Shown piece by piece: positions 1 to 64,000 of a stretch of DNA of 64,000 bases (position 1 is the first letter of the stretch; every line of letters starts with the position of its first letter). The notes beneath the pieces are model-generated. The model was given only the letters and a program-made list of their open reading frames with translations. It did not search any database and was not told the origin of the DNA. Source of the DNA: Tubulanus polymorphus (Eukaryota > Animalia > Nemertea); the NCBI RefSeq assembly GCF_964204645.1, contig NC_134033.1, forward strand, positions 1,570,131-1,634,130, written 5' to 3'. The position numbers and the translations under genes were made by a program.

Positions 1-315
1 TCTGTTCACTTGCGACATTTTCTATGATAGTGACGAGTTTCAAGGTCAACGGTTTTTGTATATTTTCACCAGGGGGCGTTGAATATTAAATAAGTCTGAT
101 TATCAAGCGTCCAAATCATTTTTCGCGTGGGATTGGCGACTGGACCACAAGTTCATTGATAATATTAACCAACAGATATATGTAAACCAATGATCATCAA
201 ATAATATAACAATCGATTCTTAAAGAGCTTTTCATCAGAATTTTGTCAAAAGTTACAGAATTTAATCTGAGTTCGATTCCCTTCAAAATGATTTACCATG
301 TGGCATGTTTGATTT

Positions 316-1170
316 TAACTTAATGTAAGAAATTTATGCTAATGACATCAAAATCATTTTTCAGATACAGATATCTATATGAACCTGTCCAGTTTTTATG
401 TCTACTGTGTTTATTAACGTTTGCTGCTGAATATGAAATTTAAAACAAAACTGAATTTTCTTTCTTTTATTGCAGCAGAAACCACCAACAACAACAGCTG
501 CAGCAGCAGCGGCCGTTCCTGCACGAGTAAGTTTCTATTTTATAATTACGATTTTATGATTACGTTCATTTCTCTAACCGAGACCGAAACTTCTCGCACC
601 TTACACTTTACATCCCTATTTCGTTACCTGATATAAGCATTTCATGAGGCTGTGGTAAACCTCTCGGCCTATGGGCAATTATTTTTTGCGATTTTCATCG
701 ATTTCCAGACACAGATATTAAACCTGCCCAGTTTTTGTGTCTTCTGTGTTTAACGTTTGCTGCTGAATATGAAATATAAAAAAAAAAACTTATTGAATTT
801 TCTTTCTTTTATTGCAACAGAAACCAACAGCTCCAGCAGTGGCAGCGGCCATTCCTGCACGAGTAAGTTCAATTTTATAATTAAGCGTCATTCGTTTCCC
901 ATGTATACCCGCGTAGATGATCCTGTCTTAACATCAACTTTAATCCATTAGCACTCAGGAATTGCACTTAACTTAATGTAAGATATTTATGCTAATGACA
1001 TCAAAATCATTTTTCAGATACAGATATCTATATAAACCTGTCCAGTTTTTGTCTACTGTGTTTATTAACGTTTGCTGCTGTATATGAAATATAAAAAAAA
1101 AAAACTTACTGAATTTTCTTTCTTTTATTGCAACAGAAACCAACAGCAGCAGCACCGAAGGAAGTAAGTC
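316..1170 (+). repeat. Three tandem ~330-bp intron+exon duplicates carrying micro-exons 1-3
   Basis: Near-identical 'aacctgtccagtttt...ttaacgtttgctgctgaatatgaaat...gaattttctttcttttattgcarcag' precedes the exons at 476, 821 and 1137. Confidence 0.85.
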
Positions 1171-4100
1171 AGCATTTTTCTGTATCATGGATTTTCTGTC
1201 GTGTTCATTTCTATCTGACAGCCAATGTATTTCATACCGGGAACAAAGTCATAAAAATTCTCCTGTTCGTTTTATTAAATAACGATACAGAATCAAAACA
1301 ATATAACGAGGCATCCGTCGCTTAGAACTCATTTATTACGTATATTGATACCTACGTGTGCTACTGAACATAAAATAACAAAACTAAAATTAATTCTCTT
1401 TTTTTCTTTCATGGCATCAGTGCAAACAAACAACAATAACAACAACGAAAGAAGTAAGTTTTGGCCATGTTTTTAGTTTTCGCTCATCGCTGACATTACT
1501 GATATCTTTCCTCGCAGTCTTAAATCGGCTCCACTCAATTTCTCTCATGAAATGCTTTCCATGTTCGAACTACACGTGATCATGAACTTGAAAATGAAAA
1601 ATGATTAAATCTAAATGTTGCTCGTTTATTTTATAGGTCACCAGAAAGCGACGCCGATCCGTCGACGAGGTCAGTTTGAATTCTATCGAATCGTTCTCCC
1701 GTTATTACTTTCAATCTGTCTTTTCGTCCATAGATAGGATCTCACAATCGCCAGTGGTATAGGCATTGTTCAGCAATTCAAGGGTGCTAATGTCCTAGAA
1801 AACCTGGCAATCTCATTGAATCAGAAAGATTGGGGAATTTGATAGATTTTTACCAAAATCCTGGAAAACACAGGGGATTTATAAATTCTTAATACTACAA
1901 AATCAGGAAAAAAAGTGGTCTACCGTCGGTCGGTCGGTCGGTCGGTCGGTCGGTCGGTCGGTCGGTCGGTCGGTCGGTCGGTCGGTCGGTCGGTCGGTGA
2001 TGTTCACGTCTCTGAACCCACAGCTTATGGTTATTCATGAAGACTTGACCATTATTTCCTGTTTTAAGTCGTGTAGATTATTATCAATGTGTATCCAAAT
2101 TCTGAATGTTGATTTCAACTTTTTTAAAAATATTTTACAGCAACCTGTAAGCCCGCCGAAGATTCCGCGTGAGGAGGTAAGTTTCAATTTCATTAAATCA
2201 TTTTCGATATCGATGTTAAATATTGATAACCTTAGCCCTGTTTCATAGACTGTATATCAATAATACCCTGGAGGTATTTCTTCAACCTGAGCCCGATTTT
2301 GTAAACCGGATATCAATGTTACCCAGAGTTGCCAACTGTTCCTGATTTTCGGTATTTGTTACTCTTTTATGACAAGAAATACTGATTTGTTTTGTTCGAT
2401 GCATATGAAAAGTATGAAAGATCTAACTGAGGGTCTTACTGTTGATTACTGATTGATTTGAACATTTATTTTCATATTACAATTTGTTACTGATAGCACT
2501 TTTCAGAGGTTGGCAGCCCTGTTGGTTGCCTATAGGTAAATCTTCAACATAGGTGACAACTTCATAATGAAAACCTTGGTAATAACTGAAAAATTTCGAA
2601 ATGATCCCAGCTGGTATTATTTTTTCCCAACATCTATGAAACTTGGCTCTGGTGAACGCCTAGCCTCACTGGCAAGCAATTGTGATACTATCGTGACCAT
2701 ATGTCACTTGTGATCAGTAAGTGTCATTTACCAAAAACATACGTACGTTTTATCGTAATAAATTTTTTGTATTCTTTTTTATAGGACATCAATTTATTCG
2801 ACGACCTTTGGGTAAATATCCTTTTGATCGCCTACTCGTTCTCAGTGAATTTGGAGCCATCCCTTTCATTAGTGGGTGGCTCCATATATACTCGCTTTTA
2901 GGGTTAGCTAGAATTTTTCATGATATTTCATGTTATTTTGATTACTAGAATGATGATTTCCCAGAGCCGCCGCCGCCGGAGCCCGAGGCTCCTACCATTA
3001 TCGTAAGTTGTAAAAGATAATTATTTTCGTAGTTCACCAGATTATTATAATCTGATATTGATTTTCCTGCTGAAATATCCATGTTCTAAGAGATCCCATA
3101 GCATATCTCCACCAAGGTCAAACTTGGCTAAAGCTACGACCAATTTTGCTCGTAGGCTAAAGGCACCTAGTTTTTGCTAGCTTATTTGTTGTTGGAAAAC
3201 ATAAACACTGGTAATTGTGACCGATCTGTTTGCTGCCGCTATACGGTATCATGGGTTCAATTATAAAATGTCATTACTTAGGGGCAGTTCCGTGGGGGGC
3301 TGGTGAATTTGGCTATATTCCTTAAAGATATTTTTTGCCTGACCGCTGCAGCTGCCGCAGTTTAGGGGTCCTAACCAATAAGAATTTTGAAATATGTTCT
3401 AATTTCCTTGTATCTGGGACATTCTGTTGGATCGAGTTACTTTAAAAAAAAAAATGTTATTCTGACTATATTCCGGAATACAATGGAATCTAGTTTGGAT
3501 CCGCTACTGATTAAGCTATATAGAGTAGTATCTTCGGTCCTAAATTAATCACAGCTGAAGCCAGTTATATCTAAAGAGTGTTTGAAAGTAGTCGCACTCG
3601 GTCACAGTTTGTATCGATGCGAATATTCATCTTACCGAGTTCATATTATTCGTAAAATTGGTATTGATAATAGCGTGAAGCAATGTTTTTAAGTGAAACT
3701 AAGAATGTTTAAAAGTTGCGGCTCGGTCACAGTTTTGTATCGATGTGAATATTCTTCAGACCGAGTTAGTAGAATATTGAAATCATGTCACGCAGCATCC
3801 ATCGGTTCAATTATCCTCAAAATAGCCTCTAAATCGAGGGTCAACTAAGAATTTAGATCATGGAATCTTTGATCCGTGGTATAGTTATTCAAAACTTGAT
3901 TTCAAAATTTTTTTTCTTTACATTTCTAGGAATCGGAAATCGTGCGTATTGTGCAAATTGACGTAAGTTTACAATAGACGATTTCAGTTACACATGTTGA
4001 CACCCAGTCACTTTATAAATACCACCTGCCTGCCATCTACTGACAAAAACTTGAACTTTATTCCATAATGTACACTATACCGTTGTGGTTCTCATAAATC

Positions 4101-7100
4101 CGATCATTAGTAACAACCTATAACGTAATAATAACTATTTTTGATGGTTCACCAGATGAGGCTTTTTCTTAAATAGCTTGGTTTACGGGAACCGCCTCCC
4201 GAAATTTGAAGAAAAGTCAAACAAAAGTAGAATTTTTTTTTACTCCCATCCGTGGAACAAATTCAGTGGAAAACGAGCAAAAAAGTTTTTCACCTTCGCC
4301 GAATGAGAATCCCGGCTTGAATGATGAAAAAATTGAAAACTGCGCGTTTATTCTTTTTTTGATCACATTTGTGTGCAGAATTCGAACTTTCCAAGGATCA
4401 TTGTTTTGGACATATGTATATTGCCCTATCGATCGTTCCCTCTTCCTTCAAAAACTGTGTTTATCGCGCTGAGCGAGTTCTTTTTTTTTAAAATTTTCCG
4501 AAATGATATTTCAATAGTCTACCCTGTCAACCAAGCTATTAAAAAAATGCGAGATTTGAGATAATTTATTCTGATTTTCATAAATGCTAAATTGAGCTCT
4601 TGTTTTTCTTTTTATGTAGAGAAATGAATTCCACACGTGCGTGAATGTGCCGGTAAATATTGTGAACATTTCTATTGAATTTACAGTTGAACACAAACGA
4701 CTGCAGATGAAATATGTCTGAATTTTTGTTGACGTTGTTAAACTAAAGTTGATTTTTTATTTTATAGAAGAGGAAGCTCGAGGTACCGGCATCGGTGAGT
4801 TTGAATTTCATCAAATCATTTTACAGTCCGTTCGTCTGTCCGCCTGTCTCTCCGTCTGTCCGCCTGTCTCTCCGTCTGTCCGCCTGTCTCTCCGTCTGTC
4901 CGCCTGTCTCTCCGTCTGTCCGCCTGTCTCTCCGTCTGTCCGTCTGCCGACGGGATCTTGTGAAAGTTTAAGCTTACGACAACTATGATTTGTGATTGCG
5001 ACGAGAGTTTGTCGATGCGAAAAAAAACCACTTTCCAAGTGGCTTGAACATCTATTTTGGGCATGGAAAAAAAGGCACAAGATTTTCGCGATGGTAGTAC
5101 GTGCCTCTTGTGATTGTGGAGAGTTTGTTGAAGCCCTTTTTGCAAGTGGTGTTGTCGTTTCTGCACCTGCAGTTCATGGTTATTCATTTCCATTTTTTAG
5201 TTGTGTAGATTATCATTTTCGTGGCTCACCAAAGATTATTAAGATAATCTGAAATTGAGATTTCCTTCAGAAATATGTTTGAAAATTCTGGATGTTGATT
5301 TCAACTTGTTTTTATTTTATAGGACCCCGTTAGCCCTAAACGGGCACGCGTCAGACCAATCAAAGTAAGTTTGATTTGAGTCAAATCATTTTAAGTGAAG
5401 CTAATTTCAAATAAGTTTATTGATAATCTGGGCAGGGTTTTATAGACCACATCATTTTCTCCTAGGGGTAAATCCTCAACCGTGGCCCGATTTCATAGAC
5501 CGGGTTTCAATGTTGCCCCTAGCGGTAAATCCTCAACATAGGTGACAACCACCATTGTAACAATGATAAACTATGGTAATAACTGACAAATTTTTAAATG
5601 TTTCCATTTCGAACCACTTTTCAAGTGATTTTCGCGTCTCTGCACCCACAGTTCATGGTTATTCATGAAGACTTGACCATTATTTCCTGTTTTAAGTCCT
5701 GTAGATTATTATCATTGTGGTTCACTAATGATTATGGTGATATTTTATTGTTTTCAAAATCTGCATCGGAAAAAGAATTAAAATAGTGTAGAATTCTTCT
5801 GCTTTGGATCTCGTGGCACCAAAAAATCGAAACCAAAAAAAAAGTAAAAATACCTAATTCTGGGGCGGCGGGACAGGGAGAGATCTAGAAATTTATGACA
5901 ATCGGCTTGATGACCATCGCACGGAACTAACTGAATATCATTGGCTGGAAAACTAGGATCCAGCATCGGTAACTCTTTACTAGATCATAACTTCAAACTG
6001 TGGAACTGGGTCCAGAACTGCGGAGCCAGGTTCTGTAACTGTGGGACTGGGTCCAGAACTGCGGAGCCAGGTTCTGTAACTGTGGGACTGGGTCCTGAAC
6101 TGTGGAACCAAGTTTTATTATATTAAGTTGAAATGAATCATTTTCATGTTTTTATAACCAATGGAAATATCGTTTTTTTACTTTTTAGACTGAAACACCT
6201 GCGACGCCGCCGCCGCCGCCGCAAGCTGATGTAAGTTTGAACTATAAGTGAAAATAATTATAATGCATCAAATACACTGAATGTGTTGATCATTACTGAC
6301 ACGTCAATGAACAGGAAGACATACAGAATCCCTGAATCTCTCTGGTCCTACCGAACTATTCACATATAGAATCCCTGAATCTCTCTGGTCCTACCGAGCT
6401 ATTCGCATATAGAATCCCTGAATCTCTGGTCCTACCGAACTATTCACATATAGAATCCCTGAATCTCTCTGGTCCTACCGAGCTATTCGCATATAGAATC
6501 CCTGAATCTCTGGTCCTACCGAGCTATTCACATATAGAATCCCTGAACCTCGCTGGTCCTACCGAGCTATTCACATGTAAAATCCCTGAACCTCGCAGGT
6601 CCTACCGAGCTATTCACATATAGAATCCCTGAATCTCTCTGGTCCTACCGAGCTAATTCTGATACCGAACTCTCCAAACAGTAAGAAATCATTTGATGTT
6701 TCGATGATTTAATCAATGTTGATCGTTTTGTTTTTTCCAGAGAGACGAGATACCGCAACTACGCCGCTCCCCGCGGCTCCGACGCCGTAGAGTAAGTTTG
6801 AATTGTTTACTGAGTTATTGGTATTCCAGACCTGATAACGACTTTGAGAGTAGTGCCTCCATTTTAAGAGCTTTGAAATATCAAAATACTTTCAAGATCA
6901 CAATGATTTCTAGTTGTGGTTATTTCTTATTCAACTACCATTTTTGATATTAGAGCCCTTGCGCTGTCATATATTCAGGTGAAAACTACTCAAATTAGAG
7001 ATATCAAATTGTCAGGTATTTTTAACCGTAATGATATGATCCAGTGCTCACTATTAATACAATAAGAGATGCGCGAAAAAATATCGATGCTCTAATTTGA

Positions 7101-9271
7101 CGACTTCTTGTCGCGCAGACGACGTCTCTGAAATTCACTTTCTGTCCCATTAGATTGTCTCACATACCTAAGCGGTGCCATCTGAAGGGATAGCTGGCGT
7201 GCCAGTTCCCTACTGTTCAAATTTCATGAAAGCGATGATGAAAGGATTATCCAATGAACCGGAACTGCTATACATAAACGGCGAATGTACTATAAAGAGA
7301 AATCAAGAAAAACTTTGAAATTGTGATTTCTTGGTTTGTTTGGAAACTTTGCGCTGCATTAGTTGAGCTCTTGAAATGCTCTTGTTTGCAGGCTCTATTT
7401 CAGCTTTTGATTTCATATAGGGAATTGGCCCCATTATCTCTCTAATTACGATTCGTGTTATCGAAACGCTAGTAAAAACTGCATAAATTTTGACAAATTT
7501 TTGTTGTTGTTTTCTTAAACCTTAACATCATGATTGTTATTATATTATAGGCAGAAAATGCAGCTGCCGCCCCCGCCGCCCCCGTCGATGCGACGGAAAA
7601 TGGTAAGTCTACACATATTCATGATCCTATTTAGATATGTCCGTTTGTAGCCAGACATTTTTAGCAGAGCTGCCCAAACTGTTACTGATTTTCGGTATTT
7701 GTTACTATTTTATGACAAGAAATACTGAATTTGTCTCTGATTTGAACAGAAATATGAAAGATGTTACTGAGCGCCTTACTGTTGATAACTGATGATTAAT
7801 TTAGTTAACTGTAACTCACAACTGTGGAACTGGGTCCTGGATCCCGAGTTCAGAGTTAACTTTAACTCGTAACTGTAGAACTGGATCCTGAGTTCAGAGT
7901 TAACTTTAACTCGTAACTGTAGCACTGGATTCTGTGTTCAGAGTTAAATCTAACTCATCTGTGGAACTGGATCCTGAGTTCAGAATTAACTCTCGCAAAT
8001 GTAGAACTAGATTCTGAGATCAGAGTTAACTCATTTGTGGAAATGGATCCAGCACGTTAAAATGCCCAAAATCATGTCACTCCTGATGGAGTATGGCGGC
8101 AGTATAACGGACTTTGACTGTATTGTCCACGTTGTAAAACTCCTATTGATCGTCCATGATTTAATGAAATACTAATAATTTTTCTCATTTATTTATTTTA
8201 CAGTCATCGAAGAGATAAGGCGGAATATCGCCGCGGATCCGCGGTATCTACTTAATTTTTTGACGCGATGTAAGTACAACTTTTTGCATTTATACCTCTC
8301 TCCTCTCTCTTTCCACTGATCACATCATTTTTCATCCCCCCCCCCGCTCGTGTTAAGTATCCTCAACGTACATTGAATAAGGTACTGGCTGCGTACAGAT
8401 GGCGCAAAAATACACTCGTTGATACGCGATGAAATTAGTTTATTTTCGAACTCGATTTTCGCTTAGAAAATTCAAATATAATCAAACGAATTTTTGTTCG
8501 AGCAACTTTCGCGTTGAGGAGAGAATCCCACAATGATAATAAAAAGTCCAAAAATTAAACTTCGAGATAGTAGTTTATTTCAACGTTTCGACTATATCGA
8601 AGTTTCATTTTCGGACTTTTTATTATCATTGTGAGATTCTCTCCTCATCGCGTCAACACGGATATAGTGTTCTACCAATCGTGAACTTTCGCGTATTGAT
8701 AAAGCGATGAGTCGGCTACAGTTCAATCGGGAAGTGTCGACGAAATTGAAGCACGGTAATTGAGGAGTAACCACTAGCTGATCCTCGCTTGCCACAGTAA
8801 CGCAGCCACTGCCTCATCAAGCCCCGGGTATTATTGACGGTACATCCTAGAAATAATTGAAATCGAAAAACGAGATCATTGTTCCCTTTCTGTTTACAAC
8901 AGAATTCTGTATAACAAAAGCCTATTTATTTTCGTGTGGCGTCAACCATTTTCAGACACATCGTGAAATATCAGTAACTAACGATACACCGCGCCGTGGT
9001 GTAGACGCACTGTAGTGCTATTCCCGTTATTCAACACACTTGGGTGGAATTTTTCAAAATTTTCAAATTATCTCCAGCACTATAGGGTATTGATCAGTCA
9101 GCACTGAAAGGGTTAATAAGATAAAAACCAACTTTATTTACAAATTAAAAGAATTCTAAAATCGAGAATTTATTTATGGAAACAATCTAAAACATAAGAA
9201 CACGACGTTTCGATCTCACCCTAGAGATCATCGTCAGGTGTGAGATATTGACTGAAAACGGATATATATAT

Positions 9272-9341
<70 letters not shown>

Positions 9342-11329
9342 CAGGTTAATTGAGTGATTTGGTGAGTAAGTAATTAGTGTTTGGCAAGGCATGAAGTAAT
9401 ATACTCCATATACCATATGTCGCTCATTGTTTTAAACACATACCGCATCAAATTTGGTTTAAATACGACCAGTGAAACCGCGCGGTCTGAATAAACCATC
9501 GTTTTTGCATCCATTTTACGCTGTTAATTGAAGCATTGCCAAAAAAGTCTTCTTGAACTGATTTGAATCGGAGAAAATTGACTGCATTTTATGAACTAGA
9601 TCAATTTTAACAAGTTTCCATGCCTACCATTTAGAATTATTTTCAAATCATCATGAATCATGGTTTGCGGTTATGGCAGGGGTTCACCTGATGGTTAAGT
9701 GATGGTTCGCTGATGGTATGACACCTATTTATTTGTTCATGTGACTGAACAATGCAATGATACGATGTTTAGTTACTTCTATGCTGTACTGTAGTAACCC
9801 TGTCCCGACGACCCTAAACTCTCAACCAGCCCATCAATGTCACTCATCGAGACTGATATTGTATTCTTTCCGCATCCCACATTCTGCTGCATGATGATGT
9901 CACAAATTATTGGCAACCAATCACACTTCAAGTGGAAAGTCAGCCATTTTGTATTAATGAGATTACTAGCTACACTGGGTTCACTGTAAATCTACAAGGG
10001 CTGAGCCAGGATTTTTGGAAGGTTTACTGAAGGGCACATGAGCACTCGTGAAGGGATGAAAGGGGTCTTAAGTGTTTCTCCCAAGAAAATTTTGAAATTT
10101 TGTTGCACGAGGCTATTCGATAGCCATCATGAGAGAATACTTTATCTTTCTTTATAAAATGGAAAAAGAAATTCCTAAAATATCTTGAGGGCACCTGAAG
10201 ATATTAAAGGCGGGGGACTGGATCCGCCCTTGATATATTAATTGTTTCTCCTGATGGTTAATGTATTTCTTTCTATTTTATATTTTACAGTGGAACCAAT
10301 ATTAATTGAGACGGTGGAGGATGGTCCGGAGGACGTGAAAGAGGCCATAGACCTCTTTCACTTGAACCTTGGTCCTGTCTTGGATGACCAGCTGGCAGAC
10401 CCCGTTCCAGCTGCTGCCTCCCCGGATAGGCGCCCTGGGCAGCGGACCCTCCGGCAGCCGCACCCTTTTGCACAGAGGTGGTCCCGTCGCGTGGACGGGC
10501 GGCTGTGGGAGGGGGAGTTACGGGAGGTAAGCATCATCTCAACATTAACTGTTTTTTTTTATATTTCTCTCGGTTTTGATTTCGAATGTCAATTTCTCTC
10601 ACACGAACAGTTTTTATGAATCACTTATAATATCTTTTCTTTAATAATACTTTCATTTTCAGCGAGCCATCGTCATTTTTTTTTTTTGCTTTATTTTCTA
10701 ACCCTTTAGAATATTGTTTCCCAGATCGCGACGATTTATCTCTTTGTTTATATGTAATCAATTGTTCCATTATTTCAGCTCGGTTACTGATCCGAAAATT
10801 TTCTGTAAAAAATCACTTTTCAACCGATCATTTAGTAAATGAATGTTTTCTTTTTTTGCAGACGGGCACGCGCACCGCTCGGCATCGAAGACGACGCCGT
10901 CCGGCGGTTCGTCGCGGTGGTGTGGCGCCTCCCGAGGGGGAGCGACGCGGTGGCGGAGGGGAGGAGATCGGCGTCGTGGTAGTTCCGGAGGTGGTGGAGG
11001 CGGTGCCGGTGCCGGAGCCGGAGCCGGAACTGGAACCGGTGTTTGAACCGGTCCCGGAGCCGGAGCCGGAGCCGGAACCGGTAGAAGAGGAGATGGTCGT
11101 GGAGGTTGAGGAGGTAAGAGGGGTTCCTCCTGCCCCCGTGGAGCCGTTGGCCGCTGCCCCGGTTTCGGCGCTGGACAGAGTTCTGTCCAGCGACCGATGC
11201 CGCGCCGAAGTGCGGGTGGTGGCTCGCGGTTCCGTGGGACCGTGGGAGGAGCTTCTATCTTCGTGTAGATCAAAGGCTCTTTTACATGATTTAAAATCGG
11301 TCTTGTTTAGGCGTGGGTACAGGGAGTAG
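476..11329 (+). CDS. Micro-exon gene (>=18 exons, 5'-partial) encoding a ~450-aa Pro/Ala/Arg/Glu-rich, probably disordered protein of unknown function
   Basis: AG/GT-bounded exons with pyrimidine tracts: 476-526 QKPPTTTAAAAAAVPAR; 821-862 KPTAPAVAAAIPAR; 1137-1163 KPTAAAPKE; 1421-1453 CKQTTITTTKE; 1637-1669 VTRKRRRSVDE; 2141-2176 QPVSPPKIPREE; 2785-2811 DINLFDDLW; 2949-3002 NDDFPEPPPPEPEAPTII; 3930-3962 ESEIVRIVQID; 4620-4652 RNEFHTCVNVP; 4768-4794 KRKLEVPAS; 5323-5364 DPVSPKRARVRPIK; 6189-6230 TETPATPPPPPQAD; 6741-6791 RDEIPQLRRSPRLRRRR; 7551-7602 (ends phase 1); 8204-8269 (phase 1/1, VIEEIRRNIAADPRYLLNFLTR); 10291-10526 (phase 1/0); 10862-11329 (TAG). All phases are compatible and the 1353 nt contain no internal stop. 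No start codon was found in the window. Confidence 0.8.
1926..1998. repeat. (CGGT)n microsatellite
   Basis: About 18 direct copies of cggt. Confidence 0.95.
2324..2521. mobile_element. MITE with CAGRGYTGCCAAC terminal inverted repeats (possibly hAT-type)
   Basis: Starts cagagttgccaac and ends gttggcagccctg. The paralogous intron at ~5500-5545 shows the empty site. A truncated second copy lies at ~7665-7795. Confidence 0.7.
4160..4550. mobile_element. MITE-like element with ~28-bp imperfect TIRs
   Basis: gctttttcttaaatagcttggtttacggg versus ccctgtcaaccaagctattaaaaaaatgc. Confidence 0.6.
4833..4945. repeat. 20-bp minisatellite (gtctgtccgcctgtctctcc)
   Basis: About 5.5 direct copies. Confidence 0.9.
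6323..6655. repeat. 43-bp minisatellite
   Basis: About 8 copies of tagaatccctgaatctctctggtcctaccgagctattcacata (41-43 bp). An inverted array lies at ~16620-16970. Confidence 0.9.
7815..8052. repeat. Dispersed 'aactgtggaactggatcc' repeat family, tandem array
   Basis: The same motif occurs at ~5995-6110, 54560-54767, ~56990 and ~58890. Confidence 0.75.
8510..8652. repeat. 62-bp-arm inverted repeat (hairpin)
   Basis: 8510-8571 pairs with 8591-8652 with about 5 mismatches and a 19-nt spacer. Confidence 0.9.
9125..9260 (-). mobile_element. Penelope-like element pLTR remnant with minimal hammerhead ribozyme-like motif
   Basis: Minus strand: acac-CTGACGA-t-gatctc-tagggt-gagatc-GAAAC-GTC-gtgt followed by AATAAA signals, next to a (TA)n tract. 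Confidence 0.5.
9262..9340. repeat. (TA)n microsatellite
   Basis: Direct observation. Confidence 0.95.
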
Positions 11330-11514
11330 ATGAATCGTAAATGATCCAGTAACGAGGTAGGCTTGTTTGTTCACTGCTTCACTGGGTCATTTACGATTCA
11401 ACTGCTTCCTGTATCCGGGTAATCAGCAGTTCAACGAAACAGTTTTTTTCATCGGTCATGGTAGTCAGTTAATCAGCAGTAGTAGTGTAGTCCTTCAGTC
11501 AAGTTACGCAGTCA

Positions 11515-12478
11515 TACTAGTCATTTTTTGGTTAGTAGTAGTCACTAAGTTGTAGTCAGTGACTTGTAGTAGTCATTTTGTCATTAATAGTAATAGTATT
11601 GGTGACTCTGTAGCAGTCACTCAATCACAGCAGTCATGATCAGTAGTAGTCAGTAAGTCTTTATAAGTCAGTTGTAGTAGTCATTTTTTGGTTAATAGTA
11701 GTCACTAAGTTGTAGTCAGTGACTCGTAGTAGTCATTTTGTCATTAATAGTAATAGTATTGGTGACTCTGTAGCAGTCACTCAATCACAGCAGTCATGAT
11801 CAGTAGTAGTCAGTAAGTCTTTATAAGTCAGTTGTAGTAGTCATTTTTTGGTTAATAGTAGTCACTAAGTTGTAGTCAGTGACTCGTAGTAGTCATTTTG
11901 TCATTAATAGTAATAGTATTGGTGACTCTGTAGCAGTCACTCAATCACAGTAGTCATGATCAGTAGTAGTCAGTAAGTCTTTATAAGTCAGTTGTAGTAG
12001 TCATTTTTTGGTTAGTAGTAGTCACTAAGTTGTAGTCAGTGACTCGTAGTAGTCATTTTGTCATTAATAGTAATAGTATTGGTGACTCTGTAGCAGTCAC
12101 TCAATCACAGTAGTCATGATCAGTAGTAGTCAGTAAGTCTTTATAAGTCAGTTGTAGTAGTCATTTTTTGGTTAGTAGTAGTCACTAAGTTGTAGTCAGT
12201 GACTCGTAGTAGTCATTTTGTCATTAATAGTAATAGTATTGGTGACTCTGTAGCAGTCACTCAATCACAGCAGTCATGATCAGTAGTAGTCAGTAAGTCT
12301 TTATAAGTCAGTTGTAGTAGTCATTTTTTGGTTAATAGTAGTCACTAAGTTGTAGTCAGTGACTCGTAGTAGTCATTTTGTCATTAATAGTAATAGTATT
12401 GGTGACTCTGTAGCAGTCACTCAATCACAGTAGTCATGTTCAGTAGTAGTCAGTAAGTCTTTATAAGTCAGTGACTCG
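11515..12478. repeat. 160-bp tandem satellite, about 6 copies
   Basis: gtcactaagt recurs at 11541, 11701, 11861, 12021, 12181 and 12341. The unit is built from gtagtca-like sub-repeats. Confidence 0.95.
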
Positions 12479-12714
12479 GTCGTAGTAGTCAGTTGAAAGT
12501 CGATCAGTCGATAAATTGATAATCAGCTCAATTGAGTTCAGATTATTCGAAAAACCGTCGATCGATATCTCGGCATTTTCTTAAACCGATTTTTTCTAAA
12601 ACAATATTTTGCGTGTCAAACGTTTTTTCGACGTGTTCGCCTCGTCGATATTTTCTAATTTTCAGCAATTTGAGTAAAAATTACTCTTTGCGAAAATTGC
12701 AGTCAATTTTCCAA

Positions 12715-13030
12715 GTGCAGATACTATTAGGTACAGGTGCAGATCCTTTTAGGTACAGGTGCAGATCCTTTTAGGTACAGGTGCAGATGCTCTCAGGTAC
12801 AGGTGCAGATCCTTTTAGGTGCAGGTGCTGTTAGGTGCTTGGTACATATGTATTCAGGTACTAAGTATGCATATGACCAGTTGTACACATGGCTGGGTGT
12901 GCGCATGGCTGGATGTACACATGGCTGGGTGTGCACATGACTAGGTGTACATATGACTAGGTGTGCACATGGCTGGATGTACACATGGCTGGGTGTGCAC
13001 ATGACTAGGTATATACGTGGCTAGGTATTC
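12715..13030. repeat. 22-bp (ggtacaggtgcagatcctttta) and 16-bp (ctrggtgtrcacatgr) minisatellites
   Basis: Direct tandem copies at ~12715-12830 and ~12870-13030. Confidence 0.8.
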
Positions 13031-14434
13031 TTGTGACTAGTCAGACTCTGTATTCTGTTTTACTAGTTGCTATCATTGTTTCTATGGTTGGGCTACCTCT
13101 CGGAGTTACTAGTCATATCTCGATATGAATCGTACGGTGCTGGGTTGATGGCCGCAGATCCGGGCCTTCCGGAGATAAACTCGTACGAAACATACATCCC
13201 ATTCTTCCATAGCTGGCAATGGCGTATTTCCGTCGGAAGTGACGGAATAGGAGGTATAAAATCTCCCGAGGCTGTAGCACGAGGCATAAGACCTCCCGAG
13301 GCTGCAGTAGGAGGCCCGAGATCTTGGCCCCCCTCTTCCTACCTTTTTTTTTATAGTTTAGGTTTAGTGATAGTTTAGGCTTTATTATTACAATTTTAAG
13401 GAGTTCGGTTTTTTTTCTTTTTTTTTCTTATCTAACATAAGTCTTATATTTTTCTGTCTGTGGTAGATTTTTTTGCCTCGAGTTTGGTCTTGATATGATA
13501 GTGAAACGGTGCAGTCTAAATGAACTAGCTTTTATATCCATTTTATGCTGTATTGAAAGATAGAAAAAGAATCTACTCTAGTTGAATAAGAGACAAGAGA
13601 CTCCATTTTTTTCATTTCTAACAATGTGTTTCCAATTTTTTCAAGCCGACAAATTATAATTTTGATCATTTGGAAAATATTTCAGTATTTAGGCGTGAAA
13701 GGTGTAGGCTAATTTCTGAACTTAATTTATTTTTGATTTATTTAAAAAAATTGAGTCTATTGTTCTCCCTATTAGACTTGTTGACAATTCTTCCATACAG
13801 TGTAAAATGGATTATAAGAAACAATGTTTTATTCAGAGTACACAGTTTCACTTGTCGTTTAAGCCCAAGTTGAGGCAAGTGTTCAAATGATTCAAGGAAA
13901 TATCCGAAAAAATCGATCCCAGACAAAATATATTAGGTTAAATTAGGTTTAACTTAGGCAAAATTCTAGGCAAAATTTTTTCTGCGTCGGGAACTACTGA
14001 GAATGTTTTGATATTTTAGAAAATTTTTGAAATAATCATTATTAAGATTGGTCTTCTTTTGTTTTTTCTCAGAAGAACGTAATTGAAAATTTGAAATAGA
14101 TTTGGAGTTCGGATTTCATAACAATTCGTGATGTTTCGATCCTAGGCAAAGTTAAACAAAAACGTTTGGAAACTCGTTTAAGGAGTTGATACTTTTTTGT
14201 GAATCCATTAATTGAATGAAATATTCGAAATTAATTTCAACGTTTCAATTACGAAGCTTCTCTTAGTATGTGTGTGCGTGTGAATGTTGTATACAGTGAA
14301 TGTTGGTTCTGTTTTTGCGAGAATGATTGTTAGTTCTTCACGCGTGTCGTCTGAACCCATTAAACCCTGGGATGGGGTGTAGGGACATGGTTGAGGATGG
14401 GTTCGGGTTGTGGGGGTGGTTGGTATTCCTATGT

Positions 14435-14516
14435 GGGCCCAGTTTCACGAAGATATTCAGTTTAGGATTGAGTTAGAACCAATCATTGTCAAATTATACT
14501 CCGTGAAACTGGGTTC
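14435..14516. mobile_element. Short MITE, GGGCCCAGTTTCAC TIR family
   Basis: gggcccagtttcacg...cgtgaaactgggttc. Another copy lies at 57156-57285. Confidence 0.6.
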
Positions 14517-14739
14517 GTTGCTCTTTAGACCATTCTTAAAAATCATATAGCAAAAATATTCAAAATTTGTCACAATATTTTCAGAAATTCCTGATTTTTT
14601 TCCAAACACTTTTTTAGGTATTTCGTTTTCTTAGGTTTTTTTTTCTTAGACTTTTTTTTGTAGGCCCTCCCCATTTATCTTGGCACGTAGATTCTTGGTA
14701 TTTTCACTTAGTATAACTGGATATTGCATCCCTAGTTTT

Positions 14740-15178
14740 GGCTCCCTCTTTCCTCTACCCTCTACCCTGCTCCTCCTCTCTCTTCTTTTCCTCCTCCCTT
14801 CCACGTTTCTTGCCTCTCTCCTTTACCATCCTCTCCTTACCCTAACCCTCTTCCTCTCATCCTCTCCCATACCTGATCCTCCCTCTCTCCCTTTCCTCTT
14901 CACATCCTCTTCCCTACCCTGCCCTAATGTCTTCTCTCTATGCTCTGCCCTCCTCTTTCACTTCCTCTTGTCCTCCCTCCCTGCATCCCTCCCTCCCTGC
15001 ATCCCTCCCTCCCTGCATCCCTCCCTCCCTCCCTCCCTCCCTCATATCCTCTTCTCTTTATACTCTGCCCTCCTCCTTACCTCTTTTCTATCTCCCTCTT
15101 ACTCCCATTTCTGCTCCCCTCCCAAATTCTCCCATAGTCCTGCCCTATTCCCTCCCTGGTCTACCCACTCCCCTCTAA
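14740..15178. repeat. Polypyrimidine (CT-rich) low-complexity tract
   Basis: Almost purely C/T, with (ccct)n runs. Confidence 0.9.
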
Positions 15179-15477
15179 ATTGTTGCTGAGCTTTTACTCA
15201 GGTCCACGTTGCCGGTGCAGATATCAAGTATTTACGCCCAACACGCGCCGCGAGCACGCATTCAGCCAGCAATATGGGAAGATGTAAGAGGGTTTTCAAA
15301 AGCGGGTATTCTGGTTGGTCTGGATATGGTCACCTTCCTGGTTAGACCGCTACGATTCACGGGATATGTCCAGTAACTCCCCAGAGGTTTCTCCAACCCT
15401 CTGGAAACAATGATAACAACTATTAAAACACGAATGCAGTCTCTGACTAGTCACCTGAATACTTAGTCAGGTGTATA

Positions 15478-15725
15478 CCTAGTCATGTGTATGTCTAGTC
15501 ATGTGTGTATCTAGTCATGTGTATGTCTAGGTATGTGTATGTCTAGGCATGTGTATGTCTAGGCATGTGTATGTCTAGGCATGTGTATGTCTAGGTATGT
15601 GTATGTCTAGGTATGTGTATGTCTAGGTATGTGTATGTCTAGGCATGTGTATGTCTAGGCATGTGTATGTCTAGGTATGTGTATGTCTAGGCATGTGTAT
15701 GTCTAGGCATGTGTATATTTAGTCA
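15478..15725. repeat. 16-bp minisatellite (ctaggcatgtgtatgt)
   Basis: About 15 copies. It is an inverted relative of the 12870-13030 array. Confidence 0.9.
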
Positions 15726-15832
15726 CATGTATACTTAGTTATTCTTATAAAGGTACATTCTCAAATTATAGACACCAAATTATTTTTTTCGATTTTTGCT
15801 ATGCATCCGTTTACGATGTGCGGATTATACCG

Positions 15833-16153
15833 TATGGTTCCCACAGAACAGGGAAATTGGGAAAAACTTGGGAATTTTGTAATAATAATTCCCGGTTTGG
15901 AAATATTTGGGAATTTGAAAAAAATTTTCCTTATATCAGGAAAATACTTGGGAAATTCATTATATTTCACATGTTGTATTTGCCAAGGGCGACTTTCTTC
16001 AGCAGTTTCCCTTGAAAATCACCTTTATCAACCAGTCACCGCTAAAATGTTGACTGTTGCATGACGATATGTGTTCATTGCCATTTGGGAAAATTGAAAA
16101 ATCACCCATGAAATACTTGGGAATTCTGAATTCATATAACTGAGGGAACCGTG
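15833..16153. mobile_element. MITE with CAYGGTTCCC-type TIRs
   Basis: tatggttcccacag...ctgagggaaccgtg, with internal 'gaaatacttgggaa' sub-repeats. Confidence 0.6.
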
Positions 16154-16344
16154 ATACCAGCATGAAAATGTTTTTTGCTTCTCACTCTCAAGTTTTGTCA
16201 GTATTTGAGATAATTTAGGATTTCTTTTGATACATAATCTTCTGATTATCGGTCGAACAGGAAAGTGTAATTGATAACGGATAGAGCGAGATAGTTTTAC
16301 AACTCCCCCTCCCACTGCCAAGGTTCAGATGAAAGAGATCGAAA

Positions 16345-17553
16345 AATAACCACAACTAGAAATCATTGTGATCTTGAAAGTATTTTGATATTTCAAAGCT
16401 CTTAAAAATGGAGGCACTACTCTCAAAGTCGTTATCAGATCTGGAATACCACTAACTCAGTAAATAATTCAAACTTACTCGACGGCATTGTAGCCGCGGG
16501 GAGCGGCGCAGTTGCGGTATCTCGTCTCTCTGGAAAAAACAAAACGATCAACATTGATTAAATCATCGAAACATTAAATGATTTCTTACTGTTTGGAGAA
16601 TTCGGTATCAGAATAACTTGGTAGGACCGGAAAGGTTCAGGGATTCTACATGTGAATAGCTCGGTAGGACCGGAAAGGTTCAGGGATTCTACATGTGAAT
16701 AGCTCGGTAGGACCGGAAAGGTTCAGGGATTCTATATGTGAATACCTCGGTAGGACCAGAAAGGTTCAGGGATTCTATATGTGAATAGCTCGGTTCAGGG
16801 ATTCTATATGTGAATAGCTCGGTAGGACCGGAAAGATTCAGGGATTCTATATGTGAATAGCTCGGTAGGACCGGAGAGATTCAGGGATTCTATATGTGAA
16901 TAGCTCGGTAGGACCGGAAAGGTTCAGGGATTCTTATATGTGAATAGCTCGGTAGGACCAGAGATTCAGGGATAATTCTTTTTCCGATGCAAATTTTGAA
17001 AACAATAAAATATCCTCATAATCATTGGTGAACCACAATGATAATAATCTACATGACTTAAAACAGGAAATAATGGTCAAGTCTTCATGAATAACCATGA
17101 ACTGTGGGTGCAGAGACGCGAAAATCACTTGAAAAGTGGTTTGAACGCTCGGACAACTGGAAACATTTAAAAATTTGTCAGTTTTTACCATAGTTTATCA
17201 TTGTTACAATGGTGGTTGTCACCTATGTTGAGGATTTACCGCTAGGGGCAACATTGAAACCCGGTCTATGAAATCGGGCCAAGGTTGAGGATTTACCCCT
17301 AGGAGAAAATGATGTGGTCTATAAAACCCTGCCCAGATTATCGAACTTAAAATGATTTGACGCAAATCAAACTTACTTTCACGGCACCAACGCGGGCTCT
17401 TTTCGATGAGATGATGCTTACCTCCCGTAACTCCCCCTCCCACAGCCGCCCGTCCACGCGACGGGACCACCTCTGCGCAGCAGGGTGCGGCTGCCGGAGG
17501 GTCCGCTGCCTAGGGCGCCTAACTGGGAAGGCAGCAGCTGGAACGGGGTCTGC
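16345..17553 (-). pseudogene. Inverted, rearranged partial paralog of the micro-exon gene
   Basis: Minus-strand order: 3' half of exon 17 with its donor (17553-17421), an exon-12-like fragment (SKRARVGAVK|gtaagt, ~17405-17377), intron-12 sequence, the 43-bp array, then an intact exon-14 copy at 16529-16479 (RDEIPQLRRSPRLQCRR). Confidence 0.7.
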
Positions 17554-18249
17554 ATTCGTTTATCTAGAGATCTGCATCAATTGGTGACATTGAGAATTCT
17601 TTCCTTCAGGTCGGCCAATTTTAAGTCTGCCGGCCTTTTCCTATTATAACTTTGTTACCCGCACCCAAATTTTTATTAGGGAATAGAGAAATGTATCTGG
17701 GCTCTTCCCGGTGACCATTGAGTCGTCTCGGCTGTGTTACAAATAGCTTAGTTTCTTCTGTCATTCAACGTGCAGAAGTTGCGAGCGCGATAATTAGTTA
17801 AAACAAAGCGTAAAGAGGAGGCAGCCATTATATAACGTAGGAAGAAAAAGTATAATTAGACTTCGATAATTTTGCAAAATGATTTATTTCATTAGAATTG
17901 AAATGGAGACGTTCATTACCAATTCGGAGCAAACTTAGATTAAAATCTAGCAAAATTAGATTACGATTGAAATGGACGTTCATAACCGTATTTCCAAATG
18001 GGTTTTACTTCCCTGAATTTAGCTGTGTCGTTATTAAGACTGTCGTTGAAACTATTGTTTTCTGTATGAATTCTGCGCCGTTTACTATTTCCTCCGTGAA
18101 GGGCGGACAACGTTATAGTTCGATTCAAATGCGGTAGAATCTTATGGTTTTTGTGTGGTGTCTATAATTTGAGAATGTGCGTATCTAACACTTATTTTTG
18201 TATCAATACCCGGTTAATGATCCATCGGTTATTATCATACAAATCTTTT

Positions 18250-21200
18250 TTCACTTTGGGATAAGTTGAATACCGCCCCAGTTTAGTAATACAAGAATCT
18301 TCTTTTTGAAGTAAGATAAACTGCACCTGTTGGAATCACTTTGGGGTAAGATTTAAGCTATCAACCCCTGTTTAGCGATACATGAATCTGTACTTTGTGC
18401 TAATATAAGCTTTTCACTTTTGACCTATATAAACTGCACCTGTAAAAATATTTCCACTTTGGGGTAAGATAAGCTACCCCTGTTAGAATCTCTTCTCTTT
18501 GGGGTAAGATAAACTACCCCTGTTAGAATCTTTTTATTATTAGGGTGACCACCTGTTAGAATCTCTTTGGGGTACGACGGAATACCCCTGTTAGAATCTC
18601 CTTTCTCTTTGGGGTAAGATAAACTACCCATGTTTATTTTAGTAATACAAGAATCTTTTTGGGTAAAAGATCTATATACTGCTCCTGTAAGAGTAAGAAT
18701 CCCTTCTCTTTTGGGGTAAGATAAACGCTACAAACCCTGTTTAGTAATACATGAATCTTTTCTTTTTGGGGAAAGATAAAATGTTCATGTAAGAGTCTAT
18801 TCTTACTTTGGGGTAAGATAAACTACCCCTGCAAGAAATTTTTCTGTTGAGGTAAGATAAATTTAACCCCTGTAAAAATGTTTCACTTGGGGTAAGATAA
18901 GCTTGATGTATGTTAAGTACCCTTGAGGAGAGGTATGGCTAACTAGATGAGTTCAAACCCCAAACAATCCTCTCTGGGGTAAGACATACTTCCCCTGTGA
19001 GTATCTTTGGGGTAAGATAAGCTACAACCCCTGTTTATTCAGTGAATCTTCTCTTTGGGGTAAGATAAACTACCCTGTTTATTCAGTGAATCTTCTCTTT
19101 GGGGTAAGATAAACTATTCCTGTAAGAATCTGTTTATTTTGGGGGAAAACAAACTGCTCCTGTAAGAATCTCTTCTCTTTGGGGTAAGATAAGCTACCCC
19201 TGGAAAAATGTTTTCATTTTGGGGCAAGATAAACTGCTCCTGTTAGAATCTCTTTGCCCTGTGGGGTAAGATAAACTACCCCTGTTAGAATCTCATTTCT
19301 CTCATAAGCAGCAACATTTCTTAGAAAAATATCCATCGTAAAAATACAAGACAAACTGTTCCTGTATCTTTTCTTCACTTTGGGGTAAGATGAGCTACCC
19401 CTGTAAGAATCATATCACTTTGGGGTAAACTACTCCTAGAATCTCATTTCTCCTACGGGTAAGATAAATATAACATTATTAATAAAAGAAAAACTTGTCA
19501 GAATCTTTTCTTCACTTTGAGGTAAGACAGGCTACAACCCCTGTAAAAATGTTTCACTTGGGGTAAGATAAGCTTGGTGTATGTTATGTATAGCTATCCT
19601 TGAGGAGAGGTAAGGCTTACTAGTTTGAGCTCAGTCTGTGAGTTCAAACCCCGATCTTCTTTTCGGGGTAAGATAAGCTACCCCTGTAAGAATCTGTTTA
19701 CTTTGGGGTAAGATAAATATAACCCCTATTTATTTAGTAATACATGAATCTTCTCTTTGGGGTAAGATAAACTGCCCCTGTAAGAATCTGTTTACTTTGG
19801 GGTAAGATAAACTACCCGTGTAAGAATCGCTTTTACCTTTGGAGTAAGATAAACTACCCCTGTAAGAATCTCTTTTCTCTTTGGGGTAAGATAAGCTATC
19901 CCTGTAAGAATCATTTTACTATGGGGTAAGATAAACTACCCCTGTAAGAATCATTTACCTTTGGAGTAAGATAAACTACCCCTGTAAGAATCTCTTTTCT
20001 CTTTGGGGTAAGATAAGCTACCCCTGTAAGAATCTTTAACCTTTGGAGTAAGATAAGCTATCCTTGTAAGAATCATTTTACTATGGGGTAAGATAAACTA
20101 CCCCTGTAAGAATCTGTTTACTTTGGGGTAAGATAAGCTATCCCTGTGAGAATCATTTTACTATGGGGTAAGATAAGCTACCCCTGTAAGAATCTTTTAC
20201 TTTGGAGTAAGATAAGCTATCCCTGTAAGAATCATTTTACTATGGGGTAAGATAAACTACCCCTGTAAGAATCTTTAACCTTTGGAGTAAGATAAACTAC
20301 CCCTGTAAGAATCTCTTTTCTCTTTGGGGTAAGATAAGCTACCCCTGTAAGAATCATTTTACTATGGGGTAAGATAAACTGCCCCTGTAAGAATCTTTAA
20401 CCTTTGGAGTAAGATAAGCTATCCTTGTAAGAATCATTTTACTATGGGGTAAGATAAACTACCCCTGTAAGAATCTGTTTACTTTGGGGTAAGATAAGCT
20501 ATCCCTGTGAGAATCATTTTACTATGGGGTAAGATAAACTACCCCTGTAAGAATCTTTTACTTTGGAGTAAGATAAGCTATCCCTGTAAGAATCATTTTA
20601 CTATGGGGTAAGATAAACTACCCCTGTAAGAATCTCTTTTCTCTTTGGAGTAAGATAAGCTGCCCCTGTAAGAATCTTTTACCTTTGGGGTAAGATAAGC
20701 TATCCCTGTAAGAATCTTTTACTTTGGAGTAAGATAAGCTACCCCTGTAAGAATCTTTTACTTTGGAGTAAGATAAGCTACCCCTGTAAGAATCTTTTAC
20801 CTTTGGGGTAAGTAAGCTATCCCTGTAAGAATCTTTTACCTTTGGGGTAAGATAAGCTATCCCTGTAAGAATCTTTTACTTTGGAGTAAGATAAGCTATC
20901 CCTGTAAGAATCTTTTACCTTTGGGGTAAGATAAGCTATCCCTGTAAGAATCTTTTACTTTGGAGTAAGATAAGCTACCCCTGTAAGAATCTTTTACCTT
21001 TGGGGTAAGATAAGCTATCCCTGTAAGAATCTTTTACTTTGGAGTAAGATAAGCTATCCCTGTAAGAATCTTTTACCTTTGGGGTAAGATGAATATAACC
21101 CCTATTTATTTAGCAATACATGATCTTCTCTTTGGGGTAAGATAAACTACCCCTGTCAGAATCTTTTACTTTGGAGTAAGATAAGCTACCCGTGTAAGAA

Positions 21201-21780
21201 TCTTTTACTTTGGAGTAAGATAAACTACCCCTGTTAGAATCTTTTTTCTCTTTGGAGTAAGATAAGCTACCCCTGTAAGAATCTTTTACTTTGGAGTAAG
21301 ATAAGCTATCCCTGTAAGAATCTTTTACCTTTGGGGTAAGATGAATATAACCCCTATTTATTTAGCAATACATGATCTTCTCTTTGGGGTAAGATAAACT
21401 ACCCCTGTCAGAATCTTTTACTTTGGGGTAAGATAAACTACCCCTGTGAGAAATTTTTACTTTGGGGTAAGATGAATATAACCCCTATTTATTTAGTAAT
21501 ACATGAATCTTCACTTTGGGGTAAGATGAGCTACCCCTGTCAGAATCATTTCACTATGTGGTAAGATAAGCCACCCCTGTTAGAATCTCATTTTTCCTAC
21601 GGGTAAGATAAATATAACATAAGAAATACAAGACAAGCTGCTCCTGTAAGAATCTTTTACTTTGAGGTAAGATGAATATGACCCCTATTTATATTTATTT
21701 AGTAATACATGGATCTTCTCTTTGGAGTAAGATAAGCTCCACAAGAATCATTTCTTCACTTTGGGGTAAGATAAACTATA
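18250..21780. repeat. ~40-bp satellite (ttggggtaagataarctacccctgtaagaatcttttact), ~3.5 kb
   Basis: Dozens of 39-42-bp monomers. The core at ~19660-21080 is homogeneous and the flanks are degenerate. Confidence 0.95.
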
Positions 21781-22026
21781 ATCCCCTATATATAAAAATG
21801 CCGAGATATTCGTTTCATTAATTGGTAGTAATTGTTAATGAGTTTACAGTACGATGCAGTTATTCATGTTAAAAGTTCAGGCATTAGCCTTTCTCTATGT
21901 ATGAAGTTGCACTCGCTTTCTGCATCTTATCCAGGAATATTTTCAATATTTTTGATGTAAGTATGTTTACAACATACTCACTACAACTAAACCAAGCTTT
22001 TATCTTGGATGTAAAACTAAGTGTGT

Positions 22027-22565
22027 TCGTTAGTTCAAAGAGTATGACTACTCATTCGTTAATTCAAGTATACGACTACTCATTCGTTAGTTCAAGTATA
22101 CGACTACTCATTCGTTAGTTCAAGTATACGACTACTCATTCGTTAGTTCAAGTATACGACTACTCATTCGTTAGTTCAAGTATACGACTACTCATTCGTT
22201 AGTTCAAGTATACGACTACTCATTCGTTAGTTCAAGTATACGACTACTCATTCGTTAGTTCAAGTATACGACTACTCATTCGTTAGTTCAAGTATACGAC
22301 TACTCATTCGTTAGTTCAAGTATATGACTACTCATTCGTTAGTTCTAGTATATGACTACTCATTCGTTAGTTCAAGTATACGACTACTCATTCGTTAGTT
22401 CAAGTATATGACTACTCATTCGTTAGTTCAAGTATATGACTACTCATTTGTTAGTTCAGGTATACGACTACTCATTCGTTAGTTCAAGTATACGACTACT
22501 CATTCGTTAGTTCAAGTATACGACTACTCATTCGTTAGTTCAAGTATACGACTACTCATTCGTTA
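22027..22565. repeat. 28-bp minisatellite (gactactcattcgttagttcaagtatac)
   Basis: About 19 near-perfect copies. Confidence 0.95.
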
Positions 22566-23790
22566 TTTCGTAGGTCAAATTAGTTGACTACGTGTGTTTT
22601 GCTGCTGGTTACCCTTTTTTTGCCTTCGATCTATCTGAAGATACCTTCGCCTCTTCCATGCTCTCCTCTGTCCGTGCTTCACTGCTTCTGCGCTGTTCCA
22701 CGGTTTATGCTGCGGCGCTGTGATCTGAGCCTCTGTCGACTGTATGCGTCTGCTTTTGCCAGTAAGTACCCTTTTATTTTTTTGGTGGGTCCCGGGATGT
22801 TTTTTATCGATTTTTTCTCCGCTGCGGAACATTGCCAAGTCACTTTTTTGAACTCGATAAATTGGCGTGAGCCTCGGGATAATGATGATAATTATCATCA
22901 TCCGAATATGTGTTGCAGTGTTGCGACACTTTAACTGTGGACCGTTGATGGTCTTTATATATATTATTACTGATCTTTATGTGGCTTGGCAATTAGATCT
23001 AGTTGGGGGCCCTTGGACTTCAAAATGTTTTGGGGGGCCCCACCCACCCGTTATAACAATGTGATGATGAGGTCAACTATATATATTTTCATCTATTTCA
23101 CAATGAAATAGATTGCTAAAGGTTTATGGTTTTCCTGAAACCATATTTCATTAGCAGTTTAACTGCCATCTTATGTAAAAAGTCTTAAAATCTGATCTAA
23201 TGTTGAATACAGAGTTTTGCTGTACTCTGATATTTTGCGATGAAATAGATTGCTGAAGGTTTGCAGTTTTTACTGAAACCAGATTTCATTGAGATTTTTT
23301 TCCCTTCGATCTATAGTTTTTACTGAAACCAGATTTCATTGAGATTTTTTTCCCTTCTGAAGATACCTTCGCCGTTTTTTACTGAAACCAGATTTCATTA
23401 CGCAGTATAACTGCCATCTTATGTAAATAGATTCAATAATACAAACTGACTTAATGTTTAGATCAGTTGTAACTGAGGGCGTAACCTTGGTATTTTTACT
23501 GTACATGAAAACATTCCTGTGAAGAAATGTTTTACCCTGTTAACTTTTTAATATTGATATCGCGATAAACTTGTTCCTCTCATATTATCACATTTTACCC
23601 GCCCGATATAGGATTCTTGTTTATTTGGTTCAGGGATATACCACGGGTTAGTTGAGGGATTTTTATGCCGCAGTGGAGCTTTATTGTAATCATAAATGGT
23701 TTTTGTTCGATTATATTTCGTAAAAGGCTTTACCCGGACCATCCTTTTACTTGTCTCGATTCGTCGTCGTCGTCGAACCCGGATCCGCTA

Positions 23791-26700
23791 CCATCGCGAT
23801 ATTCCGCTTATGATCGTTAACGTTTACGTTTTGATTAAAGTAGCGATCGACTGGCACCGCTATCATTTACCGTCAACGCGCGGTGGTCAACTGAACCTAA
23901 TGTCAACTCACCGCGTGATAAACTGGCACTGCTATCATTTACCGTCAACGCGCAGTGGTCAACTGAATCTACTGTCAACTCACCACGCGATCGACTGGCA
24001 CTGCTATCATTTACTGTCAATGCGCGGTGGTCATCTAACCCTGCGATCAACTCAGTACTGTCAACTCAAACTGCGGTCAACGCTACTCTCGGCTAAATGT
24101 CGACTCAATGGTCAGATCTAATGTCAACTCTATCTTGGAGTCATTCAGTCTTATTACTCCACCAACATTCAACGGTCAACTGGGCAAACAACTCAAGCAA
24201 ATCAGGTAATTATCTTTCTCATCACTTCTCACTTTAAAATTTGTAGTTTTGTGTAATATTTTGATGTGTTTGAAATCTGTATTTATATTTTGTTTTATTT
24301 CAGTTTCTCCAATTTGCTGTTGTTACTATGAACCGGAAAACACTGCTTCGCAAAAACAACGTCGTACAGTGTGAACAAATCTGATCAATCAAAATCCACT
24401 ATATTGCTATCAGTTGCATCTCGTGGACAGTATCGCTATCAGTTGCGTCTCGTGGACAGTATCGCTATCAGTTGCTTCTCGTGGACAGTATCGCTATCAG
24501 TTGCTTCTCGTGGACGGTATCGCTATCAGTTGCATCTCGTGGACGGTATCGCTATCAGTTGCGTCTCGTGGACGGTATCGCTATCAGTTGCTTCTCGTGG
24601 ACGGTATCGCTATCAGTTGCGTCTCGTGGACGGTATCGCTATCAGTTGCGTCTCGTGGACGGTATCGCTATCAGTTGCGTCTCGTGGACGGTATCGCTAT
24701 CAGTTGCGTCTCGTGGACAGTATCGCTATCAGTTCCATCTACTGGACAAACAACTCAAGCAAATCAGGTAAATATTTCTTTCTCATAATTCCTTGTATTC
24801 GAATTACTTTGTAGCTTTGTAATATTTTGATCGGATTGAAATCTATATTTATATTTTGATTATTTTGTTGTTTTTCAGTTTCTACAATTTGCTGCTGTTA
24901 TATGAACTGTAAAGCAGGATGTGCCGAACAGTGTGAAAAATCGCATTCAGAAAAAAATGTACCAAACCAATGTGATTACAAAACATCAATCTTGCGATGT
25001 AAAGTAACATGGAAACAATTCGATCTATCGAAACATCAGGTTTGCTGTTATCAGTCAAGAGACTATCTGATATAAATGCGTGAGAGTCACCTGCTATGCT
25101 ATCCAGTCTTACGGGACCGTCTCATACAATGCGATATCGAGTATGAAAGTTGAATGATACCCACAGCGAAAAGGCTTATATGATACAATACGTCATGTTC
25201 ATCAGTAACAAAGAAACGAGACGAACTGAGTTGAGACACCAAGGATCAAGTAACCCGCTATCTGTCGTGGATCCAGTAACCCGCTATCTGTCATAGATCC
25301 AGTAACCCGCTATCTGTCATGGATCCAGTAACCCGCTATCTGTCGTGGATTCAGTAACCCGCTATCTGTCGTAGATCCAGTAACCCGCTATCTGTCATAG
25401 GGCTGTCGTATATAGTCCAATACGTCACGATCGCGAGTAATAACGAAACGGGTCGAATCACAAACGTTCCAGTGCACAAATAACTCGCTAGCGTTCCTTC
25501 TCGCTTGCGATCTCGAGATATTTTCCAGAAAGAAAAATTTGGTTGAAAGTGTACGTTGTGTAATCGGGTAGTGGAAGGAGTTAAAGGAGCTGAATCACCT
25601 CGTTCGTTCGTTCGTTACTACGTTTGGTTACTTCGCGTAATTAGACTCGTTTTAAAATTCGTAAACGCTTCATCACCATCGCGATATTCCGCTTATGATC
25701 GTTTACGTTTTGATTAAAGTAGCGATCGACTGGCACTGCTATCATTTACCGTCAACACGCGGTGGTCAACTGAACCTAATGGCAACTCACCGCATGATAA
25801 ACTGGCTCTGCTATCATTTACCGTCAACGCGCGGTGGTCAACTGAACCTAATGGCAACTCACCGCGTGATAAACTGGCTCTGCTATCATTTACCGTCAAC
25901 GTGCGGTGGTCATCTAACCCTGCGATCAACTCAGTACTGTCAACTCAAACTGCGGTCAACGCTACTCTCGGCTAAATGTCGACTCAATGGTCAGATCTAA
26001 TGTCAATTCTATCTTGGAGTCATTCAGTCTTATTACTCCACCAACATTCAACGGTCAACTGGGCAAACAACTCAAGCAAATCAGGTAATTATCTTTCTCA
26101 TCATTTCTCACTTTAAAATTTGTAGTTTTGTGTAATATTTTGATGTGTTTGAAATCTGTATTTATATTTTGTTTTATTTCAGTTTCTCCAATTTGCTGTT
26201 GTTACTATGAACCGGAAAACACTGCTTCGCAAAAACAACGTCGTACAGTGTGAACAAATCTGATCAATCAAAATCCACTATATTGCTATCAGTTGCATCT
26301 CGTGGAAAGTATCGCTATCAGTTGCATCTCGTGGACGGTATCGCTATCAGTTGCGTCTCGTGGACGGTATCGCTATCAGTTGCATCTCGTGGACAGTATC
26401 GCTATCAGTTGCATCTCGTGGACAGTATCGCTATCAGTTGCATCTCGTGGACGGTATCGCTATCAGTTGCGTCTCGTGGACGGTATCGCTATCAGTTGCG
26501 TCTCGTGGACGGTATCGCTATCAGTTGCGTCTCGTGGACGGTATCGCTATCAGTTGCGTCTCGTGGACGGTATCGCTATCAGTTGCGTCTCGTGGACGGT
26601 ATCGCTATCAGTTGCGTCTCGTGGACGGTATCGCTATCAGTTGCGTCTCGTGGACGGTATCGCTATCAGTTGCGTCTCGTGGACGGTATCGCTATCAGTT

Positions 26701-29700
26701 GCGTCTCGTGGACGGTATCGCTATCAGTTGCGTCTCGTGGACGGTATCGCTATCAGTTGCGTCTCGTGGACGGTATCGCTATCAGTTGCGTCTCGTGGAC
26801 GGTATCGCTATCAGTTCCATCAACTGGACAAACAACTCAAGCAAATCAGGTAAATATTTCTTTCTCATAATTCCTTGTATTCGAATTACTTTGTAGCTTT
26901 GTAATATTTTGATCGGATTGAAATTTATATTTTGATTATTTTGTTGTTTTTCAGTTTCTACAATTTGCTGCTGTTATGATATGAACTGTAAAGCAGGATG
27001 TGCCGAACAGTGTGAAAAATCGCATTCAGAAAAAAATGTACCAAACCAATGTGATTACAAAACATCAATGTTGCGATGTAAAGTAACACAGAAACAATTC
27101 AATCTATCGAAACATCAGGTTTGCTGTTATCAGTCAAGAGACTATCTGATATAAATGCGTGAGAGTCACCTGCTATGCTATCCAGTCTTACGGGACCGTC
27201 TCATACAATGCGATATCGAGTATGAAAGTTGAATGATACCCACAGCGAAAAGGCTTATATGATACAATACGTCATGTTCATCAGTAACAAAGAAACGAGA
27301 CGAACTGAGTTGAGACACCAAGGATCAAGTAACCCGCTATCTGTCGTGGATCCAGTAACCCGCTATCTGTCGTGGATTCAGTAACCCGCTATCTGTCGTA
27401 GATCCAGTAACCCGCTATCTGTCATAGGGCTGTCGTATATAGTCCAATACGTCACGATCGCGAGTAATAACGAAACAGGTCGAATCACAAACGTTCCAGT
27501 GCACAAATAACTCGCTAGCGTTCCTTCTCGCTTGCGATCTCGAGATATTTTCCAGAAAGAAAAATTTGGTTGAAAGTGTACGTTGTGTAATCGGGTAGTG
27601 GAAGGAGTTAAAGGAGCTGAATCGCCTCGTTCGTTCGTTCGTTCGTTACTACGTTTGGTTACTTCGCGTAATTAGACTCGTTTTAAAATTCGTAAATGCT
27701 TCATCGCCATCGCGATATTCCGCTTATGATCGTTTACGTTTACGTTTTGATTAAAGTAGCGATCGACTGGCACTGCTATCATTTACCGTCAACGCGCGGT
27801 GGTCAACTGAACCTAATGTCAACTCACCGCGTGATAAACTGGCACTGCTATCATTTACCGTCAACGCACGGTGGTCAACCGAACCTAATGTCAACTCACC
27901 GCGTGATAAACTGGCACTGTTATCATTTACCGTCAACGCGCGGTGGTCAACCGAACCTAATGTCCACTCACCGCGTGATAAACTGGCACTGCTATCATTT
28001 ACCGTCAACGCGCGGTGGTCAACTGAACCTAATGTCAACTCACCGCGTGATAAACTGGCACTGCTATCATTTACCGTCAACGCGCGGTGGTCAACTGAAC
28101 CTAATGTCAACTCACCGCGTAATAAACTGGCTCTGCTATCATTTACCGTCAACGCGCGGTGGTCAACTGAATCTACTGTCAACTCACCACGCGATTGACT
28201 GGCACTGCTATCATTTACCGTCAACGCGCGGTGGTCATCTAACCCTGCGATCAACTCAGTACTGTCAACTCAAACTGCGGTCAACGCTACTCTCAGCTAA
28301 ATGTCGACTCAATGGTCAGATCTAATGTCAACTCTATCTTGGAGTCATTCAGTCTTATTACTCCACCAACATTCAACGGTCAACTGGGCAAACAACTCAA
28401 GCAAATCAGGTAATTATCTTTCTCATCACTTCTCACTTTAAAATTTGTAGTTTTGTGTAATATTTTGATGTGTTTTAAATCTGTATTTATATTTTGTTTT
28501 ATCATTTCAGTTTCTCCAATTTGCTGTTGTTACTATGAACCGGAAAACACTGCTTCGCAAAAACAACGTCGTACAGTGTGAACAAATCTGATCAATCAAA
28601 ATCCACTATATTGCTATCAGTTGCATCTCTTGGACAGTATCGCTATCAGTTGCATCTCGTGGACAGTATCGCTATCAGTTGCTTCTCGTGGACGGTATCG
28701 CTATCAGTTGCGTCTCGTGGACGGTATCGCTATCAGTTGCGTCTCGTGGACGGTATCGCTATCAGTTGCGTCTCGTGGACGGTATCGCTATCAGTTGCGT
28801 CTCGTGGACGGTATCGCTATCAGTTGCGTCTCGTGGACGGTATCGCTATCAGTTGCGTCTCGTGGACGGTATCGCTATCAGTTGCGTCTCGTGGACGGTA
28901 TCGCTATCAGTTGCGTCTCGTGGACGGTATCGCTATCAGTTGCGTCTCGTGGACGGTATCGCTATCAGTTGCGTCTCGTGGACGGTATCGCTATCAGTTG
29001 CGTCTCGTGGACAGTATCGCTATCAGTTCCATCAACTGGACAAACAACTCAAGCAAATCAGGTAAATATTTCTTTCTCATAATTCCTTGTATTCGAATTA
29101 CTTTATAGATTTGTTACATTTTGATGGGATTGAAATCTATATTTATGTTTCGATTATTTTGTTGTTTTTCAGTTTCTACAATTTGCTGCTGTTATGATAT
29201 GGGACAGTCGAAGCGCAAAGTCGATACTCAAGAGAAATTGATACTCAAAGAATTTTGGATATCAAATCTGTGAAATTGAGACCAAAATGATCAAATGTGC
29301 GTCTCAATCCTATGAAATTGAGATCAAATGTTCCATATTGAAATATCAAAATTGTCTATCAAATCTTTGAAATCGAGACCAAATTGATCCATGATCCGTG
29401 AAACTATCATTTCCTTCAGAATTTAAATATGGAATCTCAGTTATTTGCCTAATTCAATTTTCTTGCCAACAGGATTTGAACCTGTAAATGGATAAATCAT
29501 TCTGGATGATAATGATGTATTACTAAACGGCAGGACGCAGTTCTATAGGGTTCTGAGTTCAGATTTAACACAAAAAGTTAAATCATGCGTTAGCAATGTA
29601 CTAATTACTAATTCTAGTTGAAAGATTTGATTATTTGAGTCTTCGAACTCACGAAGCTGAACTTAACAAAGGAAACTTCTATGATTTCCAATGAATTGCC

Positions 29701-32700
29701 TTTTGAAAAACGACCAAATTATTTTGAGGCATTCATTATTCGGGAATTTTACCTGAATAGAATCCTATTTTTATTGAAATGAAAAGCTCAAGTGAAACAC
29801 GCGAATAAAATCTCGTGTCTACGTTGGAAACACTTTGTGAAATTTTTCGAATTTCAGAAATTGTCATCAGGAATCGAACCTGAAACTGCACAGATTATTA
29901 TATCTGGTTTACTCTTACCAATGAGCCAGATGGTGAACTTTAAACAACGTTGAGCAACAGTCAAAATGCTCTCTAAATCTGGATAATTTCGTCATCATTT
30001 TTGATTAAATTGCCATTTTTTGACGTCAAATTACTTTCATTTTTAGCAAAAAAACGACTACAGTATCAGTTAAGTCTTATTCACAGATTTTCATGATCTG
30101 GACCTGATATTGAACTTCTGAAATTTGGCATTCGTTTTTCTTACAGATATCGTCATCGAATTATTGAAACTGAAAGGATTTTCCTGTTGGAATTTCTTTT
30201 TAGTTTCCATGTTTTGTATTCGATGCTGGTTTTGAACAAGTAAAAAATTTTTAAGGAGAAATCTCTAACATTTCTCTGCTTACAGGGACCGAACCTGTCA
30301 CTATAAAATTACCAAGTTTTGTGTGATATCAAAATCTGCTATTTTTGGTATCAAATACTTTCATTTTCAGCGAAAACTACAACAGTTATGAAGTTATGTC
30401 TTATTCATAACTTCATAAACTGAACCTGATATCGAACTTCTCAACTTTGGAAAATTTGTTGGGAAGTTTTTGTGAAATTTATTGTCATCAAAGTAAAATC
30501 CTAAAAGGAGTTTCTTATTCATGGAATCATGTATGTTTTAGTTTCCATGTTTTGCATTTGATGCTCGGTTCAAAAGAACCCGAAGTGTTTAGAAATGATA
30601 AAATCTTTAACACTTTTCAGTTTAGTAGAAATAATGTGTATCTTCAGGGACCGAACCTGTAAACATTATTTCAAGTCTCATGTGACTTCATCAAAATAAA
30701 TTATGAAAAATCTCGATGTTATACGATTATTTATTGTTCGACATTTCAGTCGACTCGGGTTCGAACAAGGGAAAAAAACGTTTGTGTAATGTAAGAAAAA
30801 AAATCATGTAAGAAAAAAAAATATATTGTAAGAAAAAAATATATATTGTAAATCAACAACCACGATGACGACAACAACGGGAATGGCAATGATGGACAAC
30901 AACAGTAACCATAGTAACAACTAATTGGCTCCGTTAACTCCTGATACAACATCCACTCTATGACCACACGTTCAGTTGTCAACTTACCGGTAAGATCTAA
31001 TGTCAGTGATCAACTCCGTGCTATCGATTGATTCGCTCTGCTATCATTTACTGTCAACGCGCAGTGGTCAACTGAATCTACTGTCAACTCACCACGTGAT
31101 CGACTGGCACTGCTATCATTTACCGTCAACGTGCGGTGGTCATCTAACCCTGCGATCAACTCAGTACTGTCAACTCAAACTGCGGCCAACGCTACTCTCA
31201 GCTAAATGTCGACTCAATGGTCAGATCTAATGTCAACTCTATCTTGGAGTCATTCAGTCTTATTACTCCACCAACATTCAACGGTCAACTGGGCAAACAA
31301 CTCAAGCAAATCAGGTAATTATCTTTCTCATCACTTCTCACTTTAAAATTTGTAGTTTTGTGTAATATTTTGATGTGTTTGAAATCTGTATTTATATTTT
31401 GTTTTATCATTTCAGTTTCTCCAATTTGCTGTTGTTACTATGAACCGGAAAACACTGCTTCGCAAAAACAACGTCGTACAGTGTGAACAAATCTGATCAA
31501 TCAAAATCCACTATATTGCTATCAGTTGCATCTCGTGGACGGTATCGCTATCAGTTGCGTCTCGTGGACAGTATCGCTATCAGTTGCATCTCGTGGACGG
31601 TATCGCTATCAGTTGCGTCTCGTGGACGGTATCGCTATCAGTTGCGTCTCGTGGACGGTATCGCTATCAGTTGCGTCTCGTGGACGGTATCGCTATCAGT
31701 TCCATCAACTGGACAAACAACTCAAGCAAATCAGGTAAATATTTCTTTCTCATAATTCCTTGTATTCGAATGACTTTGTAGCTTTGTAATATTTTGATCG
31801 GATTGAAATCTATATTTATATTTTGATTATTTTGTTGTTTTTCAGTTTCTACAATTTGCTGCTGTTATGATATGGGACAGTCGAAGCGCAAAGTCGACAC
31901 TGCGCATATATTAGTAACTGTCAACTTGCTCAATGGTCAATTCAAATCTACGGTCAACTGGACAAACAACTCAAGCAAATCAGGTAAATATTACTTTCTC
32001 ATAATTCCTTGTATTCGAATTACTTTGTTGCTTTGTAATATTTTGATCGGATTGAAATCTATATTTATATTTTGATTATTTTGTTGTTTTTCAGTTTCTA
32101 CAATTTGCTGCTTTTATGATATGAACTGTAAAGCAGGATGTGCCGAACAGTGTGAAAAATCGCATTCAGAAAAAAATGTACCAAACAAATGTGATTACAA
32201 AACATCAATGTTGCGATGTAAAGTAACATAGAAACAATTCGATCTATCGAAACATCAGGTTTGCTGTTATCAGTCAAGAGACTATCTGATATAAATGCGT
32301 GAGAGTCACCTGCTATGCTATCCAGTCTTACGGGACCGTCTCATACAATGCGATATCGAGTATGAAAGTTGAATGATACCCACAGCGAAAAGGCTTATAT
32401 GATACAATACGTCATGTTCATCAGTAACAAAGAAACGAGACGAACTGAGTTGAGACACCAAGGATCAAGTAACCCGCTATCTGTCGTAGATCCAGTAACC
32501 CGCTATCTGTGGTGGATCCAGTAACCCGCTATCTGTCGTGGATCCAGTAACCCGCTATCTGTCATGGATCCAGTAACCCGCTATCTGTCATAGGGCTGTC
32601 GTATATAGTCCAATACGTCACGATCGCGAGTAATAACGAAACAGCTCGAATCACAAACGTTCCAGTGCACAAATTACTCGCTAGCGTTCCTTCTCGCTTG

Positions 32701-32863
32701 CGATCTCGAGATATTTTCCAGAAAGAAAAATTTGGTTGAAAGTGTACGTTGTGCAATCGGGTAGTGGAAGGAGTTAAAGGAGCTGAATCGCCTCGTTCGT
32801 TCGTTACTACGTTTGGTTACTTCGCGTAATTAGACTCGTTTCAAAATTCGTAAACGCTTCATC
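23791..32863 (+). repeat. Tandem array of four ~1.5-2-kb composite units containing 72-, 29- and 26-bp minisatellites and GT-AG intron-like segments
   Basis: Units start at 23791, 25676, 27707 (truncated at ~29224) and ~31020. The backbones are near-identical and the internal repeat numbers vary. Unrelated sequence occupies ~29225-31000. Confidence 0.9.
29865..29930 (-). pseudogene. Degenerate tRNA-derived sequence
   Basis: Minus strand A box tggctcattgg and B box ggttcgattcc, with no intact cloverleaf. Confidence 0.4.
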
Positions 32864-33064
32864 GACGATGACGACAACTTCAGCAACGACGACTACAGGA
32901 TTTTAGTGGTTGAAAAATATTTGTATTCGAAAAAAAAAAAACTTGGATTGATATTTTAGATGATTAGAAAATAAATTGTAGGAAACATAAAGAGAGATAT
33001 GTTAAACATAAAACATATTTTGAGAAACCTAAAAGATAACATTAAAGCTTGAATTATCGAAAAG

Positions 33065-33240
33065 ATATATTATTGTAAGAAAAGAAAAAATATATTATTA
33101 TTGTACGAAAAGAAAAAATAAATTGTAAGAAAAGAAAAGATATATTATTGTAAGAAAAGAAAAGATATATTATTGTAAGAAAGGAAAAGATATATTATTG
33201 TAAGAAAGGAAAAGATATATTATTGTGAGAAAAGAAAAAA
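33065..33240. repeat. ~27-bp AT-rich tandem repeat (tatattattgtaagaaaagaaaaga core)
   Basis: About 6 copies. Confidence 0.8.
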
Positions 33241-34373
33241 AAATTTCTCAGAAAATAAGGCATAAATATCTTAGACAATTAGAAAAGAATATTGTGAAGA
33301 AGCAGTTGAGTTAACAGATTTGAATAATACAAACATAAATCGAATACCGGGTAGTTAACAGTTGAGTCAAGTTTAGAATAATCTAGTGCAGGTTTATATG
33401 TGATATTTGATAAGTCACTGAAATAGGATTTAGACAAACGTAGATGAATTACTGAACTGTTGATCTGTCAATAATTTGAGTTCAGAGATTGTTAGGATAT
33501 TTGGTGAATAATTGAATTGTAAATCAGTAAATTTTAGAAGTTAGAATATTTATTATGATGGACTGGACATAGAAAAGTTAAGTATTGATTGATAAGTGAA
33601 TAACTGAAAAAAAAAACTGAATTGTCGAATTATGAATACGATTCTATTCAAGAGATTGATTTAAAGCGTTTCATGTTGTTTTAGTGTGGTTGAATATCTA
33701 TCAAATAATCTTTAATGTTTGATCGAAGTTGATTGACTTTAATTCTTGAGTCGATCGGTGAAAAACTGCTGAAAAATGAAGAAACCTAGATAGAGTAATA
33801 GAAATTTTGAATAGACTATAGAAATCTATGGTATAGATATTTCATTGAAAAGGAGATTATGAATTACTTGTGTGAAGTTTGTGTTGGTCGAAAAATGTTT
33901 TGTAGCTGTAAGAAAAGAGTTGACAAAAATTCTGATAAACACAGCGATATACGATTAAAACTGTAAAATGAAGAAATGGAATAATCATTGAAAGAAATTT
34001 TGATACAGATTTTGATAAACTGTTGTGCGTGAAAATATAGGAAACTTTTTTGTGAAACAAATAGATTTAGATACTGTGTTAAACAGTGTTAAACCATGAA
34101 GGAAGAAATCTGATGATTTTGAAATATTCCTGTTTTTCCAGTGGTGTGGCATAAATAGATTTAAATGCGGAAGTACTATGATGATTTTTGTGATTATGAA
34201 ACATTCCCGTTTTTCTTGTTATAAGAATTTTCCTCAGTTAAGGTTTCGAGGTCAGGTTACGAAAGTCCGCATAGGAATATGGTTTAGGTTACAAGAATAA
34301 GATATAGAACAGTGAGGTGATTTTGTTGAAAAATGTTACTATTTTGTGAATTGCATTCCGTGCCACTAGATAT

Positions 34374-34522
<149 letters not shown>

Positions 34523-37500
34523 GTGCTGATATATAATAACTCAGGTTGTTCAAGCGATAAAATAGAAGTATTTGATGTGGAAATATACGATGAATTTTGT
34601 GTGATTTTTCTTGTGGTACAGAAAGATCTTGATAAACTGTTGTATAATGAATACAGTTATATTAAAACCGTAAAGGGAAAAATTTGATGATTTCTGAAAC
34701 ATTCCAGTTCTTCACAGTCCAGGTTTGTCTACGTTACAAAGATAAAACTTATAAAAATCGTGAGGGTGATTTTGTTGGAAGATTTTATCAGTATTTTGTG
34801 ATTTGCACTGATACTGATGATGGTTACTCGGGTTATGTATTCAATCTATTAAATAGAAACTAGCAGTGATAATAAATAGCTACTCGCGATTTCATATGAT
34901 CTCATTTTTATAATATGTTAAACAGGCAAAGTCTAATTAAGTCATGTAAACTTTGTATGTTTTCATTTTCATTGAAGAGTTAGAGTGTATATAATTTTGA
35001 ACACGATTACATATAAACACGTGTGTTCTAAAAATGTAGATAGAGATGTATTTATATGTTTAAATTCATTTGGAAAAACATGACCTTTTATGATTGTTTG
35101 ATATTTGTTGTTTGTTCATTTGGATTTTTGTTCTCAAAACGGGATTTTATTTGTGAACAGCAGAAGGTGAAAAATGAATGAAAGAGGATAAAATCCAATA
35201 GCTATGAATGATCCAACCCCATGAATTTCTTTTTATTCATTGGTTTTATCTTGGAAAAGTGAAGAAAGAAGATGTAACTCCAGCACTTCGGGATATAGAC
35301 CCCAAGCACCTCCCTTCTCTATAGAGCTTATTCTGAATTTCCTCTCCCTTGTTGATCTATGGTGAACTGGTTGAAATGTTTAAAGTGAAAAAAAATATAA
35401 TGCTAAAACCATTTTGAACAGAAGAGTAGTTAAAACCAGATCGCCAAGATAATTCCATTACTCGCCTACCATTTACATGGTAAATGGGGAAAAATAATTT
35501 TGTTAATCGAGATAGAAATAAAAACATTTTGAAAACATTGGTGACATGAAAGTTATTGACAAAATATACAGATACTTTACTATACACTACTGGAGGGATC
35601 TATACATGTATGACGATATCTAAACCATCTTGGATCAATTTTGCTGAGTGGAAATTTGAAGCTCTAAGTAATGTGTCTAAATTTGGAATGTTTTCGCAAG
35701 TTTAGCAAGAATTGGTCACAATCACCATTCACTTCTTACTCTTCACCATCAGAATACATTACCACATATTTCCTGAAGATGAAAATTTGGCCAAAATGAC
35801 TGTCATGTCTGTTTTTAGGATGTTTGTCATCATTAGGAACTATATATTGACATTTTTGTTTGTTGATCAGGACTACATCGAACTGGATGTTGGCAAGCGT
35901 TAGAACTCACCGAGAGGATAAACAAACAATCGAACAAATATTGGGAGAACTTGACGTCAGTTATAGTGAACTTTACGAGGACTAAATATGTGACACTACC
36001 GATTTGCTTTTGAACTAAAAACAGGGCAACTGAAAAAAAACTGTGTGGCATCTAGAACCTGTCGTTCTCTCCCGGACGAAACTAGGAATATCCCCGATTC
36101 AAATTTACTCTTAAGCCTAATTCTTTCATAGAAAGTTGTTCCTTTAATAGTTTCAGAGCATTTTTTCTGGTTACAGTGTTAGTGGTAGTTGAATGCACTA
36201 TTTTAGAGAATAAAATTTAATTTGCTCAGAATTCTTCCTTTGGCATGTGAGCCTATCGCTTTACCGGATGCTAATACATTCCGCTGACAAAAGAGTTCTA
36301 TCAAAAATGGTTTGAAATTCGTTTTAAAAAGATGATCCCCTTCAAAAAACCTTAAACGACAGTAGAATTATTCATATACAATGGAATCGTATTAGATAAT
36401 CAACGAAATTCGGCTAAGAAAAATATCTTTATTACTCGCATTCCACAGTAAGATAGCGAGGCCGAGTTAGATATCTACCGTACAGTGCTGCCCCTATGAA
36501 TTACGGTAGCGGAATTTCTGTGAACTAAAATAGTAGCGCATATTTACCGCCGGAATTTAAATTTCCTTATTACGTACAATACGGACCAGTGTGGCGCCTA
36601 ATTCTGATTGAATATGATACTATGAAAACGTTCTGAATTTTGTATGATATTTCCTAATTTTATAGGTAACATATTTAATTCTTTTAGCTAAAATTCACTT
36701 ACCTATCAATTAATGTAGTATTTATATACAGAATAACTTATTCGTTTACATTTTTGAATGATAAAATTGACAAAATGTCCATATTTTTTCTTCGATATAT
36801 TCTAATTGCGCAGAAATAATCAGGGAACATACAAACACCTGTCGCTCTCTCCCAGACCATACTAGAAATACCCCGATTCAAAAGTACTCTTTCAAGGCTT
36901 ATTCTTTCATAGAAAAATTGTTTGGCCAGACGTTTCAGAGCAGTTTTCAGAGTTTGAGAAATTTCCTCGGAATCCGGCCCGCAAATCGGTAATTAGTTCG
37001 TCCACTACGGCCGTTCGAAGACTCTGGCAAGCGAGTATTATGTTAGTTCACGTTTTCCACGCTATCGTTATACATAGGGGCAGCACTAGATGGTCAAGAT
37101 TAGATCGCACTATTTTTACTGTGGAGCGGGCTCAATTCAATCGCTAATTCTTTATTTACAGTGAACTATTCCCTCAATTGATAAAGACTTTAAAGCCACG
37201 ATGATTTTAAATGTACGACTTTTGAATTGGGTAAAATGATAAGAATTCATCATATTTTATGTCCTCAGGGCCCCGGGGACGCACAGGGAGACCTCACTCC
37301 ACCGCAAACACGTCACGACACACTAGTCAGGCCCTGACTCGACCAGTTAGTTACAATGGCTTTCTCCCTGCCACAGGCTGGGCTCTTGTGAAAAACGAGA
37401 ATCTGTTAAACCAGTGTGACCAGGGGACTGAAAACTGCTGAAAACCTTTGCTGAAGCCTTTAGGCTACTATGTCAGAGTAATTGTACTGTTTTGCTCCCC

Positions 37501-38149
37501 TTTTCACCCATCCTCCCTCAACCTCTCACCCCATCCTCCCTCAACCTCACCCAACCTCATCATCCCATTGTCCCCAACCTCTCACCCCATCCTCCCTCAA
37601 CCTCTCACCCCATCCTCCCCCAACTACTCTCAGTCAGTCTCCCTGTTAATGTGATTTCAATTTTAGTATTTCAGGTTTTCCTGTCGGGCTGTCGTGTGTA
37701 AACTTCATCATGAATACTGGATGTGGTGGACTTCAACTGAAATTTATCACAGTTTTACTTCTTCCGGACTACTAGTGAACTAACCAGACTATATGTGAAC
37801 TAACCGGACCATTTAGTCCATTTAGGACCATTTAGATTGATACTCATAAAAAACAGTCAGTGGTGGACTTCAGGAGGTGTGGAACTCTGTGGATTTGTGG
37901 GACTCGGTGGACTACCATTACTGCTAGACAAGGGCTGGTGAGTGTGAGTAGAATTTCTTAAAAGTTTCCCAAACAATTATGAGAAAGCAGTTTATCTGTA
38001 AACACTGTTTACTGCATTTCATAAGAATTGTCAATGGGGTTATTTGAAGCAGCCTGTAATTGTGTTGCAGGAATTATAATACAGGGTTTTAGTAAGAGCA
38101 TCAATTTCTACCTTAAAAATTAATTGAATATTTGACATCATTGAATAAA

Positions 38150-38850
38150 ATTCGATTTTGGGCCGAATTTCCCAGGCAAATTTCATCAAAATTTGTGACG
38201 AAATTAAGGGGGTCAAAACACGAAATCCTGAATATCTCATTTTAGTTGCCTCGGATCCTAAATCTAACCCCATATTCGTAATCAGCACCCCAAAAAAACA
38301 TGTCTGCACTAAGTTTCATTAAAATTGGGCAAAAAAAAAATTTTGACTTTGTACCCCATTTTTGGGGTGCATATTTTGGGCATTAAAACCCTTATTTTCC
38401 CATGAAGATGAATTCCGATTCAAAATCTGATTGCGGATCCGGAATCTACACCTCAGAATACATATTCCTACCAATTTTAGAAGGAATCAGAGAAAAAAAA
38501 TTTTTCGCCGAAAAAAAACTCCTGGACTTACACCTTAGATTTTTGCCATTTTTGGCCAAAAAACCGAATCTCTTCGATTTGCTTGAAATTTTAGTCCTTT
38601 ATAATCTCAGGGGTGCTGATTCCAAATCTGTAATCAGATTTTGAATATCTCAAAAACTCTGGGGTCCAAGGCCTTTTGAAAATTAAGGGGTCCCCCCAAA
38701 AATTCGAATTTCTCATTTTCTGGGCCTCGGATCCGGAAAATTCGTTCAGATTTGCGATCAGCACCCCTTAATACATGTCTGAACGGAATTTCATCAAAAT
38801 CGGAGACAAAAAATATTTGACCCCTGACACTCATTTTGGGAGTAGCCTAC
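38150..38850. mobile_element. Probable non-autonomous DNA-transposon-derived block with internal inverted motifs (copies at ~41975-42310 and ~44955-45590)
   Basis: Recurrent atcagcacccc/ggggtgctgat and aatttcatcaaaat motifs in both orientations. No ORF with recognisable homology. Confidence 0.4.
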
Positions 38851-40744
38851 CTTAGATTGCCATTTCTCTGATACACCGGTAACTAGACTTAACTCTAACT
38901 GTGTATAACTGATTGGTGGCATCAAATCTATTAAGTTTCTTTTATATCTTTTAGGATGTTTGTCATCATTAGGATGGAATTATTTTGAGTTTGATGATCA
39001 GGATCAGATGAACTGGGTAAATATGTGTGGGCAGTGTTAGACCTCACCGGGAGGATAAACAAACAAACGAACAAATATTGGGAGAACTTGACTTCAAATT
39101 TACTCTTAAGCATTATTCTTTAATAGTTTCCGAGCATTATTTCTGGTTACAGTGTTAGTGGTAGTTGAATGCACTATTTTAGAGAATAAAATTTAATTTG
39201 CTTGAAGTTCTTCCTTTGGCATGTGAGCCTACCGCTTTACCGGATGCTAATACATTCCGCAGACAAAAGAGTTCTATCAAAAATGGTTTAAAATTCGTTT
39301 TAAAAAGACGATCCCCTTCGAAAAACCTTAAACGATAGTAGAATTATTCATATACAATGGAATCGTATTAGATAATCAACGAAATTCGGCTAAGAAAAAT
39401 ATCTGTATTGCTCGCATGCCACAGTAAGATCGCGAGGCTGAGTTAAATATTTACCGTACAGTGCTGCCCCTATGAATAACGATAGCGGAATTTCTGCGAA
39501 CTAAAATAGCGCATATTTACCGCCGGAATTTAAATGTCCTTATTACGTACAATACGGACTAGTGTGTCGTCTAATTCTGATTAAATATGATACTATGAAT
39601 ACGTTCTGAATTTTGTATGATATTTCCTTATTTTTTAGGTAACATATTTAATTCTTTTTAGCTAAAATTCACTTACTTATCAATTAATATAGTATTTGTA
39701 TACTGAATAAATTATTCATTTTCATTTTTTAATGATAATTTATCATCAGAATTGACAAAATGTCCATATTTTTTCTTCGATAAAGTCTATTTGCGCGCAA
39801 ATAAACAGGGAACATACAAACACCTATCGCTCTCTCCCAGACCATACTAGAAATATCCCGATTCAAATTAACTCCTTTAAGGCTCATTCTTTTATAGAAA
39901 AATTGTTTGGTTCGAACGTTTCAGAGCAGTTTTCAGAGTTTGAGAATTTTCCTCGGAATCCGGCCCGCAAATCGGTAATTAGTTCGTCCACTCCTGCCGT
40001 TCGAAGACTCTGGCAAGCGAGTATTATGTTAGTTCACATTTTCCACGCTATCGTTATACATAGCGGCAGCACTAGACGGTCGAGATTGAATTGATCGCGC
40101 TATTTTACTGTGGAGCGTGCTCAATTCAATCGCTAATTCTTTATTTACAGTGAACTATTCCTTCAATTGATAAAGACTTTAAAGCCGCGATGATTCTAAA
40201 TGTACGAATTTTGATATTGGTAAAAAAGATAAGAATTCATTCATGATATTTTATTTTCATGTCCTCAGGTACACACACTTTAGGGGGACCTCACTCACTC
40301 CAGACCCAGTGACTTCGCAGACACTTCGACAGTCCAGTGACTAGTGAGGCCGGGACCTACTCAAATTTAGTCTGAATCAGTCAGTCGTTGTTACTACGGG
40401 TTCCGGGTTGTTTAGGGAACGACAGCTAGGTACTAGACTAACAGGGACCTCACTCGGTGTCAAAAACCACTTTCTAGCCTACACGGGCCGCACTACCCTA
40501 GCCGCTTGCATTGCACATGGTGCAGGCGATAGTTTCACCTTCAACTTCCTCCGGCACCACATCTTGTTCAGCAGGTTGAGACCAGCTGACTCGACCAGTT
40601 AGTTACACCAGCTTTCTCCCACTGCCACAGGCTGGGCTCTTGTGTAAAACGAGAATCTGTTAATCCAGTGTCGTGCTGAAAACTGCTGAAAACTTTTGCT
40701 TAAGCCTTTACTTTGTCAGAGTAATTGTACTGTTTTGCTTCCCT

Positions 40745-41362
40745 TTTCACCCATCCTCCCTCAACCTCATCACCCAATCCTCCCCCAACCTCTCATCCCA
40801 TCCTCCCTCAACCTCACCTCAACCTCTCACAACCTCATCACCCCATCCTCCCCCAACCTCATCACCCCATCCTCCCTCAACCTCACCCCAACCTCCCCCA
40901 ACCTCTCACATCATCCTCCCTCAACCTCTCATCCCATCCTCCCTCAACCTCACCCCAACCTCTCATCCCATCCTCCCCCAACCTCTCACATCATCCTCCC
41001 TCAACCTCTCACCCAATCCTCCCTCAACCTCTCATCCCATCCTCCCCAACCTCTCACATCATCCTCCCTCAACCTCTCACCCCATCCTCCCTCAACCTCT
41101 CACCCCATCCTCCCTCAACCTCTCACCCCATCCTCCCGCAACCTCTCATCCCATCCTCCCTCAACCTCACCCCAACCTCTGACCTCAACCTCCCCCAACC
41201 TCTCACCCCATTGTCCCCAACCTCATCACCCCCTCCTCCCCAACCTCATCACCCCATTGTCCTCAACCTCATCATCCCCTCCTCCCCAACCTCTCACCCC
41301 GTCCCCAACCTCATCACCCCCTCCTCTCCAAACCTCATCACCCCATCCTCCCCCAACCTCTC
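40745..41362. repeat. Expanded C-rich ~26-bp repeat (ctctcaccccatcctccctcaac core)
   Basis: About 620 bp here versus about 130 bp (37500-37630) and about 150 bp (44220-44370) in the sister copies. Confidence 0.9.
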
Positions 41363-44300
41363 AGTCAGTCTTCCTGTTAATGTGATTTCAATTTTATATT
41401 TCAGGTTTTCCTCTGTCGGGCTGTCGTGTGTAAACTTCATCACGAATACTGGACGTGGTGGACTTCAACTGAAATTTATCACAGTTTTACTTCTTCAGTC
41501 AACTTTTTCCGGACTACTAGTCAACTAACTGGACTACTAGTCAACTAACCGGACTATTAGTCAACTAACTGGACTATACGTGAACTTACCGGACTATTTG
41601 TGAACTAACTGGACTATTTAATCAACTAACCGGACTAAAGCGGATTGATACTCATAAAAAACAGGCTGTGGTGGACTCCAGGAGGTGTGGAACTCTGTAT
41701 GTGGATTTGTGGAACTCGGTGGACTACCATTACTGCTAGACAAGGGCTAGTGAGTGTGTGAGTAGAATTTTTTATAAGTTTCCAAAACAATTATGAGAAA
41801 GCAGTTTATCTGTAAACACTGTTTACTGCATTTCATAAGAATTGTCAATGTGGTTATTTGAAGCAGCCTGTAATTGTGTTGCAGGAATTATAATTCAGGG
41901 TTTTAGTAAGAGCATCAATTTCTACCTTAAAAATTAATTGAATATTTGACATCATTGAATAAAATTCTTTTTTGGACCGAATTTCCCAGGCAAATTTCAT
42001 CAAAATTTTTTGACGAAATTAAGGGGGTCAATACACGAAATCCTGAATATCTCATTTTAGTTGCCTCGGATCCAAAATCTAACCTCATATTTGTAATCAG
42101 CACCCCAAAAAACATGTCTGCACTAAGTTTCATTAGAATTGGGCCAAAAAAAAATTTTGACTTTGTACCCCATTTTTGGGGTGCATATTTTGCCTCGGAT
42201 CCGGAAAATTCGTTCAGATTTGCGATCAGCACCCCTTAATACATGTCTGAACGGAATTTCATCAAAATCGGAGACAAAAAATATTTGACCCCTGACACTC
42301 ATTTTGGGAGTAGCCTACCTTAGATTGCCATTTCTCTGATACACCGGTAACTAGACTTAACTCTAACTGTGTATAACTGATTGGTGGCATCAAATCTATT
42401 AAGTTTCTTTTATATCTTTTAGGATGTTTGTCATCATTAGGATGGAATTATTGACTTTTTGAGTTTGATGATCAGGATCAGATGAACTGGATAAATATGT
42501 GTGGGCAGTGTTAGAACTCACCGGGGGGATAAACAAACAAACGAACAAATATTGGGAGAACTTGACTTCAAATTTACTCTTAAGCATTATTCTTTAATAG
42601 TTTCCGAGCATTATTTCTGGTTACAGTGTTAGTGGTAGTTGAATGCACTATTTTAGAGAATAAAATTTAATTTGCTTGAAGTTCTTCCTTTGGCATGTGA
42701 GCCTACCGCTTTACCGGATGCTAATACATTCCGCAGACAAAAGAGTTCTATCAAAAATGGTTTAAAATTCGTTTTAAAAAGACGATCCCCTTCGAAAAAC
42801 CTTAAACGATAGTAGAATTATTCATGTACAATGGAATCGTATTAGATAATCAACGAAATTCGGCTAAGAAAAATATCTGTATTGCTCGCATGCCACAGTA
42901 AGATCGCGAGGCTGAGTTAAATATTTACCGTACAGTGCTGCCCCTATGAATAACGATAGCGGAATTTCTGCGAACTAAAATAGCGCATATTTACCGCCGG
43001 AATTTAAATGTCCTTATTACGTACAATACGGACCAGTGTGTCGTCTAATTCTGATTAAATATGATACTATGAATACTTTCTGAATTTTGTATGATATTTC
43101 CTTATTTTTTAGGTAACATATTTAATTCTTTTTAGCTAAAATTCACTTACTTATCAATTAATATAGTATTTGTATACTGAATAAATTATTCATTTTCATT
43201 TTTTAATGATAATTTATCATCAGAATTGACAAAATGTCCATATTTTTTCTATGATAAAGTCTATTTGCGCGCAAATAAACAGGGAACATACAAACACCTA
43301 TCGCTCTCTCCCAGACCATACTATAAATACCCTGATTCAAATTAACTCTTTTAAAGCTCATTCTTTTATAGAAAAATTGTTTGGTTCGAACGTTTCAGAG
43401 CAGTTTTCAGAGTTTGAGAATTTTCCTCGGAATCCGGCCCGCAAATCGGTAATTAGTTCGTCCACTCCTGCCGTTCGAAGACTCTGGCAAACGAGTATTA
43501 TGTTAGTTCACATTTTCCACGCTATCGTTATATATAGCGGCAGCACTAGACGGTCGAGATTGAATTGATCGCGCTATTTTACTGTGGAGCGGGCTCAATT
43601 CAATCGCTAATTCTTTATTTACAGTGAACTATTCCTTCAATTGATAAAGACTTTAAAGCCGCGATGATTCTAAATGTACGAATTTTGATATTGGTAAAAA
43701 AGATAAGAATTCATTCATGATGTTTCATTTTCATGTCCTCAGGTACACACACTTTAGAGGGACCTCACTCACTCCAGACCCAGTGACTTCGCAGACACTT
43801 CGACAGTCGGTGACTAGTGAGGCCGGGACCTACTCAAATTTAGTCTGAATCAGTCAGTCGTTGTTACTACGAGTTCCGGGTTGTTTAGGGAACGACGGCT
43901 AGGTACTAGACTAACAGGGACCTCACTCGGTGCCAAAAACCACTTTCTAGCCTACACGGGCCGCACTACCCTAGCCGCTTGCATTGCACATGGTGCAGGC
44001 GATAGTTTCACCTTCAACTTCCTCCGGCACCACATCTTGTTCAGCAGGTTAAGGCCAGCTGACTCGACCAGTTAGTTACACCAGCTTTCTCCCACTGCCA
44101 CAGGCTGGGCTCTTGTGTAAAACGAGAATCTGTTAATCCAGTGCCGTACTGAAAACTGCTGAAAACTTTTGCCTCAGCCTTTACTTAGTCAGAGTAATTG
44201 TACTGTTTTGCTTCCCTTTTCACCCATCCTGCCTCAACCTCATCACCCATCCTCCCTCAACCTCTCACCTCATCCTGCCTCAACCTCACCCCAACCTCTC

Positions 44301-46019
44301 ACTTCATCCTCCCTCAACCTCTCACCCCATCCTCCCACAACCTCATCACCCCATCCTCCCCTAACCTCTCAGTCAGTCTTCCTGTTAATGTGATTTCAAT
44401 TTTATATTTCAGGTTTTCCGGGCTGTGGTGTAAACTTCATCACAAATACTGGACGTGGTGGACTTCAACTGAAATTCATCACCGTTTTACTTCTTCAGTC
44501 AACTTCTTCCGGACTACTAGTGAACTTACCAGACTATTAGTCAACTAACCGGACTACTAGTCAACTAACCGGACCACTAGTCAACTAACCGGACTATTAG
44601 TGAACTAACTGGACTATACGTGAACTTACCGGACTATTAGTGAACTAACTGGACTATTTAGTCAACTAACCGGACTAAAGTGGATTGATACTCATAAAAA
44701 ACAGGCAGTGGTGGACTTCAGGAGGTGTGGAACTCTGTATGTGGATTTGTGGAACTCGGTGGACTACCATTACTGCTAGACAAGGGCTAGTGAGTGTGTG
44801 AGTAGAATTTCTTATAAGTTTCCAAAACAATTATGAGAAAGCAATTTATCTGTAAACACTGTTTACTGCATTTCATAAGAATTGTCAATGTGGTTATTTG
44901 AAGCAGCCTGTAATTGTGTTGCAGGAATTATAATACAGGGTTTTAGTAAGAGCAGGCAATTTCCCAGGCAAATTTCATCAAAATTTGTGATGAAATTAAG
45001 GGGGTCAAAACACGAAATCCTGAATATCTCATTTTAGTTGCCTCGGATCCAAAATCTAACCCCATATTTGTAATCAGCACCCCAAAAAACATGTCTGCAC
45101 TAAGTTTCATTAAAATTGGGCCAAAAAAAAATTTTGACTCTGTACCCCATTTTTGGGGTGCATATTTTGGACATTAAAACCCTAATTTGCCCATGAAGAT
45201 GAATTCCGATTCAAAATCTGATTGCGGATCCGGAATCTACACCTCAGAATACATATTCCTACCAATTTTAGAAGGAATCAGAGAAAAAAAATTTTTCGCC
45301 GAAAAAAAACTCCTGGACAAACACCTTAGATTTTTGCCATTTTTGGCCAAAAAACCGAATCTCTTCGATTTGCTTGAAATTTTAGTCCTTTATATTCTCA
45401 GGGGTGCTGATTCCAAATCTGCAATCAGATTTTGAATATCTCGAAAACTCTGGGGTCCAAGGCCTTTTGAAAATTTAGGGGGTCCCCCAATAATTCGTAT
45501 TTCTCATTTTCTGGGCCTCAAATCCGAAAAATTCGTTCAGATTTGTGATCAGCACCCAAGAATACATGTCTATACTGAATTTCATTTTACCTTGTATTGC
45601 CATTTCTCTGATACACCAGTAACTTTACTTAACTCTTACAATGTGTATAACTGATTGGTCGCCTCAAATCTATTAAGTTTCGTTTATATCTTTTAGAATT
45701 GTTCTCATCATTAGGATGGAATTATTGACGTTTGTGTTTGATGATCAGGACTACATCAGATGAACTGGATAAATATGTGTTGGCAGCGTTAGACCTCACC
45801 AGGAGGATAAACAAACAAACGAACAAATATTGGGAGAACTTGACTTCAGTTATAGTGAACTTTATGTCCACGAGGACTAACTATGTGATGACTTTGCTGC
45901 TGATGGGATAGATATCTGTTTGAACTAAAAACTGTAAAACTGTAAACTACTGACGGCATCTACAATCTGCCGGATAGAAAACAACGAGGAACATAGAAGT
46001 TCAGGTGATATACAATCCC

Positions 46020-46250
46020 CTCTCTGTCTCTTTCTATCATCTCTCATCTCTCACTCTCTCATTCTCATCTCTCATTCTCATTCTCATAGTCTCATCCTCA
46101 TCGCACTCTCTCATTCTCATCTCTTTGTCTCATTCTCATCTCTCATTCTCATTCTCATAGTCTCATCCTCATCTCACTCTCTCATAGTCTCATCTTCATC
46201 TCACTCTCTCATTCTCATCTCTCTCTCTCCTTACTCTGGTCTCATTCTCC
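46020..46250. repeat. (TCTCAT)-like low-complexity repeat
   Basis: Direct observation. Confidence 0.85.
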
Positions 46251-46374
46251 ACCATCTACCGGGTTGTGATAGGAACTATGTAGTTCCTGTCTCGCCCGGT
46301 AGATGGCATTATTTTTTTGATAAAATTTGCTTAAGCAATGGATAAATATGAGTTCCCCTGCAGGCTGTCAGTAC

Positions 46375-46440
46375 GTCCCTATAGCGTAGTGGGTAGGGTG
46401 CTGGACTGCTAGACCAGTGGTTGGTGGTTCAAATCCCATA
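46375..46440 (+). pseudogene. tRNA-like pseudogene or SINE head
   Basis: A box tagcgtagtgg, imperfect anticodon arm ctgga-ctgctag-accag and B box ggttcaaatcc. The acceptor stem is not closed. Confidence 0.5.
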
Positions 46441-46807
46441 ATTATATTTTATTGGTTGTTGATTAAATAAAATGTTGAATTGGTTGTTGAATAAATAAAA
46501 TGTTGAATTTTGATTTTGTTGGTTTCAATAAAATGTTGAATTTTACTTTTGCAAACAAGCTGTAACAAATTCCTACTTTGAATTTGGAATAAATCCTTTG
46601 ATTTGTACTTTGCGTTTGTCCTTTCCTTTTTGACTTTGTCCTTGAACGTGAGCGGAAGAGTCCTTTCCGGGGCAAGTGGAAGTTTTGAGAGGGAAGAGTC
46701 CTTTCCGGGGTAAAGTGCCCGAGACGAAGAGATTTTATTAAAGAGAGCATTTTATATATGGACGTTTATTTATTTACGTTACTTTACATGCGGCAAAACG
46801 AAATAAT

Positions 46808-47279
46808 GAGTAGAGTCTGCGTCTCGAGGTTTGAAGATGGTGCTGTAGTCGGAGTAGAGTCTGCGTCTCGAGGTTTGAAGATGGTTCTGTAGTCGGAGTA
46901 GAGTCTGCGTCTCGAGGTTTGAAGATGGTACTGTAGTCGGAGTAGAGTCTGCGTCTCGAGGTTTGGAGATGGTGCTGTAGTCGGAGTAGAGTCTGCGTCT
47001 CGAGGTTTGAAGATGGTTCTGTAGTCGGAGTAGAGTCTGCGTCTCGAGGTTTGAAGATGGTTCTGTAGTCGGAGTAGAGTCTGCGTCTCGAGGTTTGAAG
47101 ATGGTGCTGTAGTCTGAGTAGAGTCTGCGTCTCGAGGTTTGAAGATGGTTCTGTAGTCGGAGTAGAGTCTGCGTCTCGAGGTTTGAAGATGGTACTGTAG
47201 TCGGAGTAGAGTCTGCGTCTCGAGGTTTGAAGATGGTACTGTAGTCGGAGTAGAGTCTGCGTCTCGAGGTTTGAAGATG
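46808..47279. repeat. 44-bp minisatellite (gagtagagtctgcgtctcgaggtttgaagatggtnctgtagtcg)
   Basis: About 10.7 near-perfect copies. Confidence 0.95.
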
Positions 47280-48644
47280 TTGATGTAACTCAAATATTGC
47301 CGGCTGAAAAACAAGTCGGATAATCGTCAAGCTAATGAAGAAGATTGAATATGCAAAATGTACGGATGGGTGTAGTTTAATATAATTACCTTATCTTAAT
47401 GTAAAGATACCGAAACAGCAAAATGTGGGTTGATGCGGTTCCCAATGCAGCAGCAGCAGTAGACTAGTCCAGGACGTTGCGACAAACGAGTTGTGTACAT
47501 GTAGTTGTCAGTAGTAGCGAACTGGTTTCGGTTTAACCCTAAAAAGACACAATATTCATAATGTATAAATGTGTGTGAAATTGAACATCGGAAATCAGCG
47601 ACAACAGCAACACGTCTTCATCAGCAAATTAGCCGTCATCTGTTTGTAGTTGAAATCCGACATCAACAGCAGCAGCAGCAGCAGTATCGGGATCTCCTCC
47701 GCAATCATCAGCATCAACAGCCGCCAGTCTCATCTTGCGTTCTCAATCGCTAGGCGTCACAAATTCCTTCACGTTCCAGTCTCTCCTAACATCATCAGCC
47801 GCCTATTAGTAGGTTGTTTGCTTGAAGCCACACGTTCTTCACGCCTTGTTGCAGAGCGACCTTCATCACTGGACATCTGTTCTCGGACTGGCGTCGGGAG
47901 GCTCGAGCCGCGCTTCTAATACCTACGTCGACCAATCAACGACGGTGCATCATCGATGCGACCGGAATGGATCAATCAGAAAGCTCGATCGCGCATTCCT
48001 GTGACAGACCCGAGTCCGTGACGCTAATCCGAAAGAACTATTCAATTCGTGCCAAACATTTTCAATGGGGCCTACAGGTCATCGAGTTTAATTCGACTAT
48101 TCATAGAGGCACATATTGTTTAAGATAGAAATATCGAATGCTACGATTTTAGCCTAAAATTGTAAGCTGAAATTTTATCTAAACTATCCAACAAACTTTA
48201 GTGTAAATTTCCCTTCTATTTACGTCTGGTTTTGAACTATAATACCGGCTCAATTTTACTATTTTCGAGTTTTGCTTTAGGATATCGAAGTTTGCTTAAG
48301 GGTTTGTGCAGTGACGCGGCACTATTGTGTAGTAGAGCGTATGACAGGTCTCCAGTGAGTGATTCTCTATTGGATAGAGTCGTTTTCAATCCGAATTTAT
48401 ACACAAGTTCACCAGACATCGCCGCGTACACATCTTCTTTAACTGAAATCTGGTGAAGTTAAAAAATTATCAAAGTTTTATCATCAGTTGAGAAAGAACT
48501 GTGATTGATCACCGCGCGCGCTGCTTGCACCGAATAGTCGCTTGGATTTCTTCAGTTCGAGGAATTGAATAAATATAAAAAGATTTTCCGAACCCTCACC
48601 ACTAAACTTAAAATAACAAACTAATATCGTAAAAAAGTCGAAGG

Positions 48645-48916
48645 TCCCTGGGGGAATTACTCCGCAACCTGGACCGGTATTGTGGGATAAATAAATAATT
48701 CAGCCAGAAACGACTGAATTAAACATAATTTACCCCACACCAGTTATTCTGTAGGACTCACGCATTAGCAACCTCATTCCAGGGAGGACAGTACTCTCGA
48801 CTCGCCCGCTTACCGGAGATCATTTGCCACATCCTGACCCGCCTCCTCCGAGACTCGAACCCGGGCCACAGCGGTGACACGCTAGTCGCCGACCGACTAA
48901 GCCATCCGGTCCGCCC
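48645..48916 (-). mobile_element. tRNA-derived SINE-like element
   Basis: Minus strand head gggcggaccggaTGGCTTAGTCGG...GGTTCGAGTCtcgg (A and B boxes) followed by a non-tRNA body. The 3' end is approximate. Confidence 0.6.
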
Positions 48917-49924
48917 GATTGTGATAGGAAAACATTCTAACATGTAACTACGTGTAACCATGTTACATGTACATGTACATGTAACCATCGATTTCAAATT
49001 TGATTCATGCAACTGATTTCATACGTCATCTGATGCTGTATTTTGTCGAGATACATTTGGTTGACGAAAAGTGGCTTAATTACATCAGCAAACTGCAGAA
49101 TTTCTTTTCTATTGCGTCTGGCAAATCCGGTAAAATCCACTTATGCTCAATTAATTTGTTTGATTTGTATTTATCTCGGATTTAGCTTTAACTCGCAACT
49201 GTGCAACCGTATCAACGCGATGAACCCTTTGTTTCAGGATTCGAACCCAACGACAGAGTAGAAATTTTGAATTGTTTAGGAAATTAAGGTTAGGTTAGGT
49301 TTAAGCTTAGTCAAACAGATGACGGACCCTCGTTATAGCAAACTGAAATACAGTAGACTCAATCTTAACTCGAATCGATTGTGATCTCAGTGATTTGTGT
49401 TTGAATTCCAATTAAACAACGGAAATCTGATTGCCAGCATCGAATGTAAGTATTCCAATATTTGTTTTCGGAGTTTCAATGCTTATTCGACTTGAAGAGA
49501 TTCGAGTAACGAGTAATCTAACGATTTATCTGATATAAACAATCGAAAACATTTGCTTCATTGCATATTGGGTCATACAATCCACATCGTATATGTTGTA
49601 ACCCGCTTTAATCGCCTGACACTAAAACCATTCTAGATTCTGTATTTAGACGCGAGACAAATATGAAAATTATTGAGAAATAACTAAAATCGTGGCTTTG
49701 TCACCTGACACTCAATAACACAAAACTTTTGCAGGGATTAACTGACACTGAAGTGTCCGTTCAAACTTTTATAATTGGCTTTAAGTGCAAAATATAAAAC
49801 AAATTCTAAACACATTTGACCTGGTCCAGAGTTGATACGGGCAATTCGGCAGCATAGGAAGGTGGGCTAGACTATAACGGGCACCGAGGAGTCGAGTAAA
49901 GGTTTGTGAAACGTTGCCAATATA

Positions 49925-50073
<149 letters not shown>

Positions 50074-50083
50074 AATGAAGTGT

Positions 50084-52436
50084 GGGTTTGACTGTTTCAC
50101 GGAATGGCTTCTTATTGTAATAATGTTATAAATGTGCAAGTCACCGGTTCCGGAGATTGTGGTTCTAATAAACGCAACAGATGTCGCCTTCGCTAATTTA
50201 CACTTGTCGTAGAGTTTTCTCAGGAGACTCAGGAGGTTATCTCGGTGGGCACAGGACGGCGCTCCGGCCCACAGACTGATGGAGGTTAGAAACTGACTTT
50301 CACTGTGATGGTTATTGCGCTTTGCGTCCTGCCAGACGTCAACTTCGCTCACAAATCCTCAAGCTCGTGCCACTAATTTCCCTATTAACTGAATTACTGT
50401 AAAGATTGATTCAAAAGTTGAAATAATGTGCCTTTAACTGATATCTGGCTGATGAATGGAGATGTCATCAACTTTAGCAAGCAGAGCCTCATCAGAAATG
50501 ATTTTGTCCCAGAATAAACTTCGTACAATTTTGAATAAAAGTCATGTAGGAATCAAGGTTTCAAATTTGTCATTTTATTAAAATCTGCAACAAGTGTAAA
50601 TTACGAGTCTCCTTTATTTTAATAATTCTTGCTCAGTCACACGTATAAAACCAATAAACCAAATACAATACATTGAAATAGTGAAGCTGATCTTTGAGTG
50701 AATACCTGGCTTAGTTGAATAAGACGTTTTATAATCAGTTTATTATCTTTGGTTATAAATATATCCGAAAAATTACATCTGTTGCGTTTTCTAAGAACCA
50801 CCCAGTAGAGTTTGGATGCTGTAACGACGCTTTGCTCATATGCTGGTGCTGTATAAGGACTTCTCTCCGCTGCTGGTTCAAGGTTCCGATAACGATACAT
50901 TTGACAATGTCGCGTTCCTCTAGGTAAGTGAAGTGTTTAGCGATTTGAAATAGTCAAATCCAAGAAAGACACTTTCGAAATAATGCATTTATCAATAACC
51001 ATTTCGAATTCTCTTGAACTTCGAGTGTTTGGTTTGTTGACGAAACCCATTATTTCGGTATTTCTATGAAGAGTTCTTAAACCCGACCTAAATTGCAGAA
51101 ATCGAATTCTTTATTTCAAACACTTTATTTTCATTGAACACACACGCAATGAATTTCAGTATTTACACCTCGCATATCTTCAGGTATTCAACCTCCTCAC
51201 AGCGTTATTCACTTATACTACGACACCCTACAAAACAAATAGCATCAACATTTTAAAAATATGCAGGGCATATTTATGAAAAGGCGGTTGTGGTTGTTAG
51301 GCTTTAGACACGTCAGTGATACCTTTTCAACATGTATTTCTAATTCAAATTCGTCTTAACAGTGTCATAATCTCTAAACCTAACCCTAAGCAGAACGCCG
51401 TCCCCAAATATGTGGAACTGCATCACGAAACGGCCTAGATAGTGGAAGGCGATGGAGGGAGACGTGTTCGCACCGGTGGAGGGAGACTCCGACTATTTCG
51501 TGTTCACTCAAGGAACAACTCGAAAAAACTTTGTATCAATTGCATCAGGTCAATTTCAGCTTCATTCCAATGTATTGTACTGGTTTTATACATGTGACTG
51601 CGCAAGAACAATAAGAGAATCGTAATTTACACTTGTCGCAGATTCAACCAAAATAACAAACTTAAAACACAACAAAATAACATAATAATTTATTTTTCAC
51701 TTAAAGATAACAATGAAATAAAGAATGCCGAGTTAACATCAATAAGTGAGGGTGCAGTCACAGCGCTCACAGGCTGTAACAACTTTGGACCAAGCCAAGT
51801 GGTTTTCATAATGGTCTTCCACGGCAATTTTATTCAAAATCTGCCATCATTTTTTCTGAGAATGCTCTCCCTAGCTCTATTGCAGAAGCCGACTCGTTGC
51901 TGGAGACCAGAAAGGGCCATCACAAAATAGCTATGTGTTCATTCATTCGGCTCACTGAGAAAAGTACCGTCAACATCGCTGAAGTCTTCTTTAGTTGAAG
52001 GAATCGTTAAGATGGTGACTTTTATACCGAAATGACGCTACATATATAGTATGGAAAGTGAATTGTAAATATAAATACAGATGTAGTGTGATTGATGACT
52101 TCACTGATAATGACTTAAGCGAGGTTGAGTGTGTAGTGATCAGTCTGGTAAACGAGGGGATCATCTGTTGGTCGGAAATTGCAAAAACCAGATCAGTAAA
52201 AAAGTCTATTCATGTCATGAATTCGCCGGTGGGCCGGAGCGCCGTCCTGTGCCCACCGAGATAACCTCCTGAGTCTCCTGAGAAAACTTTACGAGACAAG
52301 TGTAAATTAGCGAAGGCGAAATCTGTTGCGTTTTTCAGAACAACCCTTCGTAGTAACCGCAATCTCCGGACCCGGAAACTTACACATTTATAACAGCATT
52401 ACAATAAGAAGCCATTCCGTGAAATAGTAAAACCCG
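50084..52436. repeat. Pair of ~190-200-bp inverted repeats (50084-50272 and 52229-52436)
   Basis: gtgggccggagcgccgtcctgtgcccaccgagataacctcctgagtctcctgagaaaac and the adjoining sequence occur in opposite orientations. Confidence 0.85.
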
Positions 52437-53087
52437 AACCTCACGGGACCATTACAGATCTACCAGTTATAACCCGGTTAATTGTCCTTGACCGATAAGA
52501 GATTACATTTATAATTCCAGGCAAGCAGACGATCAAAACTAATTTGAATCAATGACATTTATAATTCCAGGCAAGCAGACGATCAAAACTAATTTGAATC
52601 AATGATTTAGAATAGAATTGCGATTTATGTTTCATAATGCACGACCAGCTTCCCAAGCCTATAGCTCGACTACTCTCAGGTGCTATATAAATGTCTTTGA
52701 CGATTGGACCGGTTACAAGTCCATTTTACAAGTAATTTCATTGTCCAGTTTTATGGAATAAATCAAAAGTTTGCTTTATCGGATAAATTGTTTTACATAG
52801 GACTCCTCTTAACTCAAAGCTGTTTTACCGGGTAAGTGGAATTATCATTTCTAACTTAAATACACATTTAGAACCATTCCAAAAAATAGAATATCATATC
52901 AATAAGGTCTTTCTAACAACTCAAACATTTAACACTGGTCAGAAATTGATTATTTGAGTTAAGAGGAATGTTAGGAGTCTAATATATCTGAAATTGCTGT
53001 AACGAGGGCCAATCTGTTTGATAGATAGGCTTAAACCCGACCTAACCTAAGTTTCCTATCCGAAAAACTGTTAGAAATTCTACTCAC

Positions 53088-53741
53088 CAATTCATGGATT
53101 ATTTCGATCAGTTATCTGTTTCTTCCTTATAGAAGATATAACATCCAAGTAGCTAGGCTACAACACTGAGCTCTGTTGGTCCAGGTTGGTTGAGTCCAGC
53201 ACGCAGACAGCAATCAGGTCCCGAGTAAGCGAGGAAAGTCTTAAGTCCACTTATGTATTCGTTGATTTAGTCCGCAGCAGGTATTGGCAGCAATCAGGTC
53301 CCGAGTAAGCGAGGAAGGCCTGAAGTCCACTGTGTAATTGTTAGTCAAGTCCAGCACGCATTGACAGCAATCGGGTCGTGAGGAAGTAGAGCTTCTCTGA
53401 AAAAAACGTAATGATCATCGTTATGATTTTTAATTCGACTCGATACATGTACATTGTAATCCCTCATTCCAGTATTAAAAACCTATAAATCTACTCACCA
53501 CCAATTCATTTCTATGTGGAGCACATCTTAGGTCTGGAGTCCACAGCATTGGTTTAGTCAGCTTTGCGGTATTGGCAGCAACCAGGTCCTCAATGAGGAA
53601 TGGCTGATCTGAAAAAAGAAAACAATTTCATATTCTACAAGTTTCAATTCTGACTGATGAATCAATATTCAAGTAAAGATGTCCCTTATAGCTTAATGAT
53701 TTACACAACAACTCACCTAACCGCACGTAAGGATTGGACAT
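53088..53741 (-). other. Small spliced transcription unit (possible 96-aa ORF or lncRNA)
   Basis: Exons 53741-53717 (ATG...|gtgagt), 53608-53499 and 53396-53088 have ttttttcag acceptors and gtgagt donors. The spliced ORF MSNPYVRLDQPFLIEDLVAANT...CCGLNQRIHKWT* ends at 53241. Confidence 0.45.
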
Positions 53742-54559
53742 ATATGCAAGTATTATAGTGAATTCAACGTATGTTAAGAATTAATCCTCAAAACTTCTTC
53801 AATTCAAATCGAACACGTATTACATGATTTCAAAGACCGAGGACAATAACAGGACACAATATGAACTGAGTTTGTCATAATGCGGTTCAATGGACACCGG
53901 CACCGCACTAGCTAGGTAATACCACAGAACTATAAGCGTTTGGTTCTATGATGATACCAAACAACTTCAAAACCTTAACGAATATACTTATTTGAAGTAT
54001 TCAAATGAAGTGGATATATCAGATATTCTACCAGTCCCCAATAAATGATATCATCACAAGAAAAAGTCTGAGAACAGTTTTCAATAGATTCAATTAAACC
54101 TTTATCACTGAAATCAAAAATAAGTCAAACCATTTCCAATAGACTATCAACTAAATGACTTATCACTCGTCCAAACTGATTCAAGTTGAGAGCAGTTTCA
54201 CTGTGGTAGAATGCAGAACATTTCAAAGAGAATTTCTGGGCAAATCAATTTCACGATGTAGCATTAAACCGTCAAACAATATTGAATTAAAGCTAACAGT
54301 TCGTAGCGATTATGATCTGATGATGATAAATCCAAGACAACATCAGTAGAATGCGAAATATTTACATTTTCGGATCGTTTTCAATATTGGGGCCGCGAAT
54401 GGTGCGTATCCCGGGACTACTTTACCCAACCAGGTTCTCAAACGAATCTCATAATCATCCAAAACTTTTTTCGAAATATATTCTACACCAAAAAAGTGGC
54501 AAAATAAGTATTGCGGTAACTCCGAGTTGAAATTAGTTTATTTTCCAAGACATAACTCA

Positions 54560-54767
54560 TAACTGTGGAACGGATCCAGTAACTGGTGAACTGGGTCAAA
54601 TAACTGTGGAACTGAGTCCAATAACTGTGGAACTGGCCCCAATAATAGTGGAACTGGTTCAAAAACCTGTGGAACTGGGTCCACTAACTGTGGAACTGGG
54701 TCCACTAACTGTGGAACTGGGTCCACTAACTGTGGAACTGGGTCCACTAACTGTGGAACTGGGTCCT
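54560..54767. repeat. 21-bp minisatellite (aactgtggaactgggtccact)
   Basis: About 10 copies. Confidence 0.9.
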
Positions 54768-55536
54768 GATGATGACTACGATTTTCTGATGCAATTACAA
54801 CATCGTGAAATTGTATTCAGGCTTCTAAGACATCGCGCACGGGCAAGTCGAGAGAGTAGAAATCCTACTCATTGTTCATCGTCAAGGAAGCGGAAATCGT
54901 AACGAGTTTCGATCCTTCGCCGAGTGAGGAAGGCAAACAACGTTTTAAATCGGTAAATAGTAATCAGCTAAGACAACACGGCCGTCGTCTGCGGGCTATT
55001 TATCACAATGAACAGTCCAGGTGATAAAACCTAAATGTTATTATGTACACAATAACGCGGGTTATTACCGTCCAATCAGTGAGTGTCGCTACACACAACC
55101 GAAAATAGGAAAACGAAATAAATTGTTGTGTCCGTTTGATAAGTAAATACTTCATTAATGTGACGACGGGTCAGGGGTCACTGCTTAGACTTAAAATCAC
55201 TCTAATACCATTTTTAGTTTTAGAACCAATCTAATATCTTACGACCAGTCTAAAGGCACGGTTCTATGGTTAATCTAAAACCTAAAAACTAGTCAAAGAC
55301 CATAAAGTTCTATAACCAATCGTATCATTTTAAGACCAGTTTAAGCTCACTTTGGTTCTATTACTTGTATGATATAAGATACTTATAGATGGTGTTTAGT
55401 ATAGGATGATAAGAAAATGCTCGGTTTCATTCCTATCTATTCTGTACAGGATGGGCATCAACTGATCATAACTGATTAATTACTATCTAATGTTTTGTTC
55501 TGTTACTTAAGAAAGGAAAGAAATTGTTTTTCTGTT

Positions 55537-56622
55537 CTATTTAGAATCACACAAATAATCTATCAGTAAAATGTGTTTAGCTTTTTTTCTAAAGGAGCCG
55601 TTTGTTGCGCAGTAAACGAAGAAATTTACGGATGAATCAAAAACACTGAGCAGAATTCCTACTTTACGCATGATCATTTGTTCAACGACAGTTAGACCGT
55701 GACGTAATCCAAACCCCTTTTTGAGGTTAACTAGCAGTCGGTCCAGCGATGCGGGAATTTCACAGATAAAAAATATAGCTACAATTATAAGAACCACTTT
55801 TAACATTTTGAGTTCGGTAGATTTTTCACCGGGCGCCGCTGCGTCCGCGTGAAATTGTTTCTTTCGATTTAGTTTTCTAAATATCATAATTCCGAACAAA
55901 GTTAGATTTATCACAATTAGAAGAATTACTGGTGCAAGAACAGTCATGAAAATATAGGAATTAGAAACGTCTCTCCCTGCACGCGAGGATGAATAAAAGA
56001 ATGGTGTTCGAATTCTTTTCGCACCAAAAACTCCCATTGTATGTAAATAAATAAAACAAGGTCGTGTGGGTCTTCCGGGTAAATATTGTGGAAAATAATA
56101 CGGCCAGAAACTAACTACGGAAGAAAATGCGTTTAAAACCGATAGAAAAATGATTTGTTTTCTGTTCCAGAATCGTCTGAAATACAGCGGACTCGCGACA
56201 ACCAGAAGTCTTTCAAAACTGATTATAACTACGGACCAATTTTTTGCCATTTGAAACGTGTGAAACAGTGGTCGAACCCAGATTATAATTTCGTGTCCAA
56301 AAAGCCAATCATCGTAACGCCCGAGAACTTTTAGATTCTGTTGATATTTGATAATTAGTATCCGAAGTGGATAAAGAAGAAACACTGAAAATACGAACAG
56401 TAAATCAAACCAGGCAAGAATGGTTATAGTTTGATAAGTGTCGCGACCGATCTTTCTGAATACTAGAATAGAAAATGAATTCAGAAACATTCCGAAAACT
56501 GTAGCCGGAAAATATCCGTACACGTAAATACTGTAACTGAAAACGTGATCCCATCTAACGGGTGGATACCGGCTGACGTGGCAGGGATCAAATTTAGTCG
56601 TTGAGATAGTGGTAGAATTCAT
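55537..56622 (-). CDS. Rhodopsin-like (class A) GPCR, FMRFamide-receptor-like/invertebrate peptide- or chemoreceptor-like, single coding exon, 361 aa
   Basis: Seven hydrophobic segments with TM1 GMFLN, TM2 LAWFD, TM3 SFERL..V..PL, TM6 FFICEIP and TM7 SSVNFFVYC...SFR. The N-terminus MNST carries a glycosylation sequon. The ATG at 56622 is preceded by a candidate acceptor (ttacag, exon start 56637). Confidence 0.92.
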   Translation of the reverse strand: MNSTTISTTKFDPCHVSRYPPVRWDHVFSYSIYVYGYFPATVFGMFLNSFSILVFRKIGRDTYQTITILAWFDLLFVFSVFLLYPLRILIIKYQQNLKVLGRYDDWLFGHEIIIWVRPLFHTFQMAKNWSVVIISFERLLVVASPLYFRRFWNRKQIIFLSVLNAFSSVVSFWPYYFPQYLPGRPTRPCFIYLHTMGVFGAKRIRTPFFYSSSRAGRDVSNSYIFMTVLAPVILLIVINLTLFGIMIFRKLNRKKQFHADAAAPGEKSTELKMLKVVLIIVAIFFICEIPASLDRLLVNLKKGFGLRHGLTVVEQMIMRKVGILLSVFDSSVNFFVYCATNGSFRKKAKHILLIDYLCDSK

Positions 56623-57155
56623 GTTGAAGCTCGTAACCTGTAATCTGCGACTCTGCACATAGTAACACACAGCTATCTCTCACTTACCCTGTTATCAAAG
56701 ACACCTCTCTCTCTCTACTTCCATAGGATTTAAATTACGATATACATATGCACTGTGCTGGAAAATTCAGATTTTACAAAGATGAATCTCTTTATGTCAT
56801 ATATAAAGTCAAGTGAACTCTACGACTGTCACGATACCAGACACTTTTAGAACTCTGAGGAGATTAAACTTACTACAAGTCACTTTACAGTCTCATTGAG
56901 AACATATTGTATCATCGATCAAGAAATAAGATTTTACAAATCAGGTGTATTTAACGTAACTGGGCCCAGAGTCAAATTTAACCCCAACAACTGTGGAACT
57001 GGATACAGGTCAAATTGTGATTCACGCAACCGTGGAAACGCAAAGTTTTGATTTATTTATAAAATGTGCGATGCGTTCAGAAAAAACATGAACATTATAG
57101 ACTTATGTTCAAATTTTCGTTATTTTAGATCAATTAACGGATAAATATTTTCATT

Positions 57156-57285
57156 GGGCCCAGTTTCACAAAAAAGTTAACTCAAATTTTTGGTGTAATT
57201 GCTATTGGTTACTTCATGTTTTCAATGAGGACAACAATTCAAACTTAACCGTTTTAGGCTTAAACCTTTTCGTGAAACTGGGCCT
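57156..57285. mobile_element. MITE, GGGCCCAGTTTCAC TIR family
   Basis: gggcccagtttcacaaaaaagtt...aaccttttcgtgaaactgggcct. Confidence 0.7.
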
Positions 57286-59381
57286 TGGTCGAATATGAAT
57301 ATCTGGACGTCTGTCCACCTCCCATTCCGACTGAAAATTACAAATCGAATACTAATAATAACTGAACTAAGATATTATATTAAGATATAATAGCTGAACG
57401 AAGATATTATGGAATTAAGGCTGAGCTAAGACAAGGAAACATATTCCTTGATTTATCATATTATCATTACTTGCCATCAAAGAAGGCCAACGGAAATGGA
57501 AAAATGCAGTTTCTTTTACTGATTCCAACTTAACGAAGACTTTTCTGATAAATTGTCAATACAGAATGTTTTAGTTCAGCGTTGGACCTATATCAAGCAT
57601 TGTACTACCTAGCTAAGCCTGACTGAAGTCCTTTCGAACAAGTTGAAATAAACATTGGATAATCTATATGTTTTTAAGAAAATGATCTTTTCACCGATCC
57701 GAACTTCGTAAAAATAAAACATTTTGTCGATTCGTCGATACTGTTTAAAACAGATTAAAAACCGATTTTGGAGTTCAGCCGCCCCGATCTGTGCTGCTCA
57801 TTTTAATGCCTATATCTGGTATCAGAACTGACTGAGTATCGGCGTATGACGTCATTTGCAAACAAGTTGAAATAGATAGATATAAGCTCTCTTGACGAAG
57901 AGATAAATTTCGATTTGTGCTGAAACCGACTGAATTATGGCACTAAAACATCCGAACGAGTTGATTCTGAGTTCACGTCAAATCGTCTGCCGTCGATTTA
58001 TAAAACGCGCTAATTGCGAGCACGAAACGTCGGCGACGCTGTTTCCCCCGGGCTGCGTACACATTTAACATATCAAATTATCTCCCGAGAAGATTGCGCG
58101 AATAATCAGTTTAAAAACGAGCAGTCCATATCGTCGCCGTCAAAATATCTCGACTCTTGTGATTGATTAGATCGGGAATTGCCGAAACAAAATGGCCGCC
58201 GAACGCGTGGTGTTGAAGGTCGTACACGCCGTACCGCACAACAACAACAACAGCATCGTAAAACAGAAACGAAATTAACGACGATCAATCATTTTTAGCA
58301 GTAAATTAATTACGGTTTCTTAATTGGATCAATATTTTTATCGTAATATTAAATGAAGCAGAACTCTGGAAGACAATACCGCGTCGTGTCTCGATCGTGC
58401 ATGGCGCCACGTGTTTCATATCATATCAATTAAAAAACGATTTGTTTTCGAGCATAATTTTTTGATAGGTTTTTTATTCAGATTTCTCGGATTTTTTTTA
58501 AATTCGAGCATTTAAACGACCCGTTTCCACAGCATTAGTTCGGTTTTATTCGGTGAGTTGAAATTGGTTCATTTTCAATGTTTTTATTTTTTTTATTTTG
58601 AAAAATAAGAATTATTCGTTTGATTGATTTGATCAGCGAGGTGACACTCCCACCGTCCTGGGCCCTGTTTCACAAAAAGGTTTAACTCCCAACTCCCTGA
58701 TTTGATATGAAATAATTCAATGCTTTTTTGTGCCCTAACAAATCATACACAGATGTCGTGAAAGAAACATAGGATTTGATTTTGAAATCAGAAATCGATG
58801 CAGTAGGTCTTTTTTGTTAAATCGAATTACATAATTCTAGTTCTGGTTCTGGTTTGATTGTTTAAGCCTAGAAACAACTTCTTATTCGATAACTGTGGAA
58901 CTGGATCCAAGTGTCCTGAAGACTTTAAAGAAATAAATCTAATGAAAACTCAAATACTTGACAAAGGATATTTTGTTAGCTTCTAACGAATTTCGAATTG
59001 ATTCTATATTTTTTTCTATATCCTTTTTTGCGGCAATAGCTTATTTGGGGTTGGGTGATTCTTGGTGCTCCGGGTCGCAGGATAAATAGAACAGCGTTTC
59101 GGGCGCGTCTGCCAGCCACGGATCAGAACCTTCGATGCACCGACATTTCATACCGTGGTCTGTTGTGTAGGTTTCGTACGGCTCCAAGAATTCATTTTTG
59201 AATCCTCGACATCCTTAAAAAGACATTCAGGAAAATCCATTAAAAAATTCGATCACGATCAATTTGTTCATCATAAAATTAGCAACAGGACTCCATAATC
59301 GTCTGTGGCAATAGAGGATTCCACTTGTGGCAGGTGAGGATACACCAGGTGTCGCTAGTGTACATTGGGCATCGATCCAAC

Positions 59382-61601
59382 TTAAGAAATACCTGATAGC
59401 AGAGAAAAGGTCTTAATGATTATAGGTTTTTGTAATTAATTGTAGAAACTCTTTTTACCCCACTACTGTGACAATAATACAGGATTCCTCGTGTGGCAAG
59501 TGAGTATCCACTAGGTGTCACTAGTGTGCAATGGCAAGTTAAGAAATGCGAAAGTAGAGGACTTTCCGCTTTTTCCGAGCATTTTTGCCTACCTACAAGT
59601 TTACATCGCGCGAATGCGGAAAACTCTACCCCTTTCAGACGGAAAATCGGAAACCAGTAATCTTGCTGTTTATCGCGGGTACACGTGCACTTAGACAAGG
59701 CGCCATCTTTATCCGAGATTCTCTGCCACGAGCTGCCAATGTCGTGTTCGGTTCCATCTTTTTCTTTACATTCTTGAAATTCAGACAACAAAAGAAATTT
59801 AGAAAATGAGATGACGCCTATCAATGAATAACAAAAAAAGAACAAATTCCAATAAGAATATATCGAATGATTCGAACCGGGTACTTTTTACGGTAAACGC
59901 TGGGATTCGAACCCAGCGCGTCGTCGCGTTAACTTCCGTTAGAAGAAACGACTGTTCACACAATTTTCACAGAATCGATAAAAGATGATAATGATTTAAT
60001 TCCGACCGGAGCTCGGCTAAAACAGTTCAGAAGCGACGTTGCCGTAACCGTAATTTATGTTAATTAATGTTAAAATATTCTAATTTATGTACGATTTGTT
60101 ACCTTTGGGGCAATTGATAGCGGTGTAACAGCTCTGGTGAACTTGGTGCTTTTCTATATCGCATTCCGCGTAGGATTCGAGGACCTGGCGTTCCGCGGCA
60201 TATCCAGTCGGGCATCCTCCACTGGACGGTTTTTCTTCGCTGAACAAAAATATAAGAAAAAAATGAGCACCTTCATTTAATGAACCTCAATAACGTTACA
60301 GCTGTATAATAACCAATGATTTCATTTCTACGTGAGCTCTATTTCTGATTAAAAACAATCCACAATATACACAGATTACGCCATTGGGGGAATAATATTT
60401 AGAAAAAAACTATGAGAATTTTAACTGAACTGAAACTGAATTAAAAACAAGAAAAATGAATCAATGATCAATGATTAAAATTGAGGAAATTTGCCTTAGA
60501 ATTGTGTTCATCAAAGGAAAAATGTTCAAAAAAGTGATTCTTTAAGTCTTCATGATCGATGAGCTTTGTCTTGGATTATGAAGTGCTTGTCAGTTTAGAA
60601 GGAATAATTCTAACAATGCAAGCTGTTACTATTTGATTTTTAAATCTCTATTCAGCTGTTAAGATTTGAAAACATTGATTTTTGAGTGAAACAATGGATC
60701 GGGCAACATGTGGTCAAAGTGGAATGCGAAATCTGCAAAGGGCTTAACATGTGTGTTAGGAAATACATGCGGATATAAATTGAATGCCAAAAACATGATA
60801 GAAAAAAAAAACTAGCGAGAAAAAATACAGGCTAGGCACCGCCCGGATTTGAACCGGGGATCTCCTGTTTACTAGACAGGCGCTTTAACCGCTAAGCCAC
60901 GGCGCCGGTTGTGATCAACCGTTGGACAGATGGTGTTACCAACGACCGTCGATTAGCGCCTATAGCACGCGCAGAATTCTAAACCGTAATATTCATATTG
61001 GGTTATGCTAAACATATTCTGATTGATGTATATTACTGACAAATTTAATAAGCTATACGAAATATAAACATAGACAATGATCCTAAACTCTCAAAATTCT
61101 GATATAGGAATGATTACTAGGCAACCAACAAGCTGGAACCATTATCAGTCGCTTGCTGATCAAACTGGATGGGCGACTTTTGAATAAACTGGTACCGGAT
61201 ATTTTTCATATATCTACTTCTGAAAATCTGACCGCTCATTCGACTATGTAATTTGATTTCTGATTTTAAACCCTGTTTTATTCGCAATGGGTGGGTTTGT
61301 TTGGGACACCCAATCAATCATCTAAGGAATTAAAAAAATCAAATCAATCCCATTTTCAATCAAGAGTCTGAAAAAAATTCTACACATGTATAGGCCTATT
61401 ATCGAACAATTTGAACCATTAATGAAACGAATTTTACGAATTATCTACAAAACAAACTTACTGAATTATCTCATCGCCAGGCGGCGCTTTCTTTGAGTGT
61501 TCCTCTCCCGGCGGACAATGCTCCGAGCAGACTGAGGGGTTTGTCACCCCCAGTACAAACAGCGCGACGATCGAAGCGGTCGAAATTACTGAAACAGACA
61601 T
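59382..61601 (-). CDS. Secreted cysteine-rich protein (~155 aa, 4 coding exons) with a VWC/FnI-like C-terminal module
   Basis: Exons 61601-61462 (MSVSVISTASIVALFVLGVTNPSVCSEHCPP..., signal-peptide-like, phase 2), 60239-60103 (HEEKPSSGGCPTG...CYTAINCPK, phase 1), 59772-59593 (ECKEKDGTEHDIGSSWQR...KCTCTR...ARCKLV, phase 1) and 59392-59382 (GIS*). Splice sites are canonical and the frame is continuous. The last exon is the least certain. Confidence 0.78.
60820..60825 (-). terminator. RNA polymerase III oligo-T terminator of tRNA-Thr
   Basis: T6 run 8 nt downstream of the tRNA on the minus strand. Confidence 0.65.
60834..60906 (-). tRNA. tRNA-Thr(AGT)
   Basis: ggcgccgtggcttagcggttaaagcgcctgtctAGTaaacaggagatccccggttcaaatccgggcggtgcct forms a full cloverleaf with A and B boxes. 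Confidence 0.95.
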
Positions 61602-62854
61602 CTTCTGGTGAAGTAATGAGTAACACACCTTGTTTCCATGGCTCTTATAGCCAAACCGATTAGATTATGGTGCCACATGGCCCGAGCCCACATCGTTTCT
61701 TTCATATTAAGATTTCAGTTTAATCTATCATCATTTTCGTTTGGAAACCACCTTGTTGTCGTGACGCGAGAAAAAAAATCAAACTAATCGATTACCTCAT
61801 TAATTCTCATCTAGAAAATCTATATACAGTAGAAATTTAGTATCTGCCGCGTACATGCTTTCAAATAGGTTATCGGATATAGCTGCCTCGCTACCATATT
61901 TATCATTTCTGTTATAAAACTACCTCATAGTTATGATGTCATACTAATTTGAACCGTCGTTTTAATTCCCTTCTAGAAAACAAAGCATTTTCCATTCTGA
62001 CATTCTGACATTCATTTTCAAATAGATAACCCGATATAGCTGCCTTGCAGCTATGTCAGTTTTTTTCTGTTCTAAAACTACCTTGTATGCATCATTAAAG
62101 TCAGTTCAAGAGAATAAAACATTTGTTATAGATGTTAATCCGATATAGCCGCCTCTAAACCTTAGATAATATAGATCTATACTTTCCGGAAATTCAAAAG
62201 GTACTCCTCTCAGGAGAGTTGAGTCAATTATTTGATCCTAGCTCTTGGGAAGAATATCACGCCGAGTACAGTCAACCCCCGATATACCGCCCACATTGGT
62301 GCAGAATGATTTTGGTAGTATAGAGAGTATGGCGGTATATCTGGGGTGTTTTACTATGTATTTGTATAGATATGTGCATTGAGAAAACCTGGCGGTAGGA
62401 GGGGGTGTTGGTATATGGGAGGGCGGTATATCTGGGTTGACTGCATTTAATTTAAAGAAATCAATGCCCCAGAGTAGCACCCTGGAACTATTGACCGGTG
62501 GTCATCAGCAGTGGTCAGCTGTTGACCACCGAAAGCTGTCCACTTATAAACATTTGAAGATACTCGTAAACATTTGAAGACTCGTGGTATATGTTGAAGA
62601 TACTTCAGAACGGGAACCGTCGCGTAAACAGTATTTAAACAACATCTGACCTGAAGAGACTGAACAGACGGTCATTCAGTATATATAGTCGTTACTGCGA
62701 GCTATCCACAATGATTTGACGGGTTAACAGGAAGCGGATTAAACGATTAGAAGGTTCAAGACTCAATCAGCAAGGTTAGTAGACTACAAGAGATTTATAT
62801 TTTGAAATTCAGGGCTGATTTCTGAATACGAACCCGGATCTTAAATGAATGTTT

Positions 62855-63205
62855 ACTTAGTTTTGGAAATGACTCATAGAATTGAGTCTAAACGTCACTT
62901 ATCTCTTAGTTTTGAGTTTTGAAAATGGCTCATTGAATTGAGTCTAAACGTCAATACTCTCTTAGTTTTTTAAAATGGCTCATAGAATTGAATCTAAACG
63001 TCAATACTCTCTTAGTTTTTGAAAATGTCTCATAGAATTGAGTCTAAACGTCAATACTCTCTTAGTTTTTGAAAATGTCTCATAGAATTGAGTCTAAACG
63101 TCACTACTCTCTTAGTTTTGAAAATGGCTCATAGAATTGAGTCTAAACGTCACTACTCTCTTAGTTTTGAAAATGGCTCATAGAATTGAGTCTAAACGTC
63201 AATAT
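62855..63205. repeat. 50-51-bp minisatellite
   Basis: About 6.5 copies of tttgaaaatggctcatagaattgagtctaaacgtcamtactctcttagtt. Confidence 0.9.
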
Positions 63206-63231
63206 CATCTGATTCTAGTGGTCTTCGTGGT

Positions 63232-63278
63232 GTACATACATACATACATACATACATACATACATACATACATACATA
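63232..63278. repeat. (TACA)n microsatellite
   Basis: Direct observation. Confidence 0.95.
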
Positions 63279-64000
63279 CTTCAATCTTCGCGTATTCTTA
63301 TTTTTTAGAATGAAACTTTATCTGTTATCGGTAGCTCTAATGCTGATACTTACTGAACCCATCCGTGGAGCCCTCTTCAACCATAACCCGTTCACAGATT
63401 TCAACAGGTAAAGTATAGACTCGGGCATCGATATATCTATCGCGATCCAGTTCGTTTGCTAAGCTTTATGTCGTTTGGATGTTGGTTTCCCAAGACTATA
63501 TATAACCCTATTGGAATGTTCATTTAACCTGACGACGGGATATATTGACACACTCTAAAGCAGTCTATGAAACAGCGAGCACTACGCCTTATGTCACCTG
63601 AGGTAACGAAGCCGCCGCCAGTAACAATATGTATAAAATCGACTCATTAAAACCCAACGCTGAATTTCTTCTCAAACTCAATTAAGATCGAACCGTAATT
63701 TCTCAAGTTCTATGCAAATTGTGCAAAACTAAATCTGTTGTGGTGATTTGCCTGATTTTCAGATTGTAAGACCAATAACTGAGACCATAGCTAATTGATA
63801 TTATCAATGATTTTGATCGGGTTCGCCTGATACGTATTTAAGTGGCGCCATCTGACGGGATAGCTCGCGTAGGCCGGTACTCCTTTCAGTTCACAATTAT
63901 GATTAAATGAAGGGGTTAATATGATCTTGTCGGTAATATTCGAGCCCTTTGACACGTTTCAACATTGGAGGTAGCCAACATCATTACGAGTCACGTCCTT

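Follow-up and report, generated by a model that had tools for sequence, protein, structure and literature searches.

The window analysed here (the whole stretch of 64,000 nucleotides from Tubulanus polymorphus) probably contains, at positions 476–11329 on the + strand, the 3′ half of a real 40-exon animal gene that has grown by cassettes, is present in about nine copies, is an orphan, most likely encodes a nuclear protein and includes most of its exons by default. The gene model comprises 40 exons, 728 aa and ~22.6 kb (C9:1558872-1581459). The part within the window corresponds to whole-gene exons 23–40, and its 14 micro-exons are whole-gene exons 23–36. The start exon, which the first-pass annotation had suggested seeking upstream, is an ATG exon (MAPKRKQI) located at window position -11259, 11.3 kb before the window. 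Upstream of the micro-exon run lie 22 further exons, among them a triplicated five-exon block. Whole-gene exons 1–36 are all symmetric (phase 0-0). In size, 35 of the 40 exons are ≤54 nt and 23 are ≤36 nt, and 56% of the coding sequence lies in micro-exons. The introns of the gene measure 100–3423 nt (median: 351 nt). The exons were joined computationally for frame continuity, GC, length and composition.

The exons within the window are numbered 1–18 below; all are on the + strand. The 14 micro-exons had been annotated from the sequence alone, and a re-check of splice sites and frame returned exactly the same coordinates and lengths. All 14 are stop-free and in phase 0, as claimed. The splice sites were also as described: the donors are GTAAGT (ten), GTAAAT (two), GTCAGT (one) and GTGAGT (one), and in each acceptor the AG follows a T-rich tract. 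The 14 micro-exons join the four larger exons in one 450-codon frame, and the single stop is the terminal TAG at 11327–11329. The description of the exons as GC-richer islands was true overall (GC of 0.563 for the 14 exons versus 0.364 for their introns) but not for exons 4, 7 and 9, with only 0.30–0.42.

Micro-exons 1 (476–526; 51 nt, phase 0, QKPPTTTAAAAAAVPAR), 2 (821–862; 42 nt, KPTAPAVAAAIPAR) and 3 (1137–1163; 27 nt, KPTAAAPKE) are of the same cassette type. The first of them has a tandem acceptor with two AGs 3 nt apart, at 475 and 478 (exon start 476/479). Micro-exon 4 (1421–1453; 33 nt, CKQTTITTTKE) measures 30, 33 or 36 nt in the other copies of the gene. Micro-exon 5 (1637–1669; 33 nt, VTRKRRRSVDE) encodes a basic cluster and keeps its GTCAGT donor in all copies. 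Micro-exon 6 (2141–2176; 36 nt, QPVSPPKIPREE) has flanking intron ends homologous with those of exons 11 and 12. It is followed by micro-exon 7 (2785–2811; 27 nt, DINLFDDLW), an acidic-hydrophobic motif with an identical peptide in nine of nine copies, and by micro-exon 8 (2949–3002; 54 nt, NDDFPEPPPPEPEAPTII), the DNA of which is identical in all nine. Identical DNA in nine of nine copies was also found for micro-exon 10 (4620–4652; 33 nt, RNEFHTCVNVP), which follows micro-exon 9 (3930–3962; 33 nt, ESEIVRIVQID).

Micro-exons 11 (4768–4794; 27 nt, KRKLEVPAS) and 12 (5323–5364; 42 nt, DPVSPKRARVRPIK) are both NLS-like; the latter contains an S-P-K-R site and is paralogous to exon 6. Micro-exon 13 (6189–6230; 42 nt, TETPATPPPPPQAD) varies in length among the other copies (39, 42 or 45 nt), and micro-exon 14 (6741–6791; 51 nt, RDEIPQLRRSPRLRRRR) is represented in the set of copies by two old sequence classes. 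Exon 15 (7551–7602; 52 nt, phase 0 to 1) is 46 nt long in three copies. Exon 16 (8204–8269; 66 nt, phase 1 to 1, IEEIRRNIAADPRYLLNFLTR) leads to exon 17 (10291–10526; 236 nt, phase 1 to 0), whose 3′ part is ~50% identical to a second multi-copy family. The terminal exon 18 (10862–11329; 465 nt plus TAG) encodes an R-rich stretch, a (PE)n acidic tract and a C-terminal module. This module of 65 aa is conserved and common to the second family.

Repeated tandem duplication of exon+intron cassettes appears to have built up much of the gene. Three tandem cassettes of ~300–345 bp each lie at 190–1163 (+ strand), and the last ~170 nt of the intron plus the exon can be aligned between them. Exon+intron units are alignable directly with one another. 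In a BLAST comparison, the 150 nt on the acceptor side of 16 exons formed one cluster, which spans both sides of the larger whole-gene exons 18–19, and the intron flanks of exons 6, 11 and 12 formed a second one. In the flank BLAST comparison, no intron homology was detectable for six of the 14 micro-exons (5, 7–10 and 13). Repeated peptides were limited to the subsets KPT..(I/V)PAR and (Q/D)PVSPxK, and the remaining micro-exons encode unrelated motifs. The number of KPT..PAR cassettes ranged from two to six per gene copy, in frame every time. The gene appears still to be in the process of gaining and losing cassettes. The visible protein variation is genome-encoded, consisting of cassette number and in-frame indels between copies.

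The predicted protein starts with MAPKRKQI (first exon) and PEVLEEIPPP (next exon), with no hydrophobic leader or signal peptide. A, P, E, T and R are its abundant residues, and it contains several K/R clusters as well as S/T-P sites. The first-pass annotation had called the product nuclear-looking, disordered and non-secreted, and the sequence fits this in its composition: basic, proline-rich, without a leader and with K/R clusters. The product would be an orphan, mostly disordered protein. Since the composition includes K/R clusters and a signal peptide is absent, a nuclear protein is the most likely reading; judged by composition, it may be associated with chromatin or nucleic acids and act via short linear motifs.

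The homology searches were run exon by exon, and the short micro-exons themselves are too small for meaningful searching. Pfam (E up to 10) returned only a low-complexity PARP match far below its cutoff. A word search of 5.8 billion proteins with exon 18 gave two low-complexity chance matches only, and a HMMER profile of the 65-aa C-terminal module had 0 matches among 1.84 billion representatives. PDB sequence searches by exon returned nothing credible, and matches in the ESM Atlas, where there were any, scored ≤0.83. A match to a well-known family would have removed the novelty seen in the first pass; none was found in the exon-wise searches of Pfam, PDB, the ESM Atlas and the large protein libraries. 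A KH domain considered for whole-gene exons 18–19 found no support in the sequence searches, with no family in Pfam (exons searched separately, E up to 10) and no usable Atlas match. AlphaFold2 produced an all-helical model of the C-terminal module from the family alignment (mean pLDDT: 62), too weak for a fold search.

Nine gene copies with 96–100% identity were found on three chromosomes (C8, C9 and C11). They lie in end-proximal chromosome parts, within a segmental duplication. As the downstream neighbour gene is co-duplicated, the duplicated block measures at least 40 kb. The copies group differently by segment (exon 6 versus exon 14). They trade sequence among themselves, and for this reason are not independent lineages. 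Scrambled partial pseudo-copies were seen beside each copy and on C8. Among the genome matches to single-exon queries, no adjacent exon 17–exon 18 matches indicative of retrocopies occurred. A second multi-copy family, 45% identical, ends in the same three exons and stops at the same position, which marks the C-terminal module as old and conserved. Within this genome, the search for paralogs yielded the nine near-identical copies and the second family, which shares the 3′ part of exon 17 and the module of exon 18; the exon-wise protein searches gave no match to any other family.

It is extremely improbable that there is no gene here and that the exons are a product of chance or of repeats containing splice-like motifs. 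The repeat origin of some introns and exons would suit such an explanation, but a 450-codon frame unbroken through 18 exons would not. We applied a chance filter under which a candidate needed an AG preceded by 12 or more pyrimidines in 17, frame 0 open over a length divisible by 3, and a donor of the form GT[ACG]A[GA]T. At 400–11400, 16 candidates passed on the + strand, where about one was expected, and 0 on the − strand. With the same filter, 300 first-order Markov simulations had a mean of 1.06 and a maximum of 6 candidates. GTRAGT hexamers numbered 16 on the + strand versus 2 on the − strand. Selection was, moreover, specific to the predicted frame: pN/pS in micro-exons 4–14 was 0.28 in frame 0 (binomial p = 9e-5), compared with 1.06 in frame 1 and 2.88 in frame 2. 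The frame, the filter and the selection tests have effectively refuted the chance or repeat explanation already. The same selection signal bears on the idea of a decaying or silent passenger, that is, young segmental duplicates or the cargo of a mobile block, in which frames are open through recency and no functional protein is made. We consider this improbable. The copies are near-identical, they are adjoined by scrambled partial pseudo-copies that also occur on C8, RNA was not found and homologues are absent from the protein searches, all of which a passenger would explain. The comparison with the eight other copies, covering the 15 exons 4–18 in the 3′ half of the gene, argues against it. 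In all 120 exon-copies compared, the acceptor is still AG, the donor hexamer is unchanged and the frame is open. Distinct exon indels were in frame without exception (eight of eight are 3 or 6 nt), compared with six multiples of 3 among 41 indels in the 100-nt intron flanks. Over exons 4–18, pN/pS was 0.31 (copies of one genome; 68 unique differences, 39 of those in micro-exons), and the signal was confined to the predicted frame. The segments of exons 6 and 14 are ~20% diverged, yet the peptide is kept; between the classes of exon 14, 10 of 51 nt differ, with seven silent codons and one amino-acid-changing codon, and the flanks diverge by ~23%. The second, 45%-identical family with its last three exons and stop position in common is also difficult to reconcile with a passenger.

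If the gene is real, its micro-exons could be skipped in many combinations, as in MEGs, leading to many protein variants with different short linear motifs. We regard this as rather unlikely. Because whole-gene exons 1–36 are all phase 0-0, no choice of skipped exons among them would break the frame, and the first-pass statement that this applies to any subset of the 14 is true by arithmetic. The tandem acceptor 3 nt apart at exon 1 and the multi-copy, variable nature of the family, as seen in MEGs, also agree with skipping. Against it, donors are nearly all GTAAGT and acceptors are strong. Splice sites of such uniform strength point to default inclusion of most exons, with splice-level mixing possible. 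The near-consensus sites throughout give no hint of regulated skipping. Regulated micro-exons in other systems usually have conserved flanks; here, intron flanks were not more conserved than exons (7.2% versus 5.7% unique variants). Furthermore, several micro-exons are identical in DNA or peptide in all copies and so look required. Three sequencing runs carrying the locus (401–6300) proved to be genomic DNA: their contigs read through the introns without a break, and no GT..AG junctions fall at the borders of exons. A further run of the species, possibly RNA, had no contig on 401–6300. Given a 40-exon gene in nine copies that differ by whole cassettes, the visible variation lies between gene copies and not between splice forms. 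A combined interpretation, by analogy, is a ribbon-worm ampliconic orphan family, end-proximal in its location, whose nuclear disordered protein is diversified, as secreted antigens are by schistosome MEGs, by both between-copy cassette turnover and combinatorial in-frame skipping; we judge it to be quite unlikely. If true, the two-layer diversification could reflect rapid intracellular conflict (germline, chromatin or transposon control) and not host-parasite interaction.

Several known systems share parts of this architecture. The exons of fibrillar collagen (54 bp), of titin PEVK and of tropoelastin are short and symmetric and arose from tandem exon+intron duplication. The gene described here resembles them in that exon+intron units and multi-exon blocks were duplicated and low-complexity or disordered sequence is encoded. 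Homologous flanking introns between neighbouring exons, as expected for a collagen or titin-PEVK type, were found; a regular repeat peptide does not run throughout the array. Those proteins are extracellular or sarcomeric structural ones with a regular repeat, whereas only some exons here share a motif (KPT..PAR, PVSPxK) and the entire gene is multi-copy. Ampliconic families, such as mammalian sex-chromosome amplicons and the Stellate/Dox type of Drosophila, have near-identical copies, segmental duplications and orphan basic nuclear-type products. The likeness to them comprises near-identical copies in large duplicated blocks, exchange between copies and an orphan basic nuclear-type product; it is one of genomic behaviour only, of which sex linkage, germline expression and a role in conflict are not part. 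The SRRM3/4-dependent neuronal micro-exons of bilaterians occur singly in genes that are otherwise ordinary; the introns on either side of them are conserved and their splice sites weak. Common to both are in-frame exons of ≤51 nt adding a few residues, but here 35 micro-exons account for 56% of the coding sequence and the splice sites are strong.

Genes almost wholly made of symmetric micro-exons are, to our knowledge, textbook material only for the schistosome MEGs, whose products are small and secreted. Schistosoma MEGs are confined to Schistosomatidae and comprise 10–20 exons; their secreted products carry an N-terminal signal peptide and reach at most 189 aa, and isoforms arising from exon skipping have been documented (10.1101/2023.06.21.545858). 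The gene in T. polymorphus is like them in stringing together many very short symmetric exons, with lengths in multiples of 3 and much longer introns, and in belonging to a multi-copy, lineage-restricted family spread by duplication, without homologues elsewhere. It differs from them in its 40 exons, its length of 728 aa, its lack of a signal peptide and its nuclear-type composition; it also comes from another phylum (a nemertean) and shows no sequence similarity. The comparison with MEGs in the first-pass annotation hence stands for the long symmetric phase-0 micro-exon run, but not for most of the defining Schistosoma features (signal peptide, size, exon number and sequence). Membership in the Schistosoma MEGs is ruled out by the absent signal peptide, the 728 aa and 40 exons and the lack of a match in the exon-wise searches.

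In the literature searched, no paper linking micro-exon genes with nemerteans was found. The finding means that the MEG architecture exists in another phylum as well and on a larger scale, with 36 consecutive phase-0 exons, here for a long protein of nuclear type that is not secreted. A micro-exon gene of this kind is a difficult target for gene finders. The introns record the construction of the gene by duplication of exon+intron cassettes, and the paralogous copies, with two to six cassettes each, catch cassette duplication in progress. The lineage may be a good model for the origin and splicing of micro-exon arrays.

The 14 micro-exons occupied positions 476–6791 on the forward strand of the window. 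Their lengths, checked by script, were 51, 42, 27, 33, 33, 36, 27, 54, 33, 33, 27, 42, 42 and 51 nt; both the coordinates and the lengths agreed exactly with the first-pass annotation. Frame 0 was open without a stop in all 14. Every acceptor consisted of a T-rich tract followed by AG, and the donors were GTAAGT (10 exons), GTAAAT (2), GTCAGT (1) and GTGAGT (1). Four larger exons followed on the same strand: exon 15 at 7551–7602 (phase 0>1), exon 16 at 8204–8269 (1>1), exon 17 at 10291–10526 (1>0) and the terminal exon 18 at 10862–11329 (phase 0). Joined, the 18 exons gave one 450-codon frame closing at the TAG at 11327–11329, as expected from the claimed stop-free frame, splice-site borders and unbroken join to the larger exons. 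The description of the micro-exons as GC-richer islands was correct for the group (0.563 vs 0.364 in their introns) and wrong for three of the 14. Their introns also contained tandem repeats, namely (GTCG)18 at 1925–1998, a 20-mer (x5.7) at 4833–4946 and a 43-mer (x7.9) at 6319–6655.

A deliberately simple exon filter (pyrimidine-rich tract plus AG, an open frame-0 stretch divisible by 3 in length, donor GT[ACG]A[GA]T) was run over 400–11400. It returned 16 candidates on the + strand and none on the − strand, while 300 Markov simulations gave a mean of 1.06 and a maximum of 6. The micro-exon pattern is therefore not a product of chance.

The window contains only half of the gene. In the assembly (268 Mb, 77 contigs) the window corresponds to C9:1570131–1634130. 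The 20 kb upstream were taken from it, the same filter was run and the sequence was then read, which added 22 exons. The start exon, to be sought upstream according to the first-pass annotation, was found outside the window at −11259 (MAPKRKQI; 8741–8764 of the upstream stretch L005). The other exons were a five-exon block (PEVLEEIPPP, ITVEAEIHF, NRxTATNT, NSAT..TTAPE, RKQTAAKA) present in three copies with a period of ~1.73 kb, one more micro-exon, a pair of larger exons (81 and 120 nt), and three micro-exons immediately before exon 1 of the window. The full model comprises 40 exons, 2184 coding nt and 728 aa, with introns of 100–3423 nt (median 351). Exons 1–36 are all phase 0-0, and 35 of the 40 exons are ≤54 nt (56% of the coding sequence). 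The 14 micro-exons are exons 23–36 of the whole gene.

Four queries (the upstream 120-nt exon, exons 17 and 18, and the opening 470 nt of the window) each hit 9–11 places at 93–100% identity. Two copies lay on the contig of the window (C9), six on C11 and one on C8, plus some degenerate extra pieces. Comparison of these copies is the strongest evidence here for coding. It covered the 3' half of the eight other copies, aligned exon by exon with 100-nt flanks. All 15 non-cassette exons were present in all copies, each with its AG and open frame retained and its donor hexamer unchanged. All eight distinct indel events within exons were 3 or 6 nt long; in the flanking introns, 6 of 41 events were multiples of 3. 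With each variant counted once, pN/pS was 0.31 for exons 4–18. For micro-exons 4–14, 21 synonymous and 18 non-synonymous differences gave a value of 0.28 in the predicted frame (binomial p = 9e-5), against 1.06 and 2.88 in the two control frames. Two old sequence classes were distinguished among the copies around exons 6 and 14, with an intron-flank divergence of 17–23%, but exon 14 differed between them by seven silent codon changes and only one amino-acid change. At the level of sequence, the intact exons, in-frame indels, frame-specific pN/pS and silent changes in exon 14 show the micro-exons to be translated and under purifying selection. The grouping of copies at exon 6 differed from that at exon 14, meaning that the copies are mosaics made by exchange between copies.

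The copies all lay close to chromosome ends (distance 0.4–3 Mb): the two on C9 at 0.96 and 1.57 Mb of 16.5 Mb, the six on C11 at 0.39–3.0 Mb of 14.0 Mb and the one on C8 at 13.96 Mb of 16.7 Mb. The duplicated block extends over 40 kb or more. A repetitive gene 16–17 kb downstream (window ~25–29 kb) adjoins every copy in the same orientation. This neighbour (~25000–29200, +) is GC-rich and coding-looking, with ORFs at 26250–26896, 27696–28325 and 28578–29108 and internal tandem units; Pfam gave no credible match for it. A 160-bp satellite (11518–12472, six copies, 98% identical) starts ~190 nt past the stop codon, with further short tandem arrays to ~13040. At 16300–17560 (−) lies a partial gene copy, inverted and scrambled. 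Its pieces, in the wrong order, derive from exon 17 (3' part and donor), intron 13 (the 43-bp repeat) and exon 14, together with intron-12-like sequence. Similar fragments occur beside other gene copies, with a denser cluster at C8:13.952–13.955 Mb. A single-exon 377-aa ORF at 55537–56670 (−) encodes a rhodopsin-type GPCR (PF00001) with at least 40 paralogues (75–88% identity), mostly on the same chromosome.

The origin of the exons was examined by BLAST clustering of 150 nt either side of every exon. One acceptor-side intron family comprised 16 micro-exons (whole-gene exons 4–6, 9–11, 14–16 and 20–26), including the first four of the window and flanking the larger whole-gene exons 18–19 on both sides. 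The matching donor-side family comprised 11 exons. A second intron family joined window exons 6, 11 and 12, and exons 6 and 12 have the peptide (Q/D)PVSPxK in common. Direct alignment of the units of window exons 1–4 and whole-gene exon 22 gave ~170 nt of alignable intron ahead of each exon. No intron homology was detected in the clustered flanks of six of the 14 micro-exons (5, 7–10 and 13). Cassette duplication is thus shown for about half of the micro-exons; for the others we infer it. The KPTAAAPKE exon is preceded by two KPT..(I/V)PAR cassettes in the window copy and by 2, 3, 4 or 6 in other copies; in every case the splice sites are intact and the lengths divisible by 3. Cassette gain and loss is still active.

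In-frame skipping of the micro-exons had been proposed. The argument for combinatorial skipping is purely arithmetic: all exons are symmetric. Three sequencing runs containing the locus and one possible RNA run with the same species label were compared over 401–6300. The three runs were genomic DNA, with contigs continuous through the introns and no joints at exon borders. The possible RNA run had nothing matching 401–6300, which is not proof of a silent gene. At 5353–5361, 2146, 2173 and 3943, the apparent variants in the DNA runs matched the differences between paralogous copies in both position and number, the four changes in exon 12 being one example. Hence, the short-read contigs mix copies and are not readable as alleles. 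Between copies, variants amounted to 7.2% in intron flanks vs 5.7% in exons. As the splice sites are near consensus, the flanks lack extra conservation and several micro-exons are invariant across copies, we lean towards default inclusion. Tandem acceptors 3 nt apart were seen at exon 1 (471–480, ..gcagCAGaaa..) and at the exon preceding it (..atagCAGatg.., 9889–9895 of the genomic stretch L006); at either, a single Gln could be gained or lost. In other copies these exons begin with Q, T or K.

A second orphan family has at least 40 almost identical members in arrays at C3:0.42–1.33 Mb, C6:0.65–1.75 Mb, C8:15.07–16.31 Mb and C12:3.3 Mb, spaced ~30–46 kb apart (example: 1527–5129 of the genomic stretch L007). 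A 61-bp satellite lies within the large intron of these genes. Only the last three exons are common to both families, with the same phases and stop position; the C-terminal 65 aa are 45% identical and follow the pattern ...EVxVVAR...W.E.L.S...LL.DLK..L...GY. The 5' part of the second family has fewer and larger small exons (39–84 nt). This indicates that the C-terminal module is older than the micro-exon array.

The exons were searched one at a time and were joined solely to check frame, GC and composition. Pfam gave no match, a word search of 5.8 billion proteins with exon 18 no real one, a PDB sequence search none that was credible and the ESM Atlas none that was usable; a HMMER profile built on the C-terminal module had no match among 1.84 billion representatives. 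AlphaFold2 gave a low-confidence model of the module (pLDDT 62). A KH-like reading of whole-gene exons 18–19 was unsupported in profile searches of the exons taken separately. The composition (A 12%, P 12%, E 11%, T 10%, R 10%; 22 aromatic residues of 726), the K/R clusters (MAPKRK, TRKRRRS, KRKLE, SPKRARVRPIK, RRSPRLRRRR, RHRRRRRP), the S/T-P sites, the acidic-hydrophobic DINLFDDLW and a non-hydrophobic N-terminus suggest a disordered protein, probably nuclear, that would act via short linear motifs.

Schistosome micro-exon genes (MEGs) have a signal peptide, 10–20 exons and a protein of at most 189 aa (bioRxiv 10.1101/2023.06.21.545858). Our gene has no signal peptide, 40 exons and 728 aa, belongs to a different phylum and has no sequence similarity to them. 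Membership in the MEG family was rejected on these grounds. In the literature, no paper was found linking micro-exon genes with nemerteans. A MEG-like splicing mechanism, suggested by exon symmetry, is unproven. The gene itself is real and unusual, and its architecture works as it does in schistosome MEGs or in the exon arrays of collagen and titin PEVK.
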